Shown: in pieces, positions 1 to 64,000 of the stretch | How the letters are laid out: each line of letters begins with the position of its first letter | How positions within the stretch are numbered: the stretch's first letter is position 1 | Assembly (NCBI GenBank): GCA_002633005.1 | Contig: NMRA01000155.1 | Coordinates: forward strand, 745,643 to 809,642 | From: Phoronis australis | Taxonomy: Eukaryota > Animalia > Phoronida | DNA length: 64,000 nucleotides | Direction of reading: 5' to 3' | Translations under genes and position numbers: made by a program | The notes under the pieces: generated by a model | Databases searched by the model: none | The model's input: only the letters and a program-made list of their open reading frames with translations | Told to the model about the DNA's origin: nothing

Positions 1-3000
1 GTATGATTTCTGTGTATGGGATGAACAGACAGACCGTTCATTAATGCTTGAGACTAGGCTCTACAAGTCATTGACTTGTCACGGCGTGTCATTTTATTCG
101 CCGACCGTGGTCCCAAGAAATATTTGTCAGTTTTGTGTACGATTAAAAATCACTTCTTAACTGGGAACATGATCCCATCAATTTTTATGGCGAAAGTGGT
201 CTAAATCAAAATTAAGTTTCTTCGACGAAATGCAGAGGTCTGCGGTAGCAGCTTTTTGTTGGCAATGTCAGAGTCGTACCTAGGAAGAGCGTCATTGTCG
301 ATATTGGACCGTAAAGGACCTCACGTGATTTTTTAATATTCTTTTCACACCAAATTAATAAACCAATGGCTCTAGGAAACTATGAATAGTAACAAACACA
401 AACGTTCGAAAGATTCAAATATGGAAACGTTTTTTTTCTCTGATGGTACATGTAATGCACATGTATATGGCTAGGCGTGTAAGTGACGTCACTCCGTCGC
501 TTGAGGCTTCAGATGGCATTTATATTAGAACTCCTGGAGACGACCTAAGGATCGAATTGTCATAAAAATGCGAATCTGCACTACACTTGCGATATAGTCA
601 TTAGTTTCTCACGGATATTATTTTCAGCCGAGCGTAGCCTATGCGTCCGGCTTATCTTAGTTAATAAATCACATACCGAGATTCTTTATTTGATCAGTGT
701 CCGTGAAATTAGATAAAATTTTTCATCCGTTATTGTGAAAATGAAATTCGCTTCCATCATCAATTTCCTGGACCACTGGACCACGATCGAATACAACCAA
801 CTCAGTTGATCCATTGTAAATTAATACACGGGAGATCCGTGAGGCGCACCCTGGTGGAGATTAACTGACACAATCGATATACTGATATAAGACACATGTA
901 CAGCTGTCATGATTAGACAGTTTCTCTAAAAACTACTTCAAGACTGAAACTGAAAACAGTCTACCAGCTAACGATTTTTTTTTACTAATTCTCGTTATTA
1001 TGTATGTCAACTGTGTCGTCCAAGGTCTTAGATGTAAATTTGTTATCTACAAACGAGGACAATATAAATACACCGTCGTTTCCCTGATCGAAACTCTGAT
1101 TCCGCGGCTTTTGGAAAATGCATAAAACTGTGTGTCCTTTTTTCTTGTTGTTCAAATTCCGCATTGACAAGATTTGAGGACAAAAAACTCACGACAAAAA
1201 ATGGAGATGCCGCTGTAATTAAGAGCACGCTTAACAGTTCGTTGGTTAACATTAATCGCTGTTTAAGGCAACCGAACTACGATAACTTCAAATAACTCAT
1301 CCCTGCGGTTCGTTTTTCATTTCCCTGTAGACTTCATCCTATTTATCACTGCTTCACAATGCGCTGGTAATTTTGTTCCTTGGGTAAATTCGATTACCGT
1401 GGCAGTTTCTCTCATCGAAGTAAAACTGCAGTTAACTTAGTAAAAGGAATCTCAGTAATTAGCCTCTTCTAAACGTCTATGTGAACTGAATAATTAATTG
1501 TTGGAAAAACGGTAAAGCTTAAAAGGACACAGTCGGTTTCATGATCTAAAAACGGATTTCGAGGGTCATGTCTGGAAAGAATTGACCTCTTGAAGTTATT
1601 AGCTTTGACCAGGACTGTAAAATAGCAAAATTTGTCGTGTTTTTGATATTTAGTAATAAATAGCCGATTTCTCACGAAAGCTTCCATTCAAAGTAACTGA
1701 AATCGAGGCAGCGATCTCATCGTCAGCTACTTTGTTGTTGCATGGGCGCCATCAAAATGGCCGACGCAGGCTGTGTACAGTGGTGGGTTATTAGAGTCTC
1801 CGTGAAAATGGCCGGCGCAGGCTGTGTTCAGTGCTGATTGGAGTCTTCGTGAACTTAAAAGCTAAAAACGAACCACCCGAGTGAATGTAGAAAAGGACAT
1901 AAACGAAGAGACTAAGTCCATTGGGAGAGTATCCTCTCTATAGTAAACATTTGGGAAAGAAATCGAGCTCTGGGCAGTCCTGCGAGATGAATGCACTGAA
2001 CATTTCTAGAAATGCCTACGTGTAGCTTTCTTGGTTAGACAAACTGACGGGTCTGCATTCTTCCCCGTATTCCATAAAGAGTTTGTGATCGTTCTTACTG
2101 TTGATTGATTTTAGACGTAAATCTAAAATTGTTTTTGGAAAGATAAGTGTAATATTTCCCCGTCTTTGACTAAATAACTGATTGAATCACTCGCTGAGTG
2201 TGAAGAAATTGGAATGACCTCTGCCAATCGGCATAATTATACAAAGCTACTCGATTTCCTAAGTGCCCACATTCGCTTTGAAAACGTGGTAATTATAACT
2301 GCCGACCTATCCATTTGTGAGGTAATTTTTACCGGAGTATTGGCCGTATTGTTGGACATCTTGTCATAGCTCTAAACTTGCAGACCGAGCAAAGCGAGCT
2401 TGCGAGTAAGCCGGTACCTGAACGTCACTTGATTCAAAAAAACAGAGGACTTTGTAACTGGCCTCGCAGACACATTTGCGTATAAAGGGGAAAGAAAACA
2501 CATGCACGCAAGAAAATTCATCTGATGGAAAACTCACAAACTACTGTTAAATAGTTGCCGCCGATTTTACTTAAAAGTAACTTTAACAATCACAACTTTC
2601 ATGTAAGGTATTCAATACACCGCTGTCCACACCCCCTAGTGGACCACTGGGATACCACAAAGGGACCATGTGGAGAGCCAAGTACATGTATGTCCAAAAG
2701 ACAAATTAAATTTAACGTTCGTGATAGCCCTAGCAATGGGTATGTTGCTGTCGTTCGTGATGTCACATAGAAATACACAGTGCTTCAAAAATACAAACGT
2801 CATGCTTGTGAAACGTCACTATAATACTTCATTTGGAAACACGTGAGCTCCATAGCTCAAATATCGGATCATGGTATGGTAGAAATACAGGGGTCTCTTT
2901 CTCATAGATTCGAATACCTTTTAATCTTTTCACTTTAGCCTAAAATCAAACATCTGACTACAAATAGATAAAAGTTTATTTCAGTTTTGTCATTTGTGTT

Positions 3001-3592
3001 TCTTGACAGGCATTTCGTCTTCTGTCTATTCGAATAGACTACGGATTTTTGTTTTTTGACTTCGAGTTGTAGACATATTTTCTAACTTTCAGCCTTTAAA
3101 TAGCCTGATTTTTGGAAAACCGTAAACTAATTTTTGGCGAAAAAGCTTTATCTGTCAATTAGGAGCAGTCGTTCACTTGAAAACGAAGTCTTCACAGTAC
3201 AGTCTTTTAATGAAGATTACTATTCAGTGACATTTTATGCAGATTATTATATTGGGTTTAGTGATGTCCCATTTTGTACCTGTAGTTATTATTCATTTGG
3301 ATATGTATGTATCATACAGTTTGTATTTAGTATCTGTCATTTTTCTATGATTTATTTTACAGCAGTTGCTTTATTATTCATCAGTCATTACTTATTTTCT
3401 GTACAATGCGGGAAGGGGGTAGTAGTTTTCATTATTTCAAGTGTCAGTCACCCACATCATAGCTATGACCTGGATTACACGCACGGTCTTAGAGATCCCC
3501 ACCTGCGTAATGAACGCCAAAGGCAGGACCACATGGGAAGACGGCAGGTAAACGCTGGCGGAACAGTCTATTTATATCACTTTCAAGTTTGC

Positions 3593-4000
3593 CTGGGCCC
3601 GGTCTCCAATCTTTTTACTCGAAATGGAAACTCGAAATTAGGTTTGGCATTTTCTACGCTACTTTTGGGCGAACTCAAGATAAGTGTCTATTAATCTATG
3701 CTCGACTACACAATAACTTACGTAAATAATTTATTGCCCTTAGTTCACAGTTTGTAAACCCAATATTTGAGCAATAAGTTCGAGTTTGAACTCGAAAGTT
3801 CGAGTTTTTACTCGAGTTTGTATCACGAATATAAGGGTCTCCAAGGGAAAACTTGAACTAGAAACTCCTATGCATAAACTATAATGTATTCGAGCACAGG
3901 CTGATAACCAATTATCTTAAGTTCGCACAAAAGGAGCAGAGAAATTGCCAAAAATAGTTTCGAGTTCGTTTCGAGTACAAAGATTAGAGACCGGGCCCAG
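3593..4000. mobile_element. MITE (non-autonomous DNA transposon) in nAChR intron 2
   Basis: Long imperfect terminal inverted repeats ctgggcccggtctccaatctt...ctcgaaa / tttcgagtacaaagattagagaccgggcccag; internally palindromic; no ORF. A decayed relative lies at about 4863-5262. Confidence 0.75.
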
Positions 4001-4603
4001 TTTGGCAAACAAAGTCAAGTCTCCACTTCCGTATATTCACGTCATCACAGTTGTACTTCGAGACAAGGGTCTCCACCATGACCTAATACTTTTAATTTCA
4101 TTTTGTTTGAGACAATGACTATGATAGTCTTAATGCTTCGGACATAGATTTGGACCAGTGTATGCAGGAGTTTGCGTATTTCACTTAATGCGACATTATC
4201 CGCGAAAACATAACCAGTGCGGATTCAAATCAAGAGCCTTCTAGCAGTCGCAACCAACGTTTTTATGATGGAGCTAAATCACCGGCTCGATAAACGGTAG
4301 ATTATTTTTAAGTCTTTTCACCTGGCAAACTCACCGGCCTCGATTTTAGCGAATGTCTGGCAAACGACAATTGGTGACTTGTAATGAAATCACAGCAACA
4401 TAACGTATTTTATTGTTTTATGTCTTTTAGTCAAGGCTTCAAGAAGTCTATCACACCCAACTAAACACAAAAATACGTTTTTCAGCCGTAAAACCGATGA
4501 CGTTCTTTAAGCTGCCATCTTTTCATCCACAGCCAGTCTATTATTATAAATTCTTTCCAAAAAATTTGTATTCAGCAAAACACAACGTGTGCAATATACT
4601 TAC

Positions 4604-7600
4604 GTGTTCCAGCCAGACGTTCGTAGTCATTATTTGATTCTTCTCGTCCTGCAGATGGAGTCACACATTATAAGGACAACAAATAGTAATTTCACGTGGT
4701 CATTAAGCAAACTAATGTGTTCAACATCTGAAATAAACAGACTTGTTTACAGCAAATAACACAGCATTAATTACAGCTGCACAACAGACATTTCACCCGT
4801 TTCTCACGTGGTCGCACCCAGACACAAAACCCGGGAAATGAGATGCACCGAAGACAGGCAAGTGCCCGGGGTTCCAATCTTTTTATTCCAATCGAATTCG
4901 AAAATGTTTTTGATGTTCTCCGCTCTAGATCAATACATGGTCAAGATAATTGCCTATAATTCTGTGCTCGAGTATATCATGGTTTACATGGATCATGTTG
5001 GAATGACTATTTTGTGCTTGGCGACCCAGTGCTTGAGTATGAACTCGAAATCTCGAGTTTCTTCTACTCAAAATCTCGAGTTTCTACTCTGTAGCTCGTT
5101 TTAGGGGTCATCGAGTGCATATTAGGATTAAGCGTTGATATTAGTAAATATTAATGTATTCGAGCACAAAACGATGGACAATTATCTGGATCTTGCGATA
5201 AAATAAAACACTGAGAAAACTGAGAAAATGTCAAAAATATTTTCGAGCTCTACTTCGAGTATGTGAACCCACTGCAGGCGTGCGCAGAGACGTCGCAAGA
5301 TATTACCGTGTATTGCAACGAAGCACGCGATGCAACATTAATTTCCTTCGCGAGATTCCTACGTCTATCGAACTCGCGAATTCCATCCCTCACCGATCAA
5401 TCATCATTGAAGTAAAGCCGCCATTTTATTTCGGTAGGATATCATGCATACCAGAGAAACTCTCGCCTTTCACTCGTGTGATTTTTCGTGAACTTGCCGG
5501 TATCTTGATTTTGGCGATTTTTTCGCGTCTACGGGACGCAAATTTGCCAGTCGGAAAAATAGACTTGGAGAATGAATGAGTGAATCGGCTAAGTGTCCTT
5601 CTTTGTCCGGTAAACATTTTTAATCAGTTTCACACACGACTGAGTCGGCAGTGTTCTATTATGAAACCATCCTCAACACTACTCTGTCACATACTCTAAA
5701 TCTGACGATCATGCATGCCCAGATCGCGGGCCGGAGTCAGGCGTACTTGTGTTTTTGCCGCGGTGGACGAACTGTGAAGTTTCGAGTATTTCTCACTGTT
5801 ACTAGAAAATTATGACTGGATCACAAACGTTGTCAATATGAAATTTCATCATTCCATATATAACGTTAGCCTCAGGTGGGTACGATAATCTGCCTAAATC
5901 TTGTATTAATTTTTGATATTGATTTAAATAATGTGCCCGCCTCGAGCTTGACTAATGACTTTATCAACTATTACGCATGAATAGCTGTCACAAAATCGCT
6001 TATGTCGTAATTAATTTCGGATGTCAGTGCACCTATATTGTTCCTTACAATTCATGTCACGCGTGGATCTTTTGAATAGCGTTTGTCAGTGGAGTTCCGA
6101 ATCCGGCGACGTTTCGGCAGTACCGTTAGCTTTACCGTCCGCCATCATGGATTCCGATGTATTTATACTTAACATAAACATATGTTGTTTATTTATAGGT
6201 GATTAGAGTTCACCTGTTCCATCCAGTCTTTTTCATAATGTATATCTGTATAGTATTTCCAGCAGCTAACGTATTATCAATTATATGCCTATGGCACTTT
6301 GTAACAACTTCTCTCCAAGCAGAGGTAGTCGAAAACGGATTGTCTACAAACTATAGGTAGCCGTCAAAATACGTTTGTCACAACGTTAAAGCTGCGTTCG
6401 CCCTGTTTAGGTGGCTAAAACGAAAAACGAATACCTTTTACTCTCATAAAATTGGTCTGGAAGTATTCCTTCCTGGGATTGTATTTGCGTTTCCAAGAAG
6501 AGCATCGACACCATCTGAGACTTAAGAAAAATTTACTGGGGTTGCCTAACTTTAAAATTGCTAATTCGAAAATGGCGCCTTGCCTGTAACTTGAGTTGCC
6601 GGCATGTTAGACATCCTAAAGACCAGATGAACGTGATTAATGTTGTAAAGCCCCAAAGGGATTTGATTGAGCATTCGCAATATTCACAGCTAAACAGGGC
6701 GAAATGTAATTTTAATTTATTTGCGGTTTTGGCAAGGCATTATCAAGAGATACCAACCCTTCAGTTGCATTGATTGTAAGAAGGGCGAATGTAAAATGTA
6801 AAATCAACTCAACACACTGCTGACTTTGGTTTTAACAAGACAGGTTCAGCTCCTTTTTAGTAACTCCGTTAAATGTTAGTAGTTCAAAAGGACTAATAAA
6901 ATTCCTTAAAATGCCTTGTTCAGTAACATCGACATTCCTCCAGATTGGAGCGTTCAAATATTCCGTAATTACTAAGAAGGAGTGTTCATGGATTGAATAT
7001 TAAAAAGAGTCTCTTATCAGTACAAATAGGCAGGGGGTTACATTCATCGCACACAAGTGTCGGTAACTTGAGCAATTCATTCCTATAGACAGAGAGAGAA
7101 CGGAAGATCTGTATCGATCAATAACGCATTGTGCATGCCTGTCTTTACGAACATCATGTTTATTTTCAAAGCCACGTGCATTTTGCGAAACAAGACATTT
7201 GTATCTACTTATTTCTTTGAAAACGGTATAGTATAGAGTATTTGAGATGTCCGCTGCAAAACTGCAGATGAAAGCAATAGGTTTTTCTGGAACGTTTCAC
7301 AACTACTAAATAAAACATACATATATTTATCAATTAGTGTCCCAAATGCGTGGAAATTCCAATAAAGCGAAACACGTCATCAAAAGAGAACACTGTAAGC
7401 TATTTGATGCCTGTCACACAAGGTGGAGGTAACGCCGCCAGATTTAGTGGGATCAGGGCCGGCTTTAGGCTCACTTTACTGAATTTAGGGTAACTAAATT
7501 TGCAGCGGTAGGCCTGCTCTATAAGGTAACTTAGTATTTCCGTTTGTGTTCTACTCACGATATCAATGAGCTGCGTCAACCGTAAGCCGAGCAAGACCAG

Positions 7601-7759
7601 CACAGCACCGTTATCAGGTGCCGGTCGAACATTCCTATTATAATTGTTCTGTTTCAGGAGGGTGTCGTACAGTCTTTTGGCGTCCGGATTGCAAACGACG
7701 CACTCCAAAGTGGCGAGCAGAGCCAGCAACGTTCCAATAAGAGCCTCGTGATACCTCAT
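4604..7759 (-). CDS. Nicotinic acetylcholine receptor subunit (Cys-loop channel), 5' part: coding exon 1 7759-7559, exon 2 4648-4604; gene continues beyond window start
   Basis: Exon 1 encodes a signal peptide plus NPDAKRLYDTLLKQNNYNRNVRP...LGLRLTQLIDI, then donor GTGAGT at 7558. The 45-nt exon 2 encodes DEKNQIMTTNVWLEH between ctgcAG and GTAAGT. Both junctions are phase 0, at the usual nAChR intron positions. NPDAKRLY is typical of invertebrate alpha-like subunits, but the vicinal CC loop is outside the window, so alpha versus non-alpha is not proven. Confidence 0.95.
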
Positions 7760-8085
7760 GTCTTCCTATCCAACATGCTACGTACAAGTCACAAAAAATA
7801 CCGACGTGTCTCCGTTTATGGCATTGATGTCAGATTTTCAGTCTATTTAATGTCCGCCAGGGTGCACCACTGTGTTGCGTTCCAGCGCCGAGAACGGTTA
7901 CCCTGGTGCGATGGTCGGCAGAGCGCGTGGATGGTTTCGCTCTTACATGAGTGTATATGAGTAGTCTTTCGTTGTCATAGTGACAGAAAAAATCAATTCC
8001 AAAAATGAAATCTATATAAACAGGAAAGTCGCTGGATCGTGAGCGATGGGACCACATCCGTACGTGTGCTTGTCAGTGACGGAAA
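7760..8085. promoter_or_regulatory. Putative bidirectional promoter / 5'UTR region shared by the nAChR and LamG-PAN genes
   Basis: Only 326 bp separate two divergent ATGs (7759 minus, 8086 plus), each opening a signal-peptide exon. Transcription start sites cannot be determined from sequence. Confidence 0.55.
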
Positions 8086-11000
8086 ATGACGCTTTTTACA
8101 TTGGGATGGATTTTTAACGTGGTCTTAAGTGTGGTATTAATTTTGTCTTGTATTCCATATTGGTGCAAAGGTAAGCCTAAATAATTTGTCGCAGTCGACA
8201 GGCGAACCCCGACGTGCATTACGCAGTTTTCATTGGCGTCTGTGAAAACGGAAACCGCTTTTCAAGTCCTTTCCGGGCGTAACCGTGAACCCAACATAGA
8301 GAGTAAGAATAGGCCTAGGACCAGTAAAATAACCGGTAGCGTAGAGCTGCCTCGAGTAGCTATAGCTGAGATCTAATAGTGTGAAAATACGAAATTCCCG
8401 ATGAACCAAACCTAGTTGCTGGTCAGCTTAGCTATGATTTACTTTAGACAGGCAAGTTGTGCCGGCCGTCTGCGCTGGCTCTAATGTCAAGATTCGTTTT
8501 GTTGTGATCTAGTATCGGGAAACCTTTATTTTATGATGGTCATTCTTTGAAGGAGTTTTTTAAAAGGGTAAGGTACCTAGGTCCGTGGTATAGTGCTTTT
8601 GGGGCTGTTTCAAAATCTATCGTTGAAACACGACCGGCAGTCCAGTTTCTGGTGGTTAGGGAAAATGATACAGAGTGTTTCCCAAAACTGTACACACTTC
8701 AACGCCTGCAGTTCAATTCCCGTGGATCCCTGCGATTCTGCGCAGGCCTACTGCATGGTTATATCTTTTTTTAACGTAGGTGCGTCAGTAATGACGTGCA
8801 CGGGAATCAGGCAAGCAAACAATTCAGGTTTGAAGAACAAAAATCCATTGTTAAATATAACGAGAAAATAAAAACACCAAGGAAGTACAAAGACAAGCTA
8901 TCCAAGCAATGTAATGAGTTTAATTTTATTTATTTAAGGACTTTTAAAACTTTTTTCGATCTACGGTTTGTGAGTCTGAATTTCATCAATGTCTTTAAGG
9001 GATATTTAAGCCGGATAGGCAAAAATCTTCTAAGTGTACTTTACTATTTGGGGAACGGATTACAGAGTTTTTCCAACTTCAGGCTGTAATTAATCACTGA
9101 AATATCATCATTTCTCAGAAGATTAGCTTCTAATATTGCCAAAATCATCCATGAATCTATCAATTTTAGGAGATATATAAACAAGTAAAATAGAAACCAA
9201 CGAATTTGTTTATCAAATGAAAATAAATGTTATAAGCAATTTCTGCAGGCATGCTCGCAGATTTTTGACGGGTAACCGGGGGAACATGGAAGATAGAGCA
9301 TTCGAGTTAAGGTATTTTTGCTCGTTTCAGAAGTACAATCCTATAACGGTTCACGAGGTAAATTTGAACTCCACTGGCAAAAACGCTGAAATCATTGTTT
9401 ATGATTGCAAGTGTTTTTTGAGTACCCCCATTTCGACATGTACGCGGTCATCAGAAATAGTAGCATAGACACCAGTTTTTCCCACATGTGGAAATTCCTT
9501 ACAAACAAATCAGAGTAAGCATGCACGCACCCACGGGGACTCGGTGAGGGGGGCTCTGACGAGCCCCTCCCCCCATTTGGCGAAGTGGACAAAAAAGACC
9601 GCCTCACAGAAACATGAAGTCCGAGAAAAACGAGACAAAAGTCCACTAAAAAGGCAAAAAGGCAGGAATTCGGCGGGAATGCTCAATTCATAGCTCTGAT
9701 CGTAGTACTCCATTTTTTAGTTCCGATTTTTATTAGAAAAGGTTCACATTCTCAAAAATTCGAGCCCCCCCCCCTATATTTTAGGCTCGAAGCGCGCATG
9801 GTAACCATCTTCAAAAGAGATACAATTCTTGTGACCTATGGGAAACAGTAACATTTTTTAACTAACCATCGGAAATAGTCCTTTTGTGTAATTCACAAAT
9901 AGTGGTCTTCACGCTCCTCAAAAGTCCACCCTTTCGATGGCGGTCAATCCAATTGTATTTTGTTCACACTTTTTGGTTGTTTGAGTCGAATGTCTTGACA
10001 TCGATGTGCTGGGCACGAATTTTTTGTATTTTTTTGATGAATTTGGAATTTCAAATTCCGTTGTGAATACTTGGCAGTGTCGGATTTACATGCATAGAGG
10101 GACAAAGAGACATTTCCCCCGAACTGCTTCACCGAGAGAGAGGGTCCCGTCTGAAATGGGACACCCTAAAAGATTAAAGGCTAAACATCATTAAGCTTGG
10201 AAAACGAGTGACAGCTCATTCCACCGTCGTGTTGTCACAAAACGATGCAGGAAGTGACCTTCAACATGAAAGCCGGTTTCACGATTTCACAAAAAGCAAC
10301 AAAATGGAGGTAATCTATTCCAACATTAGGCCCTCTCGCCGTGTGCGGCCCCTTTAGAATTTATCAATAAAAACACAAAAGGGTAGCCACTTGAATATCA
10401 TCAATGCCCTTCTCCAAGGGCCCCTAAATATGAAAATATCTATATTTTTTCGAAAATCAGGAAATGCGCAGCAATTGATGTTATCTGTCATGTTATCAAT
10501 CTTTCTCAAGTGATATAGTTTCGACAAAAATAAAGCGAATGTTGTCTCCGCTAACCCTTGCCAGAGAGGGCCTCTGACTTATTGAATTTAATAATCCAAC
10601 AAATAAGTACGCTCCGCAAAAGCTTCGCTTTATAAATTTTCACGATTTTTCGAAATATGTGTACTAGTATGAATGATTACGTCACATTTTCAAGTGCGTT
10701 TAGACGAACTGTGCTGCAAAAGTGGAGACCTTAACAATGCTCTACCAGGGCCCTCACAAGGCAAACCATGCACTGTTGTTAAATTTTGTCTTAGAATTTT
10801 CTCTCTTATCCGTATTTCGCAGACCTTTCTTTTCTTTATTGTCCCCGGCCCCATGCCTATGTCGGTTGCCACGGTTTAAGCCTGACGCCTGAAAATTTTT
10901 CGGGGGGGGGGGCGACCCGTGGAACCATCCCCCCCCCCCTGCTTCCTACGGCCCTGTTATTCTTTTATTTACACAAAATTACAACAAATAGGCTGGATTT

Positions 11001-14000
11001 GTCTGTTCATCGGTGACAGCGAGACCAATTTACTTTCTAAAAATAAAGTATTCGTTTTCTAAGAGGGCCTGTGGGCGATACATGTGCATGGCGCATGTTT
11101 GTTTAGAACTGGGACACTTTAATAGAAATGCCCGCCCCGCCTCCCAAAGTCTAAATTAGTACTGGTGACCTTTAATCGATTATACCGCTAACTATTGATT
11201 CAAAAGTATGCAGAATGGACAAAGAGTAAACAGGCAACACCTACTTTTTAAAAAAAATATAGATATAAAAGGGATAGCCGATAAACATGCGAAACACTTG
11301 AGAGTGATTTTTTTAGAAAACGCAGTATTTTGGACTTTAAGAAACTCACTCATGATTTCCTCTACAAAGTAATTACACCAATTGTGTAATATAACTCGCC
11401 AGTTGACTAATTGCCACACTACAGCTTGATGACGACAGCAACAAAAATTCAGCTGTCCGATAGATGTCAGTAGTGACGGAAATAGTAGAGCAGGAACCGA
11501 GTGCCCGATAAACTTATATAAACAACTCTGATTATGCTTCTAAAGTCGAACTTGGAAACTATTCACAATATAAGGCTCCAGTTAATGTAAAACAATTGAT
11601 ATGCCATTGATAAGAGAAACCATAATATAACTGAACCATAATTTATAAAAAATATTAGCAGTATTATACCCGCCGGGTGCTTTCTGTCAAAAACATGTTT
11701 TGGTATAAGCCACTTGCTTTTACAAAATTGGTGTTTATCTTGTTTCTTAGTCTGGATTAGAAATGTTTATGGGCTCGGAAAGAACAGACAGTTCGTTATT
11801 CCCTAATCATTCAAGCCAACTCAGTCAGGTCACGGCGCGACCTGAAATTTTATGAGCTTGGTCTGAATTTGAAGAAATAACGACTGAACTTCCAACGAGT
11901 TCCTTCGCATAGGCGGATTTAAGGGGGGGGGGGAAGCCCCCCCCTTGGCTGACGCAAGCAAAATGAAATAGCAGCAGCATGAAGCGTGAAGAACAAGAGA
12001 ACTCAGTAACTAGGACTGGTAGCGGATAGGGGGGGGGGCTCAGATCCCAGATCGCGGCAGAATCGTGTTCCCATTTTTTTCCACCGATAGATTTTCTGAA
12101 CATCCTCGGCCTCGCAACTTTCGGGCCCCCTGTGCTTTGCCCAATTCCCTGATGCAACATGAAGGCCCCCTCCCCCCTTATGGTTTCTGTCAGGAACTAC
12201 GTAAGTGTCGAGTTTACTCTTCAATACATGTACAGTACAACGTCAGTAGCTGATGCGGATTTAGAGGGGCGCCAAGGGGGCCATGTCCCCCCTAAAATTT
12301 TCCCAGATTCCATTTGGCAGTTCCGGAGTGCAACTGTGTGACGGACAAAATCTTGGCTAATACTCTGTCCTGCCCCCCCCCCCCAACTCAAAATCCTGGA
12401 TCCGCCCCCAAATAGTGACGCCGATGACTTTTTGAAAACAAAACTAGTATCTCAGCCATTTGACCAGTCAGGATTTAGTCTGCTGATGAAACATAGGGGA
12501 GTAACATTTTGGGCGATACGGGATTTGGAATGTACATGTAGAACCCAGCCTTGGCTTCATGTCTGTGCCCAATAACAGGTCACATTCTGACACTTCTAAA
12601 GCCTAGAAATCTTTTCTAACCCAAGTACGGAACAGCATGAGTCCGATTTTATTACATGAGGAAGTAACCTGATTCAAATGATGATATGATTTTCCGCCGT
12701 ATAGCATATAGTTTTTCGTCCACTGACATTTTACATTTCTTAACAATACTCGACCTCGGATGATTTCAAAGCTCCATGACCAGTGATGTAATGCAATATC
12801 GAAATTATTTCACCCAGTGAACAGGCATGCAAACTTAATAGTGACTTGAGACTTTTCCTTACATCCGGAGCCCCCAGGCTCACCTCGTTAACTTTTTTGG
12901 TTAATCTTCCATTGTTTTAGTGTAGTAAATGTATGCTTATGTTTTGTACTTTTAGCCGCCAGACCAGTCGGTGCATGGGCTCTCGATGAAACAAACGAAG
13001 TTTCTGACTTGTCAGGCAACTGCAACCACGGCGCCGCCTATGGGACGACGTACGACCTCGGACCAACGGGAGAAGCCAACGGAGCCACATGGTTCAGCGG
13101 CAACTCAAGTGCGTTCGTGGAAATTCCAAACAACGGAAAACTCGAAGTATGTCCTCGAGGCTTCTTTTGAAAACCATTTAAGTATCCATAAGGGTAAACA
13201 TGACCATCAGCATGTCATTGAAAGCTTCATCGCCAATCGCTATCATCCGAGCCCACATTGGTAAAGTAATGCTCTGTTTTGCTTACGTAACAGCCCAGGG
13301 ATGCTTTTGCTAGTAACATTCAGTCACGATTTGAGTGTTTTTCACAGAAACAGTATTATTTGTCCAATTTTGTTCAAAGGCTGATTTTGGGTTGGGGTAC
13401 GTCGTTTCACCACGGTGGGTGCGGGGTCGAATAAACGGGCATCCCCTTGCAGCAATCACGTTTTATGAAAGGCATGTGCAATGCAATGCAATGCAATGCA
13501 ATGCAATGCAATGCAATGCAATGCAAACTTTCGTGGTTGAATCAGTAATGTCATTCCAGTTGAAACAATGGCTTTATGCTGTTCTCAGGTGCGCAGTTTT
13601 ACCTTCATGACTTGGATAAAACAGGTATCTGAGGGAGACAGCGGCACTAGAGGACCTTACTTTGAGTACAACCGCAGCGCCAGCGCTAATACCACTATAA
13701 CACAGTACGGGACAAATATCTGGCGATATTATGATACAGGATTCTTTATCGAATTGTTCGATGAACAGGGTAGCGTCATTGGAGAAATGAAGTCTTCGCC
13801 GACTCCGTCCAAACCACTTCCGATGGATCGTTGGTTTTTGTTATCAGTGACTTATGACAGCAAGACAGGTAAACATAATAGCTGGCATGAAATAAAAGTG
13901 GTTTCAGCCGGGTGTTTTTGACATCGTGTTACAATGAGCAGTGGCAGCCTTTTTGTCACCTTGTTTGAATGTATAGATGAAGTACTGGGCAGTTCGTTAC

Positions 14001-17000
14001 ATTACACAAGAGTAATCACTACAAGCCTGCTCGAACCCGCAATGTTCACAAAATCTACCCGGTGCTCACTGTCAGAGTATGAAAGTATGGTCAATCATGA
14101 ATTGAGTGATTCAACAGAGTGGTGAAATTGCTTTGATTCTAACTATGCCAATTGAGCCATAGTAGAATTTGTAACAAGTTCTTGACACTAAATATTTCTC
14201 TGTTAAGTTACATAGTAAGTGGTATGTACATATTGCACTCAACATTTGTACATTATTGCATGTTTTTGAACTTAAAATTTTTTTTTGCTATTTAGAAAAT
14301 CATGCAATAGAATAAACAGCGTTACTGTCAATCGGACCAAAGCTCAGCCAATGAAAAGACTCGTAACAAAACCCATGCGCTTTCATTACCACATTCTAGA
14401 CCACACGTAGAGACCGGACGGTTCCGTCCTATCATGGTTCATGACTGATCATAAAAAGGTGATGTAAGTTACAACAAGGCCTGGTCCTAACATCAAGGGT
14501 GCAGATTGGTTCCATCATGGCTACCGTCTTTAACACTTAATTCCACGTTGATGATTGCTCGCGGTAACGGCCTTAAGCTCACTCCGTGTGTTAGTCTATT
14601 CAGGACGCTCCCGGGCGCTGGTTCCCGTCCTACGTGCCTAGCCAGCACGCAGGTATCACGCAGTCGCACGCGCTTTAGCATTGATTGGTGTAACCTTGGC
14701 AGTCATTGGTTAGCTTTTCAACAACGTGAAAAAATGGCGGACTATGAACGTTTTTTAGCCTCAAGTGGCGCAGCAAATATATTTCGTTTCTCCAGTAATT
14801 TTTAATAGCCCGGTGCGTGCTTGAGCCACATCTGGCCCATTTAACCGGTGTGTTATTCACACTGTATCAATACAGGACATTATCGTAAAGAAAAGTCATC
14901 GACAGTAAAAAATGCACTCCGAAAAGGTGCAATCACAATTTCTGGGATTCAGATTTCCTGAACACAAATTTTAAGCACCGATTTGTCTGTACAACGGACA
15001 ACATTTACACAAGCTCCATCAGTCATGTCAGTTTGTTTGCGTAAAGCGCTGCTTGTTGAGAATTCGACCAGCCAATCAGAAACGCAGGTGTAAAAAATTT
15101 CCTGAGGAAAATTACGGGATACCTGCGTGCTGGCTACCGACCACCTAGCGGCACACAGGAACCAGCGAAGTCAGGACGTCACCTGTGGACACGTCATGTG
15201 ACCTAATCAATATACATGTAGGTAAGAACAGACTTCATACCAAACCGGGATTCCAGCCCGGGACCTTCTCTGTGGTGTTTTTTAAAAGAAACGACACCTA
15301 TCAGGCTAGACAATTCACATGCATAGAACATCATGGATTGAACATAAAAACCTCTAAAAATATGTCATTGAATTTTTTACGCAAAAATGTATCATATTCA
15401 CTACACCATATCTTATATGTCAATTGTCATTTTGTGTTTGATTTTACTTAATTTCTGTTTTTGTTGACAAAGGAAGTTATTACATCCGAAAATTTCAAAT
15501 TTCAGTTGATCCATTCTTGTTGTTTTATTTACCTATTTATATTCTACATTTCATGAAACAATAGTATCCTTGGGAGGATCTGGATTGCCTTATTTAGTTT
15601 CAGATATATTTTCTACGTTAAATGAAGTACAAATGCAAATAGCACCGGTTATTTACATTTAACTTACTGTCATTTAACTAAATGGACAACTGTTCACAAA
15701 TTGAAAAGTTGCATTAAATTTACAAATGGTTCACAATACTAAGATATGAATTCAATGGTGTTTGAATTTGTACTTGGGAACACAATGATTTCCATGCAGC
15801 ACGTGTGTGCTGGTTGAAGTGAAGGATTTAACTAGAACATTAGCTAAGTGTTTTTTGCATTTTTGTTGTAAATAATTCCACTGAAAATGTTTGTTTTGAA
15901 TGACTTAGTAACAATCCATGTCGTTACCAAGACTAGTGGACGAACACCCAAAAGCGCTGCACTTAACTTACACAGTAGGTAAATTTCAAGATTTCCGCAC
16001 AAAGACTATATGCTCACTTATGACTTGGTACTTGAGTTAACGCACTACGTTGTCTGCTCAGTCATGAAACTGAAGACATCTTTTACCAAAAGCAGCGCGA
16101 AAACGAAACATCATGTACTTTTGTATGGAACCTCATTTCTCGTGATAGGTAATTTGTCCTTATACAACAATCGGAGTTTAATCATGGCAAAATCACTGAA
16201 AGAAACTCGAGACAAAGCGCATTATACAAAGTCGAACGTGCGGATCGGGAAAAGTTTCCGAGAGGACAAGCAAAGCAGAGTTTTCAAGGCTTCGATGTAC
16301 TGCGTTCAACTTTATGACACAACCCTTTCTGTTGACGAAATACTAGAACAAGCTAACTTCTGTAAGAAAGGTAACTATCAGATTAATAAATTAAAATTGC
16401 TTTGAACCTACAGATTAATAAATAAATACTGCCGGTTGTCAAAAAAACAGATCCTGCAGTGGTTAATGATCTTGATTTGTTCACAAGAACTTGGCTAGAG
16501 CTGACAACTCGGTCATTGCTATGAACCCGAGGGTCATTTTTGATTCATGTTTGTGGCAACGCTATTATTTATTGTTTTAATAAGCATGGGTGCACCCAGG
16601 GGGGCTCGAAGGAGCCCCCCCTAATTTGGCGAACTGGGCAAAAAGGTCACCCTCAATGAAACAAAAAGTCCGAGCAAACGAGACCAAAGTCCACAAAGCC
16701 CATAGAAATTCTTCACGGATGCACAATTCGTACAGTAGGCCTGAACCTAGTGACCCCGTTTTTTTTTTGTCCTCTTGATTTTCCTCAGTAAAAAGTCCGC
16801 GTACCGAGAAATTCGAGCTCCCCTATATTTTAGTCTGGGTGCACGCATGATAAGAAACTTCCACACACAGTCGAAAATTTTCAAATTGAACAATCTGTTG
16901 TTTAAAATACAACATAAAACTCATATGTTTTATAAATTAATTGATGACATAAACAACGCTCCTTGCAAGGTTTTTTGGGCAAATTCTGTGGAACTCTCTT

Positions 17001-17564
17001 CTGTTCTACAGTTTCACACAATCAAGCTATAGATGACAATCGTCTGACCGTCACTGGGTTTCTCAAAGAGGATTTCAATCTCTTCGAGTATTCACTGGGG
17101 ATTTTTTTGGAAAAATATAATTTTCCTACAACGACGCACGTGCTTATTTGTATATGTGGTAGCTACGTGCCCCTGCGCTCGTACTCTCATAGACCTACCT
17201 GTTGCTGACTATTACTGTTTGAATGATGCGTGTCGTTATTTTGACAGTTTCTCAATGCCAACCGAAACTGAAGCTGGAGAAGTTCAACTATCTCAGGAAA
17301 ATGAACTCATGTCTGAAAGAACGCCATTTGCGCAACAGGTACATCGCGAGTTCTCTTAGTCATTGTGCCATGTTATGCTCACAAGAGTCCTATCCACCGT
17401 GCCTCACGTTCAACTACGTGTCACCAGAGAGAGCGTGTGAAACCAGTATTATGCCTGCCAATCAACTGCAAGATCATGACTTTGAGACTAGGAATGCCTG
17501 TCGGGCATATCAACTCTGGGATGGTTCAGATACCTGCCACTCACATTATGTACAGTGTCCTTAA
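8086..17564 (+). CDS. Secreted LamG/concanavalin-A-like (pentraxin-like) + C-terminal PAN/Apple domain protein, 364 aa; exons 8086-8170, 12956-13146, 13589-13868, 16149-16370, 17248-17564
   Basis: Exon 1 is a signal peptide, MTLFTLGWIFNVVLSVVLILSCIPYWCK, ending at G|GTAAGC. LamG motifs: PVGAWALDE..DLSGNCNHG..FSGNSSAFVEIP, SFTFMTWIK, RWFLLSVTYDSKTG-NLSLYNN, VRIG..FKASMYCVQLYDTTLS. PAN pattern: SLSHCAMLC..CLTFNY..ACE. Intron phases 1,0,1,1 all match and the total is 1095 nt. AATAAA at 17609. Confidence 0.88.
9520..9800. mobile_element. MITE, CATG-ended family, copy 1
   Basis: Similar to 16585-16849 over its full length; ends catgcacgc...gcgcgcatg; flanks GTAAG / GTAAC (near 5-bp TSD). Confidence 0.7.
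11908..12409. mobile_element. Cluster of GC-rich hAT-type MITE fragments
   Basis: Repeated ggcggattta-ggggg starts and a ggatccgcc end, like the TIRs of the 21820-24153 element. Confidence 0.5.
13477..13526. repeat. (TGCAA)10 microsatellite
   Basis: Perfect pentanucleotide run, in intron 2 of the LamG-PAN gene. Confidence 0.95.
14639..15136. mobile_element. MITE with 19-bp perfect TIR
   Basis: tagccagcacgcaggtatc at 14639 and gatacctgcgtgctggcta ending at 15136; non-coding. Confidence 0.75.
16585..16849. mobile_element. MITE, CATG-ended family, copy 2
   Basis: TIR catgggtgcacccag / ctgggtgcacgcatg, with a perfect 5-bp flanking repeat ATAAG (16580-16584, 16850-16854). Confidence 0.8.
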
Positions 17565-19795
17565 AGGCCGCATTTTGCAAACATGGACCGATTCCATTGG
17601 AATGTGACAATAAATGGGCGGGAGGTTTTGGGGTGACATTTTTCTTTTGGTGTTGGCGTTGCAATATATTTTTAAAAAGCCGTATTTTCTTTTAAACCAA
17701 TGCCGAATCAGCAATGCAATCAATGAAAATATTCTAGAGATGTGTACGTGTTTTTTTTAAATTTATACAATACGATGGTATGTGAAATAAAAGTCGTCAG
17801 ATCAATCCCACCCCAGAAAACGGTCTAAGCAGTGGTTGTATACTGAGCTTCTGATGGTCTACGTTGGTTATGCTAACGGGCGACTAGAATGAGGGAAGAT
17901 CAATAAATTCTTGAAATACTGTAGTTCAGGCTTGTTTAGTGAATGTCAAGTTGTCCGACGTGAAATAGAATCAACGATTAGAATTACTGAGCTAATTTCA
18001 AAACTTGCCTGTAAATATTTACTCTAGTATAGTACATTTAAACAAGACGGAGATTATTTACTGACAATTTATTGAACAACTTCCTTAACTATGGAAACAT
18101 GCATGTGTTAGTAAAAGAATATGTGTTATCTATCTGTACGCTTTCAGTTCAAATACACTTGTTACTTTTTAGTAAACATTAAAAACAGAGTGAATAAAGT
18201 GCTTGTCAAAAATTCAAATGAAAATGTGTTTCAATGAGGGAATAGTAGCAGCTAATTCCACGCCAAATTAAATACTTTACATGTATGCTGACCATTTCTT
18301 GGCTCAGTTATGCTGTCCATTAGCTCGATAAAGGAATTGCCAGCATTCCTAGATTTATACAAAAAAGCAATATTGACATTTCCAAATGCTACCACTATCG
18401 ATCGTTGTTACTTTTATGTCTCATACATTCGGATTAGCTGGGGCCACTTCCATAGACGGCAATTACCTGGAAATTTCTTATCAGAAACAATAAGGCCTTT
18501 CGATTATCGTTGCGACACGTTTGAGAGGCTTTTTACAATAAATACAATACGAAACAAAAATAGTCAGACAAGATATCGTTTCCCTGTCGTGCTCGTTAAT
18601 TCTAGGAACACCAAAATTCTAACTGCAGAATGGTTGAGTCATCTTATTAACGTTTTTGTTAATTTCCCGTAACTCACCTCACGAGCGAAGACTCCGCTGT
18701 CGATGAATTCTGTTTGCCAGCCGTCATGACGGTGAATTCTGGGTCATTCTGTTTGCCAGCCGTCACGATGGTGAATTCTGGGTCGTTTTGTTCGAATACG
18801 GTTGGCTTGAACTGTGGGTTTTAATTCATAACAATTTCCGTGCGTTTAATACTGATATGTTTTGATCCGCCGAGTTGAGAAACTAATCTGCAAACACCAT
18901 TATTGCATCGTGTTCGTACAAGTAGTTACTTAGAGAATATGGCCGACTGAAACATGTTTCGAGTTTTTACAGACTAACACACAGATAACAGAGACCACTG
19001 ACAGGAAATATGAAAAACAAAACATGAGATATAGACAAACCGATATGTAGGAAAAGTGCACTTTTTCTTGGGTTAGCATTTATAAATTTGATTTATTTCA
19101 AACATGATCTCGCCTGCAGCTCACATGTAGGTTTTTCCTCACACATCAGGTGGCGTTAGTTGGTTTGTTGGGGCGTGTTTTGGTTTTTTGGGACGCTTTT
19201 CCTTCCCCTGGATACAAAAATACGTACGACGTACATCATTGGCATCCGTGAGTGATTGCCACATATCACTGCTTGTCTTAAAGAATTGTATGGCTGTGTA
19301 CATATAGACCTACGCGATTCTGCGCGTACGCGTAAGTGATGGAAGATATTGCCAAGCCCAAACTTCGATGAAGGACTCTCCCTTCAGATGGCGTGGATGT
19401 TTCAGGGTTGTGTCGGAAATGCGTTCGGTATTCATGGTAAGAATTACACCTTGCACCTTCTAAATAGCTCCAATACAAGTCCACAATAAACTTAGGCTCA
19501 CCGATCTGTTCATTAATTGGCAGATGACGAACTGTCCTCTTCACTGGGTGTCGAACTGGGCCTGTATTCACTTTCACTACTCAACATCGCTGCAGGGCTG
19601 CTTACAGGCTCTGGGCTGGAGACAACAGCACAGGGCGAATCACTGTTAGTTACCGTAATTGCACGCAATGTGGTACGTTTGGAGGCACGGGTGACAGTAG
19701 ACGAAGTGCCTCCAGTCACTGTATATAGTGGACACAGCTCGCGAGGCTTCTCGCTTCAAAAACGCACTTCTCGGGATTGGCAACGGGGCACTGCC

Positions 19796-20086
19796 GGGAA
19801 TCAATAGCGACGGTATGGTACCCTTCTTCAGGCGTTGTTTCGCAGGGACCTTCACAATTCAGCGTACATATCTCTGTCGTAATCTGCCGACAGAAAATGC
19901 TTGCCACACACTCGGTAACCCTCCACTAATTTGTACGTTGCGTGGACGGGTAGCGCTGCGTTCTTCACATGAACGAGCTAGCCAAGTACGGCGAAGTGTG
20001 TCAACCTTCGGAAAGCGACGCAAGGTACCCAAAGCGCGTGTGAGACGATAATGAGTACATCTCGGCACGCAGCAACAGCGTGGCAT
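19796..20086 (-). pseudogene. THAP zinc-finger domain relic (transposon-derived), frameshifted
   Basis: MPRCCCVPRC...RFPKVDTLRRTW in one frame, VCGKHF in a second and RLKKGTIPSL in a third. This is the C2CH THAP signature plus an AVPTIF-like box, broken by frameshifts. Confidence 0.75.
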
Positions 20087-21819
20087 GTTGACTGACTTGT
20101 AAACAAAAGCAAACAACTACCAAACATATCACAACCGAGGTAGAACAATGACTAACTCGACAGTTCTCACAGTCAGACTATAATGAAAGGAAATTGGCGC
20201 GAAACTCTTGCCTCCCAAAACGTCACTTCCGGAGTAGAGGATGAGAAATTAATGAAATTACAAAAAGCTGTAATTAAGTGAAAAATGTGTCTGGGATAAT
20301 CAACGAACCTTATTTTTGCTAAAAGTGACATGAAAAAAGGTTGCCTTCGCCTTTAATAACCCCTGCCGTGACTGGTACCAGGCGTGAAATCACTTTTGTT
20401 ATGCAATTCGCTAACGGGTACATTTATGAACAACAATATGAAAACTTAGGTAATTTTATTTGCTCTGCACACTTTAACACTCTTTTTATTTGTCGTAAAG
20501 CCCCTCATTTACTATTTGTACGCGACAGGCTTTCTATAAAGTTTCTGCGCCAAGTCTCGCAAAAACATTGCAAGTACAAAGTAGTCATGATTATGTGAAA
20601 TACCTCAGTTAAAAGCAATGGCTGATAACTATATTAGAACAAACTTCTGAAAATAGTGGTAACATTTTGTTAATAGAATTCGCGTTTCAAGTTGGCATGC
20701 ATCTAGTACTTGCTATTCGTCGACGATAAAAAATCGAAATATCCTTCACTCAAATTATAAGTCTTAATTCAAATAATCACAATTCTCTTGTTAAATCATT
20801 CTTACATTTCAAAAATTGAAAATGTTAAAACAATCATGAAGCTCTACCATATTTCTGTGTCTCGTATTACGTGTATTTGTAAAAAATAAGCGATGAAAGT
20901 TGGCTGGTCTAGAAGCACGCGCCATCTGTCGGTTCGGGCTTTGCCGTTTCCACGTGTTTCCAGAAGGTCGTCTCTTCACAGAAATTATTACTGTCACCGC
21001 AGTCCATCAGATGCTGACTCTCTGCTTCCACGTCTGCCGGTTCAGAAAAAGGCACTCGACACTCATCGAAACCTAAATAAAAGTTGTATACCTGATCTTT
21101 CATATAACGCTTAACCTGAAAAGGGCGCCTTAGTTATCCTTTCAGCTTTCCTACCTTAATGTATCTTTTCTTACCACGGGACCCCGTCTCTCTCTCAGAG
21201 GGGAAGTTTCGGTGCAGAGGCGGATTTAGGGGGGCCCAGGGCCCCCCCCCNGAGTGTAGGGAAATGTTGAGTTTATTAATTAACCCCGGTAATTAAAATT
21301 ATACGGATGAAAAAAGATTTAACTGTGTGCAGTTGGGGGGCGCTCAAATCCAATTTCAAGTGTCAAATTCGGAACACGGCGCATTCGTAACGGTATAGGC
21401 TCTCCCGCGATATCTCAGGCGACCGGCAGTGGCGCTGCGCACTACGACTCCTTTTCCGTCGTCTGCTCCACTGTACAATGAAGGAAATTTACTTCATTTT
21501 TTAAAGAAAATGGAACCTGAGTGAGGATGTAAAAACAGAAGCTGCTGGTAAGATGTGAATTTTAATTGAAGCCTTAGTCAATCACTCAGAAACTCGCAAT
21601 ACTCTCTTTGCCAAACCTTATCTTAAGACGATTTACAAAGCAATCCCGTCATTATTGCCAACACGAAAAACGGATTTGGTCTTTTGGGCATTTGAAGACT
21701 ATTTTAAATACGACAAATTTGTTAAGTTAGAATTGATGGAACAAAATATAAAACGTGTAATAAGCCTTACAAAAAGAAGTAGGTTTCGCGCGCAAACGCT
21801 GTGGACCATTAACAAGTAG

Positions 21820-24153
21820 CAGTGGCGGATCTACGTTTTCAGAAAGGGGGGGTTAGGATTCCTGCAAAGATCGAATCCTAGGCGCGTGGCGCCGCGCGGG
21901 GGAGGTTCCCCACTCCCGTGTAAGAACTTTTTTGATTTTGTAGTCAAATAGTGAAATTTCCATGCATCCTGGTAAGTGTCTGGCACTTAATATGTCTCTG
22001 GAGTTTTTCTTAGGATAATTAAAACCCTTCTCGATTTCGTCACATGAACTTGGCTCATAAGTTTCGTGAAACCATATTGTGCACATCTGGGTATGATTCA
22101 CGCCACCAGCAAATTTTTTTGTTGGAACATTCTGCTTACGCACATCTTTTTTAGCATACGAAAAGGTGTGGTGCGTATACAGGGGCTTAGACAACTTTCA
22201 AATATTCAAGAGCATAAGGAGCACCGACGGGGCGTAAAAACTTGAATATCAGATGATCGCGTAACCGCAAGTTGTTTAAGAACGAAGACCTGTACTGTTA
22301 GTCCGGACATAAACATGTGTTCTGTCTCGTTACGAGAAAAACTGGCGAACAATGGTGCTCTCAGCTCATAGTCTATTATTAAAAGCGACAATAAATAATT
22401 AAGTATCACTTTATTAAGCTGATTCACGTTGACAACAATTGAAAAACGTCAAATGTTTCAGGAAACAAATCATCCGAAAACAGTTTCACGAAACCAAAAC
22501 ATCCTGTGCACAGTGATGAAAAGATACATGTATACTGGACTAGTTTTTCAGAGGAACCAGATGTACACTGAGAGTACACAAAAAGGCTGACCTGGACCGT
22601 CACGAGACCAAGAATACACCTCTGGTTATTATCCCTATAAAAATAGTCGATCTGTCGCGGAACCAAACAGTACTGGCTGAGATAGTTTTACAACGCACAC
22701 TTTGGTAAAAGATCACACGACTAGTTCACCGAGGGACCAGAAGTACACTGAAACTCAACATCTACACAAGTCAAGCTGGCCTGGTCCGTTGCGAGACCTA
22801 AAGTGTACTATGGAAAAAATTTTGAATTTGAAAACTTCTCTCTAGACACTTTTTAATCCCCAGTGGTTACTCATACGTTAGTCCTATCCTTCTGTTGTCT
22901 AGACTGCAGAGGAATCTGTATATCGGATCCAATGATTTGCTCGTCTTGGAACCATTCTACCCAGATATCTTCGATGTTTGTTCCCAACGCTTGCACTTCG
23001 ACAACTGCTGTGTCAATGAGCTTGTAAGCCTCTACAATGTCAGCATCTCGTTTCGCAGCTCAATTGGCACTAAGGCCCTTCGGGTTGCCAAGTCCATTCA
23101 AACTGAGACTTATGCGCAACTAAATTTGATCCGTTCATCATGGACTGCTTCAAACCTTGACGACGTATCCCAGGACCTATTTGTATCTCTTGCAATTTTC
23201 GAATTAAACGTCCCAATATCTGAGCGCTTGAAACCCGAAGTACTAACATCAAATAAATGCCCATGGGTATGAGCGTTTCATCGGGGGGGTCTTTCTGCGA
23301 AAATTCACAGTGTAGAAGACGGCAGTGTGCTTATTGCAGGTACAAAAACGGTAGGTGTTGAGGTCGGAACAAGGGCTCCTTAGGAGGCCTATAGAACATC
23401 GCACGAGTCCTGCAAGACTTTGTTGTGAAAGAACAGCCTCCCAGCAATTTCTGGTACTGTACACAGTTTGCGAATGCGGTCAGTTTCAATGCGAGTCCCC
23501 CCTTGGTCCTTCCTTGTTTAGACATAACTTGTTAGAGTGTATCTTCAAACGGACTCGCGACCAGACCACGGCGCACGCCACAATAGCAATTTTTCGGAAA
23601 AAGATTTTTTTTCAAAAATATTACATGTACATGTACACTGTATGATATTGCGCAAGACAACTTTACTATACATCAGTTACAAACGTGTGGAGTGTAATAG
23701 AATGACACGGCATGGCAGATGAGTTAAAAACGTTGCACGTCAATTCGCCTGAATATCAGGGTTGCGGCACCACAGCATTTCCCCTAATCAAATCAAAACA
23801 TATCTTAAAGAAGCTAGTTACCTAAAGAAATCAGTTATAGAGCTGCTCTTTCAGCGGTGGATCCATCTAAAATGCTTGGCTACTTAAGAAATGTCGACGG
23901 AAGCGCACGCACAATTGATCTCCGCGTGTTTTGCCGATGAGCCACGAAGACTCAGCAATTCACAATATTTTCAGAGTGAATCCCCCGGGCCCCCCCCCCT
24001 CAATTTTCTCCAAGTTGGTTTATTTGAGGTTTACACACGGTGCCGTTTTTGTTTTGCTGGAGACGTTTTTGTTTTTGTTTTTTTTTATTTTTGGGTCCTG
24101 GCCCAAAGGGGGAGGTTTAAACCCCCTGAACCCCCCCCGTAGATCCGCCACTG
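21820..24153 (-). mobile_element. Defective hAT-superfamily DNA transposon with 5-bp TSD
   Basis: 16-bp perfect TIR cagtggcggatctacg / cgtagatccgccactg; AGTAG on both sides. Minus-strand transposase remnants at about 22860-23300 (KGLS..RDADIVEAYKLIDTAVVEVQAL..IEDIWVEWFQ..IQIP..SRQ) resemble THAP12/ZMYM1-type hAT transposases. Internal tandem repeats at about 22530-22810. Confidence 0.8.
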
Positions 24154-24184
24154 AGTAGGTCTCTTAGTATGAGATTAGTAGTTA

Positions 24185-24479
24185 AATCGTGGTGGTGTAT
24201 TGGTAACGCACGCGCGCTCTATCCGCCAGGTCGTGAGTTTGAGTCTTAGGTACTTGCAGTTTTTCCTGTTTGACACGTTCTCCGTGTTTTTTTTGCCTTT
24301 TTTTCTTGGATAATACTTCAGGAATCAAGGAAAATGCTTGATTTTTAGAGGTAAAAAAACCCTCCTGACCTCGCCCCATTCGGTGCTATGCGCATCTACA
24401 ATCGTGGTTCAGTTTGCGCAAATGCTTACAGCCGGACAAAATGTTGGGCCCCCCTTGTGATATCCTAGATCCGCTACTG
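24185..24479 (+). mobile_element. tRNA-headed interspersed repeat ending in a hAT-like TIR (second copy at 62873-63162)
   Basis: A-box-like tggtgtattgg and B-box-like gagtttgagtc, then about 250 bp closely similar to 62873-63162, ending gatccgctactg. Confidence 0.65.
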
Positions 24480-24687
24480 CGTTGGAGCGCAGCAACTACC
24501 TAGATGCTCCCATTTATATCTGCCGTGCAAGAAGGAAATCATAGGAAATGTACGCAAATGACATTGCTGCCAATAGTTATCAGAATAAACAGAATAAAAT
24601 GATATCACTTTAAACTCCGTAACATAAGTCACTGAGGTAACACGTTGCCCTGAAGCCGAGTCATTACCATTGGAAACACCGTCTTAC

Positions 24688-27600
24688 CCGCAAGCATAAG
24701 TCCGTTACTAACTTTGAGACCCACATAAGAGCCATCTAACGAATGGTTCCCACGACGCACTTTCACTGTCCAATTCATTTCTACGGCCATGTAAACAAAG
24801 TGCGTGCGCACCTGTGAAAATAGTATTAAATACTATAATCTAACACTATTACTGAGAACTGCATGGGCTCATGTGATCGGTTTTAGGCGTGTTCACTTTG
24901 TCTCATCTTTACTACGGCAAAAATTCCGTTCAAACAAAGGTGTTCACGGGCAAATTGTGCCTCACAGTCCTCTTCCTTCGTTCATTAAATGCATTTTAGT
25001 AATAATACAGTGTTAAGTGGTAAGTAGCTGCGGAACCAAGTGAGTCATGTATTTTGGCAAGTGTTTCGTGAACCTTCTTCCTAATTAACTATGAAGCAGG
25101 GGTCCCAGCACCCTGCATTAGAGTTGCTTTGGCTCACCATGGCGCTTCCAAGTACTGGCGACACCTTCAGTGTTTTCCTTCCTGCTGTCACTGCCACATC
25201 ACCCCTTTCGTCCTGGCATATTCGTACGCCGTTTACTACGACAGTGAGTCCGTTGACAGTCGGATAAAATCTGCAAGGAAATAACACTGAACACAGAGTC
25301 AAATAACACTACATTCCCTGTTGACAAGCTCCTCGTAAGCCCTGGATTAAAGCCAACCATATCGTATATTATCAATTGTGGATTTTAGAGAATGAGGTAC
25401 GCAATTCAATTATTGTTGGTGCTCGGAAACCTATCCGCCGATTTTGTTGTGGATTCGTCATAATAGATTGGGTGCAATAGTTCGACCACAAGGTGCCGCA
25501 ACTGCACATACTGTTACAGTCTTCAAATTGTGACTTTTTGTGCAAACCTCCAAGGCACAAACGATTTGCGACTTTCGGAAGTAGCTCAAACTGTCGTGCA
25601 GTTTGTGAAGTGCTTCTGACCAAAGCACACCTTGCTTCAGTATACACAAACACAACGAATTGGTGCAGTGACGGAATACGTGTCCGGAATGCAGCTTGGG
25701 ATGGGTGGTTTTCAGCTGCTCGCCCCATGAAAATGGACTGTGATAGGGGCAGTGGCTATAATAGACATTCATACGGTGTCGACGATGAACAGAACAACTG
25801 CAACGATAGACGTTGGTACTCCATTTTTAAACAACGTAAAGATGTGCCTTTGGACGGTTGTTTCCCAAACTACGACGTTTTTGTTTGGCGAAGGTCTGTA
25901 CAAACAGTCGTAATTTGAGGGCTATGACAGATTTGTGCAACTCCAAAACCTCAACTTGTTTCAACAAAAATTACGACAAATGTGTTTAACATTTAAAGGC
26001 GTGCCTGGACAAACGCTCATAATTCAAAGTCGAATTATTGACGCAAAATTGAACAAACAACGTCACCGGTCACAGTCCGACTCTGCTCGCAGATCTAAGC
26101 CCGGCCCACTTGATAAATGGCAAAGTATTTAACCTTAATTAACAAGTAGTGTTTTCGGCCTTGATTTCAGCAAGTGGTTGCATGCAGACAACCGCGAGAG
26201 TTGGCGAGATTTTAATCACAAATGACAACGGATTTGGTTTATAGCTCTCGTTGAAGCTAATAACCTCAAGAAGTATATAATGGTGTTGTAATCGACCGGT
26301 GGTCCTGACAGATCACTGGACTAGAGAGTCTGCACGGGCAGCAAGAAGTCTTGGGTTCGAACCCCGGTCGGGGCCGAGAACGTTTCAGACTTAACCATAT
26401 GTTGCGTGATATATCACCAACATGTGGCCTGTATGAAGACTTACAATTATTGCTTAACTACATGAAGTCTTTCCTTCCAACAATAATCCAAAAAACCTCG
26501 AAACCATGTGTATTGCACTCGTTCATTCGAGTGCAACGAAGTCACCACTGTTCAATCCACGAGTGACTCCAGAAGTCGGTGACAAAGCACACTCGTATAA
26601 TATTTATCAGATCTGAAAGTGTCGGTGCAAGTGGTGTGACAACCAAAACTCTCGAAGCAAAAATATATCCGTTAATACTTACATTTGTTAAGTCGCGTTC
26701 GGAGGTGCTATTATTAAAATCTCTTGGTCTATTTACACCGACCTCTTGTCTACTCACACTCACGACGTTTCGGTCAGTCTATTCTCCGGCGTGTTCCCGC
26801 GTTCTTAGAAGAACGAGCACGGATATGTGGTACACTCATGGTGTGAGTTTTTTTATCCGAGGCAGGAATTGAATCCACAACTTCTGAAACTACAGATAAT
26901 TCGAGTGGATGACTCCGTGGTGTAGTGCTGGACTCGAATTATCTGTAGTTTCAGAAGTCGTGAGTTCAAATCCTGCCTCGGACAAAAAATCACACCATGA
27001 ATGTACCACATATCCGTGCTCGTTCTTATAAGAACGCGGAAACACCTGACGATGGCCGAAGAATAGACTGACCGAAACGTCGTGACAGTGTAAATAGACA
27101 AGAGGTAGGTGTAAATAGACCAAGCGATTTTAATTATAGTAACACACCACCACCTCAGAGCGGTTTTAGAAAGTCGTTCGGAGGTGCCACCCTCCTCCCA
27201 AGTCTCAAATCCTCGCTTTAAGAAATCGGTGTTTAGGTACATTTCGATGCCGTTTGATTGATTTCTGGCAAAACATTACCATATGCCCCCAAACAGATCT
27301 AGATAGACTCATACCCGTATGCTGACTGCAAATTATCTAGGTAAATGCTTCTACTCTATTGTGTGAACGAAGCCCAATAAGTTTACCTGGAGGTTTGCAC
27401 CATCTGTTCGCAGTTAGGTACTACATGCTCGCCGTATCCTTGCGAAGAGTACAGAAGACTGACGGACCGATCTGCCGTCATATCCGAGAAGCGATTGGGT
27501 GGAACGGGCGTCACTTCCCTCCCTCTGATGCAATAGCAAAGAGAACCTGCGTCACAGATAGTGTACATGGATGTAGGGTGCATATTCCAATCGAACAATA

Positions 27601-28455
27601 TCCGTGTTGACGTGGGCTTTGAAGGCGAAGACGAAGAAGAAAATATGACGGACAAAATAACCAAGCAAACAGACACGCCAGTTCATGGCAAAGACAACAA
27701 TTTTGAAAGAGGTAAACTAAATTTTTCTAGTAAAAAACAAAGACGCTGTCAGTGACAGTCTGAGTGAATCAGGTGTGTAAGCCTCACCGGAAGCAACGTG
27801 GCAGCTGTCGGTTGTCATCAGCGCTTTTCGTTGGCCATACAAATCCACTTCCACCAATGTGTTTTCTTGCCAAAGTTTAGCAGCTGAAAGAAATTTGTTC
27901 CTCTTCATATGTAAATGCAATTTGAAGAGATCATGGGATTCAGAAACAAAGCTATTTCACTTGCGTTTTATAATATTTCCAAACTGTCGGGAATTTAGAG
28001 GCAGTAAAATTGATGATCCGTGACAATTTCTGGATCTTAGTGACACCTGTTTAGTATTGTACCCGTAGCACCGTTCGTTGAATGCAGCGCCTATTGGTAA
28101 GCTCCTACATATAGTAGTGACTGTAGACTATTGCTATCTTTTCTTGCTCGTGCTTCTTCGTAAATATGATGACGTAAGGTATCTCAGTAACGAAGGCTAA
28201 CCCTCCCAATAACACACTCTCTCAGTCTTATGAGCGATAACTCTGTGAAAGGATTATAGGTAACTTGACCTCTCAATGATTGGCAGCACGAACATTAGGA
28301 CATTACGATTTGTTGGAAAAAACATTAGGACATTCTGATTGGTATACATGCATCAGTATAGTGCACCATCTATTTGTTGGAAAAAACATTAGGACATTCT
28401 GATTGGTATACATGCATCAGTATAGTGCACCATCTATCGACAAATGCCTAGGAGA

Positions 28456-28521
<66 letters not shown>

Positions 28522-31500
28522 GCTGCCGCTGCCGCTCTTGCTGCTGCGGCAACGGTAAGAACAAACTAAACCCATGCTTTCCATACAAGTTTGTGCCTGT
28601 GCCACACTCAACTTTGGATAAAAGATGTCAAATAAAACAACAAAACGGCTTATTACCGGACCATATACTCGGGATAAACATTCAAATCGTGGCGTGCACA
28701 CTGATCTCCACAGACATGGATTTCTGCGTGTCGATTGTCCGCCTTTCACTCTGCCAATCTCCTCCGGAGGTGGCGATGAGTTAGACAGTATTCCAAAAAG
28801 AAAACACGACGATCACGTCAACAACATAATTGTTTGTCACTGTTAAGACCGTGTAAGATAGTTCGATAAAGGCAGCGCCACCATGGGGTAACTCTTCGCG
28901 CATAGTGCTCTGCTGATAGTTCTCATTAACCTTTTGCAGACTGTACGTTTGTCTTCGAGGTACACTACTTACAGGCCACATTCGAATAATCGACTCTGTA
29001 CAATACAGTAAAAACTGACGATATGGTGTTTATGTACATGTATTATCTATAGCCTTTTGAAAACGCAAAACAAGCAAGCTAGTCAATTCAGCACGTTTCC
29101 AAATACAGTGTAAGTAGTCGATACAGTAAGAGAACTGACATTCAGTTTTCACGAAGCCGACTTTGTGCTTGGCACCCGGGGCGCGGCTACCATTAGTCAC
29201 AACGAGGCACGTGTAAAATGTTTTCATTGGTCGAAGCATTGGTTTTGTTTTCAGTAGGAAACGCAACAAATGGAAGTAAGTAGATGTTAGCAAGTAAATA
29301 AAGGCTACCTATATGGTAAATGCAGCTCGAGTTTCCACGCGCGTTGGTCGATGCGACAGCTTTGTGGCGATGGTTGACAACTCGTATCGTCTTGTCTAAC
29401 GTCATTTCCACCGATATGTCGTACTTCATGATCACCGTCAGTAGTCCATTTGGCGAAACGTAAATGTAGGGATGGCTTTGCGGAAAAGACATGACGTATC
29501 CCATCGACGGCTGTGGCATGGGTGCCAGAATTCTGGGAGAGTTTGCCGTCAACAGGCCGTGCGAACCTTGAGCTAAAAGAGCATGCTGTTGGCTGGTCAA
29601 TTGATTGGGGAGTTGAGTCCAGCTGGACACTTCAGTAGCACCATTCTGAGAATATGAGCCTTGGGGTGGTTGCGGCACAAACATGTTGAACCGACGATTG
29701 ACCACGCGGTCAAAATTGCTAAGCCCAGAAAATTTTGTCTGTGTGTCGAAGAAGGGAGAGCTTGGTGTTGGACTTGAAAACATCCCTGCGTAGTCTGTGG
29801 GTGTGGCTAGCGAGAACGGAGAGGGCACTCCTGGCGGAATGAAAGAGTAACCGTTCAGAGGAGGCACCGGGCCACCGATAACGTAAGGTCCTGCTGGGAA
29901 CGGGGTACAAGAAGTCTCCAGAGACCTTTGGGATTGTTGCTTGCTAAAAGTTGGCCACTCAGGTACAAGCTGATCCTTTGGACTGTCGTCAGGTCTCCTG
30001 TTGTTCATGAATCCGAAGATACTCGACATTGGTGTAGGAAATAGTTCCGAAAACGGTAGCGGCTCGAAAGACACCGCCTCCCATTCCTCATTAATCTCAG
30101 TCTCCACCTTCTGCGCACTTTTGTCGTCGTCAGATCGAGGCTCTGTCATAATTATTTGGCCTTCAGTTTGCGTGTTCGCTGTTCGTGAGGTTGAAGAGTC
30201 ATCCTGACGAAGGTCTAACTGTATCCTCTTTTCAAATTCAAAAGATTGACCTGAATTCTGTTTGGTATCTGTGTCAGCGGTTAGTTCGCGAGATTGAAAT
30301 GGCTTACTGTGAACTATTCTTGGTTGTTGGAATAACACAAAATCACCGGGCTGAGTATCATCAGACCAGTCTCGAACTCGACGCGGGTTACTCTGTGGTG
30401 ATGCCTCTGTCTCCTTGCACGTACCCATGTATCTTAAAGCAAAAACACCGTCGTTGGTACTTCCTACTCTGTCTGACAACTCAGTTTTATCACTGATGCT
30501 TTCAAAAATATGTAATGTCATTTTTCGTTAGACCAATTAGACAAAGTCCAATCTACTCCACACACTGACGCAGTGAAATGGCCTATGCATTTCAAAAACG
30601 GTCCTTTTATTCATAGCTACGCTTATAATGTTAAAGCGTCATTAAACCTGTGCTTCAGTCACCGTTATACAATTGGTATTGTTTTTTCCGTACTCAGTCT
30701 GGAAGTTATCTTTGGGTCACGTAATATGAATCTTGTTAGCTTGGTCTGAAGAAATAATGAATTGCTAGTCCTGAAATCACCTCCAATAAGGAGCATGTGG
30801 AGACCAACTTTAAGGCGGTGAGCCTAAATCAAACTTTTTTTACATAAGGCACGAGTTCAATGCCGCTTTAAAGTCCCACCTGCGTCGTCATTGAAAACCA
30901 CTGTAAAGTCTGGTTCATGTTTCGAGTGGAAACACTTATTTTTATTTTTAATGGGGCGGTACGTCAGCTTTTTTAAAATTCCACATGACGAAATCATGGA
31001 CTAACTGTAATGGAATCATTTATAGCTTAAACGGGGAGATTTCACATATCAAAGTGAACAATTCCAGTTGCAAATCTTGATGTCGTTTACGTGAGCATGT
31101 AAAACAGAAGATTACGATTATTTTCAGCACTGCATGAAGAATCCTAAACATTTGCGCAAGGCCCATGGTTTTATGATCTTCAACTGTCCATTAGGCAAAA
31201 ACTTAAGTTTTAGGTCCATAAGTAGATTGGGGAAAACACAACCAAACGTAAAAAAAAGCCTGCCAAACGTATTGAGTACTCTGCGAACATTTCTGCCTTC
31301 GAAAACTGCGGTTTTCTCCACTCGCTGCGTCATAGACACTCCTGTGGGGTTTGGCTCTTACCTACATGCTGTGTCACTGATAGCTCTTCTGTCCAAGTCG
31401 AGGTCAAGCTGTTCTCGTGGTTCCACGAGAGATTTTGTTTCCGGCAAGTAGACGAGATCCATGCAGTTGACGCTGCCACCAGATGTCTCTGAGCCCGTTG

Positions 31501-31582
31501 ACGGGTGTTCGGTGTCTGAACTCGGGGCCTTGATGTCCACCTCGGCTGGTACTCTAATACATGCAAAAGCGTCCTGGTTCAT
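24688..31582 (-). CDS. Uncharacterised multi-exon protein with low-complexity S/P/Q-rich N-terminus and beta-strand-rich C-terminal domain; exons ~31582-31362, 30498(or 30492)-29309, 27883-27788, 27546-27387, 25270-25138, 24811-24688; true start and last exon uncertain
   Basis: GT-AG junctions with matching phases (2,1,1,2,0). They join to ...HPYIYVSPNGLLTVIMKYDISVEMTLDKTIRVVN..SSCIYHIAAKLWQENTLVEVD..GSLCYCI..FSDMTADRSVSLLYSSQGYG..RFYPTVNGLTVVVNGVRICQDERGDVAV..LKVSPVLGSAMVRTHFVYMAVE..VKVRRGNHSL. Further candidate donors lie near 31709 and 31839. Confidence 0.82.
26297..26378 (+). mobile_element. tRNA-derived SINE head fragment
   Basis: B-box gggttcgaaccccggtc with a degenerate 5' half; no valid cloverleaf. 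Confidence 0.45.
26696..27162. repeat. Head-to-head inverted pair of a tRNA-headed repeat carrying a hammerhead-like motif
   Basis: 26696-26906 is the imperfect reverse complement of 26932-27162, with a 25-nt spacer. The right copy has a tRNA-like head and CTGACGA...GAAAC. Confidence 0.8.
28458..28547. repeat. (CTG/CAG)n microsatellite, preceded by a ~65-bp tandem duplication (about 28310-28437)
   Basis: Pure run to 28520, then interrupted units; intronic. Confidence 0.95.
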
Positions 31583-34500
31583 GGTTGTACAGTCGGTTAT
31601 GGAAGGGTGAGCCGGCTGTCTCGGAATAGAGCAAGTAGTGTCGATAATAGTGGCCAAGACAATTATGAATGTATGTCAATAGCCTGCAAATTTTGAGCCT
31701 ACTTCTTACCTCTTGCTATGTGTTTGGCGGCCGGGGACCGCCAGATCCTCGTTTTGTGACTTTTGTCCTGCGTCCCGTCACAGTATCGGGACGAAATTAT
31801 CGTATACTCGTGCACTTAGTTCGTTGCCATACAACTTACCCTTATTTCTTTGTTCAACTTCGCACGTATACGACTAAAAACGCGTTCAATGTGCCACGGT
31901 GTAGCGGTGGTCAGTACCCATACTGAGCATGGCCTAGATCCAGGTACTTTTGTTCCGTTTTTCACTTTGAAGTGTTCGCAATTTTGTAATATTATGTTTG
32001 CTAACTGACTTTTGGTTCGTGTCGCCATATGAAAGTGGAGAAGTATGGGTTTCGTCATGAAAACAGAGCCCGTGATGATTTTAACTAGCAGTTTTAATTG
32101 TTTCTTTTCCCTTGTACACCGAGAGTTTAGCCAACACAGTCAGGTATGACGTTGAACAGTTGACGGTCCATCGGTATTCGAAAATGAAAATAACGAAAGA
32201 AATTACCGGTGTTGTTAGAGTTTGATTGGCACTCTATAAGCCCACTTACTGAGCTATTGCCAAAATTATTCACAATTCAAAGAATTCTACTAGAGAAAGA
32301 TCTTGAACGACCTTTCAGTACCGAAATGTTTTCATTCATGGCTGACACACTGTAGGCAGTGAAAAGGTACCAGAATTTTCCGTCCAACAACACTAACCGG
32401 AAGCTGCGATTAATACACGAAGTAAGTGGCCGCACGCACTTCCGCTGGGGAATCGCACTTAGAAGATATCAATTCCGTTGCCGTCTTGTACTCACATATA
32501 GACCTTATGACGGTATATTAAAAGAAGTTGTGACCCGAATGGCAGCCAATGTACCAAAAGTTAGTTTACGAGTTCACCACTGGACGAAAAATGTGGCACA
32601 GTAAAAAGCGAACAGTGAAATGTCGAATGTCCAAGCGAAAAAGTACTTTTGAAGGCTTTCATTTTCGTGCTGTTATATCTACCGTATGATAGAAGATAAA
32701 TTACTTCATGTGATCTTATAGACAAGTAGAAGTCAATTCCGCGCAATGCTAGTGTAATATACACGGCACTAGATCCTATGATTTCAACCTACTCTGACAC
32801 TACCAAACTTGATTTGGTTTACTGATCAGTCAGGGAATGTGTCGTAAAACATTAAGAAAACTGTAACCGAGGTTTCTGTCGGTGCATTCAACTTTCGTTT
32901 TTCATATCATATGTTCTACTGACGCTTATAATGATTTTAACGATCAATATAGTTTCGAATACGTACTTGAAATGTTGCCACGCATGATTGTCGCTGATCT
33001 CCATATCTGTCAAACTGGTTAAACGATTGTTTTTTTTTCTTTCTTGATCATTCCTCACAACACCATGTCTCGCGATGTCATGATCCCGTGTCTGCAATTG
33101 GTAATCTCGAAATATCTGTTCATGTGTTTTTTGCTTAAATTTGGTTGTCAAAACGTCTGCAGACCTGTCAGTGCATTACATTTGCTACAGTCGACAAACT
33201 TGGTATCAGTTTTTGCTGAGAAAGTTTGACTGAACTACGTGTTAATATCGTTACAGTCACATGGTGTGGAGTTTGCAGATAAAACTCCAGTACTAAAGAC
33301 TCATGTTCTAGTAGTTTGTGCATACAGTGCTGATCGAATCCAATGTCCTATCGAACGAACTTCAGCCTCAGTCAGGCCTCGGGTGACCTTCAACCGGAGT
33401 GAGGTCAGGCTTCGCCCGGACGCGTTCTGAACTCGGTTGGGTTGTGACTCACCCTAAGACTGGCCTAGGTTGGACTCGGTTGGACTGCGGTTATTGAGTC
33501 ATTAAATGTCCGGGGGGTTACCCCTGCATATGCTACCACTGACCGCTGAACCTGCACTCATGGCTTGATTTCCTCGCAGGTTTTTGTCANAATTATCGCT
33601 CTGTATTTTATTGTTTTGGCCTTACAAAACTTGATCGACCCTGGGACATTTTGATACATTGTTCAAGCTACCCCTGGAGCGCTTGTTTGAGTAAATCTGA
33701 ACGATAAATATTTTCGAAAATATATCCCAAAAACGCACAATAAGGTGAATTAGTGAAATATGCTGTTTTTAAGATACGTTTGAAAAAAGAAGCCACTCAC
33801 TCATTGTTTGTTATCATATTGTGAATACGAACACGTCCGGGTATTCGGTTGACGTTCGTAAGCAGACGAACACTGGAAACTTCAACGCCAGATGTCGCAG
33901 GACCGCGCAGAAGAGGAAATAAGATCGTTCACGACTTTAGGGCACTCACGACTTTAGGACCCATGACGGTAAGTCGAATTCACATGTACCCGTGCGAATG
34001 TTTCGCTTGGGAAACTGCCCACGTATATGTTTCATTTGTAACACAAGGCGATACCTTGCGAATTGTTGCGGGATCTTGCATTTGGCGTGATTCTCACGTC
34101 CATGGAACGCACGCTTAGTTTGTTATGGTGGGTTCTGCCTCCTGTCTATGTCATCACAAGCTGATATCGTGAGGTTAGTTTTTAGAATTACATGCATTTG
34201 TCATTGACATTGACTTTTACATCTTCTAATGAAAATGTGAGGTCCAGATACCCGCGACACTATTATGCACAACCCCAATTCAGAGGCGTTTGGACTTCAA
34301 ATCTCAGTGATAACTATTCAATCCATACTGTGTTCACATGTTCGAACAGAGTTAATTGAGGGTTGCGAGCAGGGCCATAAAATGCAATAAACAACACTGC
34401 TTTTTGAAAACTATACACTTTTATGAATTAATGATTCAAAATGTAACCTAAATATGTGTTCGAATCATTAATATCGGTTCCTTATATCTAGGTTTACGCA

Positions 34501-36949
34501 CGTCAAAATTTCTCACGTTTCTTTAATTGTGTCAGAGGGCAAAGGGCGCGCATGAATATATATTGTAGATTTTAATAGAAGGAGGTAGTGCTGAAGAAAC
34601 TTTCCCATCTTCGTGTGTAAAAGACACAGTCTGGTACATAGACATTGCCAAGAAACTGTTTTTTTGTAGAATCAAAAGACTATCTTTTATGAACTTGATG
34701 ACATTTTAGTGTCTTTTAGTTTTTTAATCCAGTTTGACTTCATTTATTTTGTGGTGCACTATCAAAAATTCGAAAGATGTGTTTAGGGTCAATGCCAATA
34801 TACTGTTAAAATTGGTTTGTGTTAAATTTCATTTTATTAGGCTTAAAATCACAAAAAACTAAAAGGGTGCCTTGCAGTTATCAAAACGGGAAAACCATTA
34901 GACAGTCCAAACATTTCAAAGTTCATTTCTTGAATTCAAAGTGTTGCAATAACTATACTTCTCGTGAATAAACCATGCAAATACAAATATAATAGCAGTT
35001 TTAATGTATTATGAGCTTGCTACTTGGGTAATTGAACACAAAATTAGAAGATACACTCCCAGAACAGTGACAGTAATGGGAAAAATTCAGCTACTCTTAT
35101 TAATTTGAGGCTCCACATTGAGAGGTCGTTGTTTTCATACCGTTTGACAGGGTTAGATAAATACAGTTTTGTGTGTCGTAGGAAACTCATCCATCGTCTT
35201 TACATTCATGTGACATGCTGCGTTGTCCCCGAACTATTTGCCGGAATGCACCTAAGTTAAATGAGAAGTCGACATTCTAGGTGGCGCCCATGAGGAATGG
35301 GTCTGTTATGACATGAATCACACTCGACAAGAGAATTATTGTGAGGAGGTGACCAATCTGAGCCCTTGTATTTTGGGAGGGCAAACCTTCGTTGCTACGT
35401 TGCTCAACATTCCGCTATCAGTACTGTTGGATGTAAACCCGCACTTTCCAAGAAATGGTGCAAGATACGAGCATGCATATACCATGAGCTCGGCTACTTA
35501 GTTTGTCTATTCTGCTTATATACTGGCTACTTTAGCCACGAAACTAACTATGTAACCTAGTAGGTGATTTAGTAGAAGGTTTACACCTTTTTGCTCTGAA
35601 CATAAAGGCGCCACAAGGGGACCGTGGCCCCATCTGCTCAATTATCCAGCCCGCGCCTGAACTTGCATGTGGGGTAACTTGAATATTCTTCAACATCTAT
35701 AGTACATGTATCACTCAGAGTGCCAGAGTGACCGCGCGCGAGCGATTTGAGCGCCCTCGTCCTGAACAGCTGTGTTTACGTTAGCGCTCTCCAGCGTACG
35801 CAAACAACCTCGAGAGCAAGTACGCTTAGATTTCCAAGATGGCGTCTTGCGAAAGCTTCACGTCTGCAACATATGAACCCATTATGGTTCTGCAACACGA
35901 AAACTAACCTCAAAAGTTGACCGACTCATCCGAAAGTGTGACTTAAATTGCGGGTCGCTGTAGCGAGGAACAGTTTCCTCGAAGTAATTTTCGATTCTTG
36001 TCGTTCCAAGGCCTTCACGGTTGTTGTCTTGGGCTGCCGATATTAATATTGGCAAAGATACGATTCTGTCATTTACGCAAACTCCATTCCGGCGAAGTTG
36101 ACTGCGTACGACCCGATCAGATTACCAGTACGTGAAGCCCTTGAAGCAAATTTAAAATTATTATTACTGAGACTTAGTTATCATTGTAGTGACTGGTACC
36201 AGTAGCTGCAAAGATGTTGTTGTTGTCCATCTATAGCCTATCTTTAACGGATAGTCTGGGACTGGACCTTTTCGTCCGGGGGGACTATAACGTTATGTTG
36301 CTGTCAGCAGTGTGTTTCTAACAATTCGTTTTTGCTGAAGACTGAGTAGACCGTCAGCTCAGGGCGCTTAGCATTGAACGAGATACCACTGAACCTGTGA
36401 CCACCGGGGCCCTTAAAGTGCACACCAGTACTACAGAAATGAGTGTCTGCAGGAGTCTTCACTTTGGACCGATGTGGCCTCTGGGACACCATCCGAAGGG
36501 GGCATGACTGAGCTCGGTTAGATACTCGAGGTACTGGCTAAAACAGATTTGTAATGAACAATCGTGCCAAACTATGTTTGTTAATCGCTTGCTTCCTTCA
36601 TCACTTTCAATAACTACATAATTGTCTTTGTGGTTCAATGTCAAGTAAGAAAGATGTGTATTGCTAATTGCAGTTCAGATTTAATGGTTTTAATTTTTGA
36701 TATTTTTCTATAATGTGTCTTTGTTATTAGAAACAATACGTCATTGTTGCATTTTACGAAACTACAAAAGGAAAAAACCCGGTTTCTGACAGGACTACAA
36801 ACAGTATTATTTTCTGATTTTCGTAGAAATAGTCACATATAGCCCAGGAACTGAACCGTGAAAACGAAGAATCGAGGATAAAAATAGAATTCAACTGAAC
36901 CAAACAAAATTGGTGTTCAATACTGTGGAACAATTGCTCATTTTAACCG

Positions 36950-38132
36950 ATTTTAAATCAGGTTTTAGTGTCCAGTACTTCGACTGTTTAACGAAGCTCA
37001 GTTTTTGCCCCCCCCCCCTGACAATCACTTCTGGAAAGATTTTTTTGAATGTGTAATCTCCTTTGGAAATTGTTTGAAGATCAAACATCAGATAGATTTT
37101 CTTAACCAACCTTTATGGTTTAGCAAAGATCTGCAGGCAGGAGGAAAATGTATTTTCTACAGGAACTGGTGCAATAGAGGCATACTCTTTATAAAGGACT
37201 TGTTTTCCCCAGACGGTAATATTTTGAACTATAGATTTATTGTGGATATTTAGGTATCAAAACGAACTTTATGGAGTACATGTATAATAATCCAATTTCA
37301 GTGATATCTAGGTCCCAACAGAAATGTGGTATTGATAGAGTTCTTAGTTTTGATGCGTATTGTCCTTTTATGCCAACGATTTTAATGAAACAGAAAAGTG
37401 GTGGGAGAGGGTGTCAACATATCTGTACACAATTAAATTAAAGTTCCGAAGTCTCAAAAGCGGAGTCAAAATGGGTCAACGAACTGAACGTAAATACAAC
37501 TAATTTTTCGTGGGAAGATGTTTATTCCCTTCCATGTAACACAACAAGAGACCCAAGAATTAGGTGGCTTCAGTTCAGACTCTTGACGAGAATTTTGACT
37601 ACTCTTTTTTAAAAATAATCCAAGTTACGGATGACGACTCTTGTTCCTTTTGTGGACAATCGAAAGAGACTTTGAAACACTTATTTTGGGAATGTGAAAC
37701 AGTAAATTCATTTTGGACAAGAGTTAATAATTAAATTCTAAACAAAGCAAATCCCCAGTGTGTCGGCACTCTTTCCTGCAACAACGTTATTTTGGGGTTT
37801 TTTGATAAAAACAAAATTTTAAAAACATTGTTTTATTATTGGGTAAACAGATTATTTAAATCCAAAAGTTTGGATCAAAAAGATTACTTCTAAGTATTTT
37901 TTTTAACTTCATCAAAGAATATTATACGAGTGAAAAGTATAATGTTCGTAAGGATTTGAATTTAGAATTCATACAAACAAGATGGTGTAACTTTGAAACA
38001 GTTTTTCTTAGCAGTCAAGAGGATTAGTTATGGGTATGCGTGTGTGTGTGTGTGTGCGTGTCTCTGGTGTTCTTTGTCTTTTTGTGATATTGTAATGTTT
38101 TTCTCATTACCAATAAATATATATTTAAAAAA
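36950..38132 (+). mobile_element. 5'-truncated, decayed L1/Tx1-clade LINE (ORF2 C-terminus + 3'UTR)
   Basis: NHFWKD..NQPLWF..WCNRGILFIKDL; IRWLQFRLLTRILTT; CSFCGQSKETLKHLFWECETVNSFW (CCHC zf-RVT); then (TG)n, AATAAA near 38112 and a short A tail. Stops and frameshifts are present. Confidence 0.88.
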
Positions 38133-38719
38133 GAGATGTACATAATTCGTGATAAATACGTTTTCACTATGACACTACTGTTCTCTATCGGGTTTTGATA
38201 ATAACGAAATTATAATACGCAATTAGTGGACTAAAACAAAATTTCTTTGAAATACACTGAAATTCAAATAAACACCTCAACAAAAGTTTGGAAATTTTTG
38301 TTCACTCTCCCGTGTTTTTATTACTTTTGGTTTAATTAAATCACATTGCATACCAATGGAAAGCCCAGTCATTCTCCTTTGCAACGATACCACATTTTGT
38401 CAATACGTGTACCCGCTTTCCTCGCAGCTTCATGGCTCACACAAGAGGGAACGACACACCACCCCATAACGGCACTCACTGTGAAGAAGAATCACTGACG
38501 TCGCTGCGTCTTTTCTCACCTACCTCACGCGTTAATGCTACACCTCTCGGCGAGGTAAGATCGACCGCATGCGAGGTGACGTGGATATAGTTCGATTAAG
38601 ACGGTAAAAAGACTAATCAAATCGGGTGGCATTCTCCGGAGGCTGCTGATGTTATTGTTCTCTAGATAATGAGGCCCAGCATAAACAGATTAGGGGCTAC
38701 AATAGTATTTTTATATTTT

Positions 38720-39500
38720 AATTTTCAAAGCTTGTAAATAGTGTATTTGGATATTTAGTAAAAACGACGTGATTAGGTTTTTGACTTTTGAAATTTGGAC
38801 AAGAAATGTGAATTTTGCTACCCAAAACGGATGTTAAATGTTCCAATAATATCTTTCTCATGAACTGTGCTGAATGTGCAACATAATCGGGCCAATTATC
38901 AAACCACTGGGCAGAAGTTGGATTTCGAGGTAAGCCAAGTGTCATCATACAGTTCTTGGCATGAGAAGCATTAGATATGTGTGGGGAGTGTCATTTATTG
39001 CATTTTCCATTTGTCAAGAACCACAGGGACAAGTACTTAAACTTGAAATCTTGATTAAAGAAATCCGTAATTTTTGCAGTTTCAAATTGTTTGACAGGAT
39101 GTTCGGCTGAGCCTGGTGACGCCACCGACAAACTAGTGTGGCTTTTATTGCTGTCAGTTGTCAGATGGCTAAGGTGTGTACAAACGTGGACATAGACATT
39201 TTGTCGGACACTAGCTATCACATCGACGTATTCCAATGATATTGCTGGTGCTGCAGCGTTCGCCAGTGACAACTCCCGCTCTCTTCCTGTTAAAATTCTA
39301 CCTATGTTGTTTGACAGTTCAGCTAAAAATATTCCATCTTCTCGAAAGACTGCCCTAGAGGGTGTTCCAGTGATGTTGTCACACGGTTTTTCATTTTCTT
39401 AATTCTAAGCGGATTTGTTACATTGGGAAATCGAGTCGTTCAGTGGTGCCTTGTAGTCGTCCAATGTTTCTCTACTTGAACCGGTGTCGCCGTGCATCTT
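38720..39500 (-). pseudogene. Possible highly decayed MULE-like transposase relic
   Basis: Broken frames including GLIIGPIMLH, reminiscent of invertebrate MULE-like transposases; weak evidence. Confidence 0.3.
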
Positions 39501-41108
39501 TGATATCACGAAAGGTAATTCATTGTTTACGTTATTGTATTCGTGCAGCGGGGTAGATAATTGGCGTTTGCGTCGTGACATCGAACAAACGACTGAGCCT
39601 GGCTCAAAAGAAATATTGACAGCAAGCCTTTAAAATCCTGTTTGGTCTGGAATACGGGCTAACGGAGGGTTAGTTGCAACTCGAAGTACTGGTTCGGGAT
39701 TGCGACGAATCTCAAATAGATATTAAAATGTAAAATCACAATGTATTACAAAAATATAACTGTTCAAAGGGTGACAATCATGAGAATGAGGAGTCAGGCA
39801 CCAGGTGGTCAACTGGTATGGAACGCCACTAGCGTCACCTTGTGACGGGTCTTTGACACGTGACGAGTCATTTTTGACACGCTGACGCGTCAATGATGCT
39901 GTCGAACTCGTGTGGATGTTCTTAAAAGAACCAATCAGTGTTAAGGTTTTACAGTGTGTTGACTAAACCAATGAGATTGTCATGTTTTGAGATGACTGAC
40001 AAGAACAAAGGCTGTCAATCATATATCGACTTAGTATTCCAAGAGACAAAAACAGGAGTTACTGAACACGGAAGTGTCCCGGAAATGTACATTGGATGGC
40101 TTCAAGGAATTTGTACGATCAACAAGTACTAATAACGAAGATGGGTACGGCGACGACAATTTCTTGTGATGGTGCATTCCAGGAATTCCTTTCACCAAAC
40201 ATGAGTACGACCAACAGCAAAGCGTAAGCGCGTGTCGAGTGCAAAAGAGTTAAGCCAACATGGCGGTCAGAAGAAGCCTGACATTTATAATGGAACTTCG
40301 TGGTGCAAGCTTGTGTACTGGGATCGATGTCACGATGTCTGAATATTTGTTGTCGATTGTAAACGTGACCTGGAGTGTTGTTGTAGACATATTTCAAAGG
40401 ACCAAGTGTTGCAAGAAACCGTCACTTCAGTGAAAGAGAAGTAAGTTGTCCTTTTTGTTGGCCGGGTGTGCTCGATTTGTGTACTATCAGTGTAGGTTGT
40501 GCAAAAGAATAGAGTTGTACCCCGTGTTGACAATTAACTATAGTCTAAAGGCTACTACGGGAAGTCGGGAAGGTACTTCTGATTTGGAAAATTATGACGC
40601 ACACCCATTTAGAGAGTGGACACTATTCCAAGTTCACGTACAGCAGCTGCAAGGCAACTTTCAGCCTCAGAGTGGCTTACCCAGAAAATTTTGCCCCTCC
40701 CACACACTATAGTGAAAAAGACACATATCTTGAATGAATGTGGCCAAAAGCTGGCAAATTCCTTGAATGTGTAACGTGACTGAATGAACGGTACTCCAGT
40801 AGGCATGAACACTGAACCTTCATACTAGTGCCCCAGATTTTTGAGTGATCTGTCAATCTTGCATTCGTGTGTGAAAGGTGTTTACTGAAAATTTGCACCA
40901 GTCCCTATAACACGACGCCCACATTTCTTCAAAAAGCCCTTGCGCCGAGTTTACTCTCATGTTTGAGTCGTTTCCTGTGATAATGGATTTGGCCCAGCAA
41001 TCTATTACACGGAAATTGATGTTGAGACAAAAATGTTCTCTGTGTCTTGCAATGTGCCTGGCCCTACAATAGTAACAGTTTGATAAATAACTTATTGTTA
41101 TTTTACAG

Positions 41109-44100
41109 GTTGACTAGTTTAACTAGAAGTATACAAAATGCTGTTGTTGGTGGTAGTGTTGATCAGGCTTATGCAGCAAAACTATTGAATTTTGCTAGGA
41201 GGTTAATGGAGGAGGCAGATCAAGCTGCATATGAATCAAGTGACCATCATTGTTTGCGTATTGTAGTTTTGACCTTGTAAATCTATTGAATGAGTACTAG
41301 TAATATGATTACCTCTTTTTAACACAGTGTAATTTTAACAATTGAACCGATGCTTATTTAAGGTACCAGCATGTCACCTTTACCTTGAGATCCTTCTACT
41401 GTGGGTAATAGCAGGTTATTCCTATGTGCATGACTAGGTGTTCAGTGCTGCCACATTTATTGCACGAGTTAATACAGAACTTACGGATGACTGGTTACTG
41501 AATAATTAATACCAAAAACCTATTTGAAAATGATTCCATGCAGATGTCCCTCCTTTCACATGACCAAAACGCACCTGTGTGCATTTCAGCGTGATATTGT
41601 TTACGAATATATGTGTATTTGGTATCCTGTAACTGGCCATATACCAAAGCTCTCTATTCTTATGTTTAACATTTCAGTGAGTGATGTGTATTACATGTGA
41701 AAATACATGTACATTGCAGGGGCAACGATATTTGGGCAAAATCAAAGTTTGACATAACCTCATCTCACTTAGAGTGTATGATAAAGGCAAACTTCACACG
41801 ACAAGAGATGGCCGAATCAATGCGAGTTACTTCCTCTACCATATCACGTCGACTGAAGTATGTAATAATTTCATTGCCACTGTTCAAGAATTGACACTGT
41901 CTCCTGACTAGTGCTTAAGCTGCTACCAATTTGATAGACAGGGCTTTTAATTAGTGGTGATTAATGCAATTGTATCATTTTTGTGGTATAGTAAACAATC
42001 TTTAGATTGTTTCTGGTAAATCTCATCCATTGAACATTGGAAACCATGAATTGCATGATCCTACACGGTATCATGTACAGAGTGTGGAAATTAGGTGAAA
42101 TTCAAGATGGCGGAAGCCGCCATCTTGAACTATAAAAAATGCTCAAAGTTGCACAAAGTGCAACCAAGTTACTTTTATTCTCCTAACCATATATAATAAA
42201 TTTCCAAAAGAAAACTTAACAGTAAACAACTTTGCAGGGTCAACTTTTTGGCAACTAGACTACTGCTTTTCAACTTTTTGGCAAACTGTGTCAAACCCCG
42301 TTAAACAGTAATAGTGCAGTTACTATCCCTATTTGACACATTTTACATTTTGTATTTATGTAACTGTTAAGCAATCACTTGAAGTAGTATGCACACTCTT
42401 GACAGTTGTATCCTAAAGCCACGCATGGTGCATAGGCTTCGACGTTAATATGTCGATGTTTCTTCGTCCTCAGGGAGTATGCCAAGTCTTCAAGACAATA
42501 CAATGAGGTTGCGGACTCACAACTAGACTCAGCTGTTGGAGGCACAGTTGGTTTGTATTGTTAAATTGCACTTCAAAGTTCAACTAAATTATTTATCAGT
42601 GGATTATAATTACCGTAAAAACCTGCAAATAAGCGCATGTGAAACAAGTCAATGCATTTTTTGCCAAACTTTCCTACTCAAATCTTCCGCACATATATGT
42701 GGAAGCTTCGTAATTATGTGCATGCGAGTCACCTCATACAGATGCAACATGGTGCTCCGATCTTAGACCAACTCTTCTTGTTTGTGAAAAAACACTATTC
42801 CACCCAACTCTGGGTGTAACAAAAATAGGAGTAATTGTCCAAAAATATACCAAAATCGTACTTTTATCTTAAGTCTTGAATGGGCATTGAGAAAACTAAA
42901 GTACGATGTGCATTAATAGTTCGACCATCATAATCAGAGCAAGTTCTACTTAAATGTTGGAGGCACATGTGCTCAGTACCAGGCTGAGGAAAACGAACAT
43001 ACCAAATGACGTGCGAGACAAGATTTCATGTAGTCTGCTCCAAAAATGAGCCCTGTAAATGTGTTGTTTACTTTCAATATGGTTCTCAAGATGTTTTCTG
43101 AAACAGAACACTGGAACGAAATGCTTTTAATGTGATGTTAAAACATACATACGATGTTTATGTCAATGAGAAAAATGCATGCATGTGACAGCAGTAATTT
43201 TAAATGCATTTAATCTAGCCTCAAGCTGTGAATTTTCATGTTATGTTCTCTATAGTGGAGGTACTGTTTGTTCTTTAATCAGAATTGTCATGAATGCTTT
43301 GAAAAATGGAATGGAACTGTCAACTGTATACAGATGCTGCTTAAGCCCCTGTCACATTCGTGGTATGATGCTAGCAGGGCAACAAAAATGCTGTTGTACG
43401 ATAGTCTTCTGTATTGACATATTCGCAGTCACATTTGTTGTAGAAATGTCCTACGACATTAAAACAAGGTGTTGCAAGACATACACGTATTGTATGCCTG
43501 ACATACAATGATATGTAGTCATATTTTTAATGTTCGATGGTCCCAGAGCATGTACGTGATGGTAAAACGTTTGGGGGACTGCCGGTTGTCCAGTACGATT
43601 GTAGGACTATTCTAGACTCTCGGATAACCCAAAGATCGTATGTCAGTCGTACAACTATCATACAACAAATGTGAGGCATCACACCACAGTGTTACGATAT
43701 AGATCTGTTGTAGAACTGTTGTACGACGTTGAAATGATTTTGAACAAGTTCAAAATTTCCCGACGCTGTTCTTGGAATGCAATGCGGTAAAATCTCACTA
43801 ATTTCAGACCATAATAATTGCCAAAACCGTCCATTTTTATGCGCCCACATATTTATGTGCGTCCACATCTGTATCTCCTAAACCCCTCACAGGATCTTGA
43901 ATAGATTTGGTAGATGTGTTTCTATGAAGCTGACGACAGATGATGACGAATTTCAGACCTATCCGACTACCGGTGTGCCCCCTAGTGGCAATTTTATTTT
44001 TTACGCTTATTTCTATATCTTCAGAGATCCTCAAATGATTTTCATAAAATTTGAAATATAGGCATCTATCAATGAGATGACGCTAACCTCTCGTTTTCAG

Positions 44101-46200
44101 ATATATTTGCGGTATTTTGAACCACCTAGTGGCCATTTTTGTTGTCTTCGAATCTGTTTTTTGGCGTCTGCCCCTCTATCAACCAAACTACTCCAAGGAT
44201 GATTATGAAAATTGACATATAGGTTGTTACTATGACGAGGACAGTTGACGATGATTTTCTGACGACTTCAACTACAGTGGCGCCTCCTAGTGGCAATTTT
44301 GTTTGTTTTTGTGCCCATGGCTGTATCTCCTTTACGCTATGCAGGATCTGTACTAAATTGAGGTAGTGTATTTGTATGAAGTCTACAACAAACGATAACG
44401 GCTTTCAGATGGATCGGACTATCGGTGTGCCCCCTAGTGGCAATTTTTATTTTTTATCTTCACCTCTATCTTCAAATGTCCTCAACGGATTTTCATGAAA
44501 TTTTTCACATGGGCTTCAATTTAGTGGTATGACACCATTTTCCGGCAATTTCATTTTTTTCATTTTCTTCTGTTTCTCTGAAGTTCCTTGATGGATTTGC
44601 ATGAAATTTTGTAAATAGGTTTCTATTAAAGAAGCAGTGACATTTTCCTATTTTGTTATGGGTTGGACATATATTGCGCCATCTAGTGGCAATTTTTACT
44701 GTTTTCTTGTCTATTTTTGGCGTCTGCCCCTCTATGAACCCTACAAACCACTCTAAGGATGTTTGTGAAAGTTAGCCCATATGTTCTTAGTGTGAAGAGG
44801 ATGGTTGACCGTGTTTTTCTGACGACTTCACCTACTGTGGCACTTTTGTTTTTTGCAGGCATAGCTGTACTCTCCTAAACCCACTGCAGAATCTTTATGA
44901 AATTTAGCAAGTGTATTTATGTGAAGTTGACTACGGACGATGATAACGATTTTCAGACGGATGTGACCAATGATGTGCCACTTGGTGACAATTTCATTTT
45001 TTCTGTTTTCCTCTGTTTCTCTGAAGTTCCTTGACGGATTTTTATGAAATATGATAGCTTTCTATTAAAGACCTGTTCCCGTTTTCGGATGACTTCAACG
45101 TATTTTGCGCCATCCAGTGGCCATTTTTCTGATAGAAATAAATACCCGTCCCTTAGAAGCACTTCATTTTCTGAGCATTTGTGGGCGCATTTCAACGCCC
45201 TGCGTTGCTCTTGTTTATTTTTAAAGGCTTCTAATTTTGTGAATGCTCACAATTTTTCAAAACTTTGTTTGATGGTAGCTATGGTACAAAACTTGAAAAT
45301 GAGAAAGCAATAGTTTGGGGATACTAATGATCTATGCAAAAAGCAGAAAATAAAACGTCAGTTGTGTGCCATCTGATGTCCCAAATGTTGTACCACGATC
45401 TCTTCACTATCATTATTTTCCCTAACTTCTGTCGCTGACACATCATATACTGTCCCGTCATACGACAAATGCGACGGGCTTAAGTCAGCTGTAATTTCAC
45501 CTCATGTTTTCTGCTTATTTGTATAAAGGTATTTAGTGGGTCACGAATGATCAAGTTTCATCTATAATTTCTGATACAAAATAGTAGCCCCTGTGAGACC
45601 GAGTGCTTTAGTGCAGTACTGCAAATGTGCTTACATGGGATGCCACAAATGTTTGTTGCTAATGTGCATATCACATTTATAATATTAAATACTAACTGTT
45701 CAGAAACATGGCTATATTTTTCCTGTCTTATATACACTATAAGTACATCTTTTGTTTTAGATACTGGAATAGACAGTGGCACTCGGTTCCTGGTGTATGG
45801 GAAAGCATTCTTTAACAACTGTTCTACAACTGTCCCCGATTGCTTTCAAAAAACGGTAATGAAGTAAGGTGTACATTCGCGAGTTAGATGTGACCATGGT
45901 GCATTCATGGAAATGTTCCATGGTCTGGACAGAGGGAGTGCCATTCAAGGAATAAGTGTGTACAATCAGAGGATAGAAAGACTGTGGCGAGATATGTGGC
46001 GTGGTGTCACCAATGTGTACCATGAGATGTTTCATTTTTTAGAGGAGAAACGTGTTTTGGATCCAGATGATTAGCTGTCCTTTTGGTGCTTGCACTATGT
46101 GTTTTTACTCAAAATTAGTCAATCATTGAAAGCCTTTAAGGTCCATGGAACCACCATGGTTTGTGAACAGAGAAGGGCAAGTCATCATACAGGCTGTTTG
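41109..46200 (+). mobile_element. Decayed intron-containing transposase with HTH + rve-like integrase core (IS3EU-like)
   Basis: HTH exon at about 41720-41858 (KFDITSSHLECMIKANFTRQEMAESMRVTSSTISRRLK). Small exon at about 42474-42550 (YNEVADSQLDSAV). Core at about 45530-46200 (GIDSGTRFLVY..NNCSTTV..SRVRCDHG..RGSAIQGISVYNQRIERLWRDMW..LHYVF). Stops and frameshifts are present. The superfamily name is tentative. Confidence 0.75.
43834..45215 (+). mobile_element. Helentron-like non-autonomous element (HINE/DINE-1 architecture) with internal ~450-550 bp tandem units
   Basis: Starts in a T-run with sub-TIR atgcgcccaca (43839). The matching tgtgggcgcat (45180) is followed by the hairpin caacgc-cct-gcgttg and ctcttgtt. 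Repeated ctagtggc-containing units lie inside. Confidence 0.7.
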
Positions 46201-46796
46201 TTCTGCAAGCGTTGGCACTGCCGTACAGCAATCTCACTGCTGTACTTGAGCTGTCCGAGAAACATGTCTACAAATGCTGATCTACATACCCAAGAATGAA
46301 TAGCTCCAGAATGTTCTCCATGTCCTCTCTCAAGTAACAACCTATCTTGGGTTAACAAACTTGTATCTTCACTATACATTACAGAAACTCACAGCTTACA
46401 AGTGTATCAGAAAACACTGCGATTTGTAAATTCTATTACAAGTTCGTATTCATAGGCGAGGTGCTCATGTTAATTTACCAGTTGAAATGGTCTTTCACAA
46501 GCTAGTAACGTGTAATCTGTTATACTAGAGTTTCTGCATTGGATGGGAAGGATTCATTAAGTTGTTAGTTTGTTCTGTCAATTCCTTCCTGTGTATGTTT
46601 GACGTTGTAATTTGTGGGATTCTGCTCTCGACTGGCTTTAAATGTGATTTTAAAGCCTTGATATTTGTGGTCATGGCTGAATTGCTGTTCAAAGACCTGT
46701 GACTATGATAAAGCTTCAATTAGAAGCCTGGGCATTAATAAATTTCTGACATGATCTTGATTGGATGTATTTTTAATTACTAGGCCAAACCTACGN

Positions 46797-47067
46797 CCAT
46801 CCTAAATGACATTCTTGGTGAACTGCCAATAATAACTTTCAAAGATGAAAACTTATTCATTTATTGATCTGGGCACCAAAAATTGAAGATGCATACCATA
46901 TACCATATTACTGCCAAACTCTATTGATATATAGCATGTGTAAAGATTAATAATGTTTCCTTATTCGTAAAATTTTAACAATTTTTCCTTGTGACTTAAC
47001 TTTGAACAGACTCCTGTAAAACTGGGACTTGTTACTGTGTATAAATATATATATATATATATATATA
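46797..47067. repeat. ~270-bp repeat ending in (TA)n; inverted copy at 51336-51619
   Basis: cctaaatgacattcttggtgaactgccaataataactttcaaagatgaaaacttattcatttattgatctggg is the reverse complement of about 51542-51615. Confidence 0.85.
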
Positions 47068-50000
47068 TTCTGAAAAATGTATTATCACGCTCGCTGGAGA
47101 ATAAATAGTTGTAAAAAATAAACGAATCATATAGAGCTTTAAATGTAAAAGGTTTTTGAATAAGACTTTCCTGTAAACACGTAATTGATCGGTGTTTTAG
47201 TTACATCGCATCACCATTCTCTTGTTTATTTGGCGATTAGAGCTAATCACAATTTTGGGGATTTATTAGACTAACATTATCGAGTAGAGTACATGTTGAT
47301 AAACAGATTTGCTGAACAATGTAGTTACATGAAGTTCCTGGAATCCACCATCAGTTTTAATTTTTCATATCATGTGGTTCAACAACTGAACGAAATTCGC
47401 GCAAATTATTTTTTATCTTTTCATAATGATGTTGAAAGTGTGCTGATTTTATTTGCAAATATTGTACATGTATACGTGGGCTTCACAGAGTTTCAAAACT
47501 TACCTATATACGATATCTTGTTATTCCGCAGCTGTTGCTTTCAATGTGACTTTAAGTGCCGGTGTGGCCGGAAATGTGAATTGTTATTGCGATTATTGAT
47601 ACAATGTTCCACATGCTGTAAACTGTGAACCTATATCACAATAAAATATAAATACTACAATAGCATTTGGGAATTTAATTCATATCACTTGTACCTGTAC
47701 GTTTTCAATTACTTCCGTTATTATGCTCTTTTACTGAAAAATACTTCTCGCTGTAAAGGAATGTTTGGCAGCTGTCATTAAAGTACTCTGAAAAGGAGGT
47801 CAGGCAATAGCAAACCGAACAAACATTCAATTTTAGTATTGGCGGCAGCTTTGTGGTCAGCTCAATCATAGAACTCCAGCCCTGAAATACTGCATGCGTG
47901 GCATTTGTTTGCATTCATTTGGTCTGATGTTGATTCTTGCTATGGAACTTACTGCCACTAAAATTTCCGCAAATCCGCTGTTTTTCAAACAAATTGCATA
48001 GTAGTCATATCATAAGAAAGCTCTTCATCATTTCTTGGTGGTGTCTGGTTAAAATAGATCGAAGAAAAAAAATAATTCATAAATATTTATCATTTCGTAT
48101 ACCTGACAGGTATAAAAACAAGTGTTACCAAATTGCGAAAAAAGAGTGTGCAATAATAACGTAAAAAGGAAACAAACTTGTTGTTATGTAAATGACTAAT
48201 TACTTAAGCCAACAGCCGGGAGAAAATTGATTCAAAAGATTTCTACCCTGTCAGGACAACGAATTCAAAATATGGATCCCTCAAAGTTGCTGTGAAGAAT
48301 TGTCAGGCATTCATCTAAAATTACACATCGTTATATAAGAATTGGACCTTTGGGGCCGTTTGATACAGTTCTTCAGTAAAACATTCAGGATGCAGTGACA
48401 TTTACACAAAATATGATTAACTAATTACATGTACTTCGACTACGTATCCGAAATTTGCAGATAAAAGCTTCCTGATAGATAAAAACTAGCAAACATCCAT
48501 TGCGTAGCTTTGAAATGTAATGTGTATCAACGTTATTGATAAACCGAACATCAGGATCTATTACTGTTACCGCGCAATCCTATGCATGCAAGCAAAATTT
48601 AAATTACAAGAAAAGACGTAAATGCTAAAAAAAATTGTTTTATAGGTCTTGGATAATATTAGATCGAAATCTGGATTAGGATTTGACATTTTTCTCCCAA
48701 ACTCATAAAATTGGCTACTCGGGTAATTATTGTATGCTGATGAAGGTACACGACACCAACCCCATTCATCAGCTTTTTACTAAATTGTTGTCAAACATCC
48801 AGCCCTCCCAGAATTTCTACAAAACTCAATATTACCCCGTATCTCTAGCTGATAATCATCTCTACGTGGATTCTTGGAAAGATTGAATGATGCTTTTGAG
48901 TAGCGTTTGAAAATCCGATCACACGTGCTTAATACTTTTATAAATATTTCAATGCGAACAATGCGATTTAACGAACTTATCGATAAAGAGGTAACTTGTT
49001 TAAAACATCACGTTATGGCAAAACGAGAAATATCCAAGACCTTATCGCTTAATTCTGACTACATTGTAAACAATTAGTCATTCCCCAGAGAGCAGTGAAT
49101 CTTAAGCTACTCATCGGATGTTTTGCCGTCGTTTTGACAATAATGCCTGCACGCGTACATTCTGGAGCACACTTTAAAAAAGGCCCCGAGTCAGTGACTA
49201 TGGATACATTCTTTAAAGCCCTGTCATTCCAGAGTCCACTTTTCATCATGATGTGGGAAGGATGGAAACAGACAACTTCCGCCAGGGGCGTGCCTCGAGC
49301 GTAATACTGTCTTCGGGGAACTTTCTCAGGGTGTATAACGCTTAGTCGGTCCTTTAAGAGCTCCAGTAATCCGTTGCATAAATGATGATGGAAAACACCT
49401 CCACGAAGTATGACATAATTTGAATGTTCACTGATTGTCTAGAGTGGGGAATAAGAGAGTGCTTTGGGTTGTCGACGATGCTACGTTTCAGTAAGTCACG
49501 TAGTTAGTCGTTCACATACATTGTATGTTCCACACACCAGTTACCATACATTAAAATGAAATACAAAATATTCGTAAAACGTCATAACTTTGAATTTCGT
49601 ATGTTTATCTAGACGTCTATTCAGCTGATAGTACAATCTATCCTTGTCCAGAGGGTACATGTATGGTGTTTAGAAAGCCTCAATTTCTGCGTACTGCCCA
49701 AGAATACATGTAGTTTAGTGTCGTTCCGTAAATAAAGTTACGTGAATCTCTCAGGAAATTACTCTAAAATCATTAAGCAGTATTTGAATGAATATTTGTC
49801 TCTGAGAAAAAAATGAAGAAAATGGTAGACAATTTAAAATGTTGTAATCACTCAAATAAATCAGAATGTAGGTTACTTAGTATAGTACAAAAATATTGCC
49901 AATAGACCTCATTTTCGTGTTATTCACCAAAACTCCAAGGCTAATGTAGGCGTGATTCGAGACTAAAGAAATGATTCAGTCACAGCTTCATCTATTGAGA

Positions 50001-50589
50001 ATTGCCTTTGAGGCTGCACCATTAGGAGGACACAGAGCAGTTCCAACTGGGTTCTTGCAGAACACACATCAATTGTCTTGTGACCTTTTCTTCACTCTAT
50101 CAAAAACCGTATGCAAAGAATTGAAAGTTTTGTGTCATTCCACATCTAAAGCCCTAAAGACGAGCACAAAACTTCATTATGTGTTGTATTTTTGTCCATG
50201 CACTCCCAATAAAAGCAAGGTAGGCCAAGAAAAAAAGGGAAAGACACAAAATTGCACTTTTTAACTCAAGATCACCACTTCGTTGCCGAAACACGACGTA
50301 AGCCAACATTAGATTTTGAAACTAACTTTCTTACAGATCAAAATGTGATCCATATGTGCTGCCAATTTTTTATAATTTTGGTTTGCTAATAATAGGGCAA
50401 CCTGAAAACGCAGCGATTTCTCAGTCGCATTTAGAATGCACAAATGCAACAGGGGCCGCCATCTTGAAGAAGAGAGCATCTGCAAATAAACACTTGGTCT
50501 TCTGTCGTTCCCATCATTTTCACAAATACAAGCAAATCCGATTCACTGTGCCTGCATGCAACGCCTACCTGAAAACTCCCCCCCCCCCC

Positions 50590-51065
50590 NNNNNNNNNNN
50601 NNNNNNNNNNNNNNNNNNNNNNNNNNNNNNNNNNNNNNNNNNNNNNNNNNNNNNNNNNNNNNNNNNNNNNNNNNNNNNNNNNNNNNNNNNNNNNNNNNNN
50701 NNNNNNNNNNNNNNNNNNNNNNNNNNNNNNNNNNNNNNNNNNNNNNNNNNNNNNNNNNNNNNNNNNNNNNNNNNNNNNNNNNNNNNNNNNNNNNNNNNNN
50801 NNNNNNNNNNNNNNNNNNNNNNNNNNNNNNNNNNNNNNNNNNNNNNNNNNNNNNNNNNNNNNNNNNNNNNNNNNNNNNNNNNNNNNNNNNNNNNNNNNNN
50901 NNNNNNNNNNNNNNNNNNNNNNNNNNNNNNNNNNNNNNNNNNNNNNNNNNNNNNNNNNNNNNNNNNNNNNNNNNNNNNNNNNNNNNNNNNNNNNNNNNNN
51001 NNNNNNNNNNNNNNNNNNNNNNNNNNNNNNNNNNNNNNNNNNNNNNNNNNNNNNNNNNNNNNNNN
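50590..51065. other. Assembly gap (N run)
   Basis: 476 N, preceded by a poly-C run. Confidence 1.
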
Positions 51066-51333
51066 GTAACTAAAACCAAAGTAATTAAAATAACATACAG
51101 CAACTATACTTGCTTGTCCTATTTACAAGTGCAACACGTAAATATTTTTCTCTTTTAGAACATTCAGAGAAGGGCAATAATGTGATCAGCACCTTTGCTT
51201 TTAGAAACTTGGTTATCTTGAAATATTTATTGGAAATTTTGTTAGCGTGGCCATCAGAATGTATTGAATTTGGTTCATGCATGTTGTCGTGCAGAAAAAA
51301 GCGATTACTGAAAAACGTCCGTCGATATCTACC

Positions 51334-51335
<2 letters not shown>

Positions 51336-51384
<49 letters not shown>

Positions 51385-51619
51385 AACTGACTGTCACATT
51401 AACAAGACCCAGTTTTAAAGGAGTCTGTTCAAAGTTTAATCCACAAGTAAAAATTGTTAAAATTTTACGAATATATGCTATAATTCAATAGAATTTGGCA
51501 GTAATCTTTCTCGTATATGGTATGCATCTTCTATTGTTGGTACCCAGATCAATAAATGAATAAGTTTTCATCTTTGAAAGTTATTATTGGCAGTTCACCA
51601 AGAATGTCATTTAGGATGG
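51336..51619. repeat. (TA)n(CA)n microsatellite + inverted copy of the 46797-47067 repeat
   Basis: Reverse-complement match read directly from the sequence. Confidence 0.85.
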
Positions 51620-52764
51620 TTTCAACATGTTTGTAGAAGTGTATTTTTAACAATTCTGCTGCACAAGTATCAAAATATACCGTAGAGCCTGACGGAGACA
51701 GTGTCATCGGCTAACGTTTCAAAATTATGAAAAGATAAAAGTAACATACATTTTTAAATTTTAAAGTGGTAAAATCTGTTGGGTACACATCGTGAAAAAA
51801 ATCTCGTTGCCATAGTGACGATGCTCAATTCAGCTTAGCAATAACTCTAAATTTCACCAATGAGTCAACTCAAGTATTTTTGGCAACGTAGCCTGCTTTT
51901 AACGTGAATTTTCCACCAGTTCCTGATAGTGACTGGCGAAATATCTGCTTACCATGGCAGCGTGACAACCCATCTCAGTTTCAATGTATGACTTCAATAA
52001 ATACTTAGAGTATGGTTGCCTACCTGCTGAGCTAACTAGAATTTGTCATCAATCATAAAATTTCTGATTTTTGTTGGCTGAATATTTAGTAGCGTTGGGA
52101 AATATTGTCGGGTTTGTTATTAACATAAACAATTAGTTGAGAATGGCTTTTAATAAAAAATTACACTCTTAATTGGAAATTTTCTTACATTGGTTCTAAC
52201 AATCAGCATATATGATTTTGACAGCTTGTTACACTGTTTTCTCGTCAATCCACTGTATTCCATTACATGGAAAACTATCGGGGGAGGGGGCGTTACGATT
52301 TTCGTGAAAAATGCAGCTACCCCATTTCCACGTTACTGCCTAAGGCCTCCTTGATTTAGGGTATCCAGCTTGACTTGTCAGCAAAAAAAACACTCCCACA
52401 ATCCCCTCAGGTGGTGATGGGAGTTCCCTAATACGAGTGTCGCTAAAAAGGACCCTTTTCAAGGGCACGTCCTTCTATAACCAATCTGTAGGATCAATCC
52501 AGAAATTTTAGAAGTGGGAGGCACAATACTGAGCACAGACGAGGGCCCCAGTTGTAGTTAATCCGCTAACTGGCACTAACTAAACCAAAGAAACCACACG
52601 ATGTCCTCCCTCTGTTTATCGGTTGCTATAAACGAAACCGTTGAAAACTATTTTACCGGAGTTCAAGAAGGCTGAAGAATATTTTAGTTGGCGCCGCATT
52701 TTAATTTACGTGAATGGTAGATTTAAGGTTTTGTCTGGTTGTCTTGTAAATCACTTAAATGTGG

Positions 52765-53500
52765 TAATTAGTACCATACAGTGTGAAAATCAAACAGGCT
52801 TTATTAAAGTAGATCGTTTGTCTTGGAAAATGTCACATCTACCACCAAATAAAGAGTCAGGAATGCTTATCCCTCAATCGAAATTTTCAAGAAGGGGGCG
52901 TTCAAGTATATTGAAATGGAAATATCTAATTTTCAGAAGCTGTGTATCGTTGGCTCTTTTGTTGCTTTAGTACTCACAGGTTTCAATTTTGTTAGGCGCA
53001 CGCATGGTTTGTGTGTATGTTTGCTTTGTCTATTGTACTTTGCTTTGTATTTTCAACAAATGCGACGTAGATACATCGGCGACAACACCTGAAACATGTA
53101 CGATCTGATGCAGTATGCCTTCTTGTCCTAATCGACTTAGAATAAGCGTTCAATTCAATTTCATCGAAATGTATGTTTAACTTTAGAGAGAACTTTGTGG
53201 ATTCGTCTTCTAAACTGAATGAGGGATCGCGACTACCTATGATCCAGCATAATTTCACCTCCAAATATTTTGAAGTCGGTTGCAGATGTCGACATGGAGA
53301 CCCAATCTCTCCACATCTTTTCACAATATGTGCTAGGATAATGGCTTTAGTGTTTATGCAAATCAGGAAAGAGACGTTATCTCCATGAGGACCAGATCTC
53401 ATCAGATTAAGAAATATGCCAACGACAGAGTTTTAACTCTGGATGGATCCAGTGGTTCTTCTCAAAATCTCTCGATGTTTTGGACCGATTCTACAAAGTT
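52765..53500 (+). mobile_element. Decayed L1/Tx1-type reverse transcriptase fragment
   Basis: ENQTGFIK; LVLIDLE*AF (DFEKAFD-like); GCRCRHGDPISPHLFTICA (GCRQGDPLSP-like); YAND (YADD-like). Confidence 0.8.
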
Positions 53501-56164
53501 AATTATATGTGCAGGGACCTATTTCTTCGGGTGAACTTGGTCCTAACCCAATTCTGTTCTATGGGAATTCAATTAGAAGCCAAAAAGTGTGAGAGATCGA
53601 CCGCCCGAGATTTTAGTACGCGATGTACCATTTTACTTTAGCTATAAGCACTTGCATGAGTAAAGTTCGACCCTCAACTGAACATTGGTATAGCAAATAA
53701 CCAAGAGACATGATTAAAAGACACGCGTAAATGCATATGCATGGCACCGTTTGGATGCCTGTCATGAACCAAACAAGACATTTCTATTTAGACTTTTTGT
53801 CCGGCTACGGGATACTTTGCTTTGAGGTATAATAGTTTTACTCTTAAAACATTTTGAATTTGGTCCTAGAGTTTTAACCTTGAACTTGAAATTGTTTTGG
53901 AAAAGTTCGTAATGGTTTCAGTCATATACCAGTTAACCGACTGAATACCTCACCGAGTCCTAAATCTTCTAATGGTCTTTGCTAGTCCATGTAATTTTAC
54001 AAAATCCGCCTATTAATTCCCGAGTGGCCAAATCCTCCTTCAAAACCCGGCAATCTGAAAGTTACAATTACTAACCAATGCAATGTCTTGGGGGCAACTA
54101 GTTGAAAAGTGCTACGTTTTTGGACGCCATGCTTGAACTCTAAAATTACACCAAGGGCAAAGAGCGCATGCGACTAGTATGTCAGCGTACCCGGAAGTCG
54201 TGTGCTTCACGAAAGAGCAGGAGAAGTCCAGGGTCACTGGAATCGAGGATTTTTGCCAAAATGAAAGCAAAAGAAAGCAGTTCACGTAACTGAATAAAAT
54301 CATTTTTGAGAAAAAGCTTTGAACAACTGTTGAAGCATTTTGGGATATAAGTGTGTGTAATTTTATCCATTTTATTAATGCTTCATATGTCGTCGATTAT
54401 GTCACTTATAACCATAGTTCATAGACAACAGATTCGCAACTCCGACTTTTTCATTTGAGAGAAATTGTCAAAAGAGGTACCACTTTCCAGTTAATGAGCA
54501 GACGACATATTTGTCGGAAGTAAAACCGTGACTACCGTGACTCAAACAAGGCGCCGTTAGCGAACTGTCTCTTCTCGGCATGGATACTGTTGGTCGCGCT
54601 TTGTGTGTACGATCACAGATTTTGTCCATTGAGGACATACAGGCTTGGCGGTCCCGGTTCTATGCCGATCCAGTCTATGCTTTAACGCACAAACAAGCCG
54701 GCTGTGCGGGTATATGTTGTGCGACGTGTCGTAAGATTTTACGTGCATACTGCGGGCTCGCAAAAAGTGTAAATATTATGTTGAGACGCGCCGCAAGTAT
54801 TGTTCTGAAATGAAACACCCCTTTTCCATAGTTGCCCGAAACACATTTTTCTTTTTTTTTGCTGTGGCAGATTGTCTCTCACATTTACGCTTTCGCGTAT
54901 ATAGTGTATCTGTACATGAGCTCTGTTACTTGTCATTTTTCATGACGTGTGTCTTTACATCTCAACTACACATTTGCTGCCCACTGTAAACGAGCTTTGG
55001 AACCGCTTCCCAGTTGGCGCACATAAATATGATTTGAGTGTTACAGTATATTCGTTATGACGTCTCTACTTGCTTCTCATTTTTATATTAAGGTCGCGTC
55101 AGTGCACCAATCTGTGTGTTTATCTATTGGCCTATGTTATATTAGGTCAAGTGGTTTCTGTGTCTTACTTTTGTTTTCGCATTGGATGGTACTTTGCGAC
55201 TCCTGTTTTTACTATGTCCTCAACCCTCCCTTACCTGTCATCTTTATTTTTACGTTATTCTCAGTATTCATTTTCTCTACTTTTGGTTAATCCAGTAAAT
55301 GCACGTCTACTGGCAGATTGTTGGTTAACGCATTTAAATGACATCTTTAGTGTGTTAAGCAGTCTCAAACTAGTTCATGCCTATGTGTACAGATTGGTTC
55401 AAAACGCGCTGATCTACAGATACAAATAGACTCCTACAGTACTCATCACCCGGGATTCAACACAACCAACGTCATGATAAAAAGCAACAGAAATACTTCA
55501 TCGCATATATTTCAGTCGTTTAGCTTTGTCATTGCCCAAACTAAGCCTCCTTTGCAAACGACGTCATCGCTGCGAATGTGAACACATCAAGCACCTAAAC
55601 CAAACGTAATCAACACCCTACACCTAACTCGAAATGATAAATAATGTGAACTTAAATACACAGTCCATAACAGATCAACAGTATTGCCCGGTTGTTTTCT
55701 AGGCTTTAGGTACGGGCTGTTTCCATAGACCCTATTTGGTACATATATAAGAGATGCGGTATGATAGGTTGCTCTAAACTTATGCAGATACTAATTCGTC
55801 GTTGTCAGCACGAAGTTCGCGGACTTCAGTAACAGTATGCATATGAGCTAGACAATTTTTGTACTCACTAGTTTCCCTAGGCCTGAAATAGTGTATTTTT
55901 CAAAGAAAGTTGTTTACTCAGGTGTTTTGCCTACAGGCGCACGCACCAAAGTTTCGGTTGTAGGCACAGGTGGACCTCACGCATTGTCCTCGGCAAAAGC
56001 GCATAATCGTGCCCGTGCGAAACATTCTTACGCGACATTGTTTGACAGTCCATTTCCCAGATTAAATTATATACGATCAGTTCTATTAGTGTCCGTTGTA
56101 AATATTTATGTACCTAGTAGCAATAGTAGGTCCAGTGAAACAGAAATGTAGCTTTTTACTCGGA

Positions 56165-56802
56165 CTATTCGACAACAGTCTTCGCTATAATCTGTTTTTC
56201 GTCTCTCATCATGGTGTAATGGTCACCATCAACGTCAACAACTCGCACTGGTTTAGAGCACAAACGTTGGGTGCCATAGTCGCGCTCTTGTTTTTGAAGC
56301 TCAGCAAGAGTTTCAGATAGCGGTCCTTCTGTTAGTATATCAGTTGCAAGTACCAGCTTGACGTCTCCGTCGTAAATGGTGGAAGGAACGTAGGAGGCGT
56401 AAATATTCAGAGTTTCTCGAAACAGTGACAGTCCAACCTTCAAATCGTCTTCGTTCAAGCCTTTTTCATTCCAAGTGTTTTGAAGCCATTTCTCGTGAGC
56501 CTCCATCTGCTTTTCGGAGCTCTTCAAGATTCTCGTGTATGCTTTTGCGATTAAATCCGGACTTCCGTCAAGAATAACTAGCGTCTCCGGTCTCCGGGCA
56601 ATCTTTTGAAGCTGCAGCGCAATTTCAAAAGCTATAGCCCCGCCTGACGAATATCCAACTAGAACATACGGGGTTTCAGTGTAAAAGAAGTCCAACTGCT
56701 TCATTCGCTCTACATACAGCGAGGCAAGTTGAGGAATTGACTCGAATGGAGTACTTCCAAGCAGAAAACGGAAAGCAAACACCGGGTGCTTCTTCAGTTG
56801 GC
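56165..56802 (-). CDS. NRPS terminal exon: thioesterase domain (animal FAS-TE-like)
   Basis: Acceptor tcttccAG at 56803 is phase 1, matching the donor at 57474. GYSSGG nucleophile elbow, LDGSP and GDH give the Ser-Asp-His triad. Stop TAG at 56165-56167. Confidence 0.93.
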
Positions 56803-57474
56803 CTGGAAGACACGTAATTGCGTTAAAGAGGTACACATACATCGACAAAACATCTAAAATGCATAGGCACAAACACGTGTCACTGTTCAAAGGGGGCATG
56901 AATTATTGTCCAAAAGAACTTCGAAAAATTTTGGCGGTCACCAATCAAAACACGAATTCGAAATTTTAAGTAAGGCTTGATTAATTTTGTGCACCATGGT
57001 ATAGCATTTTACCGTGACAATGTGCTCGTTATATATGGAGTACACTTTGGAACGACGTCATATATCATGTAGCTTCCCTGTGTTCGATGGCTGTAACACG
57101 TTCGAGAACGTAGCAGTTTTAAATTACGAATATCTAATCACTCGAAATAACTGTTGTTCATGTATTTAGATCGTATTAATTGATATTTGAATTCACGTGC
57201 TAATTTTAGGGCAGTGGCTCTGAAGGGAAAGTCATATGAATATTCTGATGTTATTTGTACTAAAAAATATCATCAATTACCTCAAGACATATTGTAGCGC
57301 ACAATCAAGTGTACCCCTGACCATTACATAACAAGCTAGGCCTATTCAACATTAATAAAGTATAGTAACTGGCGTTACCGCCGTATTTGCGAAATTAAAT
57401 GACAGATTAAACTTATATAAGACTAACTAAAACATTGGCTTTCCCGTTAAAAGACAAAAGTGCACTATACTTAC

Positions 57475-60400
57475 CAACAACGTAAGAAAACGACGATACC
57501 CCACCGTCACTGGCGTGAATGTAGATGATAGGTTTTTTGCCGGGATCGCCGCTGCTTAAACAAACCAAGATGTCGCCCTCGTCCGCCTTTAATTCGGCAA
57601 CTGCGGCTATTTCTGCTAGTGTTTCGAGCTGCACTACATCCGACAGGCTAAACTGTAGCCCCCGCTTTTCAGCCATAGATACCAAGCTAATTGCTGATAT
57701 TGAGGTGCCACCGAGATCAAAGTAAGAATGGTCAAGTTTTATGTCGCCTGAGTTCATTTTCAGGAGTTTTGCCCACATGTCACGAAGCATCAATTCCTTG
57801 TCGGTCAACATTTCCATGACGTCACTGTTACCTTGCCACGATTGTTTGGATTCCGTTTGCCAGACCTCCGACGGTACTTCGGTTACTTCTTTAAGAACGT
57901 TTTTACTGACAACGGTGAAGTGAACTGGTAGAACACACACTGGTGCATGTGCCCTTCCAAGTATCGATTTGAGATCCTGCAATGTCTCAGAGGGCATGGG
58001 ATACTCGGAGGTAATGAAGGCAAATACACCTTCATTAGTTTCTGAAATAAAACAGCCTCGCAACCCTTCAATCCCATCGAGTTCCTCTGGTATTGAGTTG
58101 ACTTCGTGATCCAAAACGATTGTTACGTCACCGTTAATCTGCGATGCTGCAAGAACACCAGTGTAAACCACGTCATCATCCTTGTTGATTTGTATATGCA
58201 ACTTCCCGATAACACCGTTTGGACAAGATCGACCATGTTGATCTTTAATGCAGAGCGAGTATGTCACGTCGTCAGTTAGTGGACTTCCGACAATGGTATG
58301 TTTAGCGTCAATCTCGGCATGAATCACTGGTTTTGAGCTATCAGAAAGGAGTATCTCATCTAAAAGAATGTTCAAGTGAGCCAAAATCTGGTGGGCTAAT
58401 TCATTGCTGACCCTATTTGCGTCGTACATGAACTTAGCCATGAGATATTCGCCGTCGTCACCGAAAAGAACTCCCAAAGGCAAATCGATGTCTTCATATC
58501 CATGGATTGCAGAAAATTCGATTTCTTGGTCTTTGAAGTTTTCAAACGCTGGGTAATTTTCGTATGTAACCAGAGTATCAAGCAGATTCTGATTTCTTGG
58601 AAGACCGCTCCATTTCCGTATGTCAGCTAAATTGCTATAATCATAAGCCATTATTGCAGCTTGATTTTCGTGGATGGTCTTCAGCCATTCTATAATAGTT
58701 ACTCTTTCGTCAGAAGGCAAAGTTATGCGAAGTGGCAAGGTGTTGAGCAGTAGACCAACTACATCTTCGACTCCTTCAATGTCAGCACTTCGCGACGCGA
58801 CTACAACAGCCACGACTACGTCTTTCCTATGGCTACTGCAATACCGATCCAAAACTAATGCCCACGCGCCATACATAACAGAGGTCGTCGTTAAACTGTT
58901 TTCCCTTGCAAATTTCTTCAGAACTTCCAGCTTTGTAGAAAATGTACGCAACACCTGCTTGGTGTCACTTTCAGAGGATCCCTGATTTGTCGACAACGTC
59001 AAGATTCGCATTGGTTTCAGATTTGACAAGTACTGTGACCAGAAAGTTTGTGCAGCGGACATGTCACGGGATTTGCAATTTTCCACAAAAAAACGAAACG
59101 AAGTGGCGGGTGGGAGATCGTGAGCGTGATAAACTTTTAAAACGTCTCTGAGGACGAGCGGAGAAGACCATCCATCAACAACTGAATGATGGAAGGTCCA
59201 AATAAACTTGTGGATGAACTCGCTTGTTTTCATTAGAGCAAATCTAATTAGAATCCCGTTTGCACTGAATCCCTTCGCCCTATCTAAGTTTACAAAACCA
59301 CTCTCCGTTTCTTCAGAATCAATCCAGGATCCCACTTCCCATTGAGGATCAGACTGGCGTCTTACTATTTGAATCAAAGAATGGCTTCCGGAATCAATAA
59401 TAAAGCTCGTTCGCAAAGCTGTGTGACGTTTAATAACGATACTCCAGGCATATTTGAATCTTTCAACATCAAGCCTTCCTGTTATGTTTAAACATAATTG
59501 CACTAAATAGGACGACTTGTCTTGAAGTAAAGAAAATATTAACCCTTCTTGCAGAGGTGTACACGCGTAAATATCTTCCACGTCGTCCAAACTGATATGC
59601 GCTACTTTCAATGTATCTTCCATTGTCTTCACTTTGTTATCATCAGTTTTCAAAGGCATATCAGAAATTGTGCAGCTAAGCTGAAGTGACTCCAAGATAT
59701 TTTCTGTTACTTTCTTCCAGGATTGTGCCAATGATTGAATGGTTTTAGTCTTGTGAAGGTCTTTGCTAAAAATGAAGACGGCTTGAAGGCGTCCCTCAGA
59801 AATATAACACTCAATAGCCAACATGTGAGTGATCTTTTCGTACTTACACTGGTTGTTGTAAGTGTAATTGCCGTTTGTGCAAACATCCCACAGGCTATTC
59901 TCCTTAGAGAACATCGTGGCACTCCCGTGGTAATTGAACACAACGTCACTGTGTTGGTTAAACCTTGGATCATTGTCCTTTTTCAAGTACCTCATAGCGC
60001 CGTACGGCATACCGTTATTAGGAATTCTTTGAAGTCGTCGTTTTATTTCTTCAAGGTGTTCCAGTAAGTTGTCTGTATGATTTTTCAAAGCCAATGTGAC
60101 AGGAAACATAGCAGTGAACCAACCGACAGTTCGAGAAAGATCGAGTTTGTCAGTCCAAGGTTCTCTCCCGTGCCATTCTTGCTCAACAGTCAACGATGTT
60201 TCTCCGGTCCACTCATAGTAAGCAACAATTAAAGCAGTCAAAAGAACGTCGTTAATCGAAGGGCTATCGTTCCCATGAGTCCTTCTAAGACTCAGTAATT
60301 TGTTTGTTGTATTTTTGTCTAGCTCTATTGATTCAAGCACACGACTTGCGCTTTCGATGCTTTCCATGCTTTTCGAAAAATCGGTTTTTAAAGGACTGCT

Positions 60401-62875
60401 TTGTTCCAATGATGGCCAATCATCTGCATTGAGGCTTGGAGTATAGTCGGAAATCAGAAGCTCTGACCATTCTTTGAATGAAGAAGTTTTTGGTTGCAGG
60501 GAGCTTCCGCGACATAGTGTTTCGAGATCTTCCAGAATGATTTGCCAAGAAACAAGGTCCACAGCCAAGTGATGGATAGTTATGAACAGATACTGCCGCT
60601 GGCCAACAATGTCAAATAGACCAATCGCCAGAAGGGGACCAGATGTTAAATCCAATGAATTTTGAAGTTTCCCAAGCTCATCGTCCAGTCGGTCTTCATC
60701 AATTTTCGTGTGAATCAACTTTGGCGTTCGAGCTTTGTCACATGGTTGGATTTCCTGATTCGCACTCCCACCTTCTTTAAAAGTGTATGAAGCGCGCAAA
60801 ATATCGTGATGGGAGATAAGTTCATGAATGGCATTTTGGAGGATTATTGGGTTAACGTTCAGCAATGGTCTTAGTAGTAGTGACTGGTTGAAGCAATTGC
60901 GATTACGAAGGTTTAAGTTGACAAACCACTCTTGAATAGGGGTGAAGGGCACATTGCCCGATATCTCCTTGTTGTTCTTCTTGATGGTAGATTTTTCAAC
61001 ACCGACAAACTTTGCAAAATGTGCAAGCTGAGACAGGCTTCTGGACTGGAATACTTGTTGTACTGTAAACCGAAGTCTGCGTTTTCTTCCCTGAGAAAAT
61101 ACTCTCATGGCAGAAATAGAATCACCACCCAGAAAAAAGAATGAGTCGCTTGACTTTATTTTTGATGGTTCGATTTGTAGAACCTCACTCCATATTTCGA
61201 TCAAAATTTCTTCTTTTTTAGTCAGTATCTCGATGTCACTAACACTGGGTTCAGGCAAGCTTTTATAGTCAATCTTTTCTGAGCTTGACATAGGAAATTC
61301 TGACAAAGGAACTATCACTGATGGAACCATATAGCGAGGTAGTTTGTCTTGTAGATTTCTCTTCAGTTGAAAAACGCCAGCACTTCCTATGTCTGGTGTT
61401 ACGTATCCCACAAGAACGTCATTTTTCACGACAGATGCTGCGTTTGAAATTCCATCCTGCATCCTCATAACATGCTCGACTTCATCGAGTTCTACACGGA
61501 AAGCTCTTAATTTAACTTGCCTATCTTTGCGACCTGCCACTATAATTTCTCCATTTTCAGTCCAAGAACCTAAATCACCCGAATTGTAAAGTTTTCCCTC
61601 GCCAAAGGGGTTGTCGATGAATTTCTGTTGTGTCAAATCCGGCCGCTTTACATATCCTCTAGCAACCCCATTTCCGCCAAGGTACATTGTACCTTTCACT
61701 CCGATGGGGACTGGCCTTAAGTTGTTATCTAAAATGTACACTGAGCAGTTGGTAATAGGTTTTCCAACAGTAACTTTGGAGTTTCCATTTGTCAGCCCCC
61801 AAGTACACACAATCGTTATTTCTGACGGACCATATTCATTGTAGAGCTCTACGTGCTTCTCCCACTTATTGACTACAGACTCTGGGAGTATTTCGCCGGC
61901 GACTATCACCCTTTTGATATTTGGAAAATCACTAGGTTCCAGAGAGGCAAGCACAGAGGGCGACATCAACGCTACGTCAACTTTCTTCAAAGTATGAAGA
62001 AAGTTCTTTTCTCGTTGAACCAGTGTCGCTCCACTGGTTAAAGTCATTAGCATCTCTTGATAAGCGACATCAAACATTATGTTGAAAAAGTGTGTTACTC
62101 TTGTTCCATGAGTGATACCGTACTTTTTGCATGATCTAGCAATCAGACATTCACAGCCCCAATGATTAATCATAACCCCTTTGGGTTTCCCTGTTGTTCC
62201 TGAAGTGTATACAATATATGCCAGATGTCTTGCATCAGAAACGTTTTCCAAATTGGCGTAGTCATTATCATCAAATGCATCACTTTCATAGCGTGTAGTA
62301 TACTTTTGTAAATCAACCAGCACAATTTCCCCTTGAAAGGAATCGAGAACTCCTGTTGATTTTACTTTGCTTGTGGTAACAACTACTTTACAACCGGCGT
62401 CCTCGAGCATCAAATCAACACGACTTTTCGGAACAGTCGCTTCAATTGAAAGGACTGCGCCGCCAGATTTCATAATTCCTAAGACAGAAGTAACGAATTC
62501 TAAGTTTCTGTCAAATACAGCGCCGACTATAGCGTCTGGAACGATCCCAAAAGAACGCAATATCCGTGCCAATTTGTTACAGGCTGCGTTTAAGCTTCTG
62601 TACGTTATGTGCCTTTCAATTTCTTCAACTGCAATACTGTCTGGTACAAGCTCTGCTTGTTGTTCAAATTGCTGGTGCATGCGAAGCTTGCAAAAATCTC
62701 CCGTCCTGTTAAACGATTTAATAAGGGCTGACTGACATGGTGGTAGCAAGTCTAAAGAGCTAAAAGGCGTGTCTTGGTTTGATGTTAGCACATCAAACAA
62801 GTGTAACAAATTGTGGCTCATTCTTTGTATGGTAGAACGGTTGAATATATCAGTGTTGTATACGAAATAAACCCG
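57475..62875 (-). CDS. Nonribosomal peptide synthetase, main 5.4-kb exon: [C end]-A-T-E-C-(vestigial A)-T-TE start
   Basis: C-end: YNTDIFNRSTIQRM. A: YTSGTTGKPKG, FDV, NEYGPSE, SGDLG, GRKDRQVKLR, KIDY. T: FFFLGGDSI. E: PIQEWF, HHLAVDLVSW, EWHGRE, RTVGWFT, FNYHG. C: EDIYACTPLQEG, HHSVVDGWS, YENYP. T: YFDLGGTSI. TE start: PIIYIHASDGG. Donor G|GTAAGT at 57474. The frame is open 18 codons upstream of the ORF-track Met. Confidence 0.96.
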
Positions 62876-63162
62876 CTAGGACGTGAGTTCGAGTCTTCGA
62901 CAGTTGCATTTTCTTCCTGTTTGACACGTTCTCCGTGTTTTTTTTGCCTTTTTTTCTTGGATAATACTTCAGGAATCAAGGAAAATGCTTGATTTTTAGA
63001 GGTAAAAACAGAAAAATTTCCTGGGCGGGAGGGGGCAAACCGCCCTCCCGACCTCCCCCCATTCGGTGCTATGCGCATCTACAATCGTGGTTCAGTTTGC
63101 GCAAATGCTTCCAGCCGGACAAAATGTTGGCCCCCCCTTGTGATATCCTAGATCCAACACTG
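62873..63162 (+). mobile_element. 5'-truncated copy of the tRNA-headed/hAT-TIR repeat; left part of the insertion in the NRPS
   Basis: Closely similar to 24222-24479; B-box-like gagttcgagtc; ends gatccaacactg. Confidence 0.75.
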
Positions 63163-63937
63163 TGTTAATGCTTGTATTAATGAGCTTAACAAGCTTGCAA
63201 TTGAAAGAACCGTCAATATACGCTGGGTCAGGGCCCATGTGGGAATTGATGGTAATGAGAATGCAGACAGACTCGCAAAGATAGGAGCAAGCGTTCTGCA
63301 TTTTGTGCCTGAACCTGCTATCCCGGTATCTTACGGATGTTGCAGGATGAGTATACGCAACTGGGTACATACACAGTCATCTTACGGATGTTGCAGGATG
63401 AGTATACGCAACTGGGTACATACCCAGTCAGCAGCCCAGTGGGCATCACTTAACTTCTGCAGAGAGACCAAGGAGAATTTTCCCAACGTGATTGAACCAA
63501 AGGTTCGAAAAACTATCTGAGTCTAGATAGATTGGGTATAAGACACGTCAAATTTTGACGGGCCACTGCAACCTAGCCCGACACAGACATATTACTGGGC
63601 ATATGGGGAGTCCTGTTTGTTTTGAGTGTGGTTTTGACGTAGAATCTCCTAAATACGTGGTAGAGTCTTGCCCAGCTTTTTATAGGCTAAGGAGCAACCT
63701 ATTGGATGGCACTGTTACATGCCTAAAACATATAGTGCATGGCAACAAATGGAAACGTCTGTCCGTTTTCCTAAAGGAGACTGGCAGACTTGAAAACTTT
63801 CTTCACGGGGGAGCCCTAATTGAGCTCTCGTGCTTTTGCTCAGGTGTTTTGTGCAATGGGCCAAACCATGAGGCCTGCACACGTCTGATGCAAATGACAT
63901 CAGACCACCTGCACTGTTTTTTTGTTTTTTTAACCCT
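63163..63937 (+). mobile_element. 3' fragment of an RNase H-containing non-LTR retrotransposon (I/Loa-like)
   Basis: WVRAHVGIDGNENADRLAK (RNase H); LTGHCNLARH..CFECG..CPA (C-terminal zinc-knuckle region); FLKETGRL. It has two frameshifts and a 51-nt tandem duplication. Confidence 0.88.
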
Positions 63938-64000
63938 AATAAACTCTGAACTCTGGTTTCAATGTTCTTGTTGGTAACAGAAACAGAATCCTATCACAGT
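63938..64000 (-). CDS. Probable upstream continuation of the NRPS condensation domain beyond the insertion
   Basis: The open frame CDRILFLLPTRTLKPEFRVY joins VYFVYNTDIF in frame through the duplicated aataaac. Only about 20 codons are visible. Confidence 0.5.

What the first reader, a model, noticed from the sequence alone, without database searches (positions are those of the whole stretch)
56165..64000. Animal-encoded multimodular NRPS with an epimerization domain: candidate undescribed D-amino-acid peptide pathway
Seen: about 2000 uninterrupted codons with the order [C]-A-T-E-C-A*-T-TE. There is a canonical phase-matched GT-AG intron (57474-56803), host repeats shared with the rest of the window, and animal genes on the same scaffold. 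T1 has the GGDSI signature of carriers that precede E domains. The E domain keeps its catalytic His (HHLAVD) and Glu (EWHGRE, with an unusual G-to-W change). The next C domain has the ENYP motif of D-donor (DCL) type. Known: characterised animal NRPS-like enzymes are few (Ebony, AASDH, schistosome NRPS, nematode nemamide PKS-NRPS), plus horizontally acquired genes in bdelloid rotifers and springtails. Inference: a domesticated, probably horizontally acquired assembly line that lets the animal itself make a D-residue-containing peptide or lipopeptide. No tailoring or PPTase genes are visible nearby, so these would act in trans.
Basis: partly seen in the sequence, partly recalled or inferred. 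Interest (0 to 1): 0.92.

Follow-up and report, generated by a model that had tools for sequence, protein, structure and literature searches.

The report
Fungal-lineage peptide assembly line in animal
A spliced, transcribed gene that very likely belongs to an invertebrate animal encodes a microbe-style peptide assembly line related to those of early-diverging fungi, predicted to make a peptide containing a mirror-image (D) residue, although the copy in this assembly is interrupted by a mobile element and no product is known.

Summary
Observation confirmed and extended. The minus strand holds about 2,010 codons of an NRPS, [C]-A-T-E-C-A°-T-TE. Its 672-nt intron is spliced in stranded RNA reads of two runs and in a contig from another study; a third run of the same study has almost no coverage. 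Three findings are new. (1) The window's copy is cut inside the upstream C domain at 62868 by a mobile-element block, while RNA reads and a DNA contig continue in frame, so the real gene is longer. (2) A, E and C group with NRPSs of chytrids, Basidiobolus, Dimargaritales and Aphanomyces, apart from bacteria, and share their deletions. (3) The thioesterase is most like animal fatty-acid-synthase TE, possibly a host graft. The A code is proline-like, C2 scores as D-donor type, and the second A is a dead remnant. Animal NRPS loci, an animal E domain (springtail and nematode ACVS) and a D-residue animal product (nemamide) are already published, so this is a new variant of a known kind. No product or activity is shown and the host phylum was not determined. 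The scan had no look-alike of this DNA; it has noted another arthropod NRPS locus.

The parts
62869..63166 (.). Interspersed repeat that interrupts the upstream C domain in this haplotype
   Evidence: 83% over 294 nt to window 24223-24483; RNA reads and a DNA contig leave the window at 62868
63152..63977 (+). Decayed retroelement fragment (RNase H piece, then broken frames), part of the interrupting block
   Evidence: PF00075 E 2e-8 at 63152-63517; many indels in reads
62816..62868 (-). C-terminal stub of an upstream condensation domain; intact alleles continue 5' of it
   Evidence: aligns to C-domain ends of homologues; loose ends at 62868 in X1, X6, X7
61247..62680 (-). A domain (aa 66-543), complete, Lys534 present, proline-like specificity code, 9-residue deletion shared with fungal-lineage NRPSs
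61016..61222 (-). Carrier T1 (Ser586)
59696..60958 (-). Epimerization domain: His769, Asp773, Glu900, Tyr982 kept; Trp901 in place of the usual Gly
58352..59584 (-). Condensation domain of D-donor (DCL) type with intact catalytic motif
   Evidence: 367 vs 300 bits on DCL and LCL profiles
57905..58306 (-). A-domain remnant (A°), only the C-terminal third, no P-loop, substrate Asp or catalytic Lys
   Evidence: hhalign E 4e-4, 126 columns to A-profile 302-467
57599..57805 (-). Carrier T2 (Ser1725), NRPS type
57475..57544 (-). Start of the thioesterase, last part of the large exon
   Evidence: read from the sequence
56803..57474 (-). Spliceosomal intron, 672 nt, with a minor second donor at 57012 that would give a TE-less product
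   Evidence: joints (17+10 reads and 1 contig; minor form 2+3 reads)
56165..56802 (-). Last coding exon: thioesterase with Ser1852, Asp1879, His1995, most like animal fatty acid synthase TE
55243..56164 (-). 3' untranslated region, about 0.7-0.9 kb
   Evidence: X5 contig to 55243; stranded reads to about 55450
51370..51619 (.). Second host repeat on the same gap-free stretch as the gene
   Evidence: 82% over 273 nt to 46797-47062

Best explanation
This is the spliced, transcribed 3' part of a very likely animal-encoded multimodular nonribosomal peptide synthetase (...C-A-T-E-C-A°-T-TE) that is predicted to make a short peptide with a D-residue, likely D-proline or a proline-like residue, near its C-terminal end. 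Inferred course: an upstream module or starter, outside the window, hands its chain through the first C domain to the residue that A1 loads on T1. E inverts that residue and the D-donor C2 joins it to an acceptor on T2. A° cannot activate anything, so T2 is most likely reloaded by A1 (about 45%), otherwise by a paralogue or upstream A domain (about 35%), or serves only as a relay carrier (about 20%). The TE then hydrolyses or cyclises the product. The host's fatty-acid-synthase PPTase would prime the carriers in trans, as proposed for the springtail (PMC10531068). The NRPS body descends from the lineage found in early-diverging fungi and Aphanomyces; the route is most likely an old eukaryote-to-animal transfer (about 50%), else retention from an opisthokont ancestor (about 25%) or a shared unsampled bacterial donor (about 25%). 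The TE was probably taken from the host's FAS family (about 65%). The assembly's own copy is broken by a mobile-element block at 62869; the expressed alleles are not.
For: Shown: stranded coverage of 5-45x over the coding region in X6 and X7, about 12-14 reads per kb per million (615 and 598 reads on 3.9 kb), under 1x in X8, and splicing. The stretch is held by 4 DNA runs of one study and RNA runs of two other studies, all under one species label. Two host repeats flank it without a gap. At 62868, 3 reads of X6, 12 of X7 and a 752-nt X1 contig continue with nearly the same 30 letters, which by hand translation are ten sense codons in frame resembling C-domain ends; there is no AG at the joint. 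Of 50 listed differences in the coding region, 22 are synonymous against 22-29% expected, pN/pS 0.36-0.52, p 0.0005-0.016, none a stop; the common indel is in frame. Catalytic residues are present in A1, T1, E, C2, T2 and TE. C2 scores DCL; the classifier called 60 of 60 held-out after-E domains and 49 of 60 others correctly. The code read through the GrsA alignment is Asp-Val-Gln-Leu-Ile-Ala-Glu-Ile-Val-Lys; Val236 plus Gln239 marks Pro-activating domains (PMC12283262, passage). Trees join the query to the fungal and oomycete rows, apart from bacterial-type rows, at 100/99 for A, E and C and SH-aLRT 100 under a site-mixture model. The A deletion is in 69 of 70 such eukaryotic A domains against 12 of 909 others; both E deletions are in 22 of 29 against 6 of 417. 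The TE exon scores 45 bits to human FASN TE against 23 for the best NRPS TE in PDB and 35.6 among 407 fetched proteins; 0 of 33 fungal or oomycete relatives carry such a TE.
Confidence: 0.66

Rival explanations
1. The gene is a working animal NRPS but E is inactive or rewired, so the product has no D-residue from this module.
For: Trp901 next to the catalytic Glu is absent from 446 compared E domains and is also in the X1 contig over 60000-60339, whose 3 differences are all listed elsewhere.
Against: His769, Asp773, Glu900, Tyr982 and the neighbouring core positions match consensus; the position tolerates bulky residues in others; C2 stays DCL-type.
Confidence: 0.12
2. The locus is a recently disabled, decaying gene or one copy of a turning-over family that is still transcribed.
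For: Mobile-element interruption in the assembly, a frameshift variant at 61261, pN/pS up to 0.5, a collapsed second A domain, several divergent copies in X1.
Against: 2,010 open codons, no stop among 50 listed changes, excess of synonymous changes, sample-specific expression of uninterrupted alleles, and A° remnants of similar size in other NRPSs (18 of 810 C-to-T spacings of 61-350 aa).
Confidence: 0.12
3. The gene belongs to a chytrid-, zoopagomycete- or oomycete-like symbiont whose contig was scaffolded into the animal assembly.
For: Nearest relatives are fungi and oomycetes; a 476-N gap separates it from the animal genes; near absence in X8 could reflect infection status; coverage was not compared with a host gene.
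Against: Two host repeats on the same gap-free stretch; present in three studies from 2015, 2017 and 2026 with 1-4% differences; a 672-nt intron and a long 3' UTR (Mortierella NRPS introns average 102 bp, bioRxiv 10.1101/2020.08.21.262279, passage); identity to the best fungal protein only 35%; TE most like animal FAS.
Confidence: 0.07
4. The gene is bacterial contamination or a recent bacterial transfer.
For: Most listed homologues are bacterial-type NRPSs.
Against: Spliceosomal splicing; best identities 25-38%; no relative confirmed in metagenome or genome scans (close relatives only); trees and indels side with eukaryotes.
Confidence: 0.01

Closest known systems
NRPSs of early-diverging fungi and Aphanomyces (Basidiobolus meristosporus ORX93211.1 = P0123; Quaeritorhiza, Polyrhizophydium, Calcarisporiella, Dimargaris, Tieghemiomyces, Aphanomyces stellatus)
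   Same: A-T-E-C module type with stand-alone E then DCL; best overall hit (35% over 1,420 aa); one side of a well-supported branch; shared deletions in A and E.
   Different: The query is a deep separate branch, sister to the group in E, C and the concatenated tree. It ends in A°-T plus a PF00975 TE, while relatives that look complete end in C, E or a different serine hydrolase (FSH1-like by eye). ORX93211.1 was only hypothesised to make cyclopentapeptides (PMC7466969, passage).
Animal ACV synthetase of springtails and Plectus sambesii (PMC10531068, text parts 1-3, figure legends and parts of the supplement read)
   Same: Animal-encoded multimodular NRPS with an E domain and a TE.
   Different: ACVS has a terminal E directly before TE and codes for Aad, Cys and Val, with IPNS as partner; here E is internal, followed by DCL, A° and T, and no beta-lactam gene was seen in the window.
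Nematode PKS-1/NRPS-1 for nemamide (PMC8363725, passages)
   Same: Animal NRPS with TE release, modules lacking their own A domain, and a product with D-residues.
   Different: The source of D-Asn in nemamide is unidentified and its A domains lack homology to microbial ones; this gene has a canonical E and a readable code.
Uncharacterised animal NRPS clusters (199 in 86 species, 7 phyla; PMC10531068) and bdelloid NRP/PKS (PMC11258130, section 11 and passages)
   Same: antiSMASH-type multimodular NRPS in an invertebrate genome; several per genome in some species.
   Different: Those surveys, as read, give no E-DCL architecture outside ACVS and no link to chytrid or Basidiobolus NRPSs; bdelloid copies hit mainly bacteria. 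This locus could be one of the 199 listed regions; that was not tested.
Tyrocidine/gramicidin S synthetase A-T-E and DCL modules (PDB 9bfd, 5isw, 9rde)
   Same: Chemistry and catalytic residues of A, T, E and DCL.
   Different: Bacterial, intron-free, about 30% identical, with complete downstream A domains.

Membership tests
Multimodular NRPS | A, T and C domains in series with catalytic residues | tested here: met
   TIGR01733 above cut-off
Multimodular NRPS | Every elongation module has an active A domain | tested here: not met
   last module has only an A remnant; non-linear NRPSs with such modules are known (PMC8949500, section 4.1 and passages)
Multimodular NRPS | Makes a peptide product | not testable with these tools
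   needs biochemistry
Epimerization (E) domain | E-type sequence with His, Asp, Glu and Tyr core residues, between T and a DCL domain | tested here: met
Epimerization (E) domain | Gly after the catalytic Glu | tested here: not met
   Trp901; 370 of 446 have Gly, 0 have Trp
Epimerization (E) domain | Epimerase activity | not testable with these tools
   needs assay
Proline-activating A domain | Asp235, Val236, Gln239 and matching pocket | tested here: inconclusive
   first three met; Glu322 differs; best match 6 of 9 among 979 (PMC12283262)
NRPS lineage of early-diverging fungi and Aphanomyces | Groups with it in A, E and C trees | tested here: met
   unrooted, deep position
NRPS lineage of early-diverging fungi and Aphanomyces | Shared deletions in A and E | tested here: met
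ACV synthetase | Terminal E directly before TE; Aad/Cys/Val modules | tested here: not met
   architecture E-C-A°-T-TE; legend of Fig. 6 in PMC10531068
Animal FAS-type thioesterase | Closer to animal FASN TE than to microbial TEs | tested here: inconclusive
   first by sequence and Foldseek; tied by Z; no tree possible without animal FAS sequences
Host-encoded animal gene | Spliced transcript and host repeats in contiguous DNA | tested here: met
Host-encoded animal gene | Long-read linkage and equal depth with host genes | not tested

The most novel reading that the evidence does not exclude
An animal has domesticated a family of NRPS genes from the chytrid/zoopagomycete/oomycete lineage, or kept it from the common ancestor of animals and fungi, replaced its release domain with a thioesterase from its own fatty acid synthase family, and uses it in particular tissues or stages to make a D-proline-type peptide: a chimeric, animal-built assembly line with an internal E-DCL unit.
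Probability: 0.35. Interest if true: 0.88.

Novelty: new variant of a known kind. Interest (0 to 1): 0.74.

Why it matters
D-residue peptides from marine and other invertebrates are usually credited to symbionts. A spliced, sample-specific animal gene with an internal E-DCL unit is a concrete, testable route by which the animal itself could make one. Its kinship with early-diverging fungal NRPSs bears on the open question of where scattered animal NRPSs come from (PMC10531068 leaves this unresolved), and points to eukaryote-to-eukaryote transfer or deep inheritance, not only bacterial transfer. A host FAS-type TE fused to such a line would show how animals rebuild acquired pathways. The interrupted allele, if real, is a natural loss-of-function variant for finding the product.

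Tried and rejected
No genome is held, so upstream modules and paralogues could not be read. No close relative was found: best identities 25-38% in three homologue searches and a representative search; the A° region had no blastp hit among 395 fetched proteins; no confirmed locus in metagenome or genome scans, which see close relatives only. An intron acceptor at 62876-62877 was considered and rejected because reads leave at 62868 and a DNA contig holds the same continuation. A transcription start near 62802 (5 of 14 X6 molecules end there) was not adopted for the same reason. Single-sequence folding of A°-T2 failed (pLDDT 38) and was not searched. The first code-position script used wrong offsets and was redone. 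Twelve non-fungal A domains with the same deletion fall among the bacterial-type rows, not with the query. No Rfam match for the repeat. The host phylum was not determined: the ESM search on the 29193-30527 protein gave only sub-0.9 eukaryote leads. The run finder listed no holder on record as RNA; expression rests on the laid reads. Literature searches showed no paper describing an animal NRPS with an internal E-DCL unit or of this fungal lineage; only open-licence papers were searched, listings and abstract starts were seen for most, figures were not visible, and bioRxiv supplements are closed. No complex prediction was run.
Full report
Observation. The minus strand carries an open frame from 62875 to 57475 and, after a 672-nt GT-AG intron, a second exon 56802-56165; together they give 2012 codons. 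Pfam and profiles built from homologues give a C-domain stub, A (aa 66-543), T, E, C, a 180-aa spacer, T and TE. Residue numbers count from 62875.

Is it transcribed and eukaryotic? Stranded RNA runs X6 and X7 cover the coding region 5-45-fold in the 18-19% of each run read, in the expected direction. The intron is joined in 17 and 10 reads and in one contig of X5, a run from another study that is only guessed to be RNA. X8, from the same study as X6 and X7, has under 1-fold coverage of the gene but does cover the adjacent repeat. A minor second donor at 57012 (2 and 3 reads) would stop before the TE core. Four DNA runs of a third study hold 54-59% of the sampled words. Two repeats on the same gap-free stretch recur on the other side of the 476-N gap, where an ion-channel exon and LamG/PAN-type exons lie. 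Depth was not compared with a host gene, and the host phylum was not determined.

The window's copy is interrupted. At 62868, 3 reads of X6, 12 of X7 and a 752-nt X1 contig leave the window and continue with nearly the same 30 letters. Translated by hand these are ten sense codons in frame, with the Gly-x-Leu-x-Gly spacing seen before the same stretch in homologous C domains. There is no AG at the joint and DNA holds the joined form, so this is not splicing. The window instead has a repeat shared with 24223-24483 and an RNase H fragment. Near the joint the RNA reads carry almost only non-window letters. The simplest reading is an insertion allele; a misjoin is not excluded. Either way the gene is longer than the window shows. 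Contigs about 90% alike and loose ends that read as other A and E sequences in X1 and X6 point to paralogues or further modules.

Constraint. Of 50 displayed coding differences (10 of 509 rows, 40 of 258), 22 are synonymous against 22-29% expected; pN/pS is 0.36-0.52 and none is a stop. The common indel at 59634 is 3 nt; a 1-nt deletion at 61261 is in one X1 contig and 1 of 14 X7 reads. This fits purifying selection but the sample is biased and small.

Anatomy. The A1 code, read through the GrsA alignment, is Asp-Val-Gln-Leu-Ile-Ala-Glu-Ile-Val-Lys. Val236 with Gln239 marks proline-activating domains (PMC12283262, passage), but the best of 979 A domains matches 6 of 9 positions. E keeps His769, Asp773, Glu900 and Tyr982; Trp901 is in 0 of 446 E domains, while 76 have other non-Gly residues. 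That Glu900 is the catalytic Glu is recalled from the TycA/GrsA literature; it is conserved in 440 of 446. C2 scores 367 on a DCL and 300 on an LCL profile. The spacer aligns weakly to the last third of an A domain (E 4e-4) and lacks the P-loop, substrate Asp and catalytic Lys; similar remnants occur in other NRPSs, and such modules are loaded iteratively or in trans (PMC8949500, section 4.1 and passages). The TE has Ser1852, Asp1879 and His1995.

Origin. Best hits are only 25-42% identical, but the top ones by domain are NRPSs of Basidiobolus, chytrids, Calcarisporiella, Dimargaritales and Aphanomyces. Maximum-likelihood trees of A (30 eukaryotic and 32 other rows from the top 110 of 979), E (17 and 28) and C (12 and 26) separate the query plus these eukaryotes from the rest at 100/99; the C-tree bootstrap had not fully settled. 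A site-mixture tree of A-T-E-C (8 and 14 rows) gives the same split on a long branch, with the query sister to the fungal and oomycete rows at 90. 'Other' rows are named bacteria or unnamed metagenome proteins. A 9-residue deletion in A is in 69 of 70 of these eukaryotic domains and 12 of 909 others, and two E deletions are in 22 of 29 and 6 of 417. The trees are unrooted and hold no other animal NRPS, so transfer from a microbial eukaryote, inheritance from an opisthokont ancestor and a shared unsampled donor all remain.

The thioesterase. Its exon scores best against mammalian fatty acid synthase TE (45 bits, both halves) compared with 23 bits for the best NRPS TE in PDB and 35.6 among 407 fetched proteins. 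A model built on 13 microbial-type TE-bearing rows (pLDDT 83) ranks FASN TE first in Foldseek but ties it with an NRPS TE by Z, and the ESM search returns mostly bacterial clusters. None of 33 fungal or oomycete relatives, many of them partial, has such a TE. A host graft is likely but unproven.

Comparison with what is known. Suring et al. list 199 animal NRPS clusters in 7 phyla and ACVS with a terminal E domain in springtails and Plectus (PMC10531068; text parts 1-3, legends and searched supplement rows; figures not visible). Nemamide has D-Asn of unidentified origin (PMC8363725, passages). Bdelloid copies hit mainly bacteria (PMC11258130, section 11 and passages). The mollusc FmtATR is single-module (PMC11869996, first part and passages). 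Searches showed no description of an animal NRPS with internal E-DCL or of this fungal lineage, within an open-licence library. The locus may be among the 199 unanalysed regions; this was not tested. The scan's own index has no look-alike and notes another arthropod NRPS locus.

Verdict. A real, expressed, very likely animal-encoded NRPS; a new variant of a known kind, with an unexpected fungal-lineage body, a probable host-type TE and an interrupted allele in the assembly. Product and activity are predictions. Interest 0.74.

Noticed in passing
window 7403-7765 (-): First coding exon of a nicotinic-receptor-like ligand-gated ion channel (PF02931, E 1e-4).
   Followed up: partly
window 13541-17561 (+): Exons with weak LamG-like and PAN-domain hits, probably one extracellular protein gene.
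   Followed up: no
window 29193-30527 (-): 444-aa frame, low-complexity with a conserved-looking C-terminal domain; no Pfam family, only sub-0.9 eukaryote leads in the ESM Atlas.
   Followed up: partly
window 43858-45128: Degenerate tandem array of units about 145 nt long.
   Followed up: no
window 26708-27139: Nested inverted repeats forming a roughly 430-nt palindrome, MITE-like.
   Followed up: no
window 45868-46071, 37564-37731, 19862-20116: Transposon relics: integrase core, zf-RVT and a weak THAP hit.
   Followed up: no
window 15321-15416 (-): 96-nt tRNA-Thr-like call by ARAGORN, possibly a pseudogene or repeat head.
   Followed up: no
window 60091-60178, 61581-61624, 62055-62097: Reads and contigs that match only short conserved stretches and continue in open frames: other E and A domains of the same organism, one expressed in X6.
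   Followed up: partly
window 56027-56060: 34-nt stretch in the 3' UTR absent from X5, X6 and X7 molecules with one extra letter at the joint; more likely an allelic deletion than an intron.
   Followed up: no
P0195, P0399, P0400 (Aphanomyces): Oomycete NRPS domains nest among chytrid ones in the A, E and C trees, suggesting a fungus-to-oomycete transfer in the same family.
   Followed up: no
P0160, P0223, P0159: Fungal relatives end in a serine hydrolase that looks FSH1-like by eye, not a PF00975 thioesterase.
   Followed up: partly

Follow-up and report, generated by a model that had tools for sequence, protein, structure and literature searches.

We infer that the terminal thioesterase (TE) domain of a nonribosomal peptide synthetase (NRPS) of Phoronis australis probably arrived together with the adenylation (A), epimerisation (E) and condensation (C) domains of the enzyme, from a lineage common to early-diverging fungi. 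This origin is favoured because the TE and the A domain both have their best match in one protein, the NRPS ORX93212.1 of Basidiobolus meristosporus, and because trees pair the two TEs outside the fatty acid synthase (FAS) clade. In the original prediction, the gene had been regarded as a microbial-type core fused to a TE borrowed from the host FAS or from an animal polyketide synthase (PKS).

Organisation and transcription of the NRPS gene

The gene lies on the minus strand of the window, i.e. the whole stretch of 64,000 nucleotides analysed, and comprises an open frame of 1820 codons (57413-62875) and one of 245 codons (56165-56902). Joining the GT at 57474 to the AG at 56803 yielded 2012 codons without a stop. 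Pfam searches of the frames returned three condensation-type stretches, one A domain, two carriers (T) and one thioesterase, and the domains were found in the order C-tail, A, T, E, C, A-remnant, T, TE. The hallmarks of a modular NRPS were present, i.e. C, A and T domains whose catalytic motifs are preserved, together with a domain for release; module 2 had no whole A domain. The features of the locus are as follows.

62869..63165, plus strand: high-copy repeat where C1 should continue (read depth jumps and becomes two-stranded)
62740..62868, minus strand: C1 tail, i.e. the upstream condensation domain, the remainder of which lies outside the window (tblastn of microbial NRPSs)
61256..62692, minus strand: A1, adenylation domain, intact, predicted pocket code DVQLIAEIVK, proline-like (Pfam AMP-binding E 7.9e-66; TIGR01733 above cut-off)
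61016..61219, minus strand: T1, carrier, GGDS serine intact (Pfam PP-binding in two stretches; sequence)
59651..60958, minus strand: E, epimerisation domain, HHLAVDLVSW (sequence motifs; tree with other E-type domains)
58331..59584, minus strand: C2, condensation domain after E, HHSVVDGWS (Pfam Condensation, best stretch 1100-1509)
57806..58330, minus strand: A-domain remnant of about 175 aa, predicted inactive (A-domain profile match)
57602..57787, minus strand: T2, carrier of NRPS type, GGTS serine intact (Pfam PP-binding 1697-1758)
57475..57574, minus strand: first part of the TE, with the H-x-S-D-G-G motif (sequence, alignment)
56803..57474, minus strand: TE intron of 672 nt, GT..AG, phase 1, spliced (skipped by RNA reads and a contig)
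56165..56802, minus strand: second TE exon with stop codon and short lid (Pfam Thioesterase E 4.1e-19; model pLDDT 92)
55243..56164, minus strand: 3′ untranslated region (stranded RNA depth and one X5 contig)

By its motifs, C2 is presumably of the D-donor type. Within the remnant, the A-domain profile matched 37 residues with 7.9 bits, compared with at most 4.8 bits in 500 shuffles. The predicted catalytic triad of the TE consists of Ser (56648-56650), Asp (56567-56569) and His (56219-56221); these residues (S51, D78 and H194) were nearly invariant across 54 rows. Two features had been missed at first reading, namely that the A domain of the second module is only a remnant, and that the long frame opens within a condensation domain, so that only part of the gene is present in the window.

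Splicing of the TE intron was observed in 17 reads of RNA run X6, in 10 reads of X7 and in one X5 contig, and in no read of X8, which barely covers the gene. Stranded RNA depth over the gene was about 5-45-fold in X6 and X7, as determined from 18-19% of each run, and almost nil in X8. No intron joint within the 5.4-kb core was listed from the RNA reads, in agreement with the earlier claim that the only clear intron sits in the TE. A minor joint (two reads of X6 and three of X7) connected a GT donor at 57012, inside the TE intron, to the same acceptor (56801-57012), possibly as a result of alternative or stepwise splicing. The intron lent no support to a FAS origin. In four vertebrate-type FASN fragments, the exon seemed to start about 16 codons beyond the site of the TE intron, in the downstream direction, and a fragment close to bee FASN was unbroken across its position, the boundaries in both cases being deduced from protein ends. 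As the boundaries in these five fragments do not match, the intron is perhaps not shared with FASN genes; we interpret it as a gain within the animal lineage.

The window is animal DNA, carrying short exons that match a ligand-gated ion channel (E 1.1e-4) and laminin G and PAN domains. At 7560-7760 (minus strand), an exon that encodes a signal peptide followed by the beginning of the ligand-binding domain of a Cys-loop receptor ends at a GT donor. The laminin G and PAN matches at 15983-16405 and 17223-17564 (plus strand) were weak (E 0.001 each), and these stretches are likely exons of one extracellular protein. For a 444-codon open frame at 29193-30527 (minus strand), which is of low complexity and has a section of greater order towards its end, Pfam gave no match. 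The assembly contains a gap of 476 N at 50590-51065 and a single N at each of positions 21251, 33590 and 46796.

Relationships of the thioesterase domain

The TE has a type I TE fold with a Ser-Asp-His triad and is closest to FASN among solved structures. Four TE segments, which had been quoted as collinear with the human FASN TE, all lie in 56165-56802 (minus strand) and indeed aligned in order. When the PDB (177,635 sequences) was searched with the TE sequence, mammalian FASN accounted for the top 10 of 46 matches (E 6.5e-11). Structural comparisons were made with a model (pLDDT 92) that was built on an alignment with both FASN and NRPS TEs and in which the first TE strands are missing; here six human FASN TE entries led with Z 16.8-19.4, the highest-scoring NRPS entry reaching 16.1, and the closest solved structure was human FASN (PDB 4z49, 1xkt, 2px6; Z 19.4, rmsd 2.9, 198 aligned). 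Foldseek TM-scores of 0.59-0.69 for FASN and up to 0.65 for NRPS TEs showed no separation. The likeness to FASN is real and more than chance. It is not specific to the Phoronis TE, because the TE of the Basidiobolus NRPS gives the same top PDB matches, FASN being its top 10 of 34 with better E-values.

The alpha/beta hydrolase fold and the Ser-Asp-His spacing are shared with the TEs of animal type I FAS and of AFPKs. Unlike the animal FAS TE, to which it is 24-27% identical, the Phoronis TE follows an NRPS carrier, lies outside the sampled FAS clade and has a lid that falls short of the FAS median by about 35 residues. The lid measured 66 residues in the Phoronis TE and 58 in the Basidiobolus TE, compared with 90-148 in all 22 FAS-like rows; lids of at most 70 residues were also found in 10 of 176 other TEs. 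The H-x-SDGG motif was present in only two of 217 rows, i.e. in the Phoronis and Basidiobolus TEs. Among 325 matches to T2, from a searched set that included FAS proteins, the best 22 contained no FAS carrier.

In a search of 1.84 billion proteins (representatives), the best of 951 matches to the TE was the Basidiobolus meristosporus NRPS ORX93212.1 (P0125; C-A-T-TE), the alignment being a single segment that spans residues 5-209 (E 2.6e-15). Compared with 265 TE domains, the spliced TE scored 94.2 bits with Basidiobolus and 78.3 with the best FAS; the respective Smith-Waterman scores were 273 and 227. Plain identities over 245 were 66-68 for Basidiobolus and 67-71 for the best FAS rows, and the counts of privately shared residues were similar, i.e. 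raw residue counts do not discriminate the Basidiobolus TE from FAS rows. A tally of 18 residues private with Basidiobolus versus 2 with FAS was dropped, as it set one row against a group majority and symmetric controls erased the gap.

The Phoronis and Basidiobolus TEs were recovered as a pair in all four trees, with support of 88 (217 rows), 99/92 (54 rows), 97/85 (43 rows, mixture model, including the fragment P0149) and 87 (57 rows, with the lid columns dropped and vertebrate-type fragments added). In the same order, the pair was sister to the FAS-like clade with 90, 90/94, 84/48 and 91, and in all four trees the Phoronis TE fell outside the sampled FAS/AFPK TE clade. All rows had been gathered by likeness to the query, making the sample biased, and the FAS-like rows had been chosen by similarity to bee FASN; names confirm bee, tick, beetle and mussel sequences as well as four entries labelled 'fatty acid synthase' by JGI, and neither the FASN of the host nor complete FASN TEs of vertebrates formed part of the sample. 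From the 217-row tree, 19 of 235 TE domains outside 200-330 aa had been dropped, and the three smaller trees were hand-picked subsets. The branches of both the Phoronis and the Basidiobolus TE were long. The mixture-model tree also placed a TE copy of the Diacronema algal PKS P0144 with the FAS and query group at 98/89.

Regrafting of the TE on 104 branches of a backbone tree, which had been built with the query TE included, favoured the position beside the Basidiobolus TE (p-AU 0.975, weight 0.84). Two adjacent stems were retained (p-AU 0.18, and 0.20 for the FAS stem). Inside FAS, 37 of the 38 places were rejected, the exception beside bee FASN being marginal (p-AU 0.055), and rejection extended to all 63 placements among 32 microbial or other rows. 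A free search under the constraint that FAS and the query form one group, to the exclusion of the fungal TE, was 7.9 log units worse and was not rejected (p-AU 0.369).

The Basidiobolus TE was the sole fungal representative of its type detected. Word-seeded searches gave weak blanks, with one bacterial-type NRPS among 1284 candidates for the Phoronis TE, and for the Basidiobolus TE itself plus two weak matches among 731. Neither GTDB genomes (7 loci) nor metagenomes (26 loci) held a near-full-length TE match above 31%, and the neighbours of the TE in the ESM Atlas, where only clusters of at least 50 members were searched, were bacterial clusters. A fragment of 142 aa on an ENA contig of 3.17 Mb (P0149), which is 36% identical to the second half of the TE, probably represents a TE of this type from a further genome. 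Algal KS-carrier proteins with at least three TE copies (P0144, P0127 and P0275; Diacronema, Picocystis) were also noted.

Kinship of the core and origin of the thioesterase

Although ORX93212.1 had been retrieved by its TE alone, its A domain ranked first of 365 matches to A1. The protein is the best match for both the TE (33%) and the A domain (41%), and shares with the Phoronis TE the short lid, the H-x-SDGG motif and FASN as top PDB matches; unlike the Phoronis NRPS, it has one module (C-A-T-TE), without E and without a second C-T. Its gene (338397) is listed by Tabima et al. (PMC7466969) as a candidate transfer from delta-proteobacteria. A1 grouped with 10 of 11 sampled fungal A domains at 100/99 and shared a deletion of about 10 residues with fungal A domains. 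The tree did not resolve the Basidiobolus A domain as its sister, and fungal monophyly was not rejected for the A domain. In quick trees with 28 other rows as contrast, E grouped with nine fungal rows and C2 with eight (SH-aLRT 99 each), and each was sister to all sampled fungal rows. A search with the core returned Dispira first, five other early-diverging fungi and many bacteria. The A, E and C2 domains grouped (99-100) with NRPSs of Dispira, Tieghemiomyces, Quaeritorhiza, Polyrhizophydium, Calcarisporiella and Powellomyces. Early-diverging fungal NRPSs were about 28-36% identical to the Phoronis core; apart from that of Basidiobolus, none showed this TE, several being partial and one ending in a reductase. 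GC3 values of 0.41 for the core and 0.46 for the TE exon were too close to tell origins.

The core may have come by transfer from an unsampled fungus or by inheritance from a shared ancestor; the two are not distinguished, because the core-domain trees are unrooted, the eukaryote branches are long and the contrast rows are without Dikarya, algae or amoebae. For the TE, the likeness to FASN is likely explained by a sister relationship between its lineage and the animal FAS TE. One half of the original prediction stood, in that the TE adjoins animal FAS TEs and is placed away from bacterial ones. Its other half, the borrowing from host FAS, became the less likely reading, since the TE grouped with good support with a fungal NRPS TE (99/92 and 97/85) and outside FAS/AFPK.

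A broader scenario, which is possible and put forward only tentatively, would make the gene a relic of an NRPS of the animal-fungal ancestor, from whose lineage the animal FAS took its TE. It fits the position of E and C2 as sisters to all sampled fungal rows, the fungal monophyly that was not rejected for A, the sister relationship of the TE pair and the FAS TEs, and the fragment P0149 with a TE of the same type. With the pair standing as sister group of the animal FAS TE, FAS may have borrowed its TE from this NRPS lineage.

The opposite direction, in which an animal FAS or a PKS resembling it (of the stem or of the host) supplied the TE of the NRPS and the lid was then shortened, is unlikely and, judging from the trees, less likely than arrival with the NRPS. 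FASN tops both the sequence and the fold searches of the PDB, neither the FAS-stem placement (p-AU 0.20) nor the constraint joining FAS and query (0.369) was rejected, some FAS rows match the fungal TE in identity counts, and the sole intron seen is in the TE. However, 37 of 38 places inside FAS were rejected, the lid and the motif ahead of the first helix are un-FAS-like, and the exon starts deduced for four vertebrate-type FASN fragments lie about 16 codons further on, the bee-FASN-like fragment being unbroken. The Basidiobolus match would moreover be convergence or a later animal-to-fungus transfer, i.e. a coincidence or a second transfer is needed to account for the best TE match also bearing the best A match.

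It is improbable that the TE is simply one of bacterial NRPS type that evolves fast and has been drawn towards FAS and Basidiobolus by long-branch attraction. All identities are only about 25-33%, the support joining the pair to FAS drops to 84/48 under the mixture model, where P0144 also enters the group (98/89), and the ESM Atlas neighbours (clusters of at least 50 members) are bacterial, but all 63 placements among microbial rows were rejected and the 7 GTDB and 26 metagenome loci gave no near-full-length match above 31%.

State of the gene copy, proposed working and setting

Similarity to microbial NRPSs ended at 62866-62875, inside the condensation domain (tblastn), and with 37 queries no further NRPS sequence was detected in the window beyond this point. 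At 62868, three X6 reads, 12 X7 reads and one X1 DNA contig carried on with other letters, and the 30 continuing letters, judged by eye, were in frame and fitted the end of a C domain. Because reads and the DNA contig continue in frame, the gene extends further than is seen in the window, whose copy is interrupted or misjoined; an intron at 62876 was ruled out by the same continuation. The repeat at 62869, a second copy of which (84% identical) lies at 24223-24472, either was inserted into this copy or results from a join made during assembly. It had no credible match in Rfam and looked tRNA-like by eye. Nearby, a tandem duplication of about 45-50 bases was seen at 63298-63388, which some RNA reads skipped (joint 63327-63379), and an RNase H fragment (E 2e-08) lies amid high-copy repeats at 63152-63520 (plus strand), likely a retroelement remnant. 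Coding differences between reads and window were silent in 30 of 65 cases and none of the 65 created a stop, the sites being the best supported among those listed (26 from 40 of 506 and 39 from 40 of 84). That the copy in the window is a dead or misassembled allele making nothing is very improbable: its 5′ part is replaced by the repeat and the RNA reads, mostly 90-99% alike, may stem from other alleles or paralogues, but 2012 codons run without a stop, 30 of the 65 differences are silent and none of them gives a stop, other RNA and DNA reads carry on in frame, and the question bears on the copy, not on the origin of the TE.

The working of the enzyme can be proposed from its domains. Pocket positions of A1 were set on an alignment with LgrA, using the GrsA numbering. 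For A domains of eukaryotes, pocket codes predict the substrate less reliably. The A1 code DVQLIAEIVK matched 7 of 10 places of the proline code DVQFIAHVXK, as given in Table 2 of PMC2866473, and a proline-like amino acid is the predicted substrate. A1 would activate this amino acid and attach it to T1, C1 would join it to the chain supplied by upstream modules outside the window, E would convert the T1-bound residue to the D form, and C2 would pass the chain on to T2. Since module 2 is without a working A domain, with only an A trace between C2 and T2, T2 may be loaded by A1 or another A domain, or may act as a relay. Fungal synthetases of diketopiperazines, GliP for example, contain a relay carrier. 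As the last step, the Ser-Asp-His TE would free a short peptide, either by hydrolysis or by ring closure, and by inference its short lid argues against a palmitate-type pocket. The suggestion of a possibly acylated product found no evidence in the window, which contains no acyl-loading domain.

Animal NRPSs are known but mostly unexplained. NRPS clusters in phoronids, echinoderms, molluscs, lancelets, nematodes, rotifers and springtails are reported in the survey of Suring et al. 2023 (PMC10531068), where, as here, the NRPS lies within an animal genome. Its main trees are built on A domains with animal outgroups and, as far as these trees go, draw no link to early-diverging fungi or to a FAS TE. 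The same source describes in C. elegans the opposite mix, with PKS domains from animal FAS and a TE grouping with bacteria. Within the literature searched, which left most subscription papers and bioRxiv supplements outside, no link of an animal NRPS TE with the FAS TE or with early-diverging fungi was found. The Phoronis NRPS is transcribed and spliced, has an E domain and an odd last module, and shows a domain-by-domain tie to early-diverging fungi. It also calls for caution, as a best match to FASN is no proof of host origin when a fungal NRPS TE gives the same match. Its TE marks a small eukaryotic lineage that adjoins the animal FAS TE and is the closest sampled relative of it. Because the history of FAS has been traced mainly via the KS domain (PMC10764717), this TE lineage offers a way to test the origin of the FAS release domain.
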